From NCBI GenBank assembly GCA_965219995.1, contig CBDCOX010000002.1, positions 2,080,001 through 2,144,000 of the forward strand: a DNA stretch of 64,000 bases. The letters run 5' to 3'. The position numbers were made by a program, and so were the translations under genes. Positions 1-64,000 of this stretch are shown in pieces. Under the pieces are notes generated by a model. That model did no database searches. It was not told the DNA's origin and was given only the letters and a program-made list of their open reading frames with translations. Position 1 is the stretch's first letter; every line of letters starts with the position of its first letter. The DNA comes from Candidatus Latescibacterota bacterium. Lineage in GTDB: Bacteria; Latescibacterota; UBA2968; GCA-2709665.

Positions 1-1
1 C

Positions 2-445
2 ATCCACCCGGGCAGCGGCGGCCGGGAAAAATGCTGGCCGCAACCGTCCTTCCTGAAGCTCGCCCGGGAACTCCGCGCCCTGGGCGCGGGAGTCTTCGTG
101 CTATGCGGGCCCGTGGAACAATACATGGTCGATACGCTGCGGGTTCACGTCCCATCCCTGATTCCCGGGGACCTTCGCGACCTCGCCGGCCTGCTGCACG
201 GCGCCGACCTCTTCATTGGCAACGATTCCGGCCCGGGACACATCGCCGCGGCGGTCGGCACCCCCACGCTCACCCTGTTCGGGCCCACGGACGCGGAAAC
301 GTGGGCCCCCCGTAACCCGCTCGCCCGCGTTTTAAAGGCCCCGGACGGACACCTCCCGTCCCTTTCGGTCGAATCCGTCCTGCGGGCCGCGCTCGGAATG
401 TTCGCGTCCGTACCGTCACGGCCACCCGATTCACAGCTGACGTGA
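2..445 (+). CDS. Glycosyltransferase family 9 (heptosyltransferase-like), 5'-truncated by window edge
   Basis: Frame open from base 2: IHPGSGGREKCWP...LFIGNDSGPGHIAAAVGTPTLTLFGPTD, GT9 motifs. Confidence 0.9.
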   Translation: MHPGSGGREKCWPQPSFLKLARELRALGAGVFVLCGPVEQYMVDTLRVHVPSLIPGDLRDLAGLLHGADLFIGNDSGPGHIAAAVGTPTLTLFGPTDAETWAPRNPLARVLKAPDGHLPSLSVESVLRAALGMFASVPSRPPDSQLT

Positions 446-488
446 TCCTGTGTCGTCATGACGCTTTTGCATGTTCATCGTATTGAAT

Positions 489-517
489 TTGACAGCCCGG
501 GACGAATGTGGGATATT
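489..517 (+). promoter_or_regulatory. Putative sigma70 promoter for the downstream PhyH gene
   Basis: TTGACA (489-494), 17-nt spacer, GATATT (512-517). Confidence 0.55.
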
Positions 518-588
518 ACGAACGGGCATCGAAGGCGCGTTGAGCCCGTCCTGTACGCAGGAAGGCTACCGAAAACAAGGAGAACCGC

Positions 589-1551
589 ATGAGCGCCCTG
601 CTCGACCTGACCTTTCGCGGGAATCGCCTGGCAGGATGCGTCGACGACGCCGGCGAACTGAGGCGTTCCGACGACATTTCACACGATCCCGCGGCGCTGC
701 ACGCCCGAATGGCGGACGACGGCTACCTCTACCTGCCCGGGCTCCTCGATCCGGAAGAAGCGCTGGCAGCGCGCCTTGAAGTGATGAAGCGCCTCGCCGG
801 TCTGGGTTCGGTGGATGAATCGCTTCCGCTGATCGAAGGGAAATACAAACCGGGCGGCGGTCTCGGCGCCATGTTCGACTTCACTCTCGATAATCCGGCC
901 CTGATGAAAGTCCTCTACGACGGACCCATGATCCGGTTCTATGAACGATTCCTGGGCGGTCCCGTCACCCATTTCGATTATACATGGTTCCGGGTCAAGG
1001 CGCCGGGTACCACGTCTCCCACTCAGCCCCACTACGACGTGGTCTATATGGGCCGCGGGACTCCCCGGCTCTATACCTCCTGGACGCCGCTGGGGGACGT
1101 ACCGTTTGAAATGGGCGGCCTGATCATTCTGGAGAATTCCCATAAGAGCGAACGCCTCCGGCATACGTATGCCCGCACCGACGTGGACAAATACTGCGAG
1201 AACGAAAACGAAGCCGGACGGATCGTCGAATCCGCCAGGGCGCAGGAGCGCGAGCTCACCGGCGAGGAACAGTCCCGGATCCGCTGGAATTCCACCGGGT
1301 CTTATGCGTCCGACGCCATTCAGGCCGGAAAGGAAATTGGCGGCCGATGGCTGACGGCGGACTACAAGCTGGGTGACGTGCTCGTCTTCTCCATGCGCAC
1401 GATGCATGCCAGTTCCGACAACCACACCGACCGGATCCGCATCTCGTCGGACTCCCGCTATCAACTCGCCTCAGAACCGCAGGACGAACGCTGGATAGGA
1501 ACCAGCCCGCCGGCGCATGGCATACGAGCGAAACAGGGCATGATCTGCTGA
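589..1551 (+). CDS. Phytanoyl-CoA dioxygenase (PhyH) family Fe(II)/2OG oxygenase
   Basis: DGYLYLPGLL, PHYD (HxD), SWTPLGD, MHAS, RISSDSRY; AGGAG RBS. Confidence 0.85.
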   Translation: MSALLDLTFRGNRLAGCVDDAGELRRSDDISHDPAALHARMADDGYLYLPGLLDPEEALAARLEVMKRLAGLGSVDESLPLIEGKYKPGGGLGAMFDFTLDNPALMKVLYDGPMIRFYERFLGGPVTHFDYTWFRVKAPGTTSPTQPHYDVVYMGRGTPRLYTSWTPLGDVPFEMGGLIILENSHKSERLRHTYARTDVDKYCENENEAGRIVESARAQERELTGEEQSRIRWNSTGSYASDAIQAGKEIGGRWLTADYKLGDVLVFSMRTMHASSDNHTDRIRISSDSRYQLASEPQDERWIGTSPPAHGIRAKQGMIC

Positions 1552-1634
1552 CGCCGCGGCCCGATGGCAGCCTGTTTCCGCGAAACGCGACCGCCAACGG
1601 ATCGGTTGAGACGTGCGACGGCAGACTCTCCGGA

Positions 1635-3557
1635 TCAGGACGTGGTTTCCTTCCCGCGTTCGCGCATCTGCCGCACGAACGAATTCCCCGAAAAATCGCC
1701 GCGGACGGCCAGGAAATCGGCCGCCGCGTCGTCTTCCCCGCCATCCGCGCCGTAGCCGATCGTCGCGGCGCCGGCAAATTCCTTTTCCGCGTCCGCCAGC
1801 ACCTTTTTGGTGGTCGAGGCGTGCGCCTTCCGGTGCGTCGCCTTCATTTCCTCGACGTCCTCCGCCGTCAGCGCCTCCACACATGCGCCGGTACGGTCCC
1901 TGTACGCCCGCCGCACCCATGCCCATTCGTCCCTGTCGTACTTCCTGCCGGCCGTTTCGAACGCCGCATTGAACGCCGCCACCGTGTCGATGCTTCCGGA
2001 CACAATATCCTCTTCAATCTGCGCCAGCCGCGCCCCGGAAAGCAGAAGGCCGCCCACGTCCGCCCAGTGCTCGCTGTACACCTCGCCTTCATCCGGCGCC
2101 AGCGACTTCCCGCCGGAAACTCGCTGAAGAACCTTTCCAATGAGGTACATATCGATCGCCGCGGCGTAATTCCTGATGCCGTGGCGCAATACCAGGCGGC
2201 GGATCCTTACCCCGTTGTGACGCACCTGCGCCACCTCGCGCGGCGTCTTTTCGTACAGATCCTTCAACAGGGCCTCTCCCCGCGTCATCCGCTCGACCGT
2301 ATAGGGACTGAACACCTCGTACCGGATCTGGTCCCGTTTGACGGAAGCCGTTCGCCGGTCCCGGTTCGGCCATTTTTCACCGTCACGTACGGTGCCGACC
2401 GTGTGGAGGTTCATCGCGGGCGTGAGAAAACTGGCGCCCTGCTCTTCGACGACGTAGGAAAACGGCAAGTCCCGGGTGTCCAGATTCGTCATGTGTTTAC
2501 CGATAACAACGGTAAACGGCCCCACGGCGCTCGGCAGCAGCAGATAGGAAGACGATCCCGTCTTGCTGCCGCGTTCCAGCACGCCCTGGTGCACGGGACC
2601 CAGCTTATACATATGGTTGCTCTGGTTGGTCCCGCTGCCGGCGTTATAAAACGAAAAGAGCCCGGCGATCAGCAGCGTACTCTTGTGGTGCGTTACCGTG
2701 TAGGGGCCGCCGAATACGGAACAGGCTTCGCCGTTGAAGCATTCCGAATTGGCGAAGAAGAGAGAATTCTCGGCCGAAAACTGTTTCCCGATCTCTGCTG
2801 CCTGTCCGACAAAGCATCTGTTGATGATGGCGCCGCTATCCACACGGGAGCCTTCGCAGATGATGAAATCCTCGGCCACGACGGATGCGCCAACCCGTGT
2901 CCGCGCGCCCGCCTCGCTCAGGACGGTTCCGTTCTTCAGCATGGCCGCCCCCGCAACCACCGCGCAGGAACCGATATTCACGTCGACAATCTCATTCACG
3001 TGCGCAACGACGGCGCGCTTGCCGATGGTGCCCAGATCCGACGTCATCCCGGCGACGAATGCGTCTGCCATCGCCTGAAGTCGCGCAGTCATCTCCGACC
3101 GGTAACGGTGCATACACATCAGGTATGCAAACTGGCAGGACATCCCGTTGAAAATGGGCACCTCACGCCCGCCTCCCTCGTTAACCGGTTCCACGACCAC
3201 GCCGTTCCCGAACGTCGCACCGGCGCGCGTCGTCATCTGCCCCACGTCCGTTACGACCGCGCCATCCCCGATCCGGTAGTTCGCAAGATGACTCCGCACC
3301 CGCGTCACCCTTACATTGTCTCCCAGTTCGCAGTTGATCAGCGTGGCGTCGGAAATCTCCGCCGGCAATTCCACGCCTGCGAACGATACGGCGCCTTCCA
3401 GGACGCCCATTCTTACCCGTCCACCAAAAACCGCATCCTTCACGCGACGCGGATCGAATCCGTGCTTCACCTCCACCATCGACCAATCCGCGGCCGTGCA
3501 TCCGTTTCGTTGCAGCGCCGCGATCTCAGCCCGGGAAAGCGAACGATAGCCGGCCAT
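1635..3557 (-). CDS. DUF4954 family protein (left-handed beta-helix-like repeats)
   Basis: N-terminus YRSLSRAEIAALQRNGCTAADWS; GPYTVTHHKSTLLIAGLFSFYNAGSGTNQSNHMYKLGPVHQG. Confidence 0.8.
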   Translation of the reverse strand: MAGYRSLSRAEIAALQRNGCTAADWSMVEVKHGFDPRRVKDAVFGGRVRMGVLEGAVSFAGVELPAEISDATLINCELGDNVRVTRVRSHLANYRIGDGAVVTDVGQMTTRAGATFGNGVVVEPVNEGGGREVPIFNGMSCQFAYLMCMHRYRSEMTARLQAMADAFVAGMTSDLGTIGKRAVVAHVNEIVDVNIGSCAVVAGAAMLKNGTVLSEAGARTRVGASVVAEDFIICEGSRVDSGAIINRCFVGQAAEIGKQFSAENSLFFANSECFNGEACSVFGGPYTVTHHKSTLLIAGLFSFYNAGSGTNQSNHMYKLGPVHQGVLERGSKTGSSSYLLLPSAVGPFTVVIGKHMTNLDTRDLPFSYVVEEQGASFLTPAMNLHTVGTVRDGEKWPNRDRRTASVKRDQIRYEVFSPYTVERMTRGEALLKDLYEKTPREVAQVRHNGVRIRRLVLRHGIRNYAAAIDMYLIGKVLQRVSGGKSLAPDEGEVYSEHWADVGGLLLSGARLAQIEEDIVSGSIDTVAAFNAAFETAGRKYDRDEWAWVRRAYRDRTGACVEALTAEDVEEMKATHRKAHASTTKKVLADAEKEFAGAATIGYGADGGEDDAAADFLAVRGDFSGNSFVRQMRERGKETTS

Positions 3558-3801
3558 TTGTGGATTTCCTCCTCTTGCAATCCGATACCTATCTCACTGA
3601 AAAACCGGTTATTACTGAGATTTACAGGCGGGTAAGATATCCTGCTCCGTGCCCGACGGCAAGCGTTTTCCAAGGGATTCCCGGTGCGTTCACCCTCTTC
3701 ATGTCGACGGGCAAAACACTTTACTTCAATCCTGCCCTTTGGTATATTGGCTGTCCTCAATACTCCATATGTCGGGACAATCATCCGGCGAAAGGACGGC
3801 A

Positions 3802-4560
3802 ATGGCCGGCGGCATCAAACTCAGAATATGCGAGACCAGCGCCGAGGTCGCGGTGGAAGCGTCGGAAATCATCGCGGATCTGGTCCGCGTCAGGTCAAAT
3901 GCCGTGATCGGACTGGCGACCGGATCGACGCCGGAACAGACCTACGCCAGACTCGCAAAGCTGCACCACAGCGAGGGCCTCGAATTCCGCAGGGTGACCT
4001 CGTTCAACCTGGACGAATACTGGGGCCTGGACGGCGATCACGACCAGAGCTACCGGTATTTCATGAACGACCGTCTGTTCCGGAAGATCGACATCCGTCC
4101 CTGGAACACGCATGTACTGAACGGTACCGCCGCCAATCCCGACCTGGAATGCCGGGCCTTCGAAACCGGTATCCTCGCGGCGGGCGGGATCGACCTCTGG
4201 CTGCTCGGCATCGGCACCAACGGTCATGTCGCGTTCAACGAACCCGGCAGCCCGGTGGACAGCCGGACACGCCTCGTGAACCTGGCTCCAAGCACAATCG
4301 AGGCGAACAGCGACGGCCGTTTCTTCAAAGATGCCGCAAGCGTCCCGCGATTCGCCCTTTCGGCCGGAATCGGCACGATCCGCGAGGCCCGGCGCATTCT
4401 CCTGCTGGCCACAGGCGACCAGAAGGCCGTCGCCGTCGCACGGGCCGTGGAAGGGCCACCCACAACGGACTGCCCCGCCAGCCTGCTGCAGAGCCATCCG
4501 GACTGTACGTTTATCGTGGACCGTGAAGCGGCATCAGAGCTCGCATCCGGACAGGTCTGA
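3802..4560 (+). CDS. nagB: Glucosamine-6-phosphate deaminase
   Basis: GLATGSTP, FNLDEY, LLGIGTNGHVAFNEPGS; start set at ATG 3802 after AAGGA. Confidence 0.92.
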   Translation: MAGGIKLRICETSAEVAVEASEIIADLVRVRSNAVIGLATGSTPEQTYARLAKLHHSEGLEFRRVTSFNLDEYWGLDGDHDQSYRYFMNDRLFRKIDIRPWNTHVLNGTAANPDLECRAFETGILAAGGIDLWLLGIGTNGHVAFNEPGSPVDSRTRLVNLAPSTIEANSDGRFFKDAASVPRFALSAGIGTIREARRILLLATGDQKAVAVARAVEGPPTTDCPASLLQSHPDCTFIVDREAASELASGQV

Positions 4561-4635
4561 TCAAAGTGTACATCCGTCGCACCGCACCGCGATGGGGAAT
4601 CCTACCAACTTTTCTGCAATTTCACGGAGCGTCAA

Positions 4636-4881
4636 ATGGATCGCGAAGAGATCAAGGAAGGCGTGTACCGGGTCATATCCGGCGTTCTCGGAATCGATAC
4701 GGCCGAGGTCTCGGAAGACCAGAGCTTCACGGCCGACCTCGGCGCCGAGTCGGTACAATCCGTAGAGCTCATGGCCGGATTCGAAGAGGAATTCGAGATT
4801 GAAATGGACGAAGATGAAGCCCTGGCCGTACAGACGGTAGGCGGCGCCATCGACTTCATCGCAAAGTACGTAAACAGCTGA
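4636..4881 (+). CDS. Acyl carrier protein (atypical GAESV attachment motif)
   Basis: 81 aa, acidic; DLGAESVQSVELMAGFEEEFEIEM...TVGGAIDFI. Confidence 0.85.
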   Translation: MDREEIKEGVYRVISGVLGIDTAEVSEDQSFTADLGAESVQSVELMAGFEEEFEIEMDEDEALAVQTVGGAIDFIAKYVNS

Positions 4882-4921
4882 TTCCGAAACACTTGCCCCC
4901 GACCATGCAGGAGCGAACCCC

Positions 4922-6313
4922 ATGAATACAGCAGACCTGATCGAAGTCGAAGAGCCCAATCTCCTCGACGAGCAATTCGACTATAATCTGCCGCCCAGGA
5001 TTCTGTTCGACGGCCCGCTGTACGAAGAAATTGGCGACCGGATCGTCAGATTCGATCCGGAAGAAGCCCTCGCAAGGGACCTCGTCATCACCGACACCAC
5101 GTTTCGGGACGGGCAGCAGGCCCGGCCTCCGTATACGGTGGAACAGCAGGTCAGACTCTACGATATGATGGCCAGGCTCGGCGGGCCGAACGGCGTGATC
5201 CGCCAGACCGAGTTCTTCCTCTACACGAAAAACGACCGGCGCACGCTGGAAGAGTGCCGTGCGCTCGGGCACCGTTTCCCCGAAATCACTTCCTGGATTC
5301 GCGCGGACAAGGGTGACTTCCGGCTGGTCAAAGAAGCCGGTGTCCGGGAGACCGGGATGCTTACGCCCAGTTCCGACTATCATATCTTTTACAAGTTGAA
5401 AAAGGACCGCAGGAAAGCGTTCAACGACTACCTGGAGGTGGTCGAAGCCGCCTGGGAAGCCGGCATCCGGCCGCGCTGCCACCTGGAGGACGTGACGCGC
5501 GCGGACGTCGAAGGCTACGTTCTGCCCTTTGTCCAGGAACTGATGCGCCGTTCCGAGCAGGTGCCGCCGGAACTCCGCGCGAAAATCCGTCTCTGCGACA
5601 CCATGGGTTTCGGGTTAAGCTATCCGGGCGCAAGCCTACCCCGTTCAATTCCGAAGCTCGTCTACCTCATGACCAGCGACGGCGGGGTACCGCACGATTG
5701 CCTCGAATGGCACGGGCACAACGACTTCCACAAGGTCCATGTCAACGGGGCGACCGCGTGGCTGTACGGATGCAATGCGCTCAACACCACGTTGTTCGGT
5801 TTCGGCGAGCGGACCGGCAACCCGCCCCTCGAAGGGGCGATACTCGAATACATCGGCCTTCACGGCAGCCTTTGCGGTATCGATACCATGATGATCCAGG
5901 AAATGGCCGATTACATGCGCTCCATCGGGGTGGACATCGCGCCGAACTACCCGTTTGTCGGCAGGGACTTCAACACCACGAGGGCCGGTATCCACGCAGG
6001 CGGCCTGCGGTCCGATGAACGCATCTACAACATATTCGATACCACCGCCCTGTTCGGCCGCCCGCCCCGGGTGGCCATTACGGACAAGACCGGCGTGGAC
6101 GGGGTCGCCCTCTGGGTCAACGAGTTCCTGGGTCTCAAGGGCAATGACCGGCTCAGCAAAATCAGGGTGCACAAAATCGCCCGCTGGGTTATGGATCAGT
6201 ACGAAGTGCACGGCCGAATGAGCGCGATCACCGACGAGGAACTGGAAGAACAGGTCAAGATCAACCTGCCGGACCGGTACGCGACCTATCAGGCCGGCCG
6301 CAAGGCGGGCTGA
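4922..6313 (+). CDS. Re-citrate synthase-like DRE-TIM metallolyase (LeuA/homocitrate synthase superfamily)
   Basis: DTTFRDGQQARPPYTVEQ, IRQTEFFLYT, HGHNDF, GERTGN, TRAGIHA. Confidence 0.75.
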   Translation: MNTADLIEVEEPNLLDEQFDYNLPPRILFDGPLYEEIGDRIVRFDPEEALARDLVITDTTFRDGQQARPPYTVEQQVRLYDMMARLGGPNGVIRQTEFFLYTKNDRRTLEECRALGHRFPEITSWIRADKGDFRLVKEAGVRETGMLTPSSDYHIFYKLKKDRRKAFNDYLEVVEAAWEAGIRPRCHLEDVTRADVEGYVLPFVQELMRRSEQVPPELRAKIRLCDTMGFGLSYPGASLPRSIPKLVYLMTSDGGVPHDCLEWHGHNDFHKVHVNGATAWLYGCNALNTTLFGFGERTGNPPLEGAILEYIGLHGSLCGIDTMMIQEMADYMRSIGVDIAPNYPFVGRDFNTTRAGIHAGGLRSDERIYNIFDTTALFGRPPRVAITDKTGVDGVALWVNEFLGLKGNDRLSKIRVHKIARWVMDQYEVHGRMSAITDEELEEQVKINLPDRYATYQAGRKAG

Positions 6314-6355
6314 TCGTCCGTTTCACCTCAAATCGCCGGCTTCCGGCGGCTTATC

Positions 6356-7375
6356 GTGACAACCCGCACCGTCTCCCACACCGATCTCGGCGCCTGTTGC
6401 GTTGACCTCCTCTTAGCGGCGGGTGTGCCCGAACCCGACGCCCGAATCACGGCCCGCATCCAGGTTGAAGCGGACCTCCGCGGCGTGCACTCCCATGGTG
6501 CGCGCGGCATTGCGGGCTATATCCGCCAGATCCTGAAAGGCGAGATCAACCCCAACGCCCGTCCCCGCGTCCTGAGCGAGGAGGCCGCGTACGTTCACAT
6601 CGACGCGGACAACGCCCTCGGACAGGTGGCCGCGTACCGAGCGATGAACCGCGCCATCGGGAAAGCCGAAGGCGCGGGCATCGGGATGGCCGCCGTCCGC
6701 AATACCAACCACTATGGCGCCGCGGCATTCTACGCCAACATGGCCGCCGAGGCCCGCATGGTGGGCTTCAACACGACCGGTGGACGCAAGAACCGGGGCA
6801 ACATGGCGCCGTACGGGAGCGTCGAACCCGCCATTGGAAACGCGCCGTTCGCCTACGGCATCCCCGCGGGACGCGAACGCCCCATCATCCTCGACATGGC
6901 CACCGGCGTGGTTGCCGCCGGTAAAATCGCCGTAGCCCGGGACCGCGGCCGGAGAATCCCCCCGGGTTGGGCACTCGACGCCTCGGGAAGGCCGACCGAC
7001 GACCCGGCGGAGGCGCGGATTGTCCTGCCCCTCGGACCGAAGGGGTCGGGCCTCGCCATCGTGATGCAATGCATCGGCGGCATCCTGGCCGGCGCCGCAT
7101 TTCCGGACGTGGAAAAATTCGGTTATCTGTTCATCGCGATCAAAATATCCACGTTCGCCGATCCGGAAATCTTCGCGACGGAAGTCGACGCACGGATCCA
7201 ATCCATCCGTGAGGCCAGACCCGCCGAGGGGGTTGACCGCGTCTACTACCCAGGAGAACCCGAGTGGATCACTCGCGGGCGAAACCTCGAAAACGGCATC
7301 CCCATGCTGCTTCCGCATCTGAACGACCTGGACGCCGTTGCGGCCGAACTGGGCGTTTCGAAGCGATTCGGATGA
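6356..7375 (+). CDS. Ldh_2 family (malate/L-lactate/sulfolactate-type) oxidoreductase
   Basis: ADLRGVHSHG, NHYGAA, GNAPFAYGIP, LDMAT, GPKGSGL, YPGEPE. Confidence 0.88.
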   Translation: MTTRTVSHTDLGACCVDLLLAAGVPEPDARITARIQVEADLRGVHSHGARGIAGYIRQILKGEINPNARPRVLSEEAAYVHIDADNALGQVAAYRAMNRAIGKAEGAGIGMAAVRNTNHYGAAAFYANMAAEARMVGFNTTGGRKNRGNMAPYGSVEPAIGNAPFAYGIPAGRERPIILDMATGVVAAGKIAVARDRGRRIPPGWALDASGRPTDDPAEARIVLPLGPKGSGLAIVMQCIGGILAGAAFPDVEKFGYLFIAIKISTFADPEIFATEVDARIQSIREARPAEGVDRVYYPGEPEWITRGRNLENGIPMLLPHLNDLDAVAAELGVSKRFG

Positions 7376-7455
7376 CGCTCCCGATGGCAGTCCCGCCCTG
7401 AAGCCACGTCGTCCCGGGCCGTCGTCGATGCCTCTTCCCCCGTTGCGAACAACGC

Positions 7456-8190
7456 ATGGACATCCTCGTCCTGACAGCCACCGCTCTCGAGCAGGAAACC
7501 CTCCGCAGCCGCATTCGGAATCCGGCCACGCGGACGTTCGCCCACCGCGCGCGCGCAGAGGGCCGGCTGGGGAACCGCCGCGTCGCCCTGATCGAAACCG
7601 GTATCGGCGCCGTCAACACGGCCCAGGCGCTGACCGCCGCCCTTGAATCCGGCCGACCGCAATTCGTTCTGCAGATCGGCGTTGGCGGCGCTTACGCCGG
7701 GGCACAACTGAACGTGGGCGACATTGCCCTGGCCACGGAAGAGAACGACGGGGAACTGGGGATTCTCGCCCCCGGCGGATGGCTTCCGGCGGATACCATC
7801 GGCATCCCCGTCCTGGAGAAGCACCGAAACCTCTACAATACCTTTCCGCTCGACACGGCCCTCGCCCGGCGCGCGACAGCCCTGATCCTCGATGCCGCGT
7901 GGCCGCGTGGCGCCCCCGCCGTGCGCTCCGGTCCTTTTGTCACCGTACAGCAATGCAGCGGCCTCGCCGCCAGGGGCGCCGAACTCGCGGCGCGGTACGA
8001 CGCGATCTGCGAGAATATGGAGGGCGCGGCCGCGGCGCAACTCTGCACGCTGTACGAGGTTCCGTTCGTCGAGCTTCGAGGCATCAGCAACCTCGTCGAA
8101 GACCGGAACACAGGCGCCTGGAATCTCTCTCTGGCCTCCCGGAACGCACAGCAGGCTGCCAGAGTACTGATAGAAGACCTGGACCTGTGA
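7456..8190 (+). CDS. mqnB: Futalosine hydrolase
   Basis: PNP/UDP fold: TGIGAVN, GVGGAY, CENMEGAAAA, ELRGISNLVEDRNTGAWNL; adjacent to mqnD. Confidence 0.85.
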   Translation: MDILVLTATALEQETLRSRIRNPATRTFAHRARAEGRLGNRRVALIETGIGAVNTAQALTAALESGRPQFVLQIGVGGAYAGAQLNVGDIALATEENDGELGILAPGGWLPADTIGIPVLEKHRNLYNTFPLDTALARRATALILDAAWPRGAPAVRSGPFVTVQQCSGLAARGAELAARYDAICENMEGAAAAQLCTLYEVPFVELRGISNLVEDRNTGAWNLSLASRNAQQAARVLIEDLDL

Positions 8191-8299
8191 GCCGCAATTC
8201 GCATACCGGCAAGGCACACCCCGTCCGCCGGGATACCCAGAAACGTCTGCGGTCCCATTGTCCCGGCCGCCGTTCGGTTTCGCGCATCTCGAGGAACTC

Positions 8300-9133
8300 A
8301 TGGCTTCCGTTTCGCTCGGCTACTCACCCAGCCCGAACGATACCTGCATCTTCTTCGGCCTTCAGCATGGCAAGATCCCCGGCGCGCCCCGGTTCGAGAC
8401 GAGCCTCGAAGACATAGAAACCCTCAACCGGCTGGCCACGGATGGGAGTTTGGACGTTACCAAGGTCTCCTTTCATGCTCTCGGCCACCTTCGGGGCCGG
8501 TACTGCCTCCTCCATTCGGGCGGCGCCATGGGCCGCGGCTGCGGTCCGCTCGTCGTGGCCTCCAGACCGCTGAACCCATCGGAGCTGACCGGCGAGAAAA
8601 TCGCGATTCCCGGAAAACTGACCACCGCGTCGCTGCTGCTGCGCATGTTCGAACCCGCCCTGGAGAATCTCGTCGTTCTGCCTTATCACCGCATCATGGA
8701 CGCCGTCCGAAGGGGCGAAGCCGGCGCCGGGCTCATCATACACGAGAGCCGGTTTACCTTTCCGGAATTCGGACTGCACGAAGTCGTCGACCTGGGCGAA
8801 TGGTGGGAACGCACCACGCGCCACCCCATTCCACTGGGTGGCATCCTCGCCCGCCGGGACCTGGGCGCCGGAAGGATCCGGGCCATTGATCATGCAGTAC
8901 GAGCCAGCGTGGAATACGCTCGCACCCATGCCAGCGAGGTCCGGAAACACATCCTGCGGCAGATCCCGGACATGGATGCGCCCGTCGTCCAGAGATTCAT
9001 CGACCTGTACGTCAACGCGCATACCCTGGACTACGGTCCGGACGGGGAGGCCGCCATTGCCGATCTCCTCGCCAGCGCCGAAACCGCGGGCATCATTCCC
9101 GCATCGGACAAAACACTCTTTGTCGACCGGTAA
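8300..9133 (+). CDS. mqnD: 1,4-dihydroxy-6-naphthoate synthase
   Basis: SPSPNDT, DIETLN, GAMGRGCGPLVV, IIHESRFT, DLGEWW, IPLGG, IDLYVN. Confidence 0.9.
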   Translation: MASVSLGYSPSPNDTCIFFGLQHGKIPGAPRFETSLEDIETLNRLATDGSLDVTKVSFHALGHLRGRYCLLHSGGAMGRGCGPLVVASRPLNPSELTGEKIAIPGKLTTASLLLRMFEPALENLVVLPYHRIMDAVRRGEAGAGLIIHESRFTFPEFGLHEVVDLGEWWERTTRHPIPLGGILARRDLGAGRIRAIDHAVRASVEYARTHASEVRKHILRQIPDMDAPVVQRFIDLYVNAHTLDYGPDGEAAIADLLASAETAGIIPASDKTLFVDR

Positions 9134-9151
9134 GAGAAAGGAGCCGCACCC

Positions 9152-10057
9152 ATGTCAAAACCCAGAATCGGATTCATCGGACTCGGGATTATGGGAAAAC
9201 CCATGTCCAATCACCTGCTCCAGGCCGGATACGCCGTCATTGTACACAACCGCAGCCGGGAACCCGTGGCCGAACTGGTTGAGGCGGGCGCCGGGGAAGC
9301 CCACTCCCCCGGAGAGGTGGCCGAAAACAGCGACGTGATCATTACCATGTTGCCAGACTCGCCGGACGTTCAGGAAGTCGCCCTCGGACCGGGCGGCATC
9401 ATCGAAGGGGTAAGCCGGGACGACGTCTACATTGACATGAGTACCATCGCGCCCAGCGTTGCCCTCGAGGTTGGCTGGGCGATGGCGGAAAAAGGCGTTC
9501 GATGCCTGGATGCGCCCGTGAGCGGAGGCGACGTGGGCGCACGGAGTGCCACCCTTTCCATCATGGTGGGCGGCGAGGAGGAGGTATTCGATTCAGTACG
9601 ACCGATCTTCGCTGCAATGGGTCAGAATATCGTGCTGTGCGGGCCTCTGGGCGCGGGGCAGACCGTGAAGGCCTGCAACCAGGTTCTGGTTGCCGTCACC
9701 ATCGCCGGCGTGTCGGAAGCGTTGACACTCGGCGCCAGGGCGGGCGTGGACCCGGCAAACATCGTACAGGTTCTGAGCGGGGGCCTCGCCCGCTGCGGCG
9801 TACTCGAGAACCGGGGCGAGCGCATGGTCAACGGCGACTTCGACCCGGGCTTCCGCATCCGGCTTCATTACAAGGACCTCAACATCATCATGAAAACCGG
9901 CAGCGACTACAATGTGCCGCTGCCGGTAACGAGCATCGTTCACGAACTGTTCAATCTGGCGATAGCCAAAGACCGGGGCGAACTGGATCATTCCGGTCTG
10001 CTGACCGTGGTCGAAGACCTGGCCGGTGTGAAGGCGCGAACGCCCGGGGCGCGTTGA
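9152..10057 (+). CDS. 2-hydroxy-3-oxopropionate reductase / beta-hydroxyacid dehydrogenase
   Basis: GFIGLGIMGKPM, LDAPVSGG, GAGQTVKACNQ, PGFRIRLHYKDL. Confidence 0.85.
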   Translation: MSKPRIGFIGLGIMGKPMSNHLLQAGYAVIVHNRSREPVAELVEAGAGEAHSPGEVAENSDVIITMLPDSPDVQEVALGPGGIIEGVSRDDVYIDMSTIAPSVALEVGWAMAEKGVRCLDAPVSGGDVGARSATLSIMVGGEEEVFDSVRPIFAAMGQNIVLCGPLGAGQTVKACNQVLVAVTIAGVSEALTLGARAGVDPANIVQVLSGGLARCGVLENRGERMVNGDFDPGFRIRLHYKDLNIIMKTGSDYNVPLPVTSIVHELFNLAIAKDRGELDHSGLLTVVEDLAGVKARTPGAR

Positions 10058-10064
10058 CCCGACC

Positions 10065-10634
10065 TCACGCGGTCCAGCGCATGACGTCGTCGAGCGGTTT
10101 TCGGCGGGGCGACGGAATCTCGCTCGGATACCCGGTATAGAAGAATCCGATGATATACTCCCGGTCCGGGTCCATGCCGAGCAATTCGTACGTTTCCTTC
10201 TGCATGGTTATCGGCCCCGTGCTCCACTGCATGCCCACGCCCAGTTCCCAGGCCGCGAGCTGTACGTTCTGCATGGCGCAACAGACCGCCGCGTAGTCCT
10301 CCCGCCGCCGCTGTTCGTCACCATCCTGCACGCAGGAGACCGCGACGATCGTGGGTTTGGACATAAACTTGTCATAACCCGCCTGCCAGAGCTTTTTCCT
10401 GGCATCTTCGCCGGCCTTATCGGACGCCTTGCCCTGCTGGATGTCGCCGTACCTCCGCGCCAGCGTCTTCTTCGTCGTTTCGCCCAGAACGACAAACCGC
10501 CAGGGCTCCGTCACGTGGTGATTCGGCGCCCACAGGCCGAACCCGAAGATGCGCTTCAGCATCTCGTCAGATACGGGCCTGGCGTTGAACTTGAAGATCG
10601 TCCGCCGCGCCTTCAGCACATCGAGTACGTCCAT
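10065..10634 (-). CDS. Nitroreductase family protein (YdjA-like)
   Basis: RRTIFKF, WAPNHHVTEPWRF, QNVQLAAWELGVG..WSTG. Confidence 0.88.
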   Translation of the reverse strand: MDVLDVLKARRTIFKFNARPVSDEMLKRIFGFGLWAPNHHVTEPWRFVVLGETTKKTLARRYGDIQQGKASDKAGEDARKKLWQAGYDKFMSKPTIVAVSCVQDGDEQRRREDYAAVCCAMQNVQLAAWELGVGMQWSTGPITMQKETYELLGMDPDREYIIGFFYTGYPSEIPSPRRKPLDDVMRWTA

Positions 10635-10703
10635 CCCGATCCTCCGAAAAATGAACAGGAGCCCCGGTTAACGTTTCTCCCTGGGGACCTCACAGCCGTT
10701 GAA

Positions 10704-11957
10704 TCATTCCCGCTCTCCCAGCAACCCCTCCGTAACCTTCGTTACCGCACGGGCAGCGGCGTTCGCCTCGGCCACGGTATTGTGCTGGGTCATCCGTATC
10801 GCCCCCACCCGTTCCCCATAGGTCCTGGCATTGGGACACGCCTCGAGCGGATACGCTCCCTTTTCCAGCCGGCCGGGCCTGTAGCTGTTGAACGCCGCGG
10901 GGTCCCGGTGCAGCCTCCGGAATACCTGCCAGCCCACCACGTACTGCTGGGGGTTCCCGAATGCCGGTATCCCTTCCGCGGCGACCATCCGGCAGAAATC
11001 CGGCGCATTCACCCCAAGCACATCCGTGTCGACGGAGAACAGCGCCCACCAGTAACTGGGCTTCGCCCCCGTCGGCTGGGGATGCGGTTTCACCCCCGGC
11101 AGCCCGGAAATCCCCCTGTCGAACGCCTCGCCGAACCCCTGGCGCCTGGCAATCCACTTCGGAACCCGCTTCAGCTGCACCGACGCCAGCGCCGCGTTAA
11201 CGTCGCTGAGCCGCACGTTCAACGCCGGGAAAGCGGGCGTCGCCGGCGCTCCCGGGAACCTGGGATAGCACTTGTCGGAAAAGAGGTCCGCCGTTTCGGC
11301 CAGTTTCCGCCGCCGCGTAAGGACAAACCCGCCCTCGCCCGACTTCATGTGTTTGCTCTCGTTCGTGCTCCACGCGCCGAGTTGTCCGAACGTGCCGAGA
11401 TACCTGCCCTTGATGGAAGCGAGATGCGCTTGGGCGCAATCCTCGATCACCATCAGCCGGTGGCGGCGGGCGACCCGCATGACCGCGGGCATATCCACGG
11501 CGTACCCCCCGTTATGGATCGGCATGATCGCACGGGTATGAGGTGTGATCGCCGCTTCCATCGCCCCCACGTCCATCAGCAGCCCGTCCGGCTGCACGTC
11601 GGCGAAAACCGGGATCGCGTTCAACTGAAAGATCCCCATAATGCTGCCGTAGTCGGTCAGGGGGCTCAATATCACCTCATCCCCCGCGCCGATGCCCGCG
11701 GCAGCCAAAGCCACGTGGATGGCCGCGCTCCCGGAGCTGGTGGGCACGGCATACGGCAGCCCGTAAAGCTTCTGCAGCCCGTCTCGATAGGCCATCACGG
11801 CCCTGCCGCGCGCCAGCGGCAGCGCCGGACCGGAAAGCAGCTTCTCCAGCGCGGCCAGTTCCTCCCTGAAATGGAACGCTCCCGAACGCCACGGTCTGCT
11901 GTGTACCGGCCTGCCGCCGTGGGCCGCCAGATCGGACTTCCTCGAGCCTTTTGCCAA
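10704..11957 (-). CDS. DegT/DnrJ/EryC1/StrS family PLP aminotransferase
   Basis: SSGSAAIHVAL, GAGDEVI, IEDCAQAH, SKHMKSGEGG. Confidence 0.88.
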   Translation of the reverse strand: MAKGSRKSDLAAHGGRPVHSRPWRSGAFHFREELAALEKLLSGPALPLARGRAVMAYRDGLQKLYGLPYAVPTSSGSAAIHVALAAAGIGAGDEVILSPLTDYGSIMGIFQLNAIPVFADVQPDGLLMDVGAMEAAITPHTRAIMPIHNGGYAVDMPAVMRVARRHRLMVIEDCAQAHLASIKGRYLGTFGQLGAWSTNESKHMKSGEGGFVLTRRRKLAETADLFSDKCYPRFPGAPATPAFPALNVRLSDVNAALASVQLKRVPKWIARRQGFGEAFDRGISGLPGVKPHPQPTGAKPSYWWALFSVDTDVLGVNAPDFCRMVAAEGIPAFGNPQQYVVGWQVFRRLHRDPAAFNSYRPGRLEKGAYPLEACPNARTYGERVGAIRMTQHNTVAEANAAARAVTKVTEGLLGERE

Positions 11958-11988
11958 ACCACCCTCCTCCGGTTTCCCGTCTGCTGAA

Positions 11989-13083
11989 TTATATCGTATA
12001 TGCTTCCAACACCTCTCTGTCGATCTCGATACCCAGACCCGGACGCTGAATCACCGGTACGTACCCGTCCACGGCCAGGATCGGCTCCATGGCGAGTCCG
12101 GTTCGGAGACGATTTTCCGTCATGTCGAATTCAAACAACGACGGGAACGGATTCAACGATTCGGGCGCGTCCGGCAGTGTCGCCTGCCAGTGTATCGTGG
12201 CGGCAAGGCGTATGCTGGTTCCCCACATGTGGGGCAGCACCCGCACGTGGTTGGCGCTTGCCATCGCGGCGACTTTCCGGCATTCCGTAAAACCGCCGGC
12301 GTCGCTGATGTCCGGCTGCACGATATCCAGCCCGCGTTTCTGGATGAGATCACGGAACGCCCACCTCCCCTGGAGCGCCTCGCCCCCTGCAACGCGCACC
12401 CCCAGCGCCTGTCTTATCTCGCGGTAGCCGGCCACGTCGTCGGTCGAGACCGGTTCCTCGTACCACAACAGATCGTTCTCGAGCAACCGACGCCCAACGT
12501 GAATGGCCGTGCCGGTATCGTACCCGCAGTTGGCATCCACCGCAAGGAGAACCGAATCGCCGATCGCACCGCGCACCGCAGCCACGTTCTTAACATCGTA
12601 GTCCACGCCGAAACCGATCTTCATCTTCACGGCCGGGAACCCCAGATCCGCGTAGGACGCCGCCTCGTCGATCAACGACCGGGCCACATCGGCCTTCCGC
12701 CGGCAGAACAGTCCGCTGGCGTATGCCGGAATGCGTTCCCGGAACGCGCCGCCCAGGAGCCGGTACACGGGCCGCTCGAGGACTCTGCCCACGATATCCC
12801 AGAGCGCGATGTCCACCGCGCTCAACTCCGAAAAACCGACCCCGCCGCGCAGATGCAGGTCGTTCCAGATGACTTCGATGTCAAATGGATCGCGGCCCAG
12901 CAGCCGGGCCCGCAGCGCCGCTTCGTTCAGATCCGCGACCCCTTCGCCCCATCCCGTAACGCCCGCGTCCGTGATGACCTCGATCACACCCGCGGTCCGT
13001 GCCGTATTCCAGGCAATCGAGTTTGCAAACGGCTCCTCAAGCGGATACCGGAGATTGTAGACCCTGATGTCGGTGATCTTCAT
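11989..13083 (-). CDS. Mandelate racemase/muconate lactonizing enzyme family protein
   Basis: GVTGWGE, AVDIALWDI, KMKIG, VDAN, WYEEP, GGE, QPD, PHMWG. Confidence 0.9.
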   Translation of the reverse strand: MKITDIRVYNLRYPLEEPFANSIAWNTARTAGVIEVITDAGVTGWGEGVADLNEAALRARLLGRDPFDIEVIWNDLHLRGGVGFSELSAVDIALWDIVGRVLERPVYRLLGGAFRERIPAYASGLFCRRKADVARSLIDEAASYADLGFPAVKMKIGFGVDYDVKNVAAVRGAIGDSVLLAVDANCGYDTGTAIHVGRRLLENDLLWYEEPVSTDDVAGYREIRQALGVRVAGGEALQGRWAFRDLIQKRGLDIVQPDISDAGGFTECRKVAAMASANHVRVLPHMWGTSIRLAATIHWQATLPDAPESLNPFPSLFEFDMTENRLRTGLAMEPILAVDGYVPVIQRPGLGIEIDREVLEAYTI

Positions 13084-13102
13084 TTCGATTCGCAATTCCG
13101 CT

Positions 13103-13903
13103 TCAAACCGCAGTCCGTCGCCGGTTGTATTCCACCGCCTCAGGAAACCGGCTATTCAGGTGGCTCAGCGATTCGGCGATTTCACACTCGCAAGCCGAGC
13201 AGGGGAAAGGCAACGTACCTGTGGCGCGAAATCGTCTCCCGTTTTCGACATGAAAGTCGCCGCATCGGTCCATGAACTGCCCCCAATGCCCCATTGTATA
13301 GCCGATACGGGGATTCACGACTTCGCTCTCCGCCCAGCGAGTCGGAAACAGAGACCGGAAACGCGGCGTGGAATTCATCCAGCTGCTGCAACGAACCATT
13401 GTGACGTCGGGGCGCCGCGCCTGCGAATCCACAAGCATCCGGACCAGCGACGCCGCGAAAGGCGAGAACATCTCGCTCAACGGAGAATCGGGCCTGTAGA
13501 CATTATCGATGTGGATGTTCAATCGACCCGACGACGTATAATCGTAAGACCAGCATTCGTACGGCCGTTCGCCCGACACACCGTCGCCGGCCACCCTCAA
13601 GCGGGCCTCGAGACAGGGCCACAACAATGCCAGCCCCGCGCTTTCAAAGCCCACGGACGAGGAATCACTCTTGCGGCTCACGAAGAGGGACGCCAGCCGG
13701 TCGACCATGCCCCTCCATTCCGGCCCCACGTCCTCGCCGGAGGGGTGGCGCTTCCCGTCGTAGAACGCGGTGTTCCGGTAAATGTTCACCCGCTTGTTCA
13801 CCACGTCGGCGAAGGGTTCCTCGCCTTTCCTCGCCCTGCGCCAGACGTACCACAGGGATAGCTTCGTGAACCCCTTCACATAGCTGAGGCGAATCGGATC
13901 CAT
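13103..13903 (-). CDS. Hypothetical protein, possibly remote GNAT-like
   Basis: 266-aa ORF co-oriented and tightly packed with neighbours; LNIHI...CSSWMN motif. Confidence 0.65.
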   Translation of the reverse strand: MDPIRLSYVKGFTKLSLWYVWRRARKGEEPFADVVNKRVNIYRNTAFYDGKRHPSGEDVGPEWRGMVDRLASLFVSRKSDSSSVGFESAGLALLWPCLEARLRVAGDGVSGERPYECWSYDYTSSGRLNIHIDNVYRPDSPLSEMFSPFAASLVRMLVDSQARRPDVTMVRCSSWMNSTPRFRSLFPTRWAESEVVNPRIGYTMGHWGQFMDRCGDFHVENGRRFRATGTLPFPCSACECEIAESLSHLNSRFPEAVEYNRRRTAV

Positions 13904-13960
13904 ACCCGGTTTCGAAATCCAGTGCCCTTCAGACGGGAACGCGCGACATGTCGAGGGAGA

Positions 13961-14851
13961 CTATCCTCTCCCCGGAAACGTCAATTCGGCAACACCCGAC
14001 TTGTCCAGTTCGCCCTTGCCGATTTCGATCATACGGTCGTACTGGCGTTTGGTGGCATCCGCGAGCGGCAGTTGCAACCCGGCGTCGCTTGCCAGGTCCA
14101 GGGCGATGCCTGAATCCTTTGCCGCGTGGGCCGATGAGAAGTAACACTCGTGGTCCCGGGCCACCATGTCCTCCCCGTCGGTTTCCAGCACCCGGGAATT
14201 GGCGCCCGTCTGCGAAAACACCTGCTGGAGCATTTCCAGGTCGAGGCCCATCGCCGCTCCAAGCCCCAACCCTTCCGCCAGTCCCGCCGTATTGATGTTC
14301 ATCACCATATTCACGAGCGCCTTGACCTGCGCCGCCTGTCCGGCCGTTCCGATATACTTCAGGTCCGTACTCATCGAGTCCAGGATCGGCCGCACGTCGT
14401 CGAATACCTCCCGCTTGCCGCCGCACATCAGATAAAGCGTGCCTTCCCGGGCCTGGGTGATGCTGCTTGCCATACACCCTTCAAGGCTCTTCGCGCCTGC
14501 CTGTTCCGCCAGCGTTTCGACGTCGACGTGTACCTGTGGGGTGATGGTTGCGCAATTGATGAAGACTTTCCCGTCCGCACCGTTCAGCAGACTATCGCCT
14601 CCGGTTGAAAAAACCGCACGCATCGCGTCGTCGTCGGTAACGACCGTAATGATCCGGTCCGCCGCCGAGGTGACGCCCGCCAACGTTGCGGATGCCTCGC
14701 ACCCGAGTTCCCGCGCGAGTTCGGAAGCGGCGTCGGACCGGACGTCGTAAACCGAAGTCACCGTAAAGCCGTCGTCCTTCAGATGCCTTGCAATATTCGC
14801 GCCCATTCGCCCGACACCCACCACACCGATTCTGAAATCAGAAGTCGCCAT
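13961..14851 (-). CDS. NAD(P)-dependent beta-hydroxyacid dehydrogenase family protein
   Basis: GVVGVGRMGANIA, MASSITQAREGTL, KALVNMVMN, HAAKDSGIA. Confidence 0.85.
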   Translation of the reverse strand: MATSDFRIGVVGVGRMGANIARHLKDDGFTVTSVYDVRSDAASELARELGCEASATLAGVTSAADRIITVVTDDDAMRAVFSTGGDSLLNGADGKVFINCATITPQVHVDVETLAEQAGAKSLEGCMASSITQAREGTLYLMCGGKREVFDDVRPILDSMSTDLKYIGTAGQAAQVKALVNMVMNINTAGLAEGLGLGAAMGLDLEMLQQVFSQTGANSRVLETDGEDMVARDHECYFSSAHAAKDSGIALDLASDAGLQLPLADATKRQYDRMIEIGKGELDKSGVAELTFPGRG

Positions 14852-14935
14852 CTTTCCCTCCGGCATACAAAGAGCGTTCAACTGCCGGCACAAAAACAGA
14901 TGCAGCCAACGGTCGAACGCTCCGGTCGGAACCTT

Positions 14936-15370
14936 CTACAGACTATTGTGGAATTCCGTCCAATCGTCCAGATTGTTCAGGTTTACCGCGTCCAGAATCG
15001 ACCCGTCGTCGGCCACACCGGCGGCGGACAGGATCGCACCGCGGGTCTCGTCGTCGTGGTGATATCCGTTAATGGCCGCATTGGAAGCGTCGATTTCATC
15101 CTGAGGAATGCTGCCGCCGCGCTGATCCACCACCCAGTTCTCGAACTCGATATACGTGGGAAGGTTGCTCTTCACGTAGTCCACCGCGGCGTCACGATCG
15201 ACTTTCAATCCGTCCAGCACCATCTGGTCATAACCGGCGCCGCATTCGGGATAGTCGTCCGCCAGCTGACCTTTGGCGGAGAGCGTCAACTTCAACCACA
15301 GCCTGGGGAGGTGGATGGCGCCCAGAGGCCCTGCGACGCCGGAACTGATAAGGGGAATCGTGCCTGCCAT
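14936..15370 (-). CDS. DUF5069-like small protein
   Basis: PLISSGVAGPLGAIHLPRLWLK...GYDQMVL...NLDDWTEFH; AGGAG RBS. Confidence 0.65.
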   Translation of the reverse strand: MAGTIPLISSGVAGPLGAIHLPRLWLKLTLSAKGQLADDYPECGAGYDQMVLDGLKVDRDAAVDYVKSNLPTYIEFENWVVDQRGGSIPQDEIDASNAAINGYHHDDETRGAILSAAGVADDGSILDAVNLNNLDDWTEFHNSL

Positions 15371-15578
15371 AGTGCGTCTCCTTCTGAAGTTGGGGAGTTG
15401 GAGGGAAACCGCGTTATGGACACCGCGGCCAATGCACCCCGTTCATCGGCCCGAGTGACTCATAGATGTACAGGATGAAATCCCTGTCAAGCTGAAAAAC
15501 ACCGGACTTGCGGTACGGCCCGTTCCCGAGACCTCCGGACCCGCGCGCGGCCCCGCAAGTCACTTTCTGAATGCGGTA

Positions 15579-15623
15579 CACAAAACGAGCGGATGAGATC
15601 GACGCTCATCCGCTCGTTTTGTG
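15579..15623 (-). terminator. Intrinsic terminator-like hairpin after the BFN gene
   Basis: Perfect 19-bp inverted repeat CACAAAACGAGCGGATGAG / CTCATCCGCTCGTTTTGTG with a 7-nt loop. Confidence 0.75.
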
Positions 15624-15633
15624 CCGGGTATTC

Positions 15634-16305
15634 TCATGCTTCCCGGCTGTTTTTCAACCGGTCTATTTCGTCCCTGAGTCTGCCCGCTTCTTCGTAACGC
15701 TCCTGCCGGCTGGCCTGCTCCATCTTTCGACGGAGATCGTTGATCCGTACCTCGACGGGATCTCCGGCATCGGCCGATCCGCTCTTAGGGACTTCCGCCA
15801 CCGTCATCAGCGCTTCTTCCTTTTCCTCAGATCGCTTGGGCGGGGTCCAGGCTTCGATGGTCTCGGGTTCCTCGTCTCCCTCACCGGGCGGGTCCTCGTG
15901 TCCGGCTTCGGCGACGACGGCCTCCGATACATAGATCGGCGCTTCGTAACGCAAAGCCAGGGCAACGCAATCGCTCGGACGGGCATCGACACGCCAGCGC
16001 TTCGCGCCGCGGGCCAGCGCCAGTTCCGCGTAAAAGATGCCTTCCTTCAACGTGACAATATAGACGCCTTCGATTGTGGTGTCGAGTTGCCCCAGAATCG
16101 ACCGTACCAGGTCGTGTGTCAGCGGGCGCGGCGGGCGTTCGTTCGTGAGTTCGGCGTAGATGGCGCTGGCCTCCATCAGCCCGATTACGATCGGCAGCAG
16201 CACCTGTTGCTCGCGGTTGCACAGCCAGATCATGCGCGGTTGGGAAACCTGGACGGGTCGTAACGCGTTCAGCGTGCGATCAATGTCGATCTTGACTTCA
16301 ACCAT
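15634..16305 (-). CDS. Bifunctional nuclease (DUF151) with C-terminal UVR domain
   Basis: LPIVIGLMEASAI, PPRPLTHDL, DARPSDCVALAL; C-terminal QERYEEAGRLRDEI. Confidence 0.88.
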   Translation of the reverse strand: MVEVKIDIDRTLNALRPVQVSQPRMIWLCNREQQVLLPIVIGLMEASAIYAELTNERPPRPLTHDLVRSILGQLDTTIEGVYIVTLKEGIFYAELALARGAKRWRVDARPSDCVALALRYEAPIYVSEAVVAEAGHEDPPGEGDEEPETIEAWTPPKRSEEKEEALMTVAEVPKSGSADAGDPVEVRINDLRRKMEQASRQERYEEAGRLRDEIDRLKNSREA

Positions 16306-16404
16306 CGCCTTCCTCAGGGTTTTCATCGCCGGAAACGCGAACCGCAATATACGAAAGCCAGATTCCCCGACAAGGGTAATTTTCGCACTTTTTAAAGCTG
16401 CTTC

Positions 16405-17706
16405 TTAGACGCATTGCGGCGCAAACCGTTCCAACAGGCGAATGCACGCCGCCTCCAGCCGTTCCGCGCTTCCCGGTGCGACTCGCGACCAGGGCCCGGG
16501 CACGACCTCGTATCCGCCCTCTGCATAGGCGCGGTGGATGGGAAAATATCCGATCCATCCATTCGCGTTGCCCGTAACGAACCACGCGCCCGCCCGTTTG
16601 ATCGCAAGCCCCGTCTCCACAAACACCTCCCCCGGAAGTGCGACCCAGCGCAGCCGTCCCAGAGCGATGGCCTGAATCTCGACATGAAGCGGTCCCTCGG
16701 CGAGCTTGCGCGCGAGGCGCAACGCCAGGCGGTCTTGCGAGGACGGATCCCGAACCGCGTTTTTCTCTGCCTCTTCCAACGGCGGACAGGGCCTCGCGTC
16801 CAGTTCCAGTCGATCCGTTATGTACGCAATTCCGGCGGACGGGAGCGGATCCCCCGTCTTCAGCCGGACGATTTCGTCCAGCGCGGCTCGACCCAGCGTT
16901 CGTCCGATCCGGGACACGTCGTCGAAATTGGTCGTTACGCAACTCGAGTTCACATTTCCGCACGCGCCGTTGAGAAAGAGACAGGGCGCGCCGTTGAGCC
17001 CATCTTCCACCGAGGCCGCCAGGGCCCCGGGATAGTCGGCGGACACCGGCGGGAGCAGCATGGCCACGACCGGATGCGCGGCATAGTTCACCATCACGGC
17101 CTGCGGCTGGCCGGTCAGGGCCTCCAGATAAAGAACCGACAGCGCCTCGTCCACGGCCCAGGGTACGGCAGCCTCCCCGCGCGGAGGCAGCGGACCGGCG
17201 CGGTTCAGCGTACCGTCTTTCAGGAGAATTCGCCGATGGCGGGCGACGCCCTGAACCTGCGTCGCCCCTGCATACGCCCGGACCGCGGTCCGCCCTTCCC
17301 ACGCTTCGGTAACCGTTGATGCCAGCGCATCCAGGTGTGCCTCCAGCCAATCCTGAATCCCTTCGGTTTCCCTGAATGGCGTCAGGCCAATGGTTTCAGG
17401 GGTAGAGTGGGAATGGGTGGCCGATAGCATCACGCCTTCTGCAGTCAGACCGGTCCGTTCGGAAATCCGCGAGCGCAGTTCATCGGTGAAATTCCGCCCG
17501 GGCCCCAGAATCGCATTGTCGTAACCGACCGAGTCCACCGCCAGTATCGCGACCGACGCGCAGCCGTCGTCGAGTACCAGAGCCCTGGCGTACAGGTCGT
17601 CGTGGACGCCCTCGAACGGGGCGCAAGTCCCGTTTCCGGAAGACGTCAGATAAGGTACCCACGTGGGCGGGGTCACACACCGCTTTGCCGCGCCGGCCAT
17701 CAGCAA
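16405..17706 (-). CDS. Neutral/alkaline ceramidase-like hydrolase
   Basis: GVHDDLYARALVL, SATHSHSTP, NYAAHP, SADYPG, NGACGNVN, PGEVFVETG. Confidence 0.75.
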   Translation of the reverse strand: MLMAGAAKRCVTPPTWVPYLTSSGNGTCAPFEGVHDDLYARALVLDDGCASVAILAVDSVGYDNAILGPGRNFTDELRSRISERTGLTAEGVMLSATHSHSTPETIGLTPFRETEGIQDWLEAHLDALASTVTEAWEGRTAVRAYAGATQVQGVARHRRILLKDGTLNRAGPLPPRGEAAVPWAVDEALSVLYLEALTGQPQAVMVNYAAHPVVAMLLPPVSADYPGALAASVEDGLNGAPCLFLNGACGNVNSSCVTTNFDDVSRIGRTLGRAALDEIVRLKTGDPLPSAGIAYITDRLELDARPCPPLEEAEKNAVRDPSSQDRLALRLARKLAEGPLHVEIQAIALGRLRWVALPGEVFVETGLAIKRAGAWFVTGNANGWIGYFPIHRAYAEGGYEVVPGPWSRVAPGSAERLEAACIRLLERFAPQCV

Positions 17707-17862
17707 CTTCGCGTTCCTCCATTCACCGCTGGCGCCGGGCGCCGCACGAAGTTGGCTCGTGGCCGCGCGATGCGCTCGACTGCCAGCTTGCCATCCGATC
17801 CCGGGTTGACACGACCGGTCCGAACGGATAAATTACGCGCATTCGTCAGGAGAGGAGAATCA

Positions 17863-18687
17863 ATGGATCTTTCGCTTTCCGTCCGGGTTGCCGAGAGCTT
17901 CAGCAACAAACGGGTCGTGGACATCGCGCTGCCCGATCTTGCGGGCATTGCAGGAAGGGCCGGATATGCCGCGCTGTGCATGCGCGCATCGGTTGTGGGT
18001 GTCCGGAGCGCCCCCGAAACCGTGGCGTCCGCCCGCGCACTGCTGAGGCGGGAAGGCCTTGCGGTCTCCATGGTGACCGGTGACTTCGCCGTTCCCGAAA
18101 ACGGTGACGACGGCCCGGGCTGCCTGCGGAAAATCACCCCGCACCTGGACCTGGCTCAGGCTCTGGGATGCGATCTCATTCGCGTCTGCATCAAAACGGA
18201 AGCCGACATCCCGTTCGCGCAAAAGTCCGCCGACGAAGCCGCCGACCGGAACATCCGCCTCGCCCACCAGAGCCATACGCTCAGCCTGTTCGAGACCGTG
18301 GAGGGCTCCCTGGACGTCCTCAGAAAAATAGGACGGGCCAACTTCGGACTGATCTACGAGCCGGCCAACCTCGCCCTCTGCGGCGAAGACTACGGGCCCG
18401 ACGCGCTACGAAGATTTCAACCGTACCTGTTCAACGTCTACCTGCAGAACCACGCGCCCGACCCGGAAGGCGATCGGCCGATGACCACCTGGACAAGAGG
18501 TACCGTGATGTCGATTCTACGTCCTCTGGATGCACCCGGAGGCATCGACTTCGGCAGCGTCTTCGAGGGACTGCACGCAATTTCCTACTGCGGCTGCGTC
18601 ACCGTACACCAGGCATTCGGCGGGCGTCTGGCCCCGGACGAAGCCGCCGCCCGATCCGCAAGATACCTCAATTCGTTCATCGATTAG
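17863..18687 (+). CDS. Sugar phosphate isomerase/epimerase (AP endonuclease 2 TIM barrel)
   Basis: Start at ATG after AGGAG; DLIRV, AHQSH, NFGLIYEPANL, GGIDF. Confidence 0.75.
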   Translation: MDLSLSVRVAESFSNKRVVDIALPDLAGIAGRAGYAALCMRASVVGVRSAPETVASARALLRREGLAVSMVTGDFAVPENGDDGPGCLRKITPHLDLAQALGCDLIRVCIKTEADIPFAQKSADEAADRNIRLAHQSHTLSLFETVEGSLDVLRKIGRANFGLIYEPANLALCGEDYGPDALRRFQPYLFNVYLQNHAPDPEGDRPMTTWTRGTVMSILRPLDAPGGIDFGSVFEGLHAISYCGCVTVHQAFGGRLAPDEAAARSARYLNSFID

Positions 18688-19091
18688 TGGCGGCGTCGGG
18701 AGCCGGCTGTCGCTTTCCGCTGCTTCTCAAGTGCCCCCTTCCGCACGTATTCGGCGGTGATTTCGTGTTCGATTCCGCCCCTGACGTTGAACCGGCCGAC
18801 CACCGCCATTTCCACCGGCGCACAGACCTGAACCAGATCGTCCAGAATCCTGTTTGTCACGTCTTCGAAAAATACGCCCCTGTCGCGAAACGACCTGAAA
18901 TAGTACTTGAGCGACTTGAGCTCCACGCAATGCTCGTCCGGAACGTAACGGACCGATATGGTGGCAAAGTCGGGCTGCCCCGTCAGGGGACACAACGACG
19001 TGAATTCCCGGCACGTGAATTCGATCGTGTACTGCCGGCCCGGACGCGGATTTTCGAACACGTCCAGGATTTCGCCAGCCTCATCCTGCAA
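18684..19091 (-). CDS. queF: NADPH-dependent preQ0 reductase, unimodular (catalytic copy)
   Basis: EFTSLCPLTGQPDFA, VELKSLKYY, FFEDVTNRILDDL, FNVRGGI; TTG start with AGGAGG RBS. Confidence 0.88.
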   Translation of the reverse strand: MQDEAGEILDVFENPRPGRQYTIEFTCREFTSLCPLTGQPDFATISVRYVPDEHCVELKSLKYYFRSFRDRGVFFEDVTNRILDDLVQVCAPVEMAVVGRFNVRGGIEHEITAEYVRKGALEKQRKATAGSRRRH

Positions 19092-19461
19092 TCCCGCCCC
19101 CTCCTGAAATCGGCCGCGCCCGCGGCCAGGCCGAATCCGCGGTCACGGTTGCCGCGATTCCTCCCCGTACCGCGAACTCGCCAACCACCTTCATCGTCAC
19201 GGGGTGGCACGCCGCGACCAGATCATCCAGAATCTCATTGACCGCGGCCTCGTTCGACACCGCCTGATTCCTGTATGTTCCCAGATACCGCTTGAGCGAC
19301 ACGGTCTCAAGACACCGGGCGCCCGGCACGTAGCGGATCGTGACCGTAGCGAACACCGGTTCACTGGTCTCCCGATACACGGCCGTGAATTCGGGGAAGA
19401 CGAACTCGATCGTATACGGTCTTTCGGGCCGGGGGTTTTCCACCGTCTTCAAATCCACCAC
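19081..19461 (-). CDS. QueF-like T-fold paralog lacking catalytic Cys/Asp
   Basis: Aligns without gaps to the neighbouring QueF; EFTAVYRETSEPVFA replaces EFTSLCPLTGQPDFA. Confidence 0.8.
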   Translation of the reverse strand: MVDLKTVENPRPERPYTIEFVFPEFTAVYRETSEPVFATVTIRYVPGARCLETVSLKRYLGTYRNQAVSNEAAVNEILDDLVAACHPVTMKVVGEFAVRGGIAATVTADSAWPRARPISGGGGIAG

Positions 19462-19527
19462 GACTCTCCATGATCGCGATGCGAACCGCTTCGCGGCCGA
19501 TGCAACGGACCCGATCCGCCGTCGACA

Positions 19528-20523
19528 TCAGAACCTGGGCACGGCCACGGGTTTGCCCGAGCGCACCGATTCGAAGAGCGCCACGCAGATTCCGGCCGTC
19601 CGCACGGACTGCTCCAGATCCACCTGCGGTTCCGTGCCGTTTTCTATCGCCTGAAGCAGGTCTTCGATCAGCTTCCGCCGGCTGTCGCGGCCGTCGTCCA
19701 CGACATCAATGGGCGCCCATTTTCGGGTGTGCAGATCCGACACCAGGCGGGCGGGAGGCGCCTGGGCGGTGAGAAACGTCCTGCGCGTACCGTATATCTG
19801 CACGTTGCGAAAACCGGGCCGGGCCGACCCCATGGTCGTCAACGTCTTGGCCACACATCCGTTCTCGAACCGGATGATTCCCACCACGCAATCGGTCACG
19901 TCCAGGCCATGCGATCCGGCGGATATGGCGTTTCCGTAAGCGGACACCTCTGCCGCCGGGGAGTCGATAATCCACTGGATCACGTCCACGGGGTGGATGC
20001 TGCCGCCGGCCGCCGCGTTATAGTTCGGCCCCAGTCCGCCTCGCCATCCCTCCTGGAACAGATCCAGGTGGTTCGAGATATAGTCCGCTTCGGCGTAGAA
20101 CACCTGCCCGAACGCCTGCGCCGCAACCTGGCGTTTCAACTCCTGAAACGTCTCGTCGAACCGGATCTGGCATCCGTGCGACACCTTCCGTCCCGCTTGG
20201 CGGGACGTCCGGACGATTCTCTCGATATCCTCGAAGGAGGTGGCCAGCGGCTTCTCCACGAGCACGTGCTTCCCGGAGGCCAGCATCTCAACGGCCGGGT
20301 CGGCGTGCAAATGGTCGGGAGTACAGATCGAGACCACGTCGACGTCGTCCAGACCGGCGAGGTCGCGGTAATCCGTATACCGCCGCTCCACGCCGTACTC
20401 CTCCCCGATCTGATCGAGCAACTTCCCGTTGAGGTCGCAAATCGCCGTTACCGCCGCCCCGGCTTCGCGGTACGCAACGATATGCCCCGTGCCCACGCCC
20501 AGTCCGATTACCGCCGCGCTCAT
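19528..20523 (-). CDS. Gfo/Idh/MocA family oxidoreductase
   Basis: AVIGLGVG, ICTPDHLH, KHVLVEKP, IHPVD. Confidence 0.9.
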   Translation of the reverse strand: MSAAVIGLGVGTGHIVAYREAGAAVTAICDLNGKLLDQIGEEYGVERRYTDYRDLAGLDDVDVVSICTPDHLHADPAVEMLASGKHVLVEKPLATSFEDIERIVRTSRQAGRKVSHGCQIRFDETFQELKRQVAAQAFGQVFYAEADYISNHLDLFQEGWRGGLGPNYNAAAGGSIHPVDVIQWIIDSPAAEVSAYGNAISAGSHGLDVTDCVVGIIRFENGCVAKTLTTMGSARPGFRNVQIYGTRRTFLTAQAPPARLVSDLHTRKWAPIDVVDDGRDSRRKLIEDLLQAIENGTEPQVDLEQSVRTAGICVALFESVRSGKPVAVPRF

Positions 20524-20611
20524 TGCCACGCGTCAGACCTCCACATGGAAATTCGTCGCGCCATTCTCGCGACGCAACGCACCTGCAGTACGGATATTCC
20601 GCCGTCAATCT

Positions 20612-21796
20612 TCAGCTTCGCCCCGGCACAATCGGCACGAGACTGGCCCCCGATGGCCTCGGCCCACGGGGCCTGATCGGCAGGCGCTCGTACGAACGGT
20701 ACCGGACGTCGAGATGCGGTGTCTCCACCCTTACGTGGCCTTTGTGGCGGGAGTCCATCAGCGCATCCAGGGCTCCGCTCACCAGGAGCGTGCGCTCTAC
20801 CGGGTACGGCGGGTTGCCGGTAAGGAAGAGTTCGTGGATGTTTCTGCCGAGATAGCTGAAATGGGCATGGGGATCGTCAGGCAAAAATACTTCCATTGCC
20901 CGTACGCCGTTCTGCTCGCGTCCGGCGTACCCGAACCCTTGCGTGTATCCGTTCAACATAAGCGTGGCGGCCTTCAACCCGTCGGCGTATTCCAGCAGAA
21001 AAACCGCCGGGTCCGGGCAGTGGGGTTCCATTGCTCCCGCGGCTTTCGCCTCGATGGGTTCGCGCGCGGCATCGGCCAGCTCGCGGGACCACCGCCCCTC
21101 GTCTCCCGCCCGCCAGACGTCATCGCCCTCGAGGCACTGCACAGCGACGATACCGGTCTCGCCACCCCGTCTGCGTTCGGTCATACACTGCAACAGCTCG
21201 AGCGCGTGGAACCCGTACGAGTCGAGGCCCGAATACCCGATTGACAGCGCTTCAGACAGCGGCGTATCCAGATCGTATTCGAGATACGGATTCCTCCACG
21301 CCAGCGGCACGGACGAACCGGCCAGATAAGGTACTTCCAGCACCTGCGCCCGGTCGTACATCCACTTCGAATTCGCCCAGTCATAGGCCAGGTGTTTGTC
21401 GTTGAACACGGGTACGGACCGGCCGGACGTGGCGAACACCCCGCATACCTGCTCGAAAAAGAACCGGCGCGGGTACATGTGCTGCTGCTTTTCGTTCCAG
21501 GCGTAGTCCCCGTGCTCGCCGATCATCAGCACGCCGTCAACCGCCAGTTCCCCTCCGCCCAGCGTCAATGCCTTCGGAATGCTGTTGTAGACCGGCACCC
21601 CGTGTTCCTTCGCGAGTTCGAGGCCGACATCTTTCTCATGAACCTGGTCCATGTACATCGACGCGACCTCCACCTGCGGCGGTATCAACCCGTCGTCGGA
21701 TGGGAACCCCTTCAGAAACTTCGTTACGATGACATCCGCATGGGACCGCGCATACCAGGTTGTCACGATTGCCGCGATCTTCTTTGTCCGGGACAC
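20612..21796 (-). CDS. Conserved hypothetical protein, Gfo/Idh/MocA-like
   Basis: SHADVI, VDGVLMIGEHGDY, VFNDKHL, AGSSVP, YGFHALE, PYPVERTLL; start codon estimated. Confidence 0.7.
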   Translation of the reverse strand: MSRTKKIAAIVTTWYARSHADVIVTKFLKGFPSDDGLIPPQVEVASMYMDQVHEKDVGLELAKEHGVPVYNSIPKALTLGGGELAVDGVLMIGEHGDYAWNEKQQHMYPRRFFFEQVCGVFATSGRSVPVFNDKHLAYDWANSKWMYDRAQVLEVPYLAGSSVPLAWRNPYLEYDLDTPLSEALSIGYSGLDSYGFHALELLQCMTERRRGGETGIVAVQCLEGDDVWRAGDEGRWSRELADAAREPIEAKAAGAMEPHCPDPAVFLLEYADGLKAATLMLNGYTQGFGYAGREQNGVRAMEVFLPDDPHAHFSYLGRNIHELFLTGNPPYPVERTLLVSGALDALMDSRHKGHVRVETPHLDVRYRSYERLPIRPRGPRPSGASLVPIVPGRS

Positions 21797-22085
21797 GGGA
21801 CACCCGCCTTTCTGCCCGTCAGTCGAACACGATGGCCGCCTGTAGAATAACTCTTCCAAGGGGTGCGTGGGACGTCCGAACGTAGTTGATGGGGAAAGAA
21901 CATCCCGGTCCGTCGTCCGATCCGCGAGGCAAATATGGGAATCACCAAAATCGATGTCAAGGTGAAATCAACTTCTCAGGCAGGCGGCAACTCCCGCGAC
22001 TTGCGGCTTGATTTTCGGGCATGGATCGTCTATTTTGGTGGCGCAGGAAGGCGTGCCCCATACAGACCCCCTCGGGATGCTCAAT

Positions 22086-23273
22086 ATGGCCTACGGCGGC
22101 ATCAAATCCTGGTTGGAGGACGAACTGGAATCCATCCGGGAGAACGGCCTCTACAAGACAGAAACGCGGATCGCTACGCCCCAGAACACGCTGATCAGGA
22201 CCCCGGACGGCGAAGCGATCAATTTCTGCGCCAACAACTACCTGGGGCTTGCCAACCATCCGGAGATCGCGGAAGCCGCGGCGGAGGGATTGGATGCATA
22301 CGGATACGGCATGGCGTCGGTACGCTTCATCTGCGGTACGCAGGACCTGCACACGTCCCTGGAACGCCGCATCTCGGAGTTTCTCGATACGGAAGACACC
22401 ATCCTCTACACGTCCTGCTTCGACGCCAACGCCGGGCTGTTCGAGACCCTCTTCGGACCCGAAGACGCTGTGATCAGCGACGCACTGAACCATGCCAGCA
22501 TCATCGACGGCATCCGGCTCTGCAAGGCGCGGCGAAGCATCTATCGCCACGCCGACATGCCGGATCTGGAAGACCGGCTCAAGGACGCGGCGGACGCGCG
22601 TTTCCGGGTGGTCGCCACCGACGGCGTGTTTTCCATGCACGGCGACGTCGCGCCGCTCAAGGAGATCTGCCGCCTCGCGGACGCCCACGACGCGCTGGTG
22701 ATGGTGGACGATTCCCATGCGACCGGATTCCTGGGCGAGAACGGCCGCGGCACCCCTGAGTTCTGTGGCGTTGAGAACCGGATCGATATCCTGACCAGCA
22801 CGCTGGGAAAGGCCCTTGGAGGCGCCTCGGGCGGATTTACGACGGGGCGGAGAGAAATCGTCGAGTACCTGCGGCAGCGCTCCCGCCCCTACCTGTTTTC
22901 CAATACGCTGGCGCCCCCGATCGTCGCGGGCGGATCGAAAGCGCTGGAACTCGTGCAGACGCGTCCGGAATTCCGGCTGGCCCTGATGAAAAACACCCGA
23001 TACTTCAGGAAGACCATGGGGGTACGGGGATTCCTCATTCCGGAGGGCGTCCACCCCATCGTCCCGATCATGCTCGGCGATGAGCAGAAGACGGTGCGCA
23101 TGGCCCGGGCCATGAACCGGCGCGGCATCTTCGTGGTGGGATTCAGCTATCCCGTGGTGCCCAAAGGCGAAGCCCGCATCCGCGTACAGATCTCCGCGGC
23201 CCACACGCGAAATCAGCTGGACCGCGCCATCGATACGTTCGTGGACGTCGGCACCGCCCTCGGCGTCATATGA
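22086..23273 (+). CDS. kbl: Glycine C-acetyltransferase (2-amino-3-ketobutyrate CoA ligase)
   Basis: [59 protein letters not shown]. Confidence 0.93.
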
Positions 23274-23353
23274 CCCATCAGGTCATTACTTTTTTAAAAT
23301 ACTTGAAAATAAAGTGGTTGCGACGCCAACCGTAACGTCAGGAGGACACGCTA

Positions 23354-24121
23354 ATGGACACGCCCCAGCAGCAACCCCTCCGTGACCGCATCGCCATCGT
23401 GACCGGGGCGGGACAGGGGATCGGCCGGGCCGTCGCCCAGACTCTGGCCAGACACGGCGCCCACCTCGTCGTGAACGACCTCGACGAATCCAACGCCAAA
23501 CGGACGGCCGACGAGCTGGGATCGGCGTTCACCAGGGCCTTCCACTTTCAGGCCGACGTCACGGACGCCCCCGGGGTGCAGGCCATGGTGGACTGGACGG
23601 CGGATACCTTCGGCGCGGTCCACATCCTGGTCAACAACGCGGGCATTCTCTTTCCGACCAGCGTCATCGACATCGACGAAGACGAATGGGACCGCGTCAT
23701 CGACGTCAACCTCAAGGGCGCTTTTCTCTGCTCGAAGGCCGTCCTCCCGCAAATGCGCGACGCGGGATGGGGCCGCATCGTCAATTTCTCCTCTACGGCC
23801 GGCAAGAACGTCAGCACCGTGGGCGGCGCGCATTACACGGCCGCAAAGGCCGGCGTGCTGGGGTTCACGCGCCACCTCGCCAGGGAAGTCGCGCCTTACA
23901 ACATTACGGTCAATGCGGTCTGTCCGGGACTGATCGATACCGAAATGGTCCGCGGTACCATCGACGAAGAACGGACACGCGCCTACGCGCGCAGCTTCCC
24001 GGTCCCCCGCCTGGGCAGACCGGAGGAAGTCGCCGACCTGGTGGCCTTTCTCGCCTCGGACCAGGCCGCCTATATCACCGGCGCATCGCTGGACATCAAC
24101 GGCGGCGACCTGATGATATAG
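23354..24121 (+). CDS. SDR family oxidoreductase (FabG-like)
   Basis: TGAGQGIG, NNAG, YTAAK, NAVCPG. Confidence 0.92.
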   Translation: MDTPQQQPLRDRIAIVTGAGQGIGRAVAQTLARHGAHLVVNDLDESNAKRTADELGSAFTRAFHFQADVTDAPGVQAMVDWTADTFGAVHILVNNAGILFPTSVIDIDEDEWDRVIDVNLKGAFLCSKAVLPQMRDAGWGRIVNFSSTAGKNVSTVGGAHYTAAKAGVLGFTRHLAREVAPYNITVNAVCPGLIDTEMVRGTIDEERTRAYARSFPVPRLGRPEEVADLVAFLASDQAAYITGASLDINGGDLMI

Positions 24122-24171
24122 GCCGCCATTGCCGCAAGTTGTCTCGTACGGCTTCCTGGAGTATCCGGACA

Positions 24172-25332
24172 ATGCAGGTTGCGAGCGTAAAAGCCTTCCT
24201 GGTTCATCCGGGCAGCGCGAAGAACTGGCTGTTTGTCAAGGTGGTGACGGACACCGGCATCCACGGATGGGGCGAGGCCTACACCCAGCACGACAGGGAC
24301 CGGAGCGTCCAGGTCCACGTGGAAGAACTGGGTCGGTACCTGATTGGACGGTCGCCGTTCGATATCCGGCATTTCACGTACGTGGCATACACGGACTTCG
24401 CAAGCAAGAGGGGCGCGATGGACCTCTACGCCGCTATCAGCGCCATCGAACAGGCCCTGTGGGATATCGTCGGCAAGTCCCTGAACCAGCCGGTCTACAA
24501 CCTGCTCGGCGGCGCGTGCAGGACCCGAATCAAGGTCTATGCCAATGGATGGGGAAGCTGGTACGATCCCGGAAAGGAACTGGAACAACTCGCCGAACGG
24601 GCCGCGGCGGTGGTGTCGAAAGGGTTCACCGCGCTCAAGTTCGACCCCTTTCCCGGTCCCTGGCGCAGCATCATCGACGTGAGGGACGAGCAAACCGCAG
24701 TGGACCGTGTGGGAGCCGTCCGCGAGGCCGTGGGCCCCGACGTGGATATCCTGGTGGAAGTGCACCGGAGGCTTTCTCCGGCGCATGCCATCCGCGTAGC
24801 CCGTCGCATGGAGGCATTCAACCCCTTCTGGTACGAGGAACCCGTTTCCTCCCGCGACCTCGACGGGCTGGCGGAAGCCAGACGGAACATCAACATCCCG
24901 GTTGTCACAGGCGAAGAACTCTATACGAAGGTTGAGTTCCGCGACGTGTTCGAGAAACGCGCCGCCGACGTCATCAACCCGGACGTCTGCAACTGCGGCG
25001 GGATTCTGGAGCTTCGCGAAATCGCGGCCATGGCCGAGCCCTGCCACGTCGCGGTCTCGCCCCACAATTACAACAGTACGACGGTAGGGCTGGCCGCCAC
25101 GATGCAGGCGGCCGCCGGCATGCCCAACTTCCTGATTACCGAATACTTCGTGAATTTCGAAACCGCGGGCAACGACATCGCCGTCGACCCCTTCGTCGTT
25201 GAAGACGGTTACATCACCCTACCCACGGCGCCCGGCCTGGGCATCGACCTGGACGAGGACGCGCTCGCCGGCTATCCTTTCCAACCGTTCCCTGCAAGAA
25301 AACTGCGGCATCCGTGTGACGAAGGACCGTAG
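24172..25332 (+). CDS. Galactonate dehydratase-like enolase-superfamily enzyme
   Basis: NWLFVKV.TDTGIHGWGE, KFDPF, VEVHRRL, WYEEP, GEE, SPHN; true start ATG 24172. Confidence 0.88.
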   Translation: MQVASVKAFLVHPGSAKNWLFVKVVTDTGIHGWGEAYTQHDRDRSVQVHVEELGRYLIGRSPFDIRHFTYVAYTDFASKRGAMDLYAAISAIEQALWDIVGKSLNQPVYNLLGGACRTRIKVYANGWGSWYDPGKELEQLAERAAAVVSKGFTALKFDPFPGPWRSIIDVRDEQTAVDRVGAVREAVGPDVDILVEVHRRLSPAHAIRVARRMEAFNPFWYEEPVSSRDLDGLAEARRNINIPVVTGEELYTKVEFRDVFEKRAADVINPDVCNCGGILELREIAAMAEPCHVAVSPHNYNSTTVGLAATMQAAAGMPNFLITEYFVNFETAGNDIAVDPFVVEDGYITLPTAPGLGIDLDEDALAGYPFQPFPARKLRHPCDEGP

Positions 25333-25429
25333 CGATCGCATTCTCCCCGCAACGTACAGCGGGTGTTGTTCGCGATCGATTCAACCCGGATTCAAGGCAA
25401 ACCTGTTATTTGTGCGAAGGAGGCAGACA

Positions 25430-26632
25430 ATGGACCGTGACGACGTGCGGCAGAGACTGGAAAAACTGGAAGGCAAACTACGCTGGCAGAAACGGGCGAT
25501 TGCAGGATTGCTGATTGTATTCCTCTTTAGCGCGTCCCCGGCGTTGACCCGGGCGTCGAAATGGTTCGGGAGCATGCTCCCGCCAAAGCTGGCCTCGCTG
25601 AGCCTTCAACACGGTACGACAACCGGCGACGTGCGGTTTGGCGATCTCTCGCCCAACCGGGCCGACCTCCCGTTGCCGGAGGCCGGTAACGCCGTACCTG
25701 GCAAAATCGCTCCGGAGCAGATCATCGATGCAGGCGACACCTTGCGGGTCGGTACCCTTCACGTCGTCAATGCGAGCGGGGAGGTCGTTGCAGCCCTCGG
25801 GTCGGACGAGGCGGGAGACGGTTCGCTGGTGATCACGAACAGAAACGGTTCGGTGGTTTCCGTTGTGGGCGTTGACGCAAACGGACACGGAACCCTGGGG
25901 GTCCTCAACGCGGCGGGTCGGGTCGCGGCCGCCATGGGCGCCGACCCGTCGGAACAGGCAAATGGATGGGTCGACGCCAGGAGCGCGACGGGTTCCGCGG
26001 CCGCACTCGCCTTCGATAGCGCCGGAGACGGCACTGTGCTGGTGTTCAGCTCGGATGACAAGCTGGTCGCCGGATTCGGAGTGGACGAAAACGGCAACGG
26101 CGCCCTTCGCATCTCGAATGCGGCCGGCGGGATCGTTGCCGCGATCGGCGCGGACGAGACGGAAGACGCCAATGGATGGATGGACGTCAGGAACAAGTCC
26201 GGACCGGCGGCGGGCTTCTCCGTTGACCGCGACGGAGACGGCCTGGCAATCGTGGGAAATCGGGACAACAAGGCCATTGGGATACTGGGCGCGAATGAGA
26301 ATGGACACGGTCTCATCGGATTCATGAATGCGTCCGAGCGGGTTGTGGCCGGCATGGGCGCCGATTCGACCGGCATTGGGGGAATGAGCATCGAAGGGGG
26401 CAGATTCAGGGCCTTTGTCGACGGGAACGCCAACGGCGTGGCGGAAACCCGGGGCAACGACCGGGAGGTTCGCTGGTCCTCGGAAGCGGCCCCCGCAGGG
26501 GACGGCGACGACGACGGTGACAGTGACACCGGCACGACGAGCGGCCTGATCGGGGATTTCGACGGGGACGGCGACGTGGATTTCAACGACTTCCTCACCT
26601 TCGCCCGGAATTTCGGCAAAACCAGCGGGTAG
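25430..26632 (+). CDS. Membrane-anchored glycine-rich beta-repeat protein with a single C-terminal dockerin/EF-hand-like repeat
   Basis: AGGAGG RBS; N-terminal heptad VRQRLEKLEGKL plus hydrophobic helix; ~23-aa repeats; GDFDGDGDVDFNDFLTFARNFG. Confidence 0.75.
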   Translation: MDRDDVRQRLEKLEGKLRWQKRAIAGLLIVFLFSASPALTRASKWFGSMLPPKLASLSLQHGTTTGDVRFGDLSPNRADLPLPEAGNAVPGKIAPEQIIDAGDTLRVGTLHVVNASGEVVAALGSDEAGDGSLVITNRNGSVVSVVGVDANGHGTLGVLNAAGRVAAAMGADPSEQANGWVDARSATGSAAALAFDSAGDGTVLVFSSDDKLVAGFGVDENGNGALRISNAAGGIVAAIGADETEDANGWMDVRNKSGPAAGFSVDRDGDGLAIVGNRDNKAIGILGANENGHGLIGFMNASERVVAGMGADSTGIGGMSIEGGRFRAFVDGNANGVAETRGNDREVRWSSEAAPAGDGDDDGDSDTGTTSGLIGDFDGDGDVDFNDFLTFARNFGKTSG

Positions 26633-26798
26633 CGGAACGCGATTTGACAAGCTCACTTCGACGGGCTCGCAGCCAGACCGCGCCCCTTGCCAAGGGGATG
26701 GCCGGCGTAACGTCAACTACCTCGTGAATTCAGATGTTCCGATACGCGGCCGCGGTGTTACCAACCAAGGATCGGTTCGACACAAAGGAGTCTTACCA

Positions 26799-28286
26799 AT
26801 GCTCTCGTACAATGCCCTGGTGTTGACTATTGCCATCATCGTCGGCGTGTTTGCCGGAACGGAGAACGCTTCGGCAGCCGAGGAAGACCATTCCGCAACT
26901 TCGGCCGACGGCCGTAATCTGCCGCCCGTGCTTGGCGACGTGGGTAGAAATGGCGCCTACGGATACTCGCAATCAGTTGGATCGGGCATTTCCTTCTCTT
27001 CCAGCAAGACATTGGCTGAGGAAAAGATGGAAGAAGGACTTGCGGAATTCCGTTCCGGCAAGGACGTTGTCTGGCTTTATTACCGCGCGGAGGCCAGCGA
27101 CCCGGACGGGGACGAAGTGCGGTATATCTGGTCTCAGGTATCTTCTGAAGAGCCGGCTGCGATCATAGAACAGGATGATTCCTTCGTTCCCAGCGGACAG
27201 GGGGTCGACGTGAAAGTCTGCACGCCGCCCTCAGGAGCCGAAATCACACTTCAAGTCGTAGCCATGGACAAGAACGGCGCAATAAGCGAACCCAGGACGG
27301 TCGTCGTGAACGCCGCCGGATGCGCATCGGAAGCGCGCTGGGTGCGGTTGTCAAGATTTGCCCGGTTGCGCCAGGCCGCCAATCAGGGAGACCATAAATC
27401 TCAAAGAGACCTGGCGTTAGCATATATCAACGGCGACGGTGTATTCAAGAATAAGAAAAAAGGAACGCAACTCATGCAAACGCATGCCCAGGCCGGAAAT
27501 GCCGAAGCGCAGGCTCAATGGGCCTATTTTCTCGACACGGGAAAGCATCGGATTAAAAAAGATAAAGAGGAAGCGCTCAAGTGGTATCGTGCCGCGGCTC
27601 AGCAGGGTCACGCCCATGCGCAATATGCCGTGGGATTCTACGAGAAGGACAAGCGAGAGGCACTGAGGTGGTACAAATTGGCGGCCGAACAGAACAACAC
27701 CTCTGCCCAGTTCAACCTGGCGAAGATGCTGGCTGAGGGTGACGGCGTACCGAAGGATCTGGCTGTGGCGAAGGAATGGATGAAAAAATCGGCGGATCTG
27801 GGGCACAAACGCGCCAGAACCTGGATTGATAACTGGGAGGCGGCTACGGCATTCGATGCATCCGGAAACAGGCCTCCGCAATTGATTTCGGTAACGTATG
27901 CGGGAGATCATAGACCGACTTCGGTTTCCTATTCCGCCAACAAGATGACGTATAAAGACGGAAAGCTGGTCACTGAGGGTGGTCAGACAAGCGTCAACAC
28001 AATTGTCTGGCGTAAAGTAAACGTCCGTGCTGAAGATTTCGATGGTGAGGCGATTCGATATCTCGTCACACAAAAATCTCCAGTTACTCCTGAAGTCACA
28101 ATTGGCGGCCAGCGAAACGTATTCAAATATCATGCCTCCGGCAAGGAGGTTATGTTTGCCATGTGCTTTCCGGATATTTCGGGCGGAGAATTCACGTTTC
28201 AAGTGATCGCGGAGGATAAACGTGGAGGAAAAAGCGCTCCGAAGACCATCGTGCTTGAGGCCATCAGGTCGGACAAATGCCAGTGA
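26799..28286 (+). CDS. Secreted Sel1-like repeat protein flanked by two related Ig/PKD-like domains
   Basis: Signal peptide; ALKWYRAAAQQGHAHAQY, AQFNLAKMLAEGDGVPKD; duplicated NxPP...DxDG...QVxAxDKxG. Confidence 0.8.
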   Translation: MLSYNALVLTIAIIVGVFAGTENASAAEEDHSATSADGRNLPPVLGDVGRNGAYGYSQSVGSGISFSSSKTLAEEKMEEGLAEFRSGKDVVWLYYRAEASDPDGDEVRYIWSQVSSEEPAAIIEQDDSFVPSGQGVDVKVCTPPSGAEITLQVVAMDKNGAISEPRTVVVNAAGCASEARWVRLSRFARLRQAANQGDHKSQRDLALAYINGDGVFKNKKKGTQLMQTHAQAGNAEAQAQWAYFLDTGKHRIKKDKEEALKWYRAAAQQGHAHAQYAVGFYEKDKREALRWYKLAAEQNNTSAQFNLAKMLAEGDGVPKDLAVAKEWMKKSADLGHKRARTWIDNWEAATAFDASGNRPPQLISVTYAGDHRPTSVSYSANKMTYKDGKLVTEGGQTSVNTIVWRKVNVRAEDFDGEAIRYLVTQKSPVTPEVTIGGQRNVFKYHASGKEVMFAMCFPDISGGEFTFQVIAEDKRGGKSAPKTIVLEAIRSDKCQ

Positions 28287-28376
28287 GCTTGCACACGAGA
28301 AATGCATTGGTTCATTAATGCTTGTTATTGCAGAAAGCACTCTACAGTTTACAAAATCACACACCATTGACCTGGC

Positions 28377-28474
28377 ACCCTGAGCCGCGCCCTGAGCTTG
28401 TCGAAGGGTCGGCGAAGGGTCAAAAAGGCACCGAAACGGGGGCGCTTCGACAAGCTTAGCGTCCCCGTTCGTGC
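28377..28474. repeat. REP-like palindrome cluster (CCCTGAGCTTGTCGAAGGG type), nested, with an inverted partner
   Basis: CCCTGAGCTTGTCGAAGGG (28390-28408) inside ACCCTGAGCCG...CGGCGAAGGGT; partner CGCTTCGACAAGCTTAGCG. Confidence 0.7.
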
Positions 28475-28832
28475 AAGTCCCTTTCCACGTCTTGGCAGGA
28501 GCTTAAGACGTCACCTATTTACTGCTGCTGGTGATAATTGTCGGTTCCTATGACGAGCGAAGTCTTCTGCTGCCGGGCGATTTCCCGTGGACTTTTGATA
28601 CACTCGATCTCAGAGATGCTGTCGTTGCTCTGGATTTGAGAGAGAATACGTTCCATCTTTCCTTTGAATAGCTCACGTGGCACGTGCCAAAGAGACCAGT
28701 GAATGACATTGAAATCACGACTTACCTGCCAACACAAACCATGCCAAGGAGTGAAGTAAATAATCGCCTGGCGTGCAGACTACGTATGTATATCGATGCC
28801 CATGTCGACATATACAATCCCGGAGGGAATAA

Positions 28833-29966
28833 ATGAATCCACTTGAAGAAAGACTGAGTCGATTGGAGACGCGCGTAACGTGGTATCGCAATTTCAACGT
28901 CCTGCTGTGTCTCCTGCTGATAGCGGTCGTTACGGTAGCCGCAAAAGAGGGCGTATCGCCGTTTCAGACAAAAACAGTGACGGAAACCACAGCAATGGCC
29001 CAAGGCGAATACGGTGTGCAGGAATCGCCTGACAGAAACGTGCCAGAGTTGCTGTATCCGGATGAGACCTTCGCTGGCAAGGTTCCCGCGCAGGTTGAAG
29101 GGACGATTCGAACGAGGCGATTGGAGATTGTGAATGGGGATGGACAGACGGTTATCTTGCTGGCGACCAGTACCGACGGTGACGGCCTGATCTTCGTGAA
29201 TTCACCAGAGGACAATAACCTCGTCTATATCGGACCGTCAGCCTTGAACGGCAATGGCTTGGTGCATATCAACTCAGCACAAGGCAAGAACCTTATAGGT
29301 CTCGGATCAAATCCCGAGACGAATGATGGATTTATCCATATTAGAAACAGGAATGAAGAGGGTTTAATAAGTCTACAGACCGGTCAAAGCAACGGTTGGA
29401 TAAGAGTCGACAAGACCGGAAATGAAAATCTGGCGTATCTGGGCGCGAACACTTCGGGGCACGGTTTCTTAAGTCTGAGCAACAAATCGGGAAAAGGCCT
29501 GGTGGCAATGTTCGCCGATGAGACGTCTGGTGGCCTGGAACTGTCCAACAAGGACGATAAGAGGATTGCATTTCTGGGGACCGACATCGGTGGGGAAGGT
29601 TTATTGAAAATCAACTCAAAAACGGGTACGGAACTCATTACGGCAGGATCAAACGTCGAAGATAATGGACTGTTCAGGGTAAGCAATCGCTATGGCACCC
29701 TCGGGTTTTTCGTCATTGGTTCTGACGCACATGGCTATGCGGCAATTCAGGATAACCAGGAGAGGTTGCTTGCAGATCTGACGGCGACTGCATCCGGCAA
29801 CGGGCTTGTTCGCACGTTGTCCAGGCAGGGTATCACGACGTGGTCCAGCGCATCTGTTCAAGGCACCACAGTTTCAACGTCCTTGAGGGGTGATATGGAC
29901 GACGATGGCGACATTGATGGGGATGATTTCCTTATCTTTTCCGAAAACTTCGGCAAGAAAAAGTAA
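28833..29966 (+). CDS. Second membrane-anchored beta-repeat protein with a single dockerin-like repeat
   Basis: GGAGG RBS; LEERLSRLETRV plus TM helix; repeats G.L.I.N..G...LG; GDMDDDGDIDGDDFLIFSENFG. Confidence 0.75.
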   Translation: MNPLEERLSRLETRVTWYRNFNVLLCLLLIAVVTVAAKEGVSPFQTKTVTETTAMAQGEYGVQESPDRNVPELLYPDETFAGKVPAQVEGTIRTRRLEIVNGDGQTVILLATSTDGDGLIFVNSPEDNNLVYIGPSALNGNGLVHINSAQGKNLIGLGSNPETNDGFIHIRNRNEEGLISLQTGQSNGWIRVDKTGNENLAYLGANTSGHGFLSLSNKSGKGLVAMFADETSGGLELSNKDDKRIAFLGTDIGGEGLLKINSKTGTELITAGSNVEDNGLFRVSNRYGTLGFFVIGSDAHGYAAIQDNQERLLADLTATASGNGLVRTLSRQGITTWSSASVQGTTVSTSLRGDMDDDGDIDGDDFLIFSENFGKKK

Positions 29967-29969
29967 GCC

Positions 29970-32864
29970 ATGATTCTCTTGTCAAGATCTCCCGGAAGCC
30001 GTTTTGTGATCCCTGCGTTCGTCTTGCTTTATTACGGCGGCTTGGCTTATGGATCGCCACCGATTGAGTACGTCAAGGAACACCACCCGCCGAAGCTGGA
30101 AGGCGTGCTGGCACGGATTCGAAAACACTGGACGGCACAAAAGCGGGCGCTGGCCAAGGCGACGGCGAGACAATATGGGGCTGCAAAAATCGTTGGTGAA
30201 AACATCACTGTCGTATTGGTGCCTCGCCATGGGAGACTTTCAGTTAGCATAGATTTCGCGGCTCTTTCCGACATCGGCGTTAGCATTGTCGCCCAATCGC
30301 GGCATCTATTGAAGGTGTCTACACCCATAGCAGCACTCGAGAGTTTGACACATGTGGACGGCGTTCAATTCGTGCGGTTGCCCATAGAACCCAACTTACG
30401 CATCGTTGAAAGCGAGGGCGTGGAACGCATCGGAGCGCAATTTTACTTAAGTGAGGGATTTTCGGGTCGGGAAGTCAAAGTCGGGGTTATCGATGTCGGT
30501 TTTGTCGGGGTACCTTCACTGCAGAATCGCGGCGAATTGCCGGCTTTGTCTTATCGGGATTTCACTGGCGAAGGGATTTTTACCGAAACAGAGCATGGAT
30601 CGGCCTGTGCTGAAATTGTATACGACATTGCTCCAAACGCTGAAATTGTCCTATATAAGGTGAGCGGCATGGTGAGTTTGGAGAACGCTAAGGATGCTGC
30701 AATCCAGGACGGCATGGATATTGTCACTGTTTCTTTGGGATGGGATTTCGCAAGGGGTTTTGGTGACGGTACAGGTATTGCGTGCGAAATTGTAGATGAC
30801 GCGTTTCAGAATAATGTTCTGTGGGTCAATGCTGCCGGAAACGAGGCACAGAGCAAGATCATTGCAGAATTAAACCCGGATGGCGATGGATTTCACAACT
30901 TTGATGCAGACGACCGGATCGTCAAATTAAAAAATCGTCAAACAGGTGATTTGTATTTGTCAACAGGAGATAAAGTAACAGCGGTGTTGACATGGAACGA
31001 ATGGCCGCTTACGTCTCACGACTACGATCTTCTGCTCGCAAAGATCAGGACAGACGGCACATCCGAGGTAGTTGCACTCGCAGACACCAAACAACGTCAG
31101 TCAGAGCCCTTCGAAGGTCTTGAATATGAGATTCGAGACTCGGGAACCTACGGTTTGGCGATTTGGAGGGCACCGGACGCGAAAGTTACCGAGTTCAAGT
31201 TGCTCAGCACAACCCATGATCTCGACGGGCCTGTATCCACTTCGGGCTCATTGAGTATACCGGGCGACGCGCGGGGCGCGCTGACCGTGGGGGCGATGCA
31301 TCACCGGGAATGGAGGACAGGACCGATTGCGGCGTACAGTTCTCGCGGTCCAACTGTTGATGGACGAACCAAGCCGGACCTCGTTGGTCCTGCTGGCGTT
31401 CTCACGATAAGCTATGGAGAATCAGGATACCACGGTACATCAGCGGCGACGCCGCACGTAGCCGGGGCCGCGGCGCTCCTGAAATCCTCCGATCCGGTGC
31501 ACTATAACGCCCAGAATCTATATGACGCGCTGGTGCAATCGACGGTCGATATGGGAGATCGGGGCCCCGATAACGTCTATGGCCACGGGCGATTGGATCT
31601 GTCGTTGGTTCCTCCCATTGGCAAGCCCGCTATGGAACTTTCACGTGACGTGCTGGATTTCGGCGCGGTTCTGTTGGGGTCGTCGCACACCCGGAACCTG
31701 AATATTGTCAACCCCGGTCGTGCGTCTCTTGTGATCACAAATATCCAGTTGCCGACCAGTGAGTACCGCATCTCAGAACCGACCTTTACCGTCGCGCCAG
31801 GGCGCAGCAATCGGATTGCCGTCACGTTTTCGCCCCAAAGCGAGGGTGATCAGTCTGGCAGCATGACCATTCTGAGCAATTTGCCACGGACCACCGTAAC
31901 GCTCCGGGCGCGAGGCGTGCGGCAAGCCGTTGTTCCGGTTCCTCGGATTGCGGTCGATGGGTCAGCGCGCAGTTTTGGCGTTGTCGACGTCGGCGGTTCG
32001 AAGTCCCAGACGGTAACGGTCACGAATACCGGTGACGCTCCCCTGTCGATTACGGATATCACCGCCAGCGACGGACAGATTAGCGCATCACCCACGCAAT
32101 TCTCGATTCCGCCAAAGCAGAACGGCTACTTTACGATTCGATTCGAGCCGACCCGCTCCGGTGACCTGTCGGCGCGTGTGACCATTTACAGTGACGATTC
32201 TAATTCACCTGCGGTCAGTTTTCCCGTTGCAGGAACGGGACGCCGATCCGCAACCGCGTCCTTTACGTTGTCTCTTGTCGTTGACGCTCCGCAGAATCAG
32301 GGCGTCTATGCCGCGCCTGCGGACGGCGTGATCGCTGTCGAAATACAAGGGCAGCGGGTGAAGGACGCCATCGGATTTCGCGCCGTGTTCGATCTTGACG
32401 CGCCGGCCCTGTCTTACAGCGGCTTTGAAATCGGAAACAGCATTCCGAACGGGCATTCCCCGGGCCACTATTATCCCTCCGCCGATTCTTCCTCGGTGGA
32501 AGTGACCGCGGCGTCATTCGGCGGAAGAATCGCACAATCAACGGCGAAACTGGGCACGATAAGGTTTGCCGTCGCGGATGCCTTTCAGTCGGGTCAGATC
32601 CGATTGAGTTACGCGCGCATCCGGCGGTCCGGTCAATTCGAAGCGTTTGCCGCTCCCGTGGTCCTGCGTTTTTCACGACAACGAGGACCCAGGGGAGACT
32701 TCGACGGCGACGGGACCGTCGGCTTTGCCGATTTTGTGCAGTTTGCCGGCGCGTTCGGTCTGAGTCGCGGTGATGCGGGGTATGACGCCAAGTTCGATCT
32801 GGATGGAAATGGCATGATCGGATTCAGTGATTTTCTCGTCTTTGCCGGCAGCTTTGGTACGTAG
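29970..32864 (+). CDS. Secreted S8 subtilase with two ASH/choice-of-anchor-D Ig domains, a cohesin-like domain and a dockerin-like tail
   Basis: Triad VIDVGF / HGSACA / GTSAATPHVAG; NAAGN; LDFGAV and SFGVV Ig domains; GDFDGDGTVGFADF...FDLDGNGMIGFSDF. Confidence 0.85.
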   Translation: MILLSRSPGSRFVIPAFVLLYYGGLAYGSPPIEYVKEHHPPKLEGVLARIRKHWTAQKRALAKATARQYGAAKIVGENITVVLVPRHGRLSVSIDFAALSDIGVSIVAQSRHLLKVSTPIAALESLTHVDGVQFVRLPIEPNLRIVESEGVERIGAQFYLSEGFSGREVKVGVIDVGFVGVPSLQNRGELPALSYRDFTGEGIFTETEHGSACAEIVYDIAPNAEIVLYKVSGMVSLENAKDAAIQDGMDIVTVSLGWDFARGFGDGTGIACEIVDDAFQNNVLWVNAAGNEAQSKIIAELNPDGDGFHNFDADDRIVKLKNRQTGDLYLSTGDKVTAVLTWNEWPLTSHDYDLLLAKIRTDGTSEVVALADTKQRQSEPFEGLEYEIRDSGTYGLAIWRAPDAKVTEFKLLSTTHDLDGPVSTSGSLSIPGDARGALTVGAMHHREWRTGPIAAYSSRGPTVDGRTKPDLVGPAGVLTISYGESGYHGTSAATPHVAGAAALLKSSDPVHYNAQNLYDALVQSTVDMGDRGPDNVYGHGRLDLSLVPPIGKPAMELSRDVLDFGAVLLGSSHTRNLNIVNPGRASLVITNIQLPTSEYRISEPTFTVAPGRSNRIAVTFSPQSEGDQSGSMTILSNLPRTTVTLRARGVRQAVVPVPRIAVDGSARSFGVVDVGGSKSQTVTVTNTGDAPLSITDITASDGQISASPTQFSIPPKQNGYFTIRFEPTRSGDLSARVTIYSDDSNSPAVSFPVAGTGRRSATASFTLSLVVDAPQNQGVYAAPADGVIAVEIQGQRVKDAIGFRAVFDLDAPALSYSGFEIGNSIPNGHSPGHYYPSADSSSVEVTAASFGGRIAQSTAKLGTIRFAVADAFQSGQIRLSYARIRRSGQFEAFAAPVVLRFSRQRGPRGDFDGDGTVGFADFVQFAGAFGLSRGDAGYDAKFDLDGNGMIGFSDFLVFAGSFGT

Positions 32865-33170
32865 TGTCGTACAGTAAGACGTTGAAATCCCCCCTCCGCA
32901 TCAAGGGGAGAGTGATCGAACCCACGAACGGTATTGCGGGTTCACTTCATTCATTCCGTTTGCTTCTGTACATCGCGAAGCCCCAATAGGTAAATGAGTG
33001 CTGAATAATTGGCATTGTACACCAAAAACAGATTATATTTGCATAACCGACTTTCAATCCGAATTCCATGTGCACCTTCTCGACCTGCGTTAACGCGCGC
33101 TACGACAGGCCGCTTCGACTAGCTAAACGCGAGCAGCGAACGCGTTCCTCCTGAGTCAACTGAATCCCCG

Positions 33171-34442
33171 ATGTCTGAACGATCCGAAGGTCCCTCCGAA
33201 ACCCCACCCCCTTTGAACGGCGCGCTCGCGCCGCTGAGCAACCCCGACTACCGCCGGCTGCTGGCCAGCAACGCCCTCTGGTGGCAGTTCATGTGGATGG
33301 AGATCATCGTGGCCGGCTGGCTGGTCCTGGAGCTTACGGACTCGGCCTGGCAGGTGTCGCTCATCGGTTTCTACCGCATGGCCCCGCTGCTGCTGATCGG
33401 CTTCGTCTCCGGGCCCCTCATCGACCGGTTCGGCCGCAGGAGGATTATCATCTTCTCCCAGGCGGTCAACCTTGTCGTCTCCCTCCTGATCGCCGTGATC
33501 ATTCTGACGGACCGCCTGGTCGTATGGCATCTGGCCGTCGGCGCGCTCGTGATGGGCACGACTTGGGCCGTGGACTGGACCGCGCGGCGTTCGCTGCTGC
33601 CGGACCTGGTGGGCAAGGCCAGAACCATGGACGCCATGCTCCTGGAGGGAATCTCCCAGAATGTCACCCGGGTTGCCGGGCCCTTTTCCAGCGGCGCCCT
33701 CTACGCGACCCTGGAACCGCTCGGGTGCTATCTGATCCTGACCGGGATCGCCCTGGCGTCACTGATCATCCTTGGACGGCTCTCCAAACAACCCGCCCTC
33801 GAAAAGACGCCGACGGACGGTTCCCACTGGACCCGGACCGTGGAGGGGCTGCGCTATATCCGGCGAAACCCCGCGATTCTGGGGGTTACGCTCATTACGG
33901 TTGCCATGAACTTCCTGGTCTTTCCCTACCAGACCCTGTTGCCGGTGTTTGCGAGGGACATCCTGAATCAGGGTCCCGTCGGATTCGGCGTACTCGCCTC
34001 GGCCAATGGGGTCGGCGCGTTTGCCGGCCTGTGGATTGTCAGCAGGCTCCGCCAAAGCGTGACTGCAACCCTGCTCTATGCGGGCGGCTCGTTTCTGATG
34101 GCCGCCGCCGTGGTTGTTTTCGCGACGTCGACCGACTTCCATGTTTCGCTGGCGCTCCTCATCCTGTCAGGAATCGGCCATGCGGCCTTCGGTCTTCTCC
34201 AAAGCACGATCGTCCTGTTATCGGCGCGGGACGACATGCGAAGCCGTGCAATGGGAGGCATCGTCCTCGCCATCGGCACCGGCCCGCCGGGACGCCTCAG
34301 CACGGGCGCGGTGGCCGAACGCTTCGGCGCGCCTTTCGCCGTCTTCGTCGCGTGCACCATCGCGGCCTTGATCGTCGTTGCGGTGACGCTGGCCATGTCG
34401 GGCTTCCGAAACGCATCGGCCGCGCGCGAGGCGAACGCATGA
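33171..34442 (+). CDS. MFS transporter (DHA3/MFS_3-like)
   Basis: About 12 hydrophobic segments; GPLIDRFGRRR; LLPVFARDIL. Confidence 0.88.
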   Translation: MSERSEGPSETPPPLNGALAPLSNPDYRRLLASNALWWQFMWMEIIVAGWLVLELTDSAWQVSLIGFYRMAPLLLIGFVSGPLIDRFGRRRIIIFSQAVNLVVSLLIAVIILTDRLVVWHLAVGALVMGTTWAVDWTARRSLLPDLVGKARTMDAMLLEGISQNVTRVAGPFSSGALYATLEPLGCYLILTGIALASLIILGRLSKQPALEKTPTDGSHWTRTVEGLRYIRRNPAILGVTLITVAMNFLVFPYQTLLPVFARDILNQGPVGFGVLASANGVGAFAGLWIVSRLRQSVTATLLYAGGSFLMAAAVVVFATSTDFHVSLALLILSGIGHAAFGLLQSTIVLLSARDDMRSRAMGGIVLAIGTGPPGRLSTGAVAERFGAPFAVFVACTIAALIVVAVTLAMSGFRNASAAREANA

Positions 34443-34468
34443 AAAAACCGGCCCATCGGGCCGGTTTC
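34442..34468. terminator. Terminator-like hairpin between convergent genes
   Basis: AAACCGGCCC-ATC-GGGCCGGTTT preceded by an A-run. Confidence 0.65.
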
Positions 34469-34509
34469 GTCGCCATCCGAAGTGTGTTTTCGTTTTCAAA
34501 GGCAAGTAC

Positions 34510-35499
34510 TCACGTCGCCAGAATTCGCGATACCTCCTCCTTGAGCGATACCTCCAATCTGGGGCCGTACTGCGCCACCACCCGCATCGACGCGTAGTTC
34601 GCGAGTTTCGCCGCCTGCGCCGCGTCGAATCCATGGGTAATCCCGAACAGATAGGCCCCGGCAAACATATCCCCGGCACCGTTGGTATCCACCGCATCGA
34701 CGTTGAATCCCGGGGAGTGAAACCGTTCGCCACCGTCCCGCACCACGGCGCCGTTGGCCTCACACGTGACGGCGTATGCGCCGACCATCGTTTCGAGTGC
34801 GGCGCAAGCGCCATTCGTATCGCCGGTTTCCGTAAACGCCTTCGCCTCGTCTACATTGCAGAACAGCATATCCACCCCGCCGGACACCAGAGCCCGCATC
34901 CGGTCCCCGAACGCGGACACGATGGAGGGGTCGCTCAACGTGAGCGATACCCGCGTCTTCCGCGCGCGTGCCTCGGCCTGGGCGGCCAGCGCCGCGTCGA
35001 ACCCTTCATCCGAGGCGACAAGATAACCTTCAATATACAGGTACTCGCTCTTCCCGATCACCTCGGGTTCGAGCTGTGCCGGTCCAAACGTCCCGGTGAT
35101 GCCCAGGTACGTATTCATCGTGCGATCGGCGTCGTCCGTGATCATCACGAGGCACTTGCCCGTAATTCCGTCACCCTGAAACCGGTTGGAAGCCACCCCC
35201 GCCGCCTCCAGGTCCCCGAGGTAAAATTCCCCGTACGAATCCTTCGCCACCTTGCACGCATAGTATGCCCTGCCGCCGAAGTCCGCTACCGCAATCATGG
35301 AATTCGCAGCTGAACCACCCGACGAGCGCTTCAGAACGTCATCGCCCAGGCGTTCGAGGAGCTGGTGATGCCGGTCTTCTTCGATCAGCGTCATCACGCC
35401 TTTCTCGATTCCTGCCGACGCGAGAAAGCCGGGTGTGACCCGATACTGAATATCCACCAGCGCGTTGCCGATTCCGTACACGCTAAACGCACGACCCAT
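34510..35499 (-). CDS. PfkB family adenosine/carbohydrate kinase
   Basis: GIGNALVD, SGGSAANS, RTMNTYLG, YIEGYL, VDTNGAGDMFAG. Confidence 0.9.
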   Translation of the reverse strand: MGRAFSVYGIGNALVDIQYRVTPGFLASAGIEKGVMTLIEEDRHHQLLERLGDDVLKRSSGGSAANSMIAVADFGGRAYYACKVAKDSYGEFYLGDLEAAGVASNRFQGDGITGKCLVMITDDADRTMNTYLGITGTFGPAQLEPEVIGKSEYLYIEGYLVASDEGFDAALAAQAEARARKTRVSLTLSDPSIVSAFGDRMRALVSGGVDMLFCNVDEAKAFTETGDTNGACAALETMVGAYAVTCEANGAVVRDGGERFHSPGFNVDAVDTNGAGDMFAGAYLFGITHGFDAAQAAKLANYASMRVVAQYGPRLEVSLKEEVSRILAT

Positions 35500-35561
35500 T
35501 CGCGCTCCTTGCAAAATCGGTTGAATTCTTTATCATAGTGGCGTACGCGGACCGAGGCAGC

Positions 35562-35585
35562 GGCCGGTTTGAAACCCGCCCCTGC
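35562..35585 (-). repeat. Degenerate GTAG-family REP-like palindrome
   Basis: Minus strand reads GCAGGGGCGGGTTTCAAACCGGCC. Confidence 0.45.
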
Positions 35586-35655
35586 AATGGGGTCATTTGC
35601 CTAACCATAATACAATGAGCCGGATAAGGAAACACCCTTTTTCGAGGAAACGGAA

Positions 35656-36411
35656 TTGAGCGCGATCATTACCTGCAACGTGCGGGACCAGGTCATCCTC
35701 ATCGACGTCGAATCTGAACGGGACGACGAGGCCTCGCGCAACCACGAACTCTGGCGGGCGAATTCCTTCAACGAAAAGGAACCAGATACCCTGGACTGGA
35801 TCGATACCTGGTTCCAACCAGGCGAGACCATTTACGACGTCGGCGCGAACATCGGCCAATATTCCCTGTACGCCGCGCGCAGGCTGAGGGAACGCGCCCG
35901 GATCCTCGCCTTTGAACCGGAAGCCCTGAACCACGCCAAACTGAACAGGAACATCCTGCTCAACGGCCTGGGAGAGGTCGTTACCGCCTACCCCATCGCC
36001 GTATCGGACCGCACGGCCATTCAGCACTTCTATTCGAAGACCTTCGCCCCGGGCGCCGCGCTCCACGCGCTGGGGGAACCCGTTACCCAGGGCGCCGTCC
36101 CCTTCGCGCCGCAGAACCGGCAGGGGGCAATGGCTGTGTCGCTGGACGACCTCACGGGGCGATTCGGCCTGCCGTTTCCCGACCACGTGAAAATCGACGT
36201 CGACGGCATCGAAGACAAGATTGTCGCCGGCGCATCGCGAACGCTTCAGGATGCCAGACTGAAAACCGTGCTCATCGAAGTCTTCATGTTCGAAGATATG
36301 GCCCGGAAGATCGAATCCGCATTCTTCGAACGGGGATTCGGCCTCGCCAACGCCGTCCCGGTCGACTACACCGAGGGCATTGTTCAGAACCTGGTTTTCA
36401 AGCGAAAATAA
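35656..36411 (+). CDS. FkbM family SAM methyltransferase
   Basis: KEPDTLDWI, YDVGANIGQYS, AFEP, VKIDVDGIE. Confidence 0.9.
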   Translation: MSAIITCNVRDQVILIDVESERDDEASRNHELWRANSFNEKEPDTLDWIDTWFQPGETIYDVGANIGQYSLYAARRLRERARILAFEPEALNHAKLNRNILLNGLGEVVTAYPIAVSDRTAIQHFYSKTFAPGAALHALGEPVTQGAVPFAPQNRQGAMAVSLDDLTGRFGLPFPDHVKIDVDGIEDKIVAGASRTLQDARLKTVLIEVFMFEDMARKIESAFFERGFGLANAVPVDYTEGIVQNLVFKRK

Positions 36412-36424
36412 ATGAGAAGATTCC

Positions 36425-37699
36425 ATGTCCATTTTTGAAGACGACGTACTGGAACGGCGGCGGCAGCGGGCTTGCGGGGCGCTGGGAGAGGACCCGCCAA
36501 TCGTGCTCTTCGGCGCCGGACGGCCCGTTCAGGTTCCCGGGGGCCAGGACCAGACCTATCCGTTCGTCCCCTACCCCGAATACTACTGGCTGACCGGCTC
36601 GGGGCGCTGGGGCGGCGTGCTCGCATTCGATCCTCAGGAAGGCTGGACCCACTTCGTACGGCCGGTTTCACAGAACGAGCGACTGTGGGAGGGCGGCGGC
36701 GAGACGGTCGAAGGCGTGGACGTGGCCGACCTGCCGGGCTGGTTGGAAAAACGCGGCGGCCGCGCCGTTGCGGTCATCGGCGGGGCGGTCGAAAACGCGG
36801 AGAGCGACCCCCAGCTCGCCTCGCGTATTCAATCGTCACTGGACGGAGTCCGCCGCCGGAAGGACGCCGCCGAAATCGAGCTGATGGAGAGGGCGGCCAA
36901 AGCGACCGCGGCCGGCCACGCGAAAGCCCGCGACGCCATCCGACCGGGCGTCAGCGAACGCGGCATCCGAATCGAACTCGAAGCCGAGATGTACCGGCAC
37001 GGCGCCGACGACGTCGCCTTCGACACCATCGTCGGCGCGGGAACCCATGCGGCCGTGCTCCATTTCGAACCCGGCGCCCGGACAGTGGCGCCGGACGACC
37101 TGGTCCTCATCGACGCAGGGGCGTCCATCGCCGGCTACGTGGCGGACGTTACCCGCACCTATCCCGCCGGGGACCGCTTCACGCCCAGGCAGCAGGCCAT
37201 CTACGATCTCGTTCTCGCCGCCCAGCTGAAAGCCATTTCCGCCTGTCGGCAAGACGTGGAATGGCACCAGGTACACCGCGCCGCGGCCGGTGTCATCGCC
37301 ACGGGACTTCGGGACCTGGGCATCCTCAGAGGGACACAGGACGACCTCCTCGACAGCGGCGCCATTTCTCTCTTCCTGCCGCACGGCGTCGGCCACATGG
37401 TCGGCCTCGGCGTCCGCGACGTGGGCGGCCGGGCGGCCGGGCGCGAAGTCAGCGTCTATTGCGGCATCCGGATGCGCCTGGATCTGCCACTTGAGGAGGA
37501 CTTCGTCATGACCGTCGAGCCCGGCGTCTATTTCGTGCCCGCGTTGCTCGACGACCCCGAGCGTCGCGAACGTTTCGCCGGAATGGTCGACTGGGACACA
37601 CTGGAATCCTGGCGGGCGGTCGGCGGCGTCCGCATCGAGGACAACGTGCTCATCACCGCCGCCGATCCCCGTAACCTGACGTCAGGGATACCCAAGTGA
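36425..37699 (+). CDS. Xaa-Pro aminopeptidase/dipeptidase (M24B)
   Basis: AVLHF, LIDAG...ADVTRT, PHGVGHMVGL, TVEPG, GGVRIEDN. Confidence 0.9.
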   Translation: MSIFEDDVLERRRQRACGALGEDPPIVLFGAGRPVQVPGGQDQTYPFVPYPEYYWLTGSGRWGGVLAFDPQEGWTHFVRPVSQNERLWEGGGETVEGVDVADLPGWLEKRGGRAVAVIGGAVENAESDPQLASRIQSSLDGVRRRKDAAEIELMERAAKATAAGHAKARDAIRPGVSERGIRIELEAEMYRHGADDVAFDTIVGAGTHAAVLHFEPGARTVAPDDLVLIDAGASIAGYVADVTRTYPAGDRFTPRQQAIYDLVLAAQLKAISACRQDVEWHQVHRAAAGVIATGLRDLGILRGTQDDLLDSGAISLFLPHGVGHMVGLGVRDVGGRAAGREVSVYCGIRMRLDLPLEEDFVMTVEPGVYFVPALLDDPERRERFAGMVDWDTLESWRAVGGVRIEDNVLITAADPRNLTSGIPK

Positions 37700-37776
37700 T
37701 CCCCGCGGACACCCGGGTGGGGCTGATCGGAGTTCGGTGGCGCGCCGGAACAGCATGTACGAGGGTAGAGTAAATC

Positions 37777-39141
37777 ATGGCTGATCCATCCGCTGCCGCC
37801 GCCCGCGCCCCGGGACCGGGCGGGATCCCGTTTCTGGGCTGCGTCCTGCCGTTTCGGAAGGACCCGATCGGGTTTCTACGGGATGCCTGGTCCACGTACG
37901 GCGACGTGGTCCGGCTGGATATCCGGGGGAAAACGGTGTACCTGGTCACCCGCCCGGAGCACATCGAACACGTGCTGGTGCGCAGGAGACGCACTTATTT
38001 CAAAGGATACGGGTACGACGACCAGAAGCTGCTGCTTGGCGAGGGCCTGATCACGAGCGAGGGAGAACTCTGGGAGCGCCAGCACCGGATCATGCAGCCG
38101 TTCTTCACGCCCAGAGGCACGATGCGCTTCATGGATGTGATGGTGAACGCGATTCGCGACATGCTTGCGCGGTGGGAGCTTCTCGCGGATGGCGAACGAG
38201 CGATCCAGGTCGACGAGGAGATGGCGCGCCTCACGGGGAATATCATCGTACGTATCCTCTTCAGCAGGGACCTGAACGAAGAGGCATCGGGGATCGACGA
38301 GGCATTCCAGTATTGCGTGGGATTCATCGACCGGCGTTCCGCCGATCTGATCGCACTTCCCATGTTCCTCCCCACGCCGGCAAACCGCCGGTTCAGGCAT
38401 TGTCTGAACGCCATCCACCGGTACATCGACGAACGAATCGACGAGCGTCGCCGCCACCGGGGAGAAGAGGACCTGCTTTCCGTACTGATGGGCGCCCGCG
38501 ATGAGGAAACGGGCGAGCGCATGGACCGGCGGCAACTCCGCGACGAACTCGTTACGCTCTTCGTCGCCGGATATCAGACGACGATGCACGCGCTCACCTG
38601 GACCTGGTACCTGCTGGACCGGCATCGGGACGCGGCGGGAAGGCTGTGGGAGGAGGAGCGTTCGGTCCTGAACGGACGTGAGCCCACCATCGAGTCCGTC
38701 CATGAACTTCAATACGCTCGAATGGTGTTCCAGGAAGCGATGCGCCTCTATCCGCCGATCAAGGTGATCGTTCGGGAGGCCGCGGCCGACGACGAGATCG
38801 ACGGGTACCACGTCTCCGCCGGATCGCTCGTACTCATCAGTCCCTACATCACGCAACGCCACCCGGCGCTATGGGAGCATCCGGAATCGTTCGACCCCGA
38901 ACGATTCACGCCCGAACAGACGGAACGACGGTCGCGCTACGCGTATCTGCCCTTCAGCGCCGGGCCGCGGGTGTGCCTGGGCGGTCACTTCGCGATGCTG
39001 GAAGCGGCGCTGGTGTTGTCGATGACGATCCGGGAATACCGGCTTCAACTCGTGCCGGGCCACCCCGTCGAACCTTCCATGGACGTGAAAACCTGGCCGC
39101 TCCACGGAATGCCCATGACGGTGCATCGGCGGGAAGCGTGA
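37777..39141 (+). CDS. Cytochrome P450
   Basis: I-helix AGYQTT, EAMRLYPP (ExxR), FDPERF, heme motif PFSAGPRVCLG. Confidence 0.95.
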   Translation: MADPSAAAARAPGPGGIPFLGCVLPFRKDPIGFLRDAWSTYGDVVRLDIRGKTVYLVTRPEHIEHVLVRRRRTYFKGYGYDDQKLLLGEGLITSEGELWERQHRIMQPFFTPRGTMRFMDVMVNAIRDMLARWELLADGERAIQVDEEMARLTGNIIVRILFSRDLNEEASGIDEAFQYCVGFIDRRSADLIALPMFLPTPANRRFRHCLNAIHRYIDERIDERRRHRGEEDLLSVLMGARDEETGERMDRRQLRDELVTLFVAGYQTTMHALTWTWYLLDRHRDAAGRLWEEERSVLNGREPTIESVHELQYARMVFQEAMRLYPPIKVIVREAAADDEIDGYHVSAGSLVLISPYITQRHPALWEHPESFDPERFTPEQTERRSRYAYLPFSAGPRVCLGGHFAMLEAALVLSMTIREYRLQLVPGHPVEPSMDVKTWPLHGMPMTVHRREA

Positions 39142-39383
39142 GACGTAAGACGTGAGCCGTGAGAAGATGTCCTTGCCCGATTCGTACTTCCTTAATGCCT
39201 CCGACAAGAAATGAACCCGCACGGGGCAATATAACCGGTTAGACGTGAGACGGTAGACGGTAGATGAAAACGTTACCACAGTGTTTTCACATTAACCGTG
39301 CCTGTTTTTTTCGCCGTAATCGTAACGACAAGAAATACCATGTGGCACTGATATCATCTCACTTCTCACCTCTCCCGTCTCCC
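39138..39383. repeat. Three blocks of four degenerate heptamers (GTGAGAC consensus), third block inverted
   Basis: 39138-39165, 39238-39265 and inverted 39356-39383. Confidence 0.7.
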
Positions 39384-39392
39384 CGCCTTTTG

Positions 39393-41066
39393 CTACTCTT
39401 CGTCCACTTCCAGCGTATTCAGAATCGCATCGGCGTCTTCCTCGATTGGCTCGGCGCTGAGAATCCTCCATTTGTACTGGATGTCCCGCTTTCCCGCGCC
39501 AGCGGCGCGCAGCACCTCGTCTTCCGCCCAGCCCGGCCGCATCAGGTGCAGGCAGGGCGGCGCCAGCCTCCGGGAGCGGCGCTTCTCTGCGTACTCCACG
39601 TTGACCTCCGCGAGCGCGCGGTCCAGATGGGGAATCACCTCGTTTCTCAGCAGGTCCTGCGCGACCTCTCCCTTGAATTCCGCGTAGATCTCGTACCGGT
39701 GCGCCGCCACGTTGGCCACCACCCGGAACTGCTCGACGACCGATACGTCATACCGCCGGCGGACCTCCTGAAGCGCCAGCAGCAGATGGTTGATATGCAT
39801 CTTCTCGCCTGTGATGCTCGTCATGTCGCGGCCCTTGCGAATGAAGGCCAGCATCGGGGCGTTTCGGTAGAATCCGGTCACTTGTACGACGTCGTTGATG
39901 TCGTACCGGTAGAGCCCGCCCGGAGTCGTCAGCAGGACCGCATAGTTCATGCCGGTCTCCAGTTCGTGACTGGAGAATACCGGAGGGTCCGGATCATCCA
40001 TCGCTGCTTCGGGGATGAACTCATAATAGTTCCCGTTGAGCGAGAGAATGCCCGACGCCGTATTGTCCTGGTTCGGAAGGGTGAAGTGTCCTTCGCTGGC
40101 CAGGAAGCCCAGGTCGCGCATGGGTACGTCGCCGAAATATTCCGGAAGTCTTCGTGCCTGCACGCCAACGCTGCCGCCCAGCCAGCACCCGATGAGTTTC
40201 AGGTCCGGCCAGCAATCTCCCGGACGGAGAGCCCCGGCCCGCGCTACTACGTCCTCGAGGACCCGCGCGCGGTCCGGGTCCGGCTTCAATGCGGCGGCCA
40301 GTTGTCCGGCAAGCTCGGGCTGGTCCGGCAGATCGATGCCCGGTGTGCCGTCGCGGACCGCGCGGACGATGGCTTCCGTGTTTCGGAGTGCGGTTTCCCC
40401 CAGGCGGATGAGCGTACTGGGATTGGGCGTGCCGATGTAAGAAACCCGCCTGGCCAGCGCGAGCCGCGCGGCCACGAAGTACCGGCGGTCGTAGTCCTCG
40501 ATCTCGGATACCGCGTAGGGGATCGCGTAGGTGCTTCGGATCGGCCCGGGAATGCGCTGGTAGAGCATCCCGGACGCACTGCCGTATGGAAGACCCGCGG
40601 GCGTGTGTCCCTCGATTGCCCGGCTGACAATGCCGACGAACGCGCCATTCAGGAAGTCCGGATGGTCCTGAAGCGCGCGATAGATCCACTCCAGCGAAAA
40701 GCCGGACGCACGGCGCATGGACTCGGGCGTTACGGGGATGTACTTCGGTTCTCCCGTGGTCCCGCTCGTCATGTTCAACATCCGCGTGGGGGCCGACGTC
40801 AGCACCGCCCGCTCTCCCGCGATAATCCGGTTGACGTAGGGACGCAGCCCTTCGTAGTCGCGGATCGGGACCTGGCGACGGTAGTCGGCTTCGTTGCGGA
40901 TCGCGGCGAAGCCATGGTCCCTTCCGAATGCCGTGCGAGCATTTCGCTTCATCATGCGGCGAAGGAGGTTTTTCTGCGTTGCGTGAGGGCGTTCCGCCGC
41001 ACCATCGAGTTCCTTGGCCAGGCCGTACCCCTTCAGCCGGATGAGTGTCTTGACCAGCCTTCCCAT
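39393..41066 (-). CDS. GH3 family acyl-acid amido synthetase
   Basis: TSGTTGEPKYIP, FLASEG, YYEFIP, GGLYRYDINDVV, SITGEK. Confidence 0.9.
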   Translation of the reverse strand: MGRLVKTLIRLKGYGLAKELDGAAERPHATQKNLLRRMMKRNARTAFGRDHGFAAIRNEADYRRQVPIRDYEGLRPYVNRIIAGERAVLTSAPTRMLNMTSGTTGEPKYIPVTPESMRRASGFSLEWIYRALQDHPDFLNGAFVGIVSRAIEGHTPAGLPYGSASGMLYQRIPGPIRSTYAIPYAVSEIEDYDRRYFVAARLALARRVSYIGTPNPSTLIRLGETALRNTEAIVRAVRDGTPGIDLPDQPELAGQLAAALKPDPDRARVLEDVVARAGALRPGDCWPDLKLIGCWLGGSVGVQARRLPEYFGDVPMRDLGFLASEGHFTLPNQDNTASGILSLNGNYYEFIPEAAMDDPDPPVFSSHELETGMNYAVLLTTPGGLYRYDINDVVQVTGFYRNAPMLAFIRKGRDMTSITGEKMHINHLLLALQEVRRRYDVSVVEQFRVVANVAAHRYEIYAEFKGEVAQDLLRNEVIPHLDRALAEVNVEYAEKRRSRRLAPPCLHLMRPGWAEDEVLRAAGAGKRDIQYKWRILSAEPIEEDADAILNTLEVDEE

Positions 41067-41069
41067 TGA

Positions 41070-42230
41070 CTATCCCTTACCGAGAATCGTCACGGTCTCC
41101 GCGTGGGCGCGCAGGATGTCATCGCGTACGTCCACGCCGAGACCCGGACCGCGCATTAGCGGCGCCAAACCGCCGCGGCCGAATGCAACGGGTTCGCGGG
41201 ACACGTCTTCAACCAGCAGCATGTTTCCGTAGGACCCCTCCACATACGAAACCCCGTCGAGATGGGCGGCTACGTGCCGGCCCGCGGCCGAGAGGATCGC
41301 GGATTCCCCCACCTGGCATCCCAACTGCAGACCCACGCCTGCGCGGACGGCCAGTTCGGCGATCTCCAGCGTGCGCGCAACGCCGCCGCACTTCGAGAGA
41401 CGCAGATTGAAGAAATCGCAGGCTTTCGCCGCGATCAGCGCCTCCGCGTCGGCCACGGTGACGAGCGACTCGTCCGCCATGATCGGAACGGGCGACCGCG
41501 ACCTGACCCGCGCGAGGACCGCCGGATCGCCGCGGGGGATGGGCTGCTCGGCGCACGCGACGTCAAACGGCGCCAGGGCCGCGAGCGTCGCGACGGCTTC
41601 ATCAGGCGTGTAGGCGCAGTTCGCGTCGACTCGCAGGGAGACGGAGGGTCCCAACACCTCTCGGACGGCAGCAACGCGATCCCGCGCGTGTTCTCCGCCG
41701 ATCTTGATCTTGACGGCCTCCAGGCCATATTCCGTGCAGACGCATGCGAGCCGGATCGCGTTGTCGATCGACCCGCCGGTGATGACGCCGCTGTAAGTGA
41801 CGACGTCCCGCTCCGGAGGCAGAATCGCACCCAGAGACAGGTTCCCGCGCCGGAGCAGCAGGTCGAGCAGGGCCAGTTCGCAGGCCGCCCTCGCGGCGTG
41901 CCAGGCGATAGCGCCCCCGGCGTCTCCATCGGGCAGCGCGCCGGCCACCCCGGCAAGCGATCCGACGGGATCCCCGCCCGGTTCGGGCGCGCTGAAGCGA
42001 GAATCCGCGATGGCCGGCCAGAGACAATGCGCAATGTGTTCGATGCATGTCTCCACGGTCTCGCCCGTCACGTACGGGCGCGGCAGGCCTTCGCCATAGC
42101 CCATGGTGCCGTCGTCGGCCGTGAGGCGCACGACCACCGAGTCCGTCCGGGACCGGACCGAGGCGCTGTGACCGAAGGCCTCGACAAAGGGAATACGCAG
42201 GGCGAAACAGGTCCCGCCAATGATCTTCAT
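41070..42230 (-). CDS. Enolase-superfamily enzyme (muconate cycloisomerase subgroup), substrate unknown
   Basis: GYGEGLPRPYVTGE, KIK, RVDAN, EQP, ADES, NLRLSKCGG. Confidence 0.85.
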   Translation of the reverse strand: MKIIGGTCFALRIPFVEAFGHSASVRSRTDSVVVRLTADDGTMGYGEGLPRPYVTGETVETCIEHIAHCLWPAIADSRFSAPEPGGDPVGSLAGVAGALPDGDAGGAIAWHAARAACELALLDLLLRRGNLSLGAILPPERDVVTYSGVITGGSIDNAIRLACVCTEYGLEAVKIKIGGEHARDRVAAVREVLGPSVSLRVDANCAYTPDEAVATLAALAPFDVACAEQPIPRGDPAVLARVRSRSPVPIMADESLVTVADAEALIAAKACDFFNLRLSKCGGVARTLEIAELAVRAGVGLQLGCQVGESAILSAAGRHVAAHLDGVSYVEGSYGNMLLVEDVSREPVAFGRGGLAPLMRGPGLGVDVRDDILRAHAETVTILGKG

Positions 42231-42294
42231 CGCGATTCTCAAAGCGGTGCAGGGCCGCAACGTCCCGGCCCCATTTGCTCAACTTACGAGACGT

Positions 42295-42491
42295 ACATGG
42301 ATGGACAGGATGAACAGGATAAAATCTCACAAAACTACGAAAACAGCGATAGCCACAAAAAGCACAAGAGACACAAAAGGGCGAAAACAAGAACCGCTAA
42401 CCCCGATAATTCACAAAACAAAACTCACATGGATAGACAGGATGAACAGGATAAAGACCAAAAGCACGAAAAAAGCACGAGAGAATGAGAA
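42295..42491 (+). repeat. 29-bp direct repeat pair built from nonamers plus CACAAAA/CACGAAA-type arrays
   Basis: ACATGGAT(G/A)GACAGGATGAACAGGATAAA at 42295-42323 and 42427-42455. Confidence 0.8.
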
Positions 42492-42507
42492 ACGGCAGTG
42501 AATCGAT

Positions 42508-43173
42508 TCACCGTAGTTCGATGGACTGGAGTTCCCGGATCGACGAAATTGTGAAATCGGGGATCTCCGCTGCCCGCCGGGGGGTCTGAAACCGCGAAAA
42601 CCCTTGTAAGACACGCATTGTCATGCATCCCTGGGATTTGGCGGGTCCGATATCGTTATCCAGCCGGTCTCCTACCATCACTACGCCTTCAGGGGCACAT
42701 CCCGCGCGGGAAATGGCGGCGGCAAAAATCCTCGGATCGGGCTTGGAAAGGCCGAGTTCCGCGGATGCGAAAACGAGAGTAAAATGGTCCCGGATGCCCC
42801 AATCCGATAGCCGGTCCTCCGTACCTTCGGACTGGTTTGCGATGACGCCGAGTCTGAATTTCCGCGAAAGCGTCTCGAGAATCTCAGGGACACCGGGATA
42901 CAATACTTCCCGTTCTTTCTCGTATCGCAGGGAGCTCGCAACGACTCGACGCTGTTCCTCCGTCAGATCGAGCCTCGCCAGCATGGCGCGAAACGGGCTT
43001 GGCGCGAAGTCCGTCGCCGCATGTTCGCACATCTGCATGAGTTCATCGACCCGATATCGCACGCCGAACTCACCGACATGCTCGCACACACTGTTTAGAC
43101 GCGCCCGGTGCGCCCGGGTTTCGTCCACCAACGTCCAGCCCAGGTCCAGGAATATCCACTCGATGTTGGTCAT
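42508..43173 (-). CDS. HAD superfamily hydrolase
   Basis: FLDLGWTLVD, VIANQ, KPDPRIF, MVGDRLDNDI. Confidence 0.9.
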   Translation of the reverse strand: MTNIEWIFLDLGWTLVDETRAHRARLNSVCEHVGEFGVRYRVDELMQMCEHAATDFAPSPFRAMLARLDLTEEQRRVVASSLRYEKEREVLYPGVPEILETLSRKFRLGVIANQSEGTEDRLSDWGIRDHFTLVFASAELGLSKPDPRIFAAAISRAGCAPEGVVMVGDRLDNDIGPAKSQGCMTMRVLQGFSRFQTPRRAAEIPDFTISSIRELQSIELR

Positions 43174-43374
43174 GTATGGGGGATACTACTTGGGGATGGA
43201 TTTCCACGCGTGATGTGAACGTTTTGAATAGATACACTTCTGGTAGACGGTTCCCAGTTCGCTTGAGTTCTGCGCGAAGCGGCCGTCCAGAGTTCCGCCC
43301 TGAGGTTGACAGCCGGATACGATTGCAATATACTGTTGCGATTGCGTTTCTCAAGCCATTTCCCGGAGCGCGTT

Positions 43375-43773
43375 ATGGTATTGATGCTTGTTTTTCTGGC
43401 CCTGATATCGACAGCCGAAGGCAACCCGTCGATGTCCGCCAGGCACGTGGCGACGGTGGTTCACGTGTACGACGGCGACACAATTACGATCGACGTGGTC
43501 CTCTGGCCGGGCCTGACCTGGCGTGGAAAGGTGCGCGTGCGCGGCGTGGACACACCGGAGATTCAGACGAAGAGCAAGGCGGAGAAGAAACGCGCGCTGC
43601 TGGCGAGGGATTTCGTTCGGGAACGGATAGGCAAGGTCATTTATCTGGAGAATGTCAAACTGGGGAACTTCGCGGGGCGGGTCGTGGCGACCGTCCGGCT
43701 TCAGGACGGGTCAGACCTCGCGAAGGTATTGATCAGGGCGGGGCACGGAAAGGCGTACAAGCGGAGACGATGA
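43375..43773 (+). CDS. Thermonuclease (SNase) family protein with N-terminal signal/anchor
   Basis: VYDGDTI, VRVRGVDTPE, FAGRVVA, LIRAGHG; start codon estimated. Confidence 0.85.
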   Translation: MVLMLVFLALISTAEGNPSMSARHVATVVHVYDGDTITIDVVLWPGLTWRGKVRVRGVDTPEIQTKSKAEKKRALLARDFVRERIGKVIYLENVKLGNFAGRVVATVRLQDGSDLAKVLIRAGHGKAYKRRR

Positions 43774-43852
43774 GCGAGAAGGAAAAAGGAGGAAGGAAGA
43801 ACGAAGACGTCGCGGTAACTCTTCCGTTTTCAACGAGCCCGGCGCGTGGTTT

Positions 43853-44596
43853 TTACTTGAGAGCGATGATGTCGCGCTGGGACGGGGTGAGTCGATCGGC
43901 GAAGCCGGCGCTGAATCGCAGGTGTTGCCCGCCCCAATCGGGCATATAGCCGATGCTGTAACAATAGTAGAGCGAGCGGCGTGGACGGCCGGACACGTTC
44001 ACGGTGGACCCGTGGGTGAGGGCTTCCGTAAACAGGATGGCATCGCCGGCGCGCGCGGGAACCGGCCGCAGGGGAGGATTATCGTCCGGGTGGCCGCCCC
44101 AGGGCCTCGCGAAATTGCTCTTGTGTGCGCCGGGGATCACCGCGAAGCAGCCGTCATCGGGCCCGCAATCGATCATTGGGAAAACCGCCTTGGTCAATGT
44201 CGAGACCATCTGTCCGTTGCGGCAGTGGTACTGGCATTTCGGAAGGATCGGCGTGCCGTGCATATGCATCCCGGTATACCCGCCGCCCCAGCGATAGATC
44301 GTGTAGGTGTGGTTGAGCCGATAGGGTCCGCCGGTGACGCATTCGACGGCGTCCAGCAATTCGGGAAATTCCATCAGCGGCAGAAACGCGTCGTCGCCCT
44401 CCATGATGTTCGAAACATAGAGGTTCTCCGGGCTGCGTTCCTGACCCAGGACCAGCGGCGGGGGGTAATCCGCAGGCTCCATCGTTTCGAAACGGTCCAG
44501 CGCGGCATTGCAGGCCGCCACCATGTCCGGCGGCACGATCTGCTCCAGAACGATATAACCCTGCAGGTCGAATAAGTATTTCTGCTCCTGAGTCAT
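43853..44596 (-). CDS. PhyH family Fe(II)/2OG oxygenase, non-canonical iron motif
   Basis: QKYLFDLQGYIVL, GCFAVIPGAHK, AGDAILFTEALTHGS, RRSLYY. Confidence 0.85.
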   Translation of the reverse strand: MTQEQKYLFDLQGYIVLEQIVPPDMVAACNAALDRFETMEPADYPPPLVLGQERSPENLYVSNIMEGDDAFLPLMEFPELLDAVECVTGGPYRLNHTYTIYRWGGGYTGMHMHGTPILPKCQYHCRNGQMVSTLTKAVFPMIDCGPDDGCFAVIPGAHKSNFARPWGGHPDDNPPLRPVPARAGDAILFTEALTHGSTVNVSGRPRRSLYYCYSIGYMPDWGGQHLRFSAGFADRLTPSQRDIIALK

Positions 44597-44644
44597 TTCG
44601 CCTCCATGTTCGCTGGCTCAATTCACGTAAGAATGAGGTATCCG

Positions 44645-45823
44645 ATGTCCAATCCGAACGTTTCGCCGCTCGCACAGGATTTCGTCATCGCCGCGCAGGT
44701 GCCGGATCCAGTGCGGTATTTCTTCCACGACCCCGACCTCGCCCGGCTGGACGACGGCACGCTGCTGCTGGCCGCGCCGCAGTGGCACCGCCCGGGCTGG
44801 GAATATTCCCGGCGCCTGCGGCTCCTCCGCAGCGAAGACGGGGGCGCCACATGGGAAGAACTGTCCGGACTGCCCTATGAAGAGGCCACCCCCTTCGTAC
44901 TGGACGGGCGACTCCTCATGTTCGTCCAGGAAAAGTGCCACAAGGACTTCCTTGTTGTAACGAGCGACGATAAGGGCGAAAGCTGGACCGACCCCGTGAC
45001 CGTGATCAAAGGTCCCATATGGAATATCTCCACGTCCCGTGTTCTGCGCCCCGAGGCGCTCTACTGGGCAATGGACTTCGACCTGCCCAACCAGGGGCAT
45101 GGCGGAAAGACGATGCTCCGGGTAGACCGGAGCATGTCACCCCTCGACCCGGGAGCATGGACGCTTTCCAATATCGTGCGGCAGCCGGAGATCCCGGCCG
45201 CGATGACCCGCGATCTCTTTCCGGACGGCAACCGCCCCCAGCTATCCGGCGGCTGGAGAGATCCACTCGTCTGGCTGGAACCGAACACCGTCGAAGTCAG
45301 GGGCCGTATCCGCGCCTTCTGCCGGTGCGTTTTCGACGAATACGCGGCCGCCCACGTCGCTGCGGTTTTCGACTATGATCCCGGGACGCATCAGCTGAGT
45401 TTCACGCAGTTCGCGGCCTGGCCGGGCGCGCAGTGCAAGTTCTACGTCATCCACGATCACTCGGCTTCCATGTACTGGATGCTGAGCAACCTCATCACCA
45501 ACTCCCAGGACCTTCTGGGATGGGGCGAACGCATGCGCGAATCGGGATATCACGGAGGACCGGGCAACGAACGTCGATGGCTCTACCTTCACTACAGTAT
45601 CGACTGCCTGAACTGGTTCCCCGCGGGCTGCGTGGCGCGGTGGCCGGACAACGTCTACCGCAGCTTCATGTATCCGAGCGCGGTCGTGGACGGAGACGAC
45701 TTCGTGGTGCTCTCGCGTACCAGCAGGGATTCGGGCGACCAGCACGACGCCGATCTGTGTACCATCCACCGGATCCGAAACTACCGCAGCCTGGCCATGG
45801 ACCTCCACGCGGGCGGTCTTTAA
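44645..45823 (+). CDS. BNR/Asp-box beta-propeller (sialidase-like) protein
   Basis: Asp boxes SEDGGATW, SDDKGESW, SIDCLNW; YPS motif. Confidence 0.7.
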   Translation: MSNPNVSPLAQDFVIAAQVPDPVRYFFHDPDLARLDDGTLLLAAPQWHRPGWEYSRRLRLLRSEDGGATWEELSGLPYEEATPFVLDGRLLMFVQEKCHKDFLVVTSDDKGESWTDPVTVIKGPIWNISTSRVLRPEALYWAMDFDLPNQGHGGKTMLRVDRSMSPLDPGAWTLSNIVRQPEIPAAMTRDLFPDGNRPQLSGGWRDPLVWLEPNTVEVRGRIRAFCRCVFDEYAAAHVAAVFDYDPGTHQLSFTQFAAWPGAQCKFYVIHDHSASMYWMLSNLITNSQDLLGWGERMRESGYHGGPGNERRWLYLHYSIDCLNWFPAGCVARWPDNVYRSFMYPSAVVDGDDFVVLSRTSRDSGDQHDADLCTIHRIRNYRSLAMDLHAGGL

Positions 45824-45833
45824 CTGAACGGGT

Positions 45834-46565
45834 TCAGGTGTTCGCGAGGATCTCCAAATACGCCTTCACCGTGTTCGCCAGCCCCATCTCCAACGCCTCG
45901 CCGATCAGCGCGTGGCCGATGGAGACTTCCAGCACACCCGGGATTGAACAGAACCTGCCCAGGTTCTCCAGGTTCAGATCGTGTCCGGCGTTGACGCCAA
46001 GCCCCGCCTCCTGGGCGGTCGCCGCTGCTTTCGCGTACCCCTCGAAGCATTCCTCCAGGTCATCATTCTCACGAAATGCCGTCGCATAGGGTTCCGTGTA
46101 CAGCTCGATCCGGTCGGCGCCCACGATCGCGGCCCCTGGGATCTCGTCCGAGTCGTAGTCCATAAACAGGCTCACGCGGCTGCCCAGCGCCCTCAACTCC
46201 TGAATGACGGGCTTCAGGCGGTCGCCCTCCTTCGACAGATTCCACCCGTGGTCCGACGTGAACGCGTCCGGCGAATCCGGCACCAGCGTGCACTGCGCGG
46301 GGCGGACGGCCCGCACGATGTCGAGATATCCCGCTTCGAAGGGATTCCCCTCGATATTGAACTCCACGTCCGTAACGAGCGCGTTCAATTCATACACGTC
46401 CGAGGGCCGGATGTGCCGCTCATCGGGCCGGGGATGGACCGTGATCCCGTACGCCCCGGCATCGATGCAGATCCGTGCGGCCCGGGTCACGCTGGGGATA
46501 CCGATGGTCCGCGTGTTCCGGAGCAGGGCCACCTTGTTCACGTTCACGCTGAGTCGGGTCATCAC
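45834..46565 (-). CDS. pdxJ: Pyridoxine 5'-phosphate synthase
   Basis: LSVNVNKVALLRN, ITVHPRPDERHI, NIEGNP, NAGHDL, EVSIGHALI. Confidence 0.95.
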   Translation of the reverse strand: MMTRLSVNVNKVALLRNTRTIGIPSVTRAARICIDAGAYGITVHPRPDERHIRPSDVYELNALVTDVEFNIEGNPFEAGYLDIVRAVRPAQCTLVPDSPDAFTSDHGWNLSKEGDRLKPVIQELRALGSRVSLFMDYDSDEIPGAAIVGADRIELYTEPYATAFRENDDLEECFEGYAKAAATAQEAGLGVNAGHDLNLENLGRFCSIPGVLEVSIGHALIGEALEMGLANTVKAYLEILANT

Positions 46566-46850
46566 GATCGCCTTTCATTGATGCCGGTGAGCCGTCAGGT
46601 CCCGCAGACAACACAAGTGCTTCCTCACCTGGAAATATAGCGCCGATGTGGTCCGTTTTCAAGGATCAATCATCCACTCTGAATTGGTGACAGCCTCGAA
46701 TAACGCCATTATGATCGCCTCACACTGCGAGGTTCTCCAGTGGGCAATTCCCTTGCGGTATACAAATCCGCCGCGTTATATTTGGACTGAAGTTCCAGGT
46801 ATGGCAAATCAAAGGCAGCACATCCCTTTTGAATAACCCTGTCCACGGCT

Positions 46851-47429
46851 ATGTCGAGTCCGTAGCTTGTCGTTATCGGAGGACCCAATGGCGCCGGCAA
46901 AAGCACGGCCGCGCCGCAGCTATTGCGAGATACACTGGATGTTGCAGAATTCGTTAACGCCGACGCTATTGCGTCAGGACTTTCGGAGTTTCACCCGGAG
47001 TCAACGGCTCTTCAAGCAGGTCGGGTAATGTTGCAGCGGGTTCGCCAATTGGCGTCGGACCGATCTGACTTCGCGTTTGAGTCGACACTCGCGAGCCGCA
47101 GTTTCGCCCCATGGATCCGTCACCTCAGACAAAACGGATATGTGTTCCGACTGGCATTCTTGTGGCTGTCCAGTCCGGAAGTCGCAGCTGCACGAGTGGC
47201 GGCGCGCGTCCGCGCGGGAGGTCACGACATTCCTGACGAGACCATTCGACGACGGTATTACTCCGGACTTGGCAACTTTTTCAGACTGTATCGTCCGATC
47301 GCGGATGATTGGCGTTTTTATGATAATACCGAAGCCTCGGGGCCGCGCTTGATTTCACTGGGAGAAAGCACTGTTGACATTGAAGTACGTGACGTCAATC
47401 TATGGATGCTGATTAAGGAAGGTGTATAG
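46851..47429 (+). pseudogene. Zeta-toxin-like/AAA_33 P-loop ATPase with in-frame TAG at codon 5
   Basis: ATG TCG AGT CCG TAG CTT...: MSSP*LVVIGGPNGAGKST, in frame with FVNADAIA, FAFESTLA, RVAARVRAGGH. Confidence 0.75.
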
Positions 47430-47433
47430 GGCA

Positions 47434-47643
47434 GTGAGAAGGTCATCCAGAAAAGACATCGATAAAATCTTCAAGGAAGGTACATTGATCGACAAAGCCT
47501 TGAGGGATGCCGTTCGAGAAGCACTCTTGTATCATAAACGCAACGGAAATCCAATCGCTGATTGGCGAGACGGAAAGGTGGTGTGGATTCCGGCGGATCA
47601 GATCGAAGTGGACCAGGATGCCGACGAGGAATCCGAGAGATGA
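47434..47643 (+). CDS. Small protein paired with the zeta-like ATPase (putative antitoxin/partner)
   Basis: IDKALRDAVREALLYHKRNGNPIADWRDGKVVWIP; directly follows the ATPase; start estimated. Confidence 0.65.
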   Translation: MRRSSRKDIDKIFKEGTLIDKALRDAVREALLYHKRNGNPIADWRDGKVVWIPADQIEVDQDADEESER

Positions 47644-49082
47644 ATCCCGCCAACCTGCTCTTCATTCTCTCCGACCAGCACACGCGGGACATCACGGGCT
47701 GCTACGGCCACCCGGAGGTGCGGACGCCGAACATCGACAGCCTCGCCCAACGCGGGACGCGCTTCACCAGCGCCTACACCAACTGTCCCATCTGCGTGCC
47801 GGCCCGCGCCTCACTGGCAACCGGACGATACGTCCATCAGACCGGAAACTGGGACAACGCCTTCGCGTATGACGGCAGTGTGCCGAGTTGGGGGCACCGC
47901 CTCAGGGAGCAGGGATTCCAGGTCGACTCGATCGGGAAACTGCACTTTCGCGCGCAGGATGACGACAACGGATTTTCAGAAGAAATCGATCCGCTGCACG
48001 TGGTGGACGGCGTGGGCGACATTCTGAGCTGCATTCGGGAACAACCGCCTTTGCGCAACAAGCGCGGCGCCATCCTCAACGCCGGCCCGGGAGACTCGAC
48101 CTACCTGAAATACGATATCTCGAACGCCGACCGGGCGTGCGCCTGGCTTGCGGAACATCGTAACGACGACCGGCCATGGGTCCTGTTTCTCTCGTTCGTC
48201 TGTCCTCACCCGCCCTACGTCGCACCGCCGGATCTCTTCGAGTCCTATTCGACCGATCGGCTTCCCTTGCCCCCCCAATGGCATCCCAATGACTGGCCCG
48301 CCCACCCGGCCATCCGGCGCTTCCGCCGGTTCTTCCATTACGACCGGCCTTTTTCCGAATCCGAATTGCGCAATCTCACCGCTGCCTACTACGGCGCATG
48401 TACTCACCTGGACCGTCAGATCGGCCGCGTATTGCAGGCACTAGACGAACAGGACCTTGCCGACACCACGCGTGTCCTCTACACATCGGACCACGGGGAA
48501 TCCCTGGGCGCCCGGGGCCTTTTCGGCAAATTCACCATGTATGAGGAGGCCGCTGGGGTGCCGCTTGTCGTCGCCGGCCCCGGCGTGCCGCAAGGACACG
48601 TTTCGCGCACGCCTGTGTCCCTGGTGGACTGCTTCCCCACCGTACTGGAATGCGCCGGCGCGACACCCGAAGGCGAACGCCTCCCCGGCCGCTCCCTCTG
48701 GCAGGTCGCGCGGAACGCCAACGAGAATCGCACGGTCTTCAGCGAATACCACGCGGTTGGCTCCCGCGATGCCGCCTACATGCTCCGCGATCGGACCTGG
48801 AAGTACATACACTACGTGGAAGAGCCGCCGCAGCTCTTCAACCTCGAAGACGACCCGCGAGAAACGAACGATCTCGCGGCGTCTCCAGGCCACCGGACCG
48901 TGTTGAATTCGTTCGAGCGCCGGCTGCGCGAACTTCTGGATCCCGATGCCACGGATGCGCGCGCCAAGGCGGACCAGCTGGCGAAAATCGCGTCTTTCGG
49001 CGGCGCAGAAGCCGTTCGCAGCCGGGGCGCATTCGACAACTCGCCGGTGCCCGGCGAAGCGCCGGCCTTCCGGGTCCACTGA
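47640..49082 (+). CDS. Sulfatase (choline sulfatase-like, Cys-type)
   Basis: SDQH, CVPAR (CxPxR), GKLH, PHPP, TSDHG; ATGA overlap with the upstream gene. Confidence 0.92.
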   Translation: MNPANLLFILSDQHTRDITGCYGHPEVRTPNIDSLAQRGTRFTSAYTNCPICVPARASLATGRYVHQTGNWDNAFAYDGSVPSWGHRLREQGFQVDSIGKLHFRAQDDDNGFSEEIDPLHVVDGVGDILSCIREQPPLRNKRGAILNAGPGDSTYLKYDISNADRACAWLAEHRNDDRPWVLFLSFVCPHPPYVAPPDLFESYSTDRLPLPPQWHPNDWPAHPAIRRFRRFFHYDRPFSESELRNLTAAYYGACTHLDRQIGRVLQALDEQDLADTTRVLYTSDHGESLGARGLFGKFTMYEEAAGVPLVVAGPGVPQGHVSRTPVSLVDCFPTVLECAGATPEGERLPGRSLWQVARNANENRTVFSEYHAVGSRDAAYMLRDRTWKYIHYVEEPPQLFNLEDDPRETNDLAASPGHRTVLNSFERRLRELLDPDATDARAKADQLAKIASFGGAEAVRSRGAFDNSPVPGEAPAFRVH

Positions 49083-49135
49083 ACGGCGGGCATTGTACAG
49101 TCGGCAACCGATCTCTTCAACTCTGAATCTTTCCG

Positions 49136-49903
49136 ATGGGAGCCTCTGTCGTGACCGACGAAGAAAAATTCAGCTTCGACCTGGAGGGCTATCTGGTGGT
49201 CCGGAACGTCCTTGACGCCGGCGACCTGACACGGCTGAACGCGGCTGCGGAACGGGCCATGCCGGATTGGGGCGACTCCGGCATTAGCACGACCGGGCGG
49301 GTTTCTCAATGGGGACCTGAGTTCCAGGCGCTGATGGACCACGATATGATCGTGCCGTATCTGGTCGAATTGCTGGGCCCCAAATTCCGAATCGACCACG
49401 ATTACTGCATCTTCATGAAAAGAGGAGCGACGCGCGGCGGCCTGCACGGCGGCGAGACGGACAAGGAGGCGGACCACTGGTACAAATATCGAGACGGCGT
49501 GATGCGCAACGGACTGACCGTGGTCACCTACTTTCTTTCACCCGCAAGGGCCGGTGACGGCGGATTCGCCTGCATCCCCGGAAGCCATAAATCCAATTTC
49601 GTCGATCGGGTGCCGCGGGACGTGCGTCGCTTCGAACGCGACGCCCATTACGTGGTACAGCCCGAAGTGGATGCCGGTGACGCCCTCATTTTTACGGAGG
49701 CGCTCATCCACGGCACGAAGCCCTGGACTGCCGGCCACGATCGCCGCGCCCTGCTTTACAAGTACAGTCCAGGGCACTCGGCCTGGTCACAGGGATATTA
49801 CAACCCCGAGGAGTACGCGGACCTGACGGAGCAACAGCGACGCCTCATGGCGCCGCCCTCCGTTGGAAGGCGCCCGGATACGGTTGGGCTGGCGAACGAT
49901 TAG
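49136..49903 (+). CDS. PhyH family Fe(II)/2OG oxygenase with HxG iron motif
   Basis: EKFSFDLEGYLVV, GLHGG, GGFACIPGSHK, FTEALIHGT, RRALLYKY. Confidence 0.85.
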   Translation: MGASVVTDEEKFSFDLEGYLVVRNVLDAGDLTRLNAAAERAMPDWGDSGISTTGRVSQWGPEFQALMDHDMIVPYLVELLGPKFRIDHDYCIFMKRGATRGGLHGGETDKEADHWYKYRDGVMRNGLTVVTYFLSPARAGDGGFACIPGSHKSNFVDRVPRDVRRFERDAHYVVQPEVDAGDALIFTEALIHGTKPWTAGHDRRALLYKYSPGHSAWSQGYYNPEEYADLTEQQRRLMAPPSVGRRPDTVGLAND

Positions 49904-50036
49904 CCCGATCGCGCCCGTTTCCATCGTCTGTTTCCGGCATGGAACGGGCGTTGACATTCGGGAGACACCGCCTTTCACGCAACGACCCCGAATCGGCCAT
50001 TCTTCAGGATTCATGTATTCGATAGGAGACCCTGCA

Positions 50037-51497
50037 ATGCCCGCGCTCGATCCCTGTCCGCTATTCATCAACGGGGAATGGGTCCTGCCCTCCGGGACGG
50101 CAACCGAACCGGTCTATAACCCCTCGGAAGGCACGATCATCTCCGCAACGCCCATGTGCGGCGCCGATGAAGTAGACCGCGCCGTCAGCGCCGCGAGTGC
50201 CGCGTTTCCGTCCTGGGCCGAAACCCCCGCCGTTGATCGCGCCCGCCTCATGTTTCGCTTCAAGGAACTCCTGGAAAAACACTTCGAGGAACTTTCACGG
50301 ATCGTCACCCGCGAACACGGCAAGACACTCGACGAGTCCCGGGGGTCCGTCCGGCGCGGGATCGAAGTCGTGGAATTCGCCTGCGGGGCGCCATCTCTGC
50401 TGATGGGCGAGGCCCTGGAAAACATCGCGCCCGGTATCGACTGCGACACGATCCGGCAGCCGCTCGGCGTCTGCGCGGCCGTCACGCCGTTCAACTTCCC
50501 GATCATGGTGCCGCTGTGGACCCTGCCCGTCGCGCTCGTGTGCGGAAATACCTTCGTACTCAAACCCTCCGAGAAGGTGCCGCTCAGCGCGATTCGAATG
50601 GTGGAACTCCTCGAAGAAGCAGGTCTTCCCCGGGGCGTTCTCAACCTGGTCCATGGCGGGCGTGATGCCGTGGATGCCCTGCTGCATCATCCGGACGTGC
50701 GCACCGTGTCCTTCGTCGGTTCCACGCCCGTGGCCAGATATATCTACCAGACCGCGACCCGAAACGGCAAGCGGGTGCAGTCCGCGGGAGGCGCCAAGAA
50801 CTATATGGTCGTCCTTCCCGACGCCGAACCGGATGCCACGATCGATGCCGTCTTGGGATCCGCGTACGGGTGCGCCGGGGAGAGGTGCATGGCGGGCAGC
50901 GTGCTCGTATGCGCGCACGATGCGGCAAAGCGGTTTCTGCCCAGGCTGAACGACGCGGCGCGCAATTTGCGCGTGGGTCCTACAGACAGGGACACCGACG
51001 CGGAGATGGGGCCGCTGGTTACCGCCCAACATCTCGAAAGCGTACGAGGCTCTATCTGGACCGGCATTTCCGAGGGCGCTGAACTGATCGTAGACGGACG
51101 CGACGTGGTCGTCAACGACTGTCCCGGCGGTTTCTATCTGGGGCCGACCATCTTCGACCACGTACAGCCAGGGATGCAGATTGCCAGGGAGGAGATCTTC
51201 GGCCCGGTGCTGTCGGTGATGCACACGGACGACCTGGATGGCGCCATCGAGACCTGCAATAACAGCGGTTACGGCAATGCCGCCGTGCTCTTTACCGGGA
51301 GCGGAGGCGCCGCGCGCACGTTCCGTCACCGCATCAACGCCGGTATGGTGGGTATCAATACCGGCGTTCCGGCGCCCATGGCCTTCTTTCCCTTCTCCGG
51401 CTGGAACAACTCCTTCTTCGGCGATCTGCACGTCCAGGGTCACGAAGGCGTCTCCTTCTTTACACGCCAGAAAGTCACCATCAGCCGCTGGGGATGA
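50037..51497 (+). CDS. mmsA: CoA-acylating methylmalonate-semialdehyde dehydrogenase
   Basis: TPFNFP, LKPSE, SFVGST, GGAKN, GCAGERCMA, EEIFGPV. Confidence 0.9.
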   Translation: MPALDPCPLFINGEWVLPSGTATEPVYNPSEGTIISATPMCGADEVDRAVSAASAAFPSWAETPAVDRARLMFRFKELLEKHFEELSRIVTREHGKTLDESRGSVRRGIEVVEFACGAPSLLMGEALENIAPGIDCDTIRQPLGVCAAVTPFNFPIMVPLWTLPVALVCGNTFVLKPSEKVPLSAIRMVELLEEAGLPRGVLNLVHGGRDAVDALLHHPDVRTVSFVGSTPVARYIYQTATRNGKRVQSAGGAKNYMVVLPDAEPDATIDAVLGSAYGCAGERCMAGSVLVCAHDAAKRFLPRLNDAARNLRVGPTDRDTDAEMGPLVTAQHLESVRGSIWTGISEGAELIVDGRDVVVNDCPGGFYLGPTIFDHVQPGMQIAREEIFGPVLSVMHTDDLDGAIETCNNSGYGNAAVLFTGSGGAARTFRHRINAGMVGINTGVPAPMAFFPFSGWNNSFFGDLHVQGHEGVSFFTRQKVTISRWG

Positions 51498-51500
51498 CCG

Positions 51501-52571
51501 TTGAACAAACGCCTGCAGAAAATCTTCCGCGACGTCCTCTCTCTTCCCACGGCGCCTTTTTACGAAGACGCCGTTGCCGCATTCATACGGTCCTTCGCCA
51601 GGCGCCGCCGGATCCCGACCCGGACGGACAGGTACGGGAATATCGTCCTTCACTATCAGCGTGGCGATCATCCGGAACCCGTCGCCCTTACCGCCCATAT
51701 GGACCACCCCGGGTGCGAGATCGTCGACGCCGATGGCCTGAACCTCACCGCCCGCTGGCTGGGGGCGTGCGACCCCCGCCATTTTCCCGGCGGGCGCGTC
51801 ACCATGGTCTCAGGCGGCGACGAGATATCCGGCAAAGCGGTGTCCCCACTGGGCGACGACAAGGTCTTTTCATTGCGCGCCGCACGCCCGCTTCCGGACC
51901 CCGAGGGCGCGTACGGCTACTGGCGGCTCAGGCCGGTTGCGTTCGACGGCGACGCCATCCGGACCAAGGGCGCGGACAACCTGGCAAGCTGCGCTGCCAT
52001 TCTGGCCGTGATGGACAGGCTGCGACGGGAGAAAGCACACGCCGACCTTCTGGGCGTTTTCACGCGCGCCGAGGAAGTTGGCCTGCTCGGCGCGGGCGGT
52101 ATCGTGCGTGCACGGACCGTCCCCAGACGGGTACCGATGATCGTGCTCGAGACCAGCAAGGCCCTTCCCGGCGCCGAAATCGGCGGCGGCCCGGTCATCC
52201 GTGTGGGCGATGCGATGAGCGTATTCGATCCAAGGATCGAATACGCCATACACAGCACCGCGCGAGACCTAGGAAAGACAAAGCGGAGTTTCAGATTCCA
52301 GCGCCAGCTGATGAGCGGCGGGGTCTGTGAAGCCACCCTGTACGTCCTGTACAATATGGTTGTCGGGGCCCTCGCCTTCCCCCTGGGCAACTACCACAAC
52401 ATGGGCCGGCGCTGGCCGGCGGAGGAGGTTATTTCCGTGTCCGACGCCGTCCACATGGTCGACCTCTGCCATGCGCTGGCCATCGACCCACCCGTCGGAG
52501 AGACAAGAGACCCTATGAAGAAACGCTTTTCCGACTCGTTCAAATCCAGGGGAAGACGCCTGCTCTCGTAG
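51501..52571 (+). CDS. M20/M42-type zinc metallohydrolase
   Basis: AHMDHPG, ADNLA, TRAEEVG, LETS, GGVCEA, GNYHN. Confidence 0.8.
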   Translation: MNKRLQKIFRDVLSLPTAPFYEDAVAAFIRSFARRRRIPTRTDRYGNIVLHYQRGDHPEPVALTAHMDHPGCEIVDADGLNLTARWLGACDPRHFPGGRVTMVSGGDEISGKAVSPLGDDKVFSLRAARPLPDPEGAYGYWRLRPVAFDGDAIRTKGADNLASCAAILAVMDRLRREKAHADLLGVFTRAEEVGLLGAGGIVRARTVPRRVPMIVLETSKALPGAEIGGGPVIRVGDAMSVFDPRIEYAIHSTARDLGKTKRSFRFQRQLMSGGVCEATLYVLYNMVVGALAFPLGNYHNMGRRWPAEEVISVSDAVHMVDLCHALAIDPPVGETRDPMKKRFSDSFKSRGRRLLS

Positions 52572-52617
52572 CCGGTGTCTCCACCCGCAGACAGCCTGAC
52601 CGCGGTCCTTCGAAACC

Positions 52618-53883
52618 ATGCAATCCTACCTGCAAACCCTGCGGCTGTTCAACCGCGACGTCCGGCTGTATCTCGCCGCAACGATCCTCTTCGGTTTCAG
52701 CCTTTTCGGAGGCATTACCTCCCTGCTGCTCAACCTGTACCTGCTTCGTCTCGGATACGGACCCACCTTCGTCGGGTGGGTAAACGCCACCGGTGCGTTC
52801 TCCTTTGCAATTTTCAGTCTGCCGGCCGGGTTCATGGGGGCCCGGTGGGATCCGCGGGTTGTCATGATCGCGGGAATCGGCATCGCCATTGTTGGCAACG
52901 GGCTTCTTTCTCAAGCCGAACTCGTCTCCGCCGGCGCCCGGGACGCGTTCGTACTGGCCACCAACGCGCTGGGACTGCTGGGTGTCGCCCTCTACATCGT
53001 CAACGGCGCCCCGTACCTGATGGGCGTTACCGGATCGCGGGAACGCAACCACGTCTTCTCCATGCAGGGTGCCCTCTTTCCACTCGCCGGCTTCTTCGGA
53101 AGTCTCGTGGGCGGCATCCTCCCCGGCCGGATCGCCTGGCTGATGAACCTCGCACCTTACAACCCCGCACCTTTCCGCTACACGCTGCTCGCCGCGTCCG
53201 CCCTGCTCATTCCGGCTCTGTTCCTCCTCGTCGCCATGCAAAAACCCGAGATCCGGCGGCCGCGTGAAAGCGTGGAAGCATCCGATGCGCCGTTTCCGCT
53301 GGGGCTCATCGCACTGGTCGCCCTCACTTCGCTTCTGCACGTTGCCGGAGAGGGCGCCGTTCGTACTTTCTTCAATGTCTACCTGGACGCCGGGCTGCGC
53401 GTTCCCACCTCTCTGATCGGCACGATCATGGCCACCGGGCAGCTACTCGCCGTGCCGGCCGCACTGATGCTGCCGTTCTTCACGAGACGCTTCGGCAATC
53501 AGCCCACGGTCGTACTGGCTGCCCTCTGTACCCCCCTTATGTTGATTCCAATGGCCTTTATCCCGCATTGGGTTCCGGCAGGGTTCTGTTTCATGAACAT
53601 TGTGGCTCTGGCCGCCATCCGGCGCCCGGCCTTCGTCGTTTACAACCAGGAGATCGTGTCCCCGCGCTGGCGCGCGACCATGTCCGGCGCTTCCTCGATG
53701 ATGGCGGGCATCGGCTATTCCGTGATCGCGATGGGCGGCGGCTACATCATCTCCACCGCGGGGTACCGCGCTCTGTTCCTTACCAGCGCGGCATTTACCG
53801 CACTCGGCACGCTTGTTTTCTGGGTTTATTTCCGTACGCCACGGGGCGAATTCGCCCGGCAGCCATCAAAAGACCCTTCCTGA
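52618..53883 (+). CDS. MFS transporter
   Basis: About 12 TM segments; LNLYLLRLGY, FFNVYL. Confidence 0.85.
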   Translation: MQSYLQTLRLFNRDVRLYLAATILFGFSLFGGITSLLLNLYLLRLGYGPTFVGWVNATGAFSFAIFSLPAGFMGARWDPRVVMIAGIGIAIVGNGLLSQAELVSAGARDAFVLATNALGLLGVALYIVNGAPYLMGVTGSRERNHVFSMQGALFPLAGFFGSLVGGILPGRIAWLMNLAPYNPAPFRYTLLAASALLIPALFLLVAMQKPEIRRPRESVEASDAPFPLGLIALVALTSLLHVAGEGAVRTFFNVYLDAGLRVPTSLIGTIMATGQLLAVPAALMLPFFTRRFGNQPTVVLAALCTPLMLIPMAFIPHWVPAGFCFMNIVALAAIRRPAFVVYNQEIVSPRWRATMSGASSMMAGIGYSVIAMGGGYIISTAGYRALFLTSAAFTALGTLVFWVYFRTPRGEFARQPSKDPS

Positions 53884-53895
53884 AGGAGACCCCCA

Positions 53896-54789
53896 ATGGA
53901 ATACCGAACCCTCGGAAAGACCGGACTGCGCGTTTCGGAAATCGGCTACGGCGCCGCGCAGGTCGGCAATATGAACCTGTCCGAAACCCTCGTGGACCGC
54001 GCCCTCAACGCGGTTCTGGACGCGGGCATCAATTTCATAGACACGGCCGCCATGTATGGCGTGAGCGAAGAGCGAATCGGGAGGTATATCTCTCATCGGC
54101 AGGACGAATTCATCCTGGCCACGAAATGCGGCGACTACGTAGGGGAGTCCGGTGGCGAACGCCGCATCGTGCGGGACTACAGCCGGGAAGGTATCCTGCG
54201 TACGATCGACGAGAGTCGAAAGAAGCTGAACATGGACGTGATCGATATCGTTCAGTTTCACGGGTTGCCCGATCCGGACGACGACGATGAGGTGGCCTTC
54301 GAGGCCCTTCTGGACGCCAGGGAAAGAGGCTGGACCCGCTTTGTGGGCGTGTCGGCGGACGGACCGTCGGCCGCGGCGGCGGCGCTGCGCTGGCCTCTGG
54401 ACACCCAGGAATTCACCTACAACATCCTCTACCAGGAATCCGCACGGGATCTCATGCCGACGTTGAAGGCACAACGGATGGGCACCATCATCAAGCGACC
54501 CATCTCCAATGCCGTGTGGCAACTGAACGAACGTCCCGAAGGCGACTATATGGGCGGACCCTGGGACCGGGCGCAATCCATACCTCTGGCCGACCTTGCG
54601 GGCGGGATGCCCATCCTCGAATTCGTACTGCGTTTCACGCTTTCGCATCCGGACGTCTGCACCGCCATCATCGGCTCCACCAGTCCCGACCATATTCGCG
54701 CCAACGTCGACGTCTCCGACGGACGCGAACTGTCCGACGACGTCGTGCGGGAAGCCAGAGCGGCGTTTCTGGCGCAGTTCGGTGAATGA
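53896..54789 (+). CDS. Aldo/keto reductase
   Basis: YRTLGKTGLRVSEIGYG, INFIDTAAMYG, LATKCG, DIVQFH. Confidence 0.92.
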   Translation: MEYRTLGKTGLRVSEIGYGAAQVGNMNLSETLVDRALNAVLDAGINFIDTAAMYGVSEERIGRYISHRQDEFILATKCGDYVGESGGERRIVRDYSREGILRTIDESRKKLNMDVIDIVQFHGLPDPDDDDEVAFEALLDARERGWTRFVGVSADGPSAAAAALRWPLDTQEFTYNILYQESARDLMPTLKAQRMGTIIKRPISNAVWQLNERPEGDYMGGPWDRAQSIPLADLAGGMPILEFVLRFTLSHPDVCTAIIGSTSPDHIRANVDVSDGRELSDDVVREARAAFLAQFGE

Positions 54790-54837
54790 CGAGGCGAGAA
54801 GAGAGAACGCAAGAGGGTGCGCTTCACCGAAAAGAGA

Positions 54838-54870
54838 CAAGGGCTACGAGACATTTCTCGTAACCCCTTG
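54838..54870 (-). terminator. Hairpin immediately 3' of tRNA-Pro
   Basis: Minus strand CAAGGGGTTACGAGA-AATG-TCTCGTAGCCCTTG followed by TCTCTTTT. Confidence 0.6.
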
Positions 54871-54877
54871 TTTTTTA

Positions 54878-54954
54878 TGGTCGGGGAGGCGGGATTCGAA
54901 CCCGCGACCCCCTGCTCCCAAAGCAGGTGCTCTGCCGGACTGAGCCACTCCCCG
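54878..54954 (-). tRNA. tRNA-Pro (anticodon TGG)
   Basis: CGGGGAG acceptor stem, anticodon arm CCTGC-TTTGGGA-GCAGG, GGTTCGAATCC T-arm, encoded CCA; 77 nt. Confidence 0.96.
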
Positions 54955-54986
54955 TCCAATCGTGCCAGGTCAGGATATCTGTTCGG

Positions 54987-55015
54987 AATATCCATAAAAC
55001 CGCTGTTTCGAGCAA
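54987..55015 (-). promoter_or_regulatory. Putative sigma70 promoter for tRNA-Pro
   Basis: TTGCTC, 17-nt spacer, GATATT on the minus strand. Confidence 0.4.
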
Positions 55016-55250
55016 GAAAAAAGGTGGAGTGGATGCACAGGTTCTTGCCATCGACGACAAATCTGGAGGCACGCACGACAGATGAAGACCGGTCAACCGC
55101 AATCCTCATCGAATCTGTAACGCAAGGTCCACAGTGCCCCCGTTTCCAGCCTCCATTGATTTCCCTTGCCGCTTCCGAACCGGCAAGGTAATTTGAACTG
55201 CGGATCGCTTCGACCCGTTTCGTATCCCCTTTTCAATCCCTTCTTCGCCT

Positions 55251-56384
55251 ATGCCCGACAAACCGGTACTCATCATCGACGGCCATCTGGACATGGCCTT
55301 CAACGCGCTCTTCTACCGGCGCGACCTCACGCAACCGGTGCACGTGCTTCGCGAACGCGAGGACGTCGTCCGCGCGGGCCTTTCGACCCATAAGGACTCA
55401 CTGGAGAGACGCGCGGGCCTGAAGGACAAGCACTACACGGTCACGGTCACGCTGCCTGAAATGCGCGAGGGTCACGTGGGCATCATGCTGTCGACGATCA
55501 TGGCCCGAGTTCAGGCCCCCTCCATCGACTCGCACAACTCGGTCCGCGCGCAGTCGGTCGCCTACGCCAGGGGTCAGAGCCACCTCCACTACTACAACGC
55601 CCTGGCCCGCCGGGGCGAAATCACGTTCATCAAAGACGCCGGCGACCTGGATGCCTGCGTATCATCCTGGGAGCATCCGACGGACACCACGCCGATCGGA
55701 CTGATTCTCACCGCCGAGAGCGCCGACCCCATCCTGGGACCCGACCAGGTCGCAGAATGGTGGGACGCCGGTCTGCGGTCCGTGTCGCTTACCCACTTCG
55801 GCGCGAATACATACGGCCACGGCACAGGCACCGTCGGCGGCCTCTATCCCCCGGCCTACCCCCTGATGGACGCTTTCAAAGACGCGGGTATGGTGATTGA
55901 CCTCACCCATGCGTCGGACCTCAGCTTCTGGCAGATCCTGGACTACTGGGAAGGCCCGGTCCACGCCAGTCACTGCAACTGCCGCGCGCTGGTTCCGGGA
56001 CAGCGTCACCTCAGCGACGATATGATCCGCGCCATCGTGGAACGCGGCGGCGTCATCGGCATGGTCTTTGCCGAACAGATGCTCAGCCCCGCCTGGGACT
56101 GGGACGATCCGTCGACCCACTACGCCACTGCAACCCGGCCGATGAAGGCCGTTGTCGAACATATCGACCACATCTGCCAGTTGACGGGCAACAGCAAACA
56201 CGTGGCGATCGGCACGGACCTGGACGGAGGATTCGGGCTGGAACTCTCACCCACGGACTACAACACGATCGTCGACCTCCAGCGGTTCCCCGGCATCCTG
56301 GAAGCGCATGGGTACAACGCCGAGGACGTCGACAACATCTGTCACGGGAACCTGATCAGGTTTTTCAAAGCCGCGTGGACCTGA
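55251..56384 (+). CDS. Membrane dipeptidase (M19) family, copy 1
   Basis: IDGHLD, AESADPI, DLTH, HASHCN, IGTDLDGG. Confidence 0.9.
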   Translation: MPDKPVLIIDGHLDMAFNALFYRRDLTQPVHVLREREDVVRAGLSTHKDSLERRAGLKDKHYTVTVTLPEMREGHVGIMLSTIMARVQAPSIDSHNSVRAQSVAYARGQSHLHYYNALARRGEITFIKDAGDLDACVSSWEHPTDTTPIGLILTAESADPILGPDQVAEWWDAGLRSVSLTHFGANTYGHGTGTVGGLYPPAYPLMDAFKDAGMVIDLTHASDLSFWQILDYWEGPVHASHCNCRALVPGQRHLSDDMIRAIVERGGVIGMVFAEQMLSPAWDWDDPSTHYATATRPMKAVVEHIDHICQLTGNSKHVAIGTDLDGGFGLELSPTDYNTIVDLQRFPGILEAHGYNAEDVDNICHGNLIRFFKAAWT

Positions 56385-56437
56385 CGATAACGTCCCGTCT
56401 CACCTCACCGCAGGGATGATCTTTCCATAGGGATCGA

Positions 56438-57520
56438 ATGTCGGACATTCCGTATCTCATCGCAGACAGCCACCTGGATCTCGGTTTCAGCGCCATTCAG
56501 GTCAATCGTGACCTCACACAGCCGGCCGCGACCGTACGCGTCCACGACGCCGAGCCCGTGATGCGCAGCTTCGGAAGCTGTACCGTCACCTTTCCGGAAC
56601 TTCGCCGGGGCAACGTCGGCATCATCTTCGGCACCATGATGTCCCGTACCGACCCCAACGACCGCTGGACACGCACGGGCATGTACTGCCAGGACCAGTG
56701 CCACGGCGTGGGACGGGGCCACCTGGCCTACTACCAGGCGATGGAGCGCGAAGGCGTGATTCGCTTCATCCGCAATTCGCGGGACCTGGACGAAACGGTG
56801 GCCGCGTGGGAGAACCCGGCCCCCGATACGCCAATCGGCCTGGTAGTGGCCATGGAAAGCGCCGACCCCATCCTGGACCCGTCCCAGGTCCCCGAATGGT
56901 ACGATCTCGGGCTCCGAATCGTGAGCATTTCCCACTACGGCGTCAGTTCCTACTGCCACGGAACGGGCACCGAGGGCGGCCTGCTGGAACGCGGCAAACC
57001 CCTGCTCGCCGCCCTGAAGGAAGCGGGGATTATCGTTGATCTGACCCACACCACTGACCAGGCCTTCTGGGAAATCCTGGACGTCTACGACGGTCCCGTG
57101 GCCGCTTCTCACCACAACTGCCGCGCCCTCACCCCCGGACAGCGCCAGCTCACCGACGCCATGATCGGCGCCATCATCCAACGAGGCGGCGTGATAGGCG
57201 CTGCATTCGATGCCTGGATGCTGGATCCGGACTGGAACCGCGACATCCCATGTTGGGCGCAGAACACAAAGGCCACCCTCGAAACCGTAGCCAATCACAT
57301 CGACCACGTCTGTCAACTCGCCGGCAACGCACGGCACGCCGGCATCGGCACCGATCTGGACGGCGGATTCGGACAGGAACAGTCCCCTCGGGACCTCAAC
57401 ACCATCGCCGACCTTCAGAACCTGGTCGGCATCCTCCAGCGCCGTGGCTACAGGGAACCCGACGTTCGCAACATCCTCTCCGGCAACTGGGTCCGATTCC
57501 TCAAGGAAGTCTGGGGATAG
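56438..57520 (+). CDS. Membrane dipeptidase (M19) family, copy 2
   Basis: ADSHLD, MESADPI, DLTH, ASHHN, IGTDLDGG. Confidence 0.9.
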   Translation: MSDIPYLIADSHLDLGFSAIQVNRDLTQPAATVRVHDAEPVMRSFGSCTVTFPELRRGNVGIIFGTMMSRTDPNDRWTRTGMYCQDQCHGVGRGHLAYYQAMEREGVIRFIRNSRDLDETVAAWENPAPDTPIGLVVAMESADPILDPSQVPEWYDLGLRIVSISHYGVSSYCHGTGTEGGLLERGKPLLAALKEAGIIVDLTHTTDQAFWEILDVYDGPVAASHHNCRALTPGQRQLTDAMIGAIIQRGGVIGAAFDAWMLDPDWNRDIPCWAQNTKATLETVANHIDHVCQLAGNARHAGIGTDLDGGFGQEQSPRDLNTIADLQNLVGILQRRGYREPDVRNILSGNWVRFLKEVWG

Positions 57521-57554
57521 GCGATCCACAACGGAACACGCAGACCTGAGCACT

Positions 57555-59024
57555 ATGTCTCCCAGACCCAATCTGCTTCTCATTACAACCGACCAGCAGC
57601 GCGGCGACTGCCTTGGATGCGACGGGCATCCGGTGCTGGAAACGCCCTACCTGGATGAACTGGCCGAGGGCGGCGCGCGATTCGATCACGCCTACACCTC
57701 CGTGCCTTCATGCACCCCCGCCCGCGCCGGTATCCTCACGGGCATGGACCAGTGGAACCACGGCCGTCTCACGATGACCGGCGCCGACCCGCTCGAGTAT
57801 CCGGCCACACTGCCCGGCGAACTCGCTCACGGGGGCTACCATACCCAGGCCGTGGGCAAAATGCATTTCCATCCCCAGCGCAGACTCTACGGTTTCCACC
57901 ATATGGTCCTGGACGAGAGCGGGCGACGACTTGGCAACTTCATCAGCGACTATCACGTTTTCTTTGAGAAACACAAAGAGGGCGAATACGGCTACCGCGA
58001 CCACAGCGTGGACTGGAACTCCTGGATGGCCCGCCCGTCGCACCTGCCCGAACACCTGCATCCCACACACTGGACGGCATCCGAAGGCATCAGGTTCCTG
58101 GAAAACCGGGACCCGACCAAACCCTTCTTTCTCTGGTTGTCTTTCGCTCGCCCGCATTCCCCGTACGACGCGCCGCAGACTTACTACGACATGTACATTG
58201 ACAACCCGCGCATTCCCGAAGCGGCCGCGGGAGCGTGGTCGGCCCGGTACGACCGGCAGATCGCGGATGTGAACGCCCCGCGCACACGCCGCACCGCCGC
58301 CGAGACCCATCGTGCGCGAGCGGCCTATTACGGCAACATTACCTTCATCGACCATCAGATCGGCCGTGTCCTGCACGAACTGCGCCGGCGCGACCCAAAG
58401 GCAGCGGCCAACACCCTGATCCTGTTCACGTCGGACCACGGCGACATGATGGGCGATCATCACCACTGGCGAAAAACCTACGCGTATGAAGGCTCCGCCC
58501 GAATCCCCTTCATCCTCAAATACCCGGACACCTGGGAAATTCACCGCAACGCGACGCTGGGCCAGCCGGTGGAACTGCGAGACGTTATGCCCACGTTCCT
58601 CGATGCCGCGGGCGTCTCCGTCCCCGAATCCGTAGACGGCCGCAGCCTGTTGAATCTCTCACGGGGCGACAGCGAACGCTGGCGGGAGTTCGTTCAGGGC
58701 GAACACACCACCTGTTACGACAGAGAACACGGTATGCAGTACGTAACCGACGGCCGGGAAAAGTACATCTGGTTCCATCATACCGGGGCCGAGCAGTTCT
58801 TCGACCTGGAAACCGACCCACTGGAGTGCATTGACCTCGCGGCCGATGCCGATCGGCAATCACGCATCGACGACTGGCGGGGACGCCTGGCCGAAGTCAA
58901 CGAAACGCGCGGCGACCCGCGGGGCCGGAACGGCGAACTCGTGCCCCAGCCCGGCGGCGCGTTGTCGCTTTCTCCCAACTACGAGAAATGGAAACAACGG
59001 GCGGAAGCGCTGGATGGCGAATAG
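57555..59024 (+). CDS. Arylsulfatase-like sulfatase (Cys-type)
   Basis: TDQQR, CTPAR, GKMHF, PHSPYD, TSDHG. Confidence 0.92.
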   Translation: MSPRPNLLLITTDQQRGDCLGCDGHPVLETPYLDELAEGGARFDHAYTSVPSCTPARAGILTGMDQWNHGRLTMTGADPLEYPATLPGELAHGGYHTQAVGKMHFHPQRRLYGFHHMVLDESGRRLGNFISDYHVFFEKHKEGEYGYRDHSVDWNSWMARPSHLPEHLHPTHWTASEGIRFLENRDPTKPFFLWLSFARPHSPYDAPQTYYDMYIDNPRIPEAAAGAWSARYDRQIADVNAPRTRRTAAETHRARAAYYGNITFIDHQIGRVLHELRRRDPKAAANTLILFTSDHGDMMGDHHHWRKTYAYEGSARIPFILKYPDTWEIHRNATLGQPVELRDVMPTFLDAAGVSVPESVDGRSLLNLSRGDSERWREFVQGEHTTCYDREHGMQYVTDGREKYIWFHHTGAEQFFDLETDPLECIDLAADADRQSRIDDWRGRLAEVNETRGDPRGRNGELVPQPGGALSLSPNYEKWKQRAEALDGE

Positions 59025-59086
59025 AAAAAAACGGCCGGTTCGACGACCAATCCACGACTTGCATACGGGCGAAACGAGAAGATCCC

Positions 59087-60127
59087 ATGGAACAGGAAGA
59101 CGGATTCAACCTGTCTCCCTCGGTACATCACCGGCATCTGATGGACACCCTCGAACCGTCGATGTCGTATCGCGGCGAGGATTTCGAGACCTGGCGGAAA
59201 CCGCTTCGGAGAATGGTCCGGCAACTCGTCGGCGACATGCCGGAGGAACGGGCGCCTCTGAATGTGCGCTCCCTCTGGAAGCGCGAACACCCTCTGGGGC
59301 ATATCGAAAAGATCGTATTCGCCGGTGAGCCCTACGCAGACGTTCCGGCGTACGTGTGTCTTCCAAACGGTGTGGAACCTCCCTATACCTTCTTCATCTG
59401 CGTTCAGGGCCACTCTACGGGCATGCACAACTCCATCGCCGTGGCCCGGGACGACAACAGGGAGCCGATCGAGGTCCCCGGTGACAGGGACTTCGGCCTC
59501 GGGTGTATGAGGCGCGGCATCGCCGCCCTGTGCATCGAGCAGCGTTCGTTCGGAGAGAGGCGGGAGCTTGTCCAGCGGAAGATTTCCACCCACGGGTGTC
59601 ACGACGCCACGATGCACGCGCTGATGCTCGGCCGCACCCTTCTGGGCGAGCGCGTCTACGACGTGGACAGAGGGATTGACTACCTGTTCTCGCGGGGCGA
59701 CGCGCATCCGGAACGCATCGGCGTCATGGGCAATTCCGGCGGCGGGACCGTTAGCCTTTTTTCCGCGGCCTTGCTGCCACGAATCTCGTACGCCATGCCT
59801 TCCTGTTACTTCTGCACGTTCCGGGACTCCATCATGTCCATTTATCATTGTGCGGACAACTACGTGCCGGGCCTTCTCAAGTACGCTGAAATGCCGGACG
59901 TAATGGGGTTGTTCGCCCCAAATCCGGTCGTACTCGTAGCAGGTAGGGACGACGGGATCTTCCCTGTCGCGGGCGTACGGAAAGCCTTCGACCATCTCAA
60001 GACCATCTACGCGGCGGCCGGCGCGCCCCACCGCTGCCACCTGGTGATTGGGAACGGAGGGCACCGGTTCTATGCCGAGGAGGCATGGCCGGTAATGCTC
60101 GAGGAAGTTGCGAGGGACGCCAGATAG
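59087..60127 (+). CDS. Alpha/beta hydrolase (acetylxylan esterase/dienelactone hydrolase-like)
   Basis: GNSGGG nucleophile elbow, DGIFP, GGHRF. Confidence 0.85.
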   Translation: MEQEDGFNLSPSVHHRHLMDTLEPSMSYRGEDFETWRKPLRRMVRQLVGDMPEERAPLNVRSLWKREHPLGHIEKIVFAGEPYADVPAYVCLPNGVEPPYTFFICVQGHSTGMHNSIAVARDDNREPIEVPGDRDFGLGCMRRGIAALCIEQRSFGERRELVQRKISTHGCHDATMHALMLGRTLLGERVYDVDRGIDYLFSRGDAHPERIGVMGNSGGGTVSLFSAALLPRISYAMPSCYFCTFRDSIMSIYHCADNYVPGLLKYAEMPDVMGLFAPNPVVLVAGRDDGIFPVAGVRKAFDHLKTIYAAAGAPHRCHLVIGNGGHRFYAEEAWPVMLEEVARDAR

Positions 60128-60178
60128 GTAAATAAAAGGCGCGGGGCCCGCCGCGCGCCATTATTGTACGAGGAGATC

Positions 60179-60652
60179 ATGCCTGTGAAATACTGGCTGA
60201 TGAAGTGCGAACTCAACGAATGCAGCTTCGACGACCTGAAGCACAACCGGCCCGACAGCACGGGAAAGTGGCGCGGCGTGCGCAACTATCAGGCGCGAAA
60301 TTTCATCCGTGACGACATGCGGACGGGCGACGTCGTCCTGTTCTACCAGTCCAACTGCGACGAACCCGGTATCGCCGGCCTTGCTGAGATCGTTCGGGCG
60401 GCCTATCCCGACCCCTCGGCCTTCGACCCGGAAAGCAACTATTACGACGACAAGTCCACGCCTGACGATCCCCGATGGTTCTCGGTGGACGTGAAATGGA
60501 AAAAGGCCTTCGAGACGTACGTACATCTCAAAGACCTTAAGGCGAACCCCAAACTGGAAAAAATGCTTGTTGTTCGCAGGGGTCAGCGGCTGTCCATCCA
60601 GCCCGTCAAGAAAAGAGAGTTCGACATCGTCTGTGAAATGGGCGGGATCTGA
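60179..60652 (+). CDS. EVE domain protein
   Basis: YWLMK.E, W.GVRNYQARN, YPDPSAFDP...YYDDKS, RLSIQPV. Confidence 0.92.
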   Translation: MPVKYWLMKCELNECSFDDLKHNRPDSTGKWRGVRNYQARNFIRDDMRTGDVVLFYQSNCDEPGIAGLAEIVRAAYPDPSAFDPESNYYDDKSTPDDPRWFSVDVKWKKAFETYVHLKDLKANPKLEKMLVVRRGQRLSIQPVKKREFDIVCEMGGI

Positions 60653-60720
60653 TCCTCCGTACCCCCTGTTGTTTAATCCGCCTGCCCGTCCGCGCAACCC
60701 GTTTACACGACACAATCCGA

Positions 60721-61554
60721 TCAAGGCGCCTCGGGAACTTCCACCGGCAGGTCCAGCCGGTCGCCCCATTCCTTCCACGACCCGATATAGTTGCGCACAT
60801 TCTCATATCCCAGCAGGCGCAACGCCAGGTACGAATGGGAGGAACGGTACCCCCCCTGTCAGTAACACGCCACCGTCTGCTCCGGCATCACGCCCGCCCG
60901 TTCGTACATCGCACGCAGCTGTGCCGCCGGCTTGAACGCGCCCGACGCGTCCAGGTTGTTCAGGTACTCGATATGCACGGCATCGGGCAAAGCGCCGGCC
61001 CGGGCAGAGCGCGCCACCCGCCCGTAATATTCATCGCCGCTGCGCGTATCCAGCGGCACGAAATCCGTGCGTCCGAGCGAATCCCGAATCTCCTCGTAGC
61101 CGATATGGCGCCCCGCCACCGGTGAGGCCTCGAATGTGGCCGCATCCGGGACCGCGACCTCCCGCGTCGTCGCATATCCCGCCGCCCTCCAGGCCCCCAG
61201 CCCGCCATCCAGCACATGTACGTCCGTGTGTCCCAGATATTCGCAGATCCAGAAACCGCGCGCCGCCCGCATCCCCGAGTCGTTCTCGTAAAACACCACC
61301 GTGGCATCGGAGCCGATCCCCCGGCTTCCCATTAAGTACGACAGGGTCCACATGAAAGCCTCGAAAGCCTCCTGTCCGGTGTTGTTCAGACTGATTCCGT
61401 AGAGGTCCAGGTGCAGCGCACCGGGAATATGCCCCGATGTGTATTCGTGGGTGGGCCGGACGTCCACGATGCACGTCGCTCCGTCGTGGAGGCGACCCTG
61501 CAACTGCCGCGGCGTCATCAACAGATCAGAATTTGCATATCCCTTTTGATCCAT
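60721..61554 (-). CDS. Two-domain rhodanese/sulfurtransferase (SseA type) with in-frame UGA at the catalytic position (probable selenocysteine)
   Basis: [19 protein letters not shown]; ...VACY-UGA(60859-60861)[32 protein letters not shown], true stop at 60721-60723. Confidence 0.85.
60798..60837 (-). promoter_or_regulatory. Candidate bacterial SECIS hairpin
   Basis: Hand-folded: CAUUC/GAAUG, GUACCU/GGG(A)UAU, GGC(G)/(C)GCC with apical GUUG; starts 22 nt after the UGA. Confidence 0.4.
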
Positions 61555-62636
61555 CACCGTCCCTCCTGCTCGAAGTAGGCATCGATTTCAATGCATCGCC
61601 CGCCCTGCCGGGCGGAATCCCATCCGGCCAGGACCGGCGCCAAGGAATACAGACCATCGTGATAATCGTTCAGGATACCCCCGGGGCGGCCCGAACGCAC
61701 GGCCTCCACGAAGACCCGGTCCTGCTCGAACCATGGGTCGAAATCCCGATCCCGATAGACCGTCTCGCCGTTCAAGTCGATTCGATCGTAATTGAATATC
61801 TCCATCCGCCCGCCCTCGAAGAAAAACGTGAACCACGGCTGCGGCGTTCCCGACGGGTCCGCCCGCACAAACGTCATCGTCATCGTCGCGCCGTTGTCCA
61901 TCAGGAAGTGGAATGACGACGAAAGCGGTTCGCTGAAGACGTCGGACTTTTCACAATAAAACGCCTGGACGCTCTCAACCTCCAATCCGGTCATAAACCG
62001 GGTGTAATCCACGGCGTGCACGCCCCAATCGAGCGCCGGACCTCCCGACTTGCCCATCTGGTACCACCACGACGTCCGGTCCTTCCGCGACTTCAACCGG
62101 GGCAGCCCCCCCACGGACCGAAACACCGCGTGTACGATCCGCTTCTCCGACAGAATGCGCCGCGCCTCCTGGAACAGCGGCCGATACCGTTCCCGAAAAC
62201 AGACCGTGCTCAACACGCCCGCCTCCCGAATCGCCCGGTCGATTTCCAGAGCCACGGCCATCCGAAGGGCCTGCGGCTTTTCGCTGAACAGATGAATCCC
62301 CCGGCGCACGGCCTCGATTTCGACGTCCGTGCGCGCAAAGGCCGGCACGACCGAAAAGAGCACGTCGAACCGCTCGTTCTCGACCATTTCGCGCCCGTCG
62401 GCATAGACCGCCGGTATGTCAAAGCGCTCTGCCGTACGACTCAGGGCCTCCGCGTCCACGTCGCATGCCGCCACGACGTCAACGCCCAGTTTTTTCAGGT
62501 TCGGAATATGGGTCTGGTTCGCCCATGACCCTGTGCCGTAAATCGCGGCGCGGACCGGCCTTCCGGAAGTCCTCGCCGAATCCGTCGGCAGGTCGTTGTC
62601 TTCCGGTCTCCCTGCCACGTCCCTACCCACTGGCAA
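61554..62636 (-). CDS. Gfo/Idh/MocA family oxidoreductase
   Basis: AIYGTGSWA, LFSEKP, DWGVHAVD; start uncertain (GTG 62618 also possible). Confidence 0.88.
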   Translation of the reverse strand: MPVGRDVAGRPEDNDLPTDSARTSGRPVRAAIYGTGSWANQTHIPNLKKLGVDVVAACDVDAEALSRTAERFDIPAVYADGREMVENERFDVLFSVVPAFARTDVEIEAVRRGIHLFSEKPQALRMAVALEIDRAIREAGVLSTVCFRERYRPLFQEARRILSEKRIVHAVFRSVGGLPRLKSRKDRTSWWYQMGKSGGPALDWGVHAVDYTRFMTGLEVESVQAFYCEKSDVFSEPLSSSFHFLMDNGATMTMTFVRADPSGTPQPWFTFFFEGGRMEIFNYDRIDLNGETVYRDRDFDPWFEQDRVFVEAVRSGRPGGILNDYHDGLYSLAPVLAGWDSARQGGRCIEIDAYFEQEGR

Positions 62637-63900
62637 GCGACTCCGCCGTCTGTACTATGGTTTGCTCCTCACCCTGGAATCTGGCCGGTTCACCATAATA
62701 GGGGTACGCGTTGGGCTCGTACCCGCCCTCCTCGTAGTGCCGGTCGGTACAAAGGTATCCGATCTCGTCGTTCGCGTATCCCACCGGCCACACATCGTCG
62801 GCGTCCACCATCCCCCTCAGCCGTTTCTCGATCGCGTGACCGATCTCCTGTACCGGCTCGCCGGGTATGGAAACGCAAGCCAGCGGACCCACCGCCATCA
62901 ACTGCATCTCCGTCGCGCGGCTGTCGGGAATGCCGCCGTTCTCGATCATCTCCAAGACGCTGTTCGCCCACGGTCCCGTCAGCAGGCGGCCTCTTGCGCT
63001 TTCGTCGTCCGCCATCTCTCGCAGTTTCTCAATCGGATCGTGCTCGCCGAATGAAATCTGTACGTCGGATCGCCGTGCGCTCAATTGCGAGGACCGCCGG
63101 GTCTTCAGGCTGCCGGCCACGCGTACCACCTCCCGCCCCAACTCCTCCCCGCACGCATCGAGTTCAGCCTTGCTGGCCGACTTGAAGCGCGCGGTGTCCG
63201 GGTCCACCACGGCCGGTCGGATATTGCCGAAGCACCCCGCCAGATACAAGGCTTTGCAACCCATGGACTCTTCAATTACCCTGCGGGCGATTCCGGCATA
63301 GTCCGGCGAAATATAGCCTTCGGACCCGCTCTTTGTCGTGGTATGGCAGGAGTAGTGAAACAGCACCGCCAGCGGCGCCCCATCCTCGGCTTCCACGAGA
63401 AGAACGCGGGCGCGCCGGTCCACGATACCGCCGAAATTCAACGTCATGCCGGAGGCGCCGGGCAATGGCCTGCGGCAGATATTGAAATGCGCCGAACCGC
63501 AGCCCACTCCGAACCGGACCGGCCTCAAATCCGCCGCCGCCCGCGCGATGCTGTCCGCGGTTGCGATCTCGATCATTTCCAGCCATCCGTCGGGCGGTTC
63601 CATGCCCAGCGCCGGCAGCGTGGCGGGCGCCGAGTGCGTGTGGCTGCATGCCAGCATCACGTGATCGCCCGGGATGCCGCACGCCGCGGTCACCCGCGCC
63701 CGGATCCGGTCGGTCGTCTCCTTTGCCACGCCGATGACGTCCAGGGTCGCGATCGCCGTCCTCGTCTCCCCTTCCTCGAACACGATCGCGCGGACTTCCA
63801 GCGGATACAGCACCGAATGGGACGGATTCGAGCTCCAATGCCCCTGAAGTACGGGACCCGGCTCAGGCGTAATATCTGCCGTCGCGACACCGCTTTTCAT
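62623..63900 (-). CDS. Neutral/alkaline ceramidase-like hydrolase
   Basis: GVATADITP, CSHTHSAP, HYSCH, ISPDYAG, IPGEP, GYANDEIGY, EGGYE; AGGAG RBS. Confidence 0.78.
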   Translation of the reverse strand: MKSGVATADITPEPGPVLQGHWSSNPSHSVLYPLEVRAIVFEEGETRTAIATLDVIGVAKETTDRIRARVTAACGIPGDHVMLACSHTHSAPATLPALGMEPPDGWLEMIEIATADSIARAAADLRPVRFGVGCGSAHFNICRRPLPGASGMTLNFGGIVDRRARVLLVEAEDGAPLAVLFHYSCHTTTKSGSEGYISPDYAGIARRVIEESMGCKALYLAGCFGNIRPAVVDPDTARFKSASKAELDACGEELGREVVRVAGSLKTRRSSQLSARRSDVQISFGEHDPIEKLREMADDESARGRLLTGPWANSVLEMIENGGIPDSRATEMQLMAVGPLACVSIPGEPVQEIGHAIEKRLRGMVDADDVWPVGYANDEIGYLCTDRHYEEGGYEPNAYPYYGEPARFQGEEQTIVQTAESLASG

Positions 63901-64000
63901 GGTTTTCTCCTTTGTCGTTTTCGTGCACAGGTATCCGGATTGGCACTCTTACGGTTGCCGGGAAATCCGGACACGCCCGCCACGGATTGTAACTATGGCC

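Follow-up and report, generated by a model that had tools for sequence, protein, structure and literature searches.

A conserved pair of QueF genes, one coding for a catalytic-type enzyme and the other for a paralog that has lost the catalytic Cys and Asp, was found in the stretch of Candidatus Latescibacterota DNA analysed here (64,000 nucleotides, hereafter the window). The dead copy arose once and is under purifying selection, and its position directly ahead of the catalytic gene is conserved throughout the related loci. Judging from the sequences, there is about an even chance that the two products form a heteromeric preQ0 reductase with a non-catalytic partner subunit, a route separate from that of the canonical bimodular enzyme. 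No enzyme class other than QueF is known to turn a nitrile into an amine. The pair comprises the following features:

19081..19461, minus strand: upstream, "dead" QueF paralog (ORF, 126 aa, GTG start)
18684..19091, minus strand: downstream, catalytic-type unimodular QueF (ORF, 135 aa, TTG start)
19081..19091, minus strand: overlap of 11 nt between the upstream stop and the downstream TTG start, from the ORF coordinates

The sequence GGAG lies 4 nt ahead of the upstream GTG start, and the 11-nt overlap is consistent with translational coupling of the two genes. Dead-copy-specific peptide patterns retrieved 33 related loci (L001-L033) from metagenome-assembled genomes labelled Latescibacterota or Gemmatimonadota; residue counts given below refer to 34 copies of each gene. 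All 33 loci have a start codon aligned with the downstream start of the window (ATG in 19, TTG in 14), which supports the TTG start and the overlap in the window, a support that is partly circular because the starts were picked as those nearest to the start in the window. In BLASTP the two proteins share 58 of 122 residues (E 1e-37). A preliminary description of this DNA had reported two overlapping unimodular QueF genes with a gapless core of about 55 identities in 107 residues by hand count, and both the coordinates and the count (55 of 107) match. Pfam QueF (PF14489) is matched by the downstream and the upstream protein with E-values of 2.8e-31 and 1.7e-25, respectively, and the NCBIfam equivalog for preQ(1) synthase (TIGR03139, cut-off 86.9 bits) with 165.1 and 117.2 bits. 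Public sources label the dead copies preQ(1) synthase, and an atlas look-up with the dead copy returned generic QueF clusters only. Residues such as Cys55, Asp62, and Glu97 are numbered here as in Bacillus subtilis QueF and were mapped through gapless alignments to 4F8B (downstream copy, E 1.1e-31 over 117 residues; upstream copy, E 3.5e-17 over 100). These alignments bear out the residues that had been listed for both genes, namely Cys, Asp, ELKSLK, and FFE in the downstream copy and, in the upstream copy, the replacements C>Y, D>V, ELKS>ETVS, and FHE>SNE in an intact frame with both Glu kept.

In the downstream protein, C34 and D41 correspond to Cys55 and Asp62, and both are present in all 34 orthologs. 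The QueF motif, defined as E(S/L)K(S/A)hK(L/Y)(Y/F/W) with Glu78, plus Glu97, is complete in the window (E-L-K-S-L-K-Y-Y), where Val77-Glu78, Phe95, and Glu97 (E76) are found as well, and E-L-K/R-S-L-K is intact in every downstream copy. Thus, the protein carries each of the residues used to define QueF in the accessible part of PMC5372742. The side chain of His96 is absent, with Phe in the window (F-F-E) and Phe in 16 and Met in 18 of the 34 copies. The preliminary description had singled out FFE in the active copy, which is correct but amounts to ordinary family variation: among 120 close homologs, position 96 is His in 61 and Phe, Tyr, or Met in 59. His96 acts as an auxiliary proton relay and is not among the family-defining features in the accessible text of PMC5372742. 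As far as the available sections of PMC13740343 report, the H96F variant remains active at a lowered level, the covalent adduct is still formed by H229A, and the Cys190Ala/Ser and Asp197 variants are inactive. Position 99 is Val in 33 of the 34 downstream copies and Leu in one, so that the protective Cys99 is missing, and the column equivalent to Ile130 is His in all 34. A relocation of the catalytic His from position 96 to this column was considered because, over 336 homologs, His there accompanies F96 in 28 out of 33 cases; the idea is weakened by the frequent presence of His one column earlier in His96 proteins. Taken by its residues, the downstream copy is probably catalytically active as a preQ0 reductase.

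The upstream protein has Tyr (Y29) in place of Cys55 and Val (V36) in place of Asp62, and neither Cys nor Asp occurs in these columns in any of the 34 orthologs (Y30/L2/R1/H1 and V15/I18/F1). Its motif reads E-T-V-S-L-K-R-Y, with Lys80 replaced by Val (V16/M18 over all copies, which leaves the QueF motif incomplete in each), and the F-H-E site is S-N-E. Further losses in the window are Phe33 to Val and Phe95 to Ser; Phe33 is Val, Thr, or Ile in all 34 copies, and Phe95 is Ser or Pro in 16. Glu78 (E52), Glu97 (E71), and Ser81-Leu82-Lys83 are retained in the window and invariant throughout, position 79 is always polar (T15/S1/Q18), and position 77 is aliphatic. The motif is thus mostly kept (counted as seven of eight positions), and 36 columns in total are invariant across the upstream copies. 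This pattern of loss suggests that the parts that could act in trans have been kept while the protein's own pocket has degraded. The upstream copy is most likely catalytically inactive and is best described as a QueF homolog rather than a QueF enzyme, because it matches PF14489 and TIGR03139 and has Glu97 but lacks other residues that define the enzyme.

In each of the 33 related loci, both genes lie on one strand with the dead copy ahead of the active one. Their ORFs overlap in 15 loci, in 11 cases by 4 nt, and lie 13-128 nt apart in the remaining 18. All 34 upstream copies form one clade (SH-aLRT 99), whose three subclades mirror those of the downstream copies; a tandem duplication would be the source of the upstream gene. 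Its frame is intact in all 34 genomes, across lineages in which synonymous sites are saturated. The median dN/dS is 0.231 for the upstream and 0.152 for the downstream gene (232 of 561 pairs had a usable dS), and in comparisons with the window the upstream dN is approximately 1.5 times the downstream dN. Ten separate sister pairs, when pooled, show 102 nonsynonymous differences in 2507 sites vs. 120 synonymous differences in 820 sites in the upstream gene (pN/pS 0.28, Fisher p 2.5e-22); one sister pair (L007/L008) has a pN/pS of 1.05, a value resting on just 8 differences. The preliminary description had regarded a strain-specific dead copy with a dN/dS near 1 as an argument against its reading; the search among relatives and the dN/dS analysis gave the opposite picture.

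An all-against-all profile search also uncovered a natural fusion. The protein P0243 (304 aa, 8 contigs) and its counterpart P0391 (305 aa, 2 contigs) contain two PF14489 modules each. On the profile of the upstream copies the N module reaches 62.5 bits, vs. 32.5 on that of the downstream copies, and it is 40% identical to the upstream and 29% to the downstream protein of the window. For the C module the downstream profile gives 130.8 bits and the upstream one 99.7, with 50% identity to the downstream protein of the window. By these scores, the fusion is composed of a dead-type N module and an active-type C module, and it occurs in another lineage than the paired loci. Even Glu78 is missing from the N module of P0243 (Asn), while the C module retains the whole motif. 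In the tree, a very long branch (length about 10) underlies the grouping of the N module with the upstream clade. QueF_N (PF14819) is not matched by the N module, and the suggestion made in the preliminary description of an independent route toward the bimodular form is strengthened by this fusion of two PF14489 modules. When proteins of 222-2000 aa were screened for fusions related to the dead copy, none of 591 candidates came out at E <= 0.001, which is weak evidence, and P0243 then emerged from the profile search. An AlphaFold2 model of P0243 from a 2-row alignment was unusable (mean pLDDT 36.6). MAFFT places both upstream and downstream sequences onto the C module of P0243.

In the proposed heteromer the chemistry would fall to the downstream subunit, which has an intact NADPH motif together with the Cys that forms the thioimide, the Asp of the proton relay, and Glu97 as the substrate anchor. 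The upstream subunit would be a non-catalytic paralog in which Cys55, Asp62, and Lys80 were lost and the pocket was remodelled, with the T-fold core and motif helix preserved. QueF active sites are located at inter-subunit or inter-domain interfaces (PMC5372742 and PMC13740343, accessible parts). Because they sit where T-fold units meet and a pocket is completed by the motif helix of the neighbouring unit, the upstream protein may pack against the downstream one and provide Val77/Glu78/polar-79 and Ser81-Leu82-Lys83 in trans, with one active site per interface of the two proteins, like in bimodular QueF. This arrangement would have been reached through the asymmetric decay of one gene copy and not through complementary loss within one chain. 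The conservation of the pair, the ORF overlaps, the co-divergence of both genes, the purifying selection, the pattern of losses in the upstream copy, and the fusion all count in favour of the heteromer; the hints at a physical association are indirect ones, namely the gene order, the overlaps, and the fusion. Within a complex the upstream protein may be a motif donor, a scaffold, or a ligand-binding regulator. A simple donation of the motif is harder to reconcile with the data, however, since the downstream copy has a perfect motif of its own in all genomes. Moreover, Glu97 is kept in every upstream copy although it is relevant solely to that protein's own pocket, Lys80 of the NADPH motif is gone, and in P0243 it is the N module that lost Glu78 and the C module that has the whole motif. 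A strict 1:1 alternation of the two proteins also cannot fill a ring, because the rings of unimodular QueF are pentameric according to the available part of PMC5372742. The predicted complex of downstream residues 1-122 and upstream residues 1-112, run without controls, scored 0.24 and 0.27 against a mark of 0.32, values that count neither for nor against an association. A bolder version of the heteromer would be an obligate hetero-oligomeric nitrile reductase, for which living genomes display the succession from single gene to decayed tandem duplicate to fusion. In such an enzyme the dead pocket and the downstream motif would form a second, non-covalent site for ligand or NADPH that regulates or shares the four-electron reaction, possibly together with a Rossmann-like protein encoded nearby (gene X, see below). 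We regard this version as a long shot.

Upstream of the pair, the window contains the following features:

19528..20529, minus strand: Gfo/Idh/MocA-family oxidoreductase between gene X and the pair (Pfam PF01408, PF02894)
20612..21859, minus strand: gene X, about 390-415 aa, with a homolog upstream of the pair in 33/33 loci
21932..21960, minus strand: sigma-70-like promoter match upstream of gene X (10/12 matches)

Gene X probably starts near codon 22-26 of its ORF and gave no match in Pfam, NCBIfam, or the PDB sequences. Its homologs in the related loci are 66-91% identical, and in 18 loci (L016-L033) it directly adjoins the pair; in seven of these its stop overlaps the upstream QueF start by 8 nt. 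The oxidoreductase occupies the same place in 15 loci (L001-L015) and is missing from the other 18, and neighbours other than gene X differ between the two deep subclades. In an AlphaFold2 model of gene X (24 rows, mean pLDDT 47.5), the N-terminal approximately 160 aa resemble a Rossmann domain of the Gfo/Idh/MocA type in Foldseek, a lead and not an assignment, because just this domain of a low-confidence model gave matches. The atlas clusters nearest to gene X are commonest in Planctomycetota, and its relatives may therefore extend beyond this lineage. The promoter match is the sole site in 18000-22500, where shuffled sequences average 0.9, and is a possible but weak candidate for an operon promoter. 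An Rfam scan of 17000-23500 (E <= 1) gave no matches, hence no preQ1 riboswitch is seen there, and an NCBIfam scan of 50 crudely picked ORFs of the window (30 at E <= 1e-5, 20 at E <= 1e-10) gave no match to queC, queD, queE, queA, queG, or tgt. Queuosine genes are often dispersed around genomes, and their absence from 64 kb thus says little.

These neighbours bear on a different reading, in which gene X and both QueF-like genes are a three-gene module for a chemistry other than the plain reduction of preQ0 to preQ1, for example toward another 7-deazapurine product or on another nitrile or imine substrate. The altered His96, Lys80, and Ile130-column residues would then reflect a new function. 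The constancy of gene X amid varying neighbours and its adjacency to the pair fit this idea, as does the putative fold of its N-terminal domain, since the NAD(P)-binding Gfo/Idh/MocA fold includes imine reductases and biliverdin reductase. The invariant lack of His96 and the invariant His at the Ile130-equivalent column in the downstream copies point in the same direction, and so does the lack of other queuosine genes and of a preQ1 riboswitch in the scanned regions. However, the downstream protein has all QueF-defining residues and lies far above the preQ(1) synthase equivalog cut-off, Phe, Tyr, or Met at position 96 is common among close homologs, and the case for gene X is lessened by its low-confidence model, by relatives that may range past this lineage, and by the scattering of queuosine genes. 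Such a module therefore seems improbable to us.

Somewhat better placed, but still rather unlikely, is the possibility that the upstream protein is a free-standing pseudoenzyme that binds a 7-deazaguanine (preQ0, preQ1, or a guanine-like ligand), assembles into its own T-fold oligomer, and buffers, passes on, or senses what the neighbouring QueF consumes or produces, while not belonging stably to the downstream enzyme as a subunit. Its base-recognition set (Glu97, Glu78, aliphatic 77, polar 79) is kept in all 34 copies, a site that does not need NADPH could dispense with Lys80, and purifying selection and co-location fit this reading as well as they fit the heteromer. QueF with Cys190 replaced by Ala or Ser also still binds its substrate non-covalently (PMC13740343, accessible part). 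On the other hand, of the two stacking Phe residues one is lost throughout and the other varies, and the Cys55 column drifts among Tyr, Leu, Arg, and His, so that the pocket looks degraded rather than tuned, and the covalent fusion and the 4-nt overlaps point to a fixed stoichiometry with the downstream protein. That the dead copy is a functionless, decaying duplicate is hardly credible: two residues essential to QueF activity are lost and the gene evolves faster than its partner, but the intact frames, the invariant columns, and the low pooled pN/pS speak against decay. A pseudogene reading was rejected on the conservation of the gene in all related loci and the purifying selection.

According to the accessible parts of PMC5372742 and PMC13740343, QueF comes in a unimodular and a bimodular type, and in both the oligomer is built from copies of a single gene's product. 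The upstream and downstream proteins resemble the unimodular type (YkvM; B. subtilis QueF, 4F8B) in that each is a single T-fold module, and the downstream protein has all its defining residues. The known unimodular enzyme, however, is a homodecamer from one gene (PMC5372742, as far as available), whereas here a paralog without Cys and Asp is always found beside the catalytic gene, and the latter carries Phe or Met instead of His96 and no protective Cys99. In the bimodular type (YqcD; Escherichia coli and Vibrio cholerae QueF, 3BP1), a Cys-less N module bears the motif and the C module bears the Cys and Glu (PMC5372742 and PMC13740343, same parts). The analogy to E. coli QueF drawn in the preliminary description holds for this order of a Cys-less module ahead of a catalytic one, for the layout of the fused P0243, and presumably for one active site per T-fold pair at the interface. 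It does not extend to the losses, which are complementary in bimodular QueF but asymmetric here, with a full downstream motif in 34/34 copies and an upstream motif without Lys80. In the canonical bimodular proteins P0273 and P0371, the motif of the catalytic module has decayed. For bimodular QueF, a conservation of 100% is reported for Cys99/Cys236, which are found in neither copy. Furthermore, the window has two ORFs with a stop between them instead of one chain of approximately 280 aa, and the bimodular family TIGR03138 gives 56.1 and 30.8 bits for the window proteins (cut-off 293.45). An identity of the dead copy with QueF_N was rejected, as it matches PF14489 and not PF14819.

QueF-L, the archaeosine synthase of Crenarchaeota, is known for a retained catalytic Cys and a missing NADPH motif. 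A QueF paralog like the upstream copy, it has given up NADPH-dependent reduction (PMC10516641, accessible part). The dead copy is the reverse case: it lacks Cys and Asp and has retained most of the motif. It is also bacterial and is paired with an active QueF. Its identity as a QueF-L was rejected on the missing Cys55 and the retained motif. A looser parallel, by analogy only, exists in the same pathway. The eukaryotic tRNA-guanine transglycosylase consists of the catalytic QTRT1 and its non-catalytic paralog QTRT2, although these are TIM barrels instead of T-folds, catalyze a different reaction, and are eukaryotic.

No published description of an active QueF accompanied by a Cys-less paralog was found in the literature outside subscription journals. 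An earlier family survey set aside as "non-QueF" any sequence in which Cys55, Asp62, Glu97, or the motif was missing (PMC5372742, accessible part), and for this reason the pair may have escaped notice. Because the preQ(1) synthase equivalog model accepts the dead copies, pathway reconstructions would count two reductases in these organisms where there is probably one. If the heteromeric reading is true, a conserved and selected Cys-less partner gene would represent a third architecture for the QueF family, and the pair together with its relatives would be a natural experiment in how duplication followed by asymmetric decay gives rise to bimodular T-fold enzymes. It would further inform what share of the QueF active site can be provided in trans, a question relevant to the engineering of QueF biocatalysts.

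Two QueF-related genes lie on the minus strand of the window, exactly where the preliminary description had placed them, and the stop codon of the upstream gene falls 11 nt inside the downstream one. The pair and the two genes upstream of it are:

18684..19091, minus strand: catalytic-type QueF (downstream copy), 135 aa, TTG start
19081..19461, minus strand: Cys-less QueF paralog (upstream or dead copy), 126 aa, GTG start preceded by GGAG
19528..20529, minus strand: Gfo/Idh/MocA oxidoreductase, upstream of the pair
20612..21859, minus strand: gene X, about 390-415 aa, upstream of the pair

Each copy matches Pfam QueF, and against the NCBIfam equivalog for unimodular preQ(1) synthase (cut-off 86.9 bits) the downstream copy scores 165.1 and the upstream copy 117.2 bits. 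The two proteins are 48% identical (58/122, E 1e-37, BLASTP), and 55 of 107 residues agree in their ungapped core, the same figure as the earlier hand count.

Alignments without gaps to B. subtilis QueF (4F8B) provided residue equivalents in the literature numbering. The downstream copy has Cys55, Asp62, Val77-Glu78, the motif E-L-K-S-L-K-Y-Y, Phe95, and Glu97, with Phe at the position of His96. In the upstream copy, Tyr occupies position 55, Val position 62, and Ser-Asn positions 95-96, and the motif reads E-T-V-S-L-K (Lys80 to Val); Glu78 and Glu97 are retained. All residues previously claimed for both copies thus hold in every detail. This includes FFE in place of FHE in the downstream copy, which poses no problem for an active enzyme because position 96 varies among homologs: Cys and Asp are present in all of the best 120 homologs of this copy, which have His (61), Phe (33), Tyr (23), or Met (3) at position 96. 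According to a 2026 review (PMC13740343), His96 contacts preQ0 via its backbone amide, G. kaustophilus H96F has reduced but retained activity, and E. coli H229A remains capable of covalent adduct formation; variants of Asp197 and the Cys190Ala/Ser variants are inactive, and non-covalent substrate binding persists in Cys190Ala/Ser. Given this variation and these variants, the downstream copy very probably is a working preQ0 reductase, and we infer that the upstream copy is not. As a side observation, His96 occurs in no downstream copy of the window and 33 related loci (Phe 16, Met 18), and all 34 have His at the column of B. subtilis Ile130 (H109 in the window). Among 336 homologs with Cys and Asp, His is found at this column 33 times, 28 of these with Phe96; as a counterpoint, proteins with His96 often carry a His one column before it.

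The pair is widespread among relatives. A search with the upstream copy yielded 217 relatives (E <= 0.001) among 244 candidates; in the best 120 of the 217, Cys and Asp are both present in 92, and the remaining 28 carry the dead signature (Y/L/H for Cys, V/I/F for Asp, V/M for Lys80). Peptide patterns derived from the dead-copy alignment were scanned against one genome per species and matched 44 stretches, 33 of which encode a relative. The resulting loci are labeled Latescibacterota/Latescibacteria (28), Gemmatimonadota/Gemmatimonadetes (4), or 'uncultured bacterium' (1). The preliminary description had proposed looking for the same pair in relatives, and it is present in 33/33 loci: two same-strand QueF ORFs, of which the downstream one has both Cys and Asp and the upstream one has neither. 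The ORFs overlap in 15 loci (by 4 nt in 11) and leave a gap of 13-128 nt in the remaining 18, these distances being approximate because each start was taken as the start codon closest to that of the window.

A 106-row tree (34 upstream copies, 34 downstream copies, and 38 other QueFs), which fixes neither the root nor the exact donor lineage, groups the upstream copies in a single clade (SH-aLRT 99), whose three subclades (15, 18, and 1 rows) correspond to those of the downstream copies. This topology points to a single ancient duplication, after which both copies diverged in parallel. Of 561 pairs, 232 fall within 0.05 < dS < 1.5 for both genes, and their median Nei-Gojobori dN/dS is 0.231 (range 0.10-0.77) for the upstream and 0.152 (0.04-0.46) for the downstream copy. 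Pooled over ten separate sister pairs, the upstream copy has 102 nonsynonymous differences in 2507 sites vs 120 synonymous in 820 sites (pN/pS 0.28, Fisher p 2.5e-22), and the downstream copy has a pN/pS of 0.16; one sister pair (L007/L008) reaches 1.05, with 8 differences only. A decaying duplicate, a reading left with next to no probability, is thereby refuted: the upstream copy is neither strain-specific nor evolving at a dN/dS near 1, and the pair is a real, conserved feature under selection.

Across its 34 sequences the upstream copy has lost Phe33 (V29/T4/I1), Cys55 (Y30/L2/R1/H1), Asp62 (V15/I18/F1), and Lys80 (V16/M18); the columns of Phe95 (S14/P2/F12/Y6) and His96 (Y27/N3/C4) are variable or replaced. 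Glu78, Ser81, Leu82, Lys83, and Glu97 are retained in all 34, position 79 is always polar (T15/S1/Q18), and 36 columns are invariant. As described in parts of PMC5372742 and PMC13740343, the QueF active site is an interface between T-fold units, where the motif helix touches preQ0 through Val77, Glu78, and Ser79; bimodular QueF draws the motif from its N module and Cys and Glu from its C module. Judged by these residues and this interface, the upstream copy retains parts that it could lend to a neighbor's catalytic pocket, and its own pocket is degraded.

A profile of the dead copy, run against 1.84 billion cluster representatives, gave 4306 matches at E <= 0.001. The best 150 proteins contain 154 matching domains, of which 143 have both Cys and Asp. 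The exceptions are P0028 (the representative of the dead family), P0252, P0243, the N module of P0273 (a canonical bimodular QueF), single substitutions in P0332, P0377, P0379, and P0382, and three matches with one or both positions uncovered (P0310 twice, P0339). P0243, the second-best match, is a 304-aa protein with two QueF modules, found on 8 contigs (longest 46.8 kb); P0391 (305 aa, 2 contigs) is 93% identical to it. The linker is about 45 aa long, and the source is a K/N/I-rich, probably low-GC organism. Both modules belong to PF14489, and the N module has no QueF_N match. In the N module, Thr/Val replace Cys/Asp and L-N-L-L-S-F-R-K stands in place of the motif; the C module has Cys, Asp, and V-E-L-K-S-L-K. 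Against the upstream profile the N module reaches 62.5 bits, vs 32.5 against the downstream profile (40% vs 29% identity to the window's copies); the C module reaches 130.8 bits against the downstream vs 99.7 against the upstream profile (50% identity to the window's downstream copy). In a 72-row tree the N module groups with the upstream clade (100/98); its branch length of about 10 makes long-branch attraction possible. With caution, P0243 may be read as a Rosetta-stone fusion, its dead-type module preceding its active-type module just as the dead gene precedes the active one in the pair. P0252, a Cys-less QueF of 117 aa on one 1.2-kb contig (Tyr for Cys, Cys for Asp, and Met for Lys80), groups with an ordinary active QueF outside the upstream clade (98/92), and its Cys loss therefore looks independent.

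Our preferred reading, to which we give about even odds, is that the pair is a heteromeric QueF, in which the upstream copy would pack as a non-catalytic subunit against the downstream copy, which would carry catalysis. Such a pair would have arrived independently, and asymmetrically, at the one-site-per-two-modules layout known from bimodular QueF. We infer alike the activity of one copy, the inactivity of the other, their binding, and the motif donation. Several points speak against simple motif donation: the downstream copy's own motif is perfect, unlike that of the catalytic module in canonical bimodular QueF; the upstream copy lacks Lys80 and retains Glu97, which serves only its own pocket; even Glu78 is missing from the N module of the fusion; and unimodular QueF rings are pentamers (parts of PMC5372742), a poor fit. 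These points would be compatible with a heteromer if the rings were mixed or contained a second, non-catalytic ligand site. Alternatively, the upstream copy, with both Glu residues kept, might be a free-standing 7-deazaguanine-binding pseudoenzyme, which seems unlikely to us. A new three-gene chemistry of the pair and gene X appears quite improbable. All 33 loci have a homolog of X (66-91% identical) on the upstream side of the pair; it directly adjoins the pair in L016-L033, its stop overlapping the dead-copy start by 8 nt in seven of these, and a Gfo/Idh/MocA gene stands between them in L001-L015. Neighbors other than X differ between the two subclades. Gene X has no match in Pfam, NCBIfam, or PDB sequences, and an atlas places it among unnamed clusters, commonest in Planctomycetota. 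Its N-terminal 160 or so residues match Gfo/Idh/MocA Rossmann domains (best E 4.3e-6, TM about 0.25) and look like this fold, the model being of low confidence (pLDDT 47.5).

One weak promoter-like site precedes gene X, no Rfam match was found around the pair, and a scan of 50 ORFs from the window gave no further queuosine gene. Downstream, the 3' end of a xylose-isomerase-like TIM-barrel ORF (17602-18687, plus strand) abuts the active-QueF stop convergently. Called at their longest, this ORF and a ceramidase-like one (16405-17706, minus strand) overlap divergently by about 100 nt, and the true start of the TIM-barrel gene probably lies further downstream. The abundance of sulfatases, enolase-superfamily sugar-acid dehydratases, and Gfo/Idh/MocA oxidoreductases, among them 47562-49082 (plus), 57444-59024 (plus), 11989-13095 (minus), and 23686-25332 (plus), suggests polysaccharide and sugar-acid catabolism. 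Neighboring genes are 84-99% identical to those of the Latescibacterota-labeled MAG loci L001 and L002. GC3-based gene picking passed over the whole 26.7-33.1 kb region, where a 964-aa ORF (29970-32864, plus) combines choice-of-anchor D domains with weak subtilase-like (mycosin) similarity.

Among known QueFs, the downstream copy is a member of the unimodular type, and the upstream copy, though homologous, does not satisfy the residue definition of QueF in PMC5372742, where such sequences are set aside as 'non-QueF'. Assignments of the upstream copy as a QueF_N module or as QueF-L were rejected. The pair is predicted to work most like bimodular QueF and is not a member of that subfamily, whose Cys99/Cys236, reportedly 100% conserved there, are missing from both copies; their absence fits an independent origin. 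A literature search found no description of a gene pair of Cys-less and active QueF, and the pair, as far as this search showed, adds a previously undescribed form to the QueF family. The window's upstream copy passes the TIGR03139 equivalog cut-off (117 vs 86.9 bits), and the Cys-less, Asp-less P0012, P0017, and P0030 are publicly named 'preQ(1) synthase' or '7-cyano-7-deazaguanine reductase'. The dead copies represent a systematic over-annotation as preQ0 reductases.

Follow-up and report, generated by a model that had tools for sequence, protein, structure and literature searches.

An in-frame UGA interrupts a rhodanese gene on the minus strand of the window (the whole 64,000-nucleotide stretch of Latescibacterota DNA that was analysed), raising the question of whether this codon ends the protein or is read as selenocysteine (Sec) and, in the latter case, which RNA element would direct its decoding. 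A previous sequence-only reading of this DNA had proposed that the gene is a hidden selenoprotein gene, coding for a rhodanese whose catalytic cysteine is replaced exactly by UGA. The features of the gene are listed below, with RNA positions numbered so that the U of the UGA is nt 1 and nt n corresponds to window coordinate 60862-n.

60721..61554, minus strand: putative Sec-rhodanese gene, 277 codons plus stop, with two rhodanese domains; orthologs align full-length across the TGA
61554-61552, minus strand: ATG start codon of this gene
60859..60861, minus strand: UGA codon 232 (nt 1-3), predicted Sec at the catalytic-Cys position
60721..60723, minus strand: true stop codon TGA of this gene
61562..61567, minus strand: Shine-Dalgarno AGGAGG, 7 nt 5' of the rhodanese ATG and within the end of the upstream gene

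At codon 232 the frame reads ...TVACY, TGA, and then CAG GGG GGG TAC CGT, continuing for 45 open codons after the internal TGA up to a TGA stop, which gives 277 amino acids in all and confirms the frame, with U232, that had been proposed. A Pfam search of the protein returned PF00581 (E 4.3e-34) over two rhodanese stretches, the two-domain layout of the tandem-domain RhdA/SseA (COG2897) type. Alignments with PDB entries 1E0C, 8K55, 1UAR, and 3HZU covered the full length of the protein, and codon 232 coincided with the cysteine of the active-site loop in 1E0C, 8K55, and 1UAR, that of 1E0C being what we take to be the catalytic Cys230 of RhdA. In the HMMER alignment, yC/UQGGYRS of the query stands against hCQTHHRS of 1E0C. 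The C-terminal domain has the six-residue loop with its nucleophile, the residue being a predicted Sec and not Cys, and the loop U-Q-G-G-Y-R is invariant across the aligned Cys homologs. The sequence-only reading had assigned this loop to the SseA/3-mercaptopyruvate sulfurtransferase (3-MST) enzymes, an assignment that was abandoned; 3-MST (SseA) identity is not supported by the RhdA-like QGGYR loop or by the score of the NCBIfam 3-mercaptopyruvate sulfurtransferase model PRK11493 (99.2 bits, cut-off 250). The loop motif of 3-MST is CG[ST]GVT.

Among 168 Latescibacterota genomes (relatives whose records carry this name), an ortholog was present in 55, with TGA at codon 232 in 50 and Cys (TGC or TGT) in five, while the best 80 loci of the species collection comprised 76 with TGA and four with Cys at the same codon. 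Restriction of TGA to exactly one codon in 50/55 and 76/80 cases is not due to chance, and the comparison of TGA with TGC/TGT in orthologs, which had been suggested as a check, thus found both at one position. Full-length Cys homologs were aligned with the window protein across the UGA position, and matches of the orthologs extended to residues 275-277, so that coding conservation continues past the UGA. The tail following the UGA keeps the invariant rhodanese C-terminal motifs in the alignment with Cys homologs, and its dN/dS was 0.04, compared with 0.20 in the 40 codons preceding the UGA; of the differences in the tail relative to other families, approximately 21 were synonymous and 5 non-synonymous. 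Purifying selection on the 45 codons of the tail is strong. Observations named beforehand as refuting Sec included a decaying tail and TGC or TGT in the reads; no decay was seen, and contigs of independent assemblies, from three DNA runs of other studies, span the TGA with no difference listed there. A contig from an RNA library also bridges the UGA, but it is not counted as proof of transcription because it derives from a relative 90-95% alike, contains two 1-nt gaps, and may reflect DNA carry-over.

The genome was also found to hold the full bacterial machinery for selenocysteine (selA, selB, selC, and selD), the presence of which had been proposed as a further check. The 5.4-Mb contig that contains the window also carries selA (559 bits), selB (367 bits), selD (360 bits), and tRNA-Sec (73 bits, anticodon TCA), and selD has an in-frame TGA of its own. 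The SECIS of this SelD gene is classic, with a GGUC loop at +21. Across the phylum, 48 of the 50 genomes with Sec forms yielded selA (the two misses being genomes 80% and 91% complete), as did all five genomes with Cys forms. As a separate observation, a GC3-based scan of the genome for TGA-interrupted genes yielded 14 candidates that resemble adjacent same-frame genes, and it missed the Sec-rhodanese gene.

The UGA at the catalytic-Cys position, its alternation with Cys, the selected tail, and the complete Sec machinery support the reading of this codon as Sec. The locus is therefore predicted, with a probability of approximately 0.85, to be a functional selenoprotein gene encoding a 277-residue tandem-domain rhodanese of RhdA/COG2897 type, with Sec at catalytic residue 232.

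Regarding the decoding signal, no hairpin following the consensus model of a SECIS, in which 16-37 nt separate the UGA from the apical loop, was found, and an Rfam search over 60600-61000 returned a chance MS2 match alone (E 3.9). The hairpin that the sequence-only reading had regarded as a plausible SECIS, 22-61 nt downstream (nt 28-59), does form in the minimum-energy structure of nt 1-60 of the window sequence, but it was rejected as it paired in 83.9% of cells over 45 sequences and 415/500 shuffles were as good. A different, long-range structure is conserved in its place, composed of the following elements.

60836..60847, minus strand: 5' strand of long-range helix L1 (nt 15-26), beginning 11 nt after the UGA
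60766..60777, minus strand: 3' strand of L1 (nt 85-96), identified by covariation
60790..60823, minus strand: inner hairpin H2 (nt 39-45 with 66-72), within the loop of L1, identified by covariation
60743..60761, minus strand: distal hairpin H3 (nt 101-106 with 114-119), identified by covariation, candidate SelB-binding element

L1 and H3 were predicted by RNAalifold on 45 distinct sequences from Latescibacterota, in which 99.0% of cells pair compared with 94.6% in shuffled alignments (0/500 as good) and 36-53% in slid controls. The corresponding values were 99.1% and 96.8% (0/500) in an independent set, whose 62 distinct sequences come mainly from records titled Poribacteria. Four pairs change on both sides in the 45-sequence set and four covary in the independent set, the covarying cells being inherited within clades, so that independent events are far fewer than the cell counts. 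These pairs include 18/93 and 21/90 of L1, which covary at synonymous sites, and 102/118 and 103/117 of H3, a hairpin with a 6-bp stem and a 7-nt loop (UGGAnYU) in which G108 is invariant in 107/107 sequences at a fourfold-degenerate site. Entropy at third codon positions was 0.44 bits for paired and 1.25 bits for unpaired sites. The combination of at least 10 of the 11 pairs of L1 with all six of H3 was found in 104/107 distinct Sec forms and in 0/89 distinct Cys forms, the latter being mostly from more distant lineages and selected by a DNA pattern in which nt 1-20 are fixed. In addition, just 2-5 of the 6 pairs of H3 are present in nine Cys forms whose DRLDLP peptide is identical. Support for H2 comes from 89.2% of paired cells versus 81.2% in shuffles (0/500 as good) and from covariation of pairs 39/72 and 45/66, with pair 42/69 broken in 18/45 sequences. 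The L1/H3 structure rests on covariation and not on stability, since the folding energy is ordinary relative to shuffled sequence (z 0.28 over 91 nt and z -0.57 over 126 nt); such thermodynamic z-scores are uninformative in this GC-rich coding sequence.

These elements suggest a scheme in which H3 (nt 101-119, with its UGGA... loop), and not a local hairpin, would recruit SelB with Sec-tRNA-Sec. Pairing of nt 15-26 with 85-96 in L1 would fold away approximately 70 nt of coding sequence, leaving a path of approximately 21 nt through the folded RNA from the UGA to the H3 loop (11 nt, a 4-nt linker, and the 6-bp stem). This bridged distance would agree with the 16-37 nt that the consensus for bacterial SECIS elements allows. 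Decoding through SelB bound to H3, brought near by L1, is the explanation that we consider reasonably probable. That the locus represents a natural 'bridged' bacterial SECIS, in which a conserved long-range helix draws a hairpin approximately 100 nt away into the canonical range, appears slightly better than an even bet. Given the classic SelD hairpin in the same genome, one SelB would then read two quite different arrangements.

For the protein, we infer a sulfur-transfer enzymology resembling the ping-pong scheme of Cys rhodaneses with a stronger nucleophile. In this predicted activity, the selenolate at residue 232 would attack thiosulfate, a persulfide, or another donor of sulfane sulfur, and the U-Q-G-G-Y-R loop would hold the sulfur in a Se-S intermediate before it is handed to an acceptor.

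The surroundings of the gene give no indication of its function. Upstream on the same strand are two further genes:

61554..62636, minus strand: Gfo/Idh/MocA oxidoreductase gene, a neighbour within the window's genus only
62623..63900, minus strand: ceramidase-like gene (PF04734, E 1e-9), first of the same-strand cluster

The translational coupling to the Gfo/Idh/MocA gene that had been pointed out earlier is real as a TGATG overlap (stop codon 61556-61554, rhodanese start 61554-61552), but the context does not characterise the family. Among 15 loci of the window's genus, a full-length Gfo match was found in 13, a 59-aa remnant in L032, and none in L034, and the ceramidase-like and Gfo neighbours occurred in 0/40 loci of other genera. 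Both neighbours are thus confined to one genus and do not point to a function, and no shared partner gene was present in the ORF listings of eight other loci.

Several alternative explanations were weighed against these readings. Sec could be inserted under the direction of another element, either the hairpin at nt 6-25 or the apex of the rod formed by nt 15-96, with the conserved fold serving, for instance, to slow the ribosome or to stabilise the mRNA. This is unlikely. In its favour, the window has a G-rich hairpin directly after the UGA, nt 15-96 adopt a single long, irregular hairpin when folded to minimum energy, and H2, inside this segment, covaries. However, the proximal hairpin (nt 6-12 with 19-25) is no better than shuffles (83.8% paired, 391/500 as good) and its loop would lie 9 nt from the UGA, within the mRNA channel of the ribosome, while the apical loop of H2 is 20 nt long and variable. 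The restriction of L1 and H3 to Sec forms and the invariance of G108 at a degenerate site, on the other hand, fit a Sec-specific protein-binding loop. A real stop at the UGA, with a 231-residue protein and the downstream frame as a remnant, would agree with the 231-aa entries of orthologs in public protein collections (for example P0002, P0003, P0006, and P0011), which are automatic gene calls. The truncated product would be without the entire active-site loop, and a remnant is at odds with the selection on the tail, with its invariant C-terminal motifs, and with the maintenance of TGA at a single position in 50 and 76 genomes, alternating only with Cys, so that we assign this explanation a minimal probability.

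Reading of the UGA as a standard amino acid, through near-cognate Trp or Cys insertion or an altered genetic code, would explain the conserved tail equally, as would any read-through, but nothing specific favours it. It is very improbable in view of the complete Sec machinery, including the Sec-containing SelD, of Cys as the sole alternative residue in orthologs at the position of the catalytic nucleophile, and of the RNA fold that accompanies TGA specifically in Sec forms. Moreover, TGA serves as the ordinary stop of both the rhodanese gene and the gene upstream, which indicates that the code is not reassigned. The last alternative accepts Sec and concerns the substrate: the enzyme could handle selenium and not sulfur, carrying Se on residue 232 for selenophosphate synthetase or for selenite detoxification. 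Rhodanese can bind selenium as perselenide, and NCBIfam gave a weak partial match (70.8 bits, cut-off 200) to ExtH, a rhodanese-like protein from an operon for selenite/tellurite reduction. Nevertheless, no gene of selenium metabolism is a conserved neighbour, selD and selA/B/C lie hundreds of kb from the rhodanese gene, five orthologs fill the same role with Cys although their genomes retain selA, and the best structural relatives are thiosulfate sulfurtransferases, making selenium handling rather improbable and sulfur transfer by a Sec rhodanese the preferred prediction.

Public records end this protein at 231 residues and drop its active site, so that reconstructions from metagenome-assembled genomes (MAGs) of Latescibacterota and Poribacteria lose an enzyme, and a member of a long-predicted, never characterised selenoprotein family has been mis-annotated. 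The 50 Sec and five Cys orthologs, the latter in genomes with selA, make possible a direct Sec/Cys comparison of a sulfur-carrier nucleophile. The recoding fold is of greater interest than the annotation or the Sec/Cys aspects, being specific to Sec forms, covarying in two independently tested sets, and breaking the distance rule of SECIS programs. If the bridged SECIS is true, nearly the whole 45-codon tail would double as protein code and recoding signal, and such genes would escape programs that demand a hairpin at 16-37 nt from the UGA. According to a 2026 review, "distinct classes" of bacterial SECIS must exist (PMC13188914), and the L1/H3 fold is a testable candidate for one of them.

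As regards known systems, the sequence-only reading had stated that Sec rhodaneses were predicted before and barely characterised, in agreement with tables in four publications. A 2005 table from the Sargasso Sea contains three sequences of a 'rhodanese-related sulfurtransferase' (PMC1088965), a 2008 GOS table includes a selenoprotein family of the same name (PMC2398784), a 2022 review places it under 'Predicted' (PMC9312934), and the 2026 review treats it as 'form 4' with the motif UxxG (PMC13188914). The window protein probably belongs to this family (COG2897) predicted in 2005, a match based on domain type and motif. It resembles 'form 4' in PF00581, in Sec replacing the catalytic Cys, in U232-Q-G-G235 corresponding to UxxG, in the two-domain SseA/COG2897 type, in its marine source, and in being known from sequence alone. 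The words Latescibacterota and Poribacteria are absent from both reviews (PMC9312934, PMC13188914), and the available text of the four publications (PMC1088965, PMC2398784, PMC9312934, PMC13188914) describes no SECIS for the 'rhodanese-related sulfurtransferase' family.

The NCBIfam family NF041203 (rhodanese_LYCAU, 'rhodanese-related (seleno)protein', 'form 3', CxU) also has a Sec rhodanese domain, but it is a single domain of 126 positions, and its match spans only the last 45 residues of the window protein at 39.3 bits, below the cut-off of 115. The CxU motif noticed in the sequence-only reading does occur in the window protein as C-Y-U, but it is not a feature of the family, in which position -2 is Cys in 26/50 and Pro in 24/50 Sec forms of the phylum. 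The best solved relative is RhdA of Azotobacter vinelandii (1E0C; E 1.1e-39, residues 6-272 aligned to 4-270), which shares the two-domain layout and a six-residue active-site loop that opens with C/U-Q and ends in R; it differs in having Cys at the position of the predicted Sec and QTHHR in place of QGGYR.

[quoted passage not shown] H3 is similar to this consensus (E. coli fdhF type) in its 6-bp stem, 7-nt loop, and G at loop positions 2 and 3, but its loop starts 103 nt after the UGA and would come into range only through L1. The spacing of the E. coli SECIS resembles that seen here, where 11 unpaired nt separate the UGA from the first helix. A distant engineered SECIS in the 3'-UTR reportedly supports Sec insertion in E. 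coli, base pairing being said to place it near the UGA (Su, Li and Gladyshev 2005, Nucleic Acids Res 33:2486). To our knowledge, engineered constructs are as yet the only demonstration of such bridging, and a full-text literature search found no description of a natural bridged bacterial SECIS. The principle would be the same in both systems; however, whereas that construct is artificial, with its SECIS in the 3'-UTR, the arrangement described here is natural, lies wholly within coding sequence, and is conserved in at least two phyla.

The minus-strand rhodanese gene at 61554-60721 is best read, from comparative evidence, as a real selenoprotein gene mis-annotated as truncated, and it would add a member to a family first predicted in 2005. 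The features of the locus are as follows.

61554-61552, minus strand: ATG start of the rhodanese ORF, whose frame runs to ...TVACY
60861-60859, minus strand: in-frame TGA at codon 232, with 45 further open codons after it
60723-60721, minus strand: terminal TGA stop of the rhodanese gene, end of the read-through frame
60164-60652, plus strand: EVE-domain gene (PF01878, E 2.5e-51), downstream of the rhodanese gene and convergent to it

The frame of 277 residues across the TGA and the TGATG overlap with the upstream Gfo/Idh/MocA gene, both claimed in the sequence-only reading, were confirmed; the rhodanese ATG starts on the A that ends the upstream gene's TGA stop, and AGGAGG lies 7 nt 5' of the ATG. 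The read-through protein contains two PF00581 stretches (Pfam, E 4.3e-34), and its closest solved structure is A. vinelandii RhdA, a tandem-domain sulfurtransferase (1E0C, E 1.1e-39). Codon 232 aligned to the Cys opening the RhdA active-site loop (y[U]QGGYRS vs hCQTHHRS), in agreement with the proposed UGA at the catalytic Cys. However, the loop had been compared with SseA/3-MST enzymes, and the NCBIfam 3-MST model, whose cut-off is 250 bits, scored only 99, which together with the RhdA alignment suggests a RhdA-like protein rather than a 3-MST. In public protein collections, close orthologs are 231-aa truncations named "rhodanese-like domain-containing protein", and full-length matches (approximately 271-303 aa, query coverage 96-100%) are named "thiosulfate/3-mercaptopyruvate sulfurtransferase"; position 232 is Cys in all 13 full-length homologs aligned.

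The family has been reported repeatedly as a prediction. A "rhodanese-related sulfurtransferase" (COG2897, three sequences) is listed among new predicted selenoprotein families of the Sargasso Sea in 2005 (PMC1088965), rhodanese-/sulfurtransferase-type Sec families appear under cd01449, COG0607, and COG2897 in the GOS survey of 2008 (PMC2398784), and a 2022 review retains the rhodanese-related Sec family under "Predicted" (PMC9312934). A 2026 review distinguishes five rhodanese forms, of which "Form 4" (PF00581, motif UxxG) fits the U-Q-G-G of the window's protein (PMC13188914). The description of Sec rhodaneses as predicted but barely characterised matches these sources; no experimental characterisation of the family was found in the relevant passages of the four surveys and reviews (PMC1088965, PMC2398784, PMC9312934, PMC13188914).

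The search for selA, selB, selC, and selD found all of them on the window's own 5.4-Mb contig (handle G000:C2), in the following loci outside the window.

G000:C2:1802582-1806100 (~1.80 Mb), minus strand: cluster of selA (559 bits), selB (367 bits), and tRNA-Sec (73 bits, anticodon TCA), loci L001, L007, and L018
G000:C2:2652925-2653848: selD (360 bits), locus L014, with its own in-frame TGA

The TGA of selD lies within the motif ...RTCG[U]AAK, so that SelD is itself a selenoprotein in this genome, and its SECIS is of the textbook type, with a 7-bp stem and a GGUC loop from 21 nt after the U of the UGA. The genetic code is not reassigned, since both the rhodanese gene and its upstream gene use TGA as their ordinary stop.

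The rhodanese gene was present in all 40 nearest relatives. Records of the relatives bear the title "Candidatus Latescibacterota bacterium", or in a few cases a Gemmatimonadota label. Across the phylum, orthologs were detected in 55 of 168 genomes (E <= 1e-60), all within three families of one class (f1, 21/21; f2, 30/31; f3, 3/3); at the same threshold there were none in the 76 genomes of family f4 or in the remaining families. Both TGA (50 loci) and TGC/TGT (5 loci; genomes G016, G020, G036, G077, and G078) occur at codon 232. The nearest orthologs after these, from the species collection, were 54-61% identical and came mostly from records titled Candidatus Poribacteria, with one Nitrospinota; the best 80 loci of that collection comprised 76 TGA and 4 Cys. 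The selA gene was found in 131/168 phylum genomes, including all five with the Cys form and 48/50 with the Sec form, the other two being 80% and 91% complete. Decay after the UGA had been named as a possible objection, but compared with 32 loci of other families the tail gave a dN of 0.056, a dS of 1.41, and a ratio of 0.04, and the 40 codons preceding the UGA a ratio of 0.20. Three DNA runs of other studies (X5-X7; sponge metagenomes in two cases, a coral metagenome in the third) have contigs that cover the TGA, and none of the 40 differences listed, out of 61, changes it. Taken together, the Sec machinery, the orthologs, the selection, and the independent contigs provide everything expected computationally of a selenoprotein except a canonical SECIS.

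Sequence near-identical to window 60650-61650 (at least half of sampled words) occurred in eight runs of five studies with sponge, coral, and marine metagenome labels, which suggests that the organism lives in association with marine invertebrates. In one relative (L080, G031:C241:5467-6284), the ortholog matches as two pieces overlapping around residue 181-186, with the TGA in the second; the break reflects either a frameshift or an error of assembly. A metatranscriptome contig (run X18), 90-95% alike, spans the UGA over window 60677-60948 with 1-nt gaps at 60704 and 60773, and may represent a relative with an assembly error.

Other elements of the sequence-only reading held in part. The CxU motif is present in the window, and Cys occupies position -2 in 26 of the 50 phylum Sec forms, but Pro does so in the other 24. 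The ceramidase-like and Gfo/Idh/MocA genes do stand beside the rhodanese gene, but only in the window's genus, and neither was found at any of 40 loci of other genera. Even within the genus the three-gene arrangement is unstable: the Gfo gene, which lies between the other two, gave a full-length match in 13/15 loci, but in two species it is cut down to 59 aa (L032) or missing (L034). Unlike these upstream genes, the EVE-domain gene is kept at its position in several genera (g1, g4, g5, and g10). The hairpin 22-61 nt after the UGA, proposed as a plausible SECIS, does fold in the window sequence, but its pairing in 45 distinct Sec sequences (83.9%) was equalled by 415/500 shuffles; a hairpin directly after the UGA fared similarly (83.8%, 391/500).

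The recoding signal is more probably a conserved long-range fold than this local hairpin. With the U of the UGA numbered 1 (window coordinate = 60862 - n), RNAalifold on the 45 distinct sequences independently predicted a long-range helix L1 (15-27/84-96), a short inner helix (43-45/66-68), and a distal hairpin H3 (101-106/114-119). A blind scan for compatible helices listed 15-22/89-96 and 101-106/114-119, and folding the 126 nt of the window itself to minimum energy gave the same helices as the prediction. Folding energies of the post-UGA RNA are unremarkable. L1 and H3 were paired in 99.0% of cells vs 94.6% in shuffles (0/500 as good), and in 36-53% when partners were slid. Double-sided changes occur at four pairs, for the most part in synonymous third positions; since relatives have them in common, the events are fewer than the cell counts would imply.

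Covarying pairs of L1 and H3 (45 distinct sequences)
18/93: CG 30, UA 14; Arg CGC/CGU with Glu GAG/GAA
21/90: UA 22, CG 21; Ser UCU/UCC with Lys AAA/AAG
102/118: CG 41, UA 3
103/117: CG 37, AU 6; Arg CGG/AGG with Pro CCG/CCU

An independent set of 62 more distinct sequences, unused in deriving the structure and mainly from Poribacteria records, gave 99.1% vs 96.8% in shuffles (0/500 as good) and again four covarying pairs, including 102/118 (CG 46, UA 16). Third-codon-position entropy was 0.44 bits at paired and 1.25 bits at unpaired sites, and the loop base G108, which is the last base of a Leu CUG codon, is invariant across 107/107 sequences.

Cys forms served as a control. The pattern Y-C-Q-G-G-Y-R-S drew at least 120 loci from metagenome contigs; among the matches listed, 97 genes aligned in register without gaps, 89 of them distinct.

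Helix pairing in Sec and Cys forms (Cys forms among the matches listed)
Sec forms (107 distinct): mean L1 10.88/11; mean H3 5.96/6; L1 >= 10 with H3 = 6 in 104/107
Cys forms (89 distinct): mean L1 8.06/11; mean H3 3.42/6; L1 >= 10 with H3 = 6 in 0/89

The protein sequence does not by itself account for the fold, since nine of the listed Cys forms with an identical DRLDLP peptide, using Leu and Arg codons absent from Sec forms, make just 2-5 of the 6 H3 pairs. Three of the phylum's own Cys forms (L087, L093, and L105) have L1 8-10/11 and H3 3/6. One Cys form in an unclassified MAG titled 'bacterium' (L110:1501-2325) has L1 11/11 and H3 5/6, and looks like a recent Sec-to-Cys switch in which the RNA fold is not yet lost. 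The structure of L1, inner helices, and H3 over nt 15-119, nearly the whole coding tail, is thus Sec-specific and covarying, and the long-range fold is upheld by independent test sets and by the Cys-form control.

Homology to RhdA-type rhodaneses suggests that sulfane sulfur is transferred by a ping-pong scheme, in which residue 232 is expected to carry a Se-S intermediate; selenium trafficking is a less likely alternative role, and the gene neighbourhood gave no clue to the substrate. H3, whose 6-bp stem carries the loop U-G-G-A-n-Y-U, is a candidate SelB-binding hairpin, and L1, starting 11 nt past the UGA, would act as a bridge. This arrangement differs from the ordinary selD SECIS of the same genome (GGUC loop at +21), so a single SelB would read both the selD hairpin and the bridged H3. 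Su et al. reportedly found in 2005 that E. coli can use a distant SECIS in an engineered construct, provided that base pairing draws it near the UGA; no description of a natural bridged distant bacterial SECIS was found in full-text literature searches. The consensus model set out in section 5 of the 2026 review requires G at SECIS loop positions 2-3, as H3 has, and places the loop 16-37 nt from the UGA (PMC13188914). Along the chain, the H3 loop lies outside this range, at 103 nt, but in the L1-folded RNA it would lie within it, at approximately 21 nt (11 + 4 + 6).
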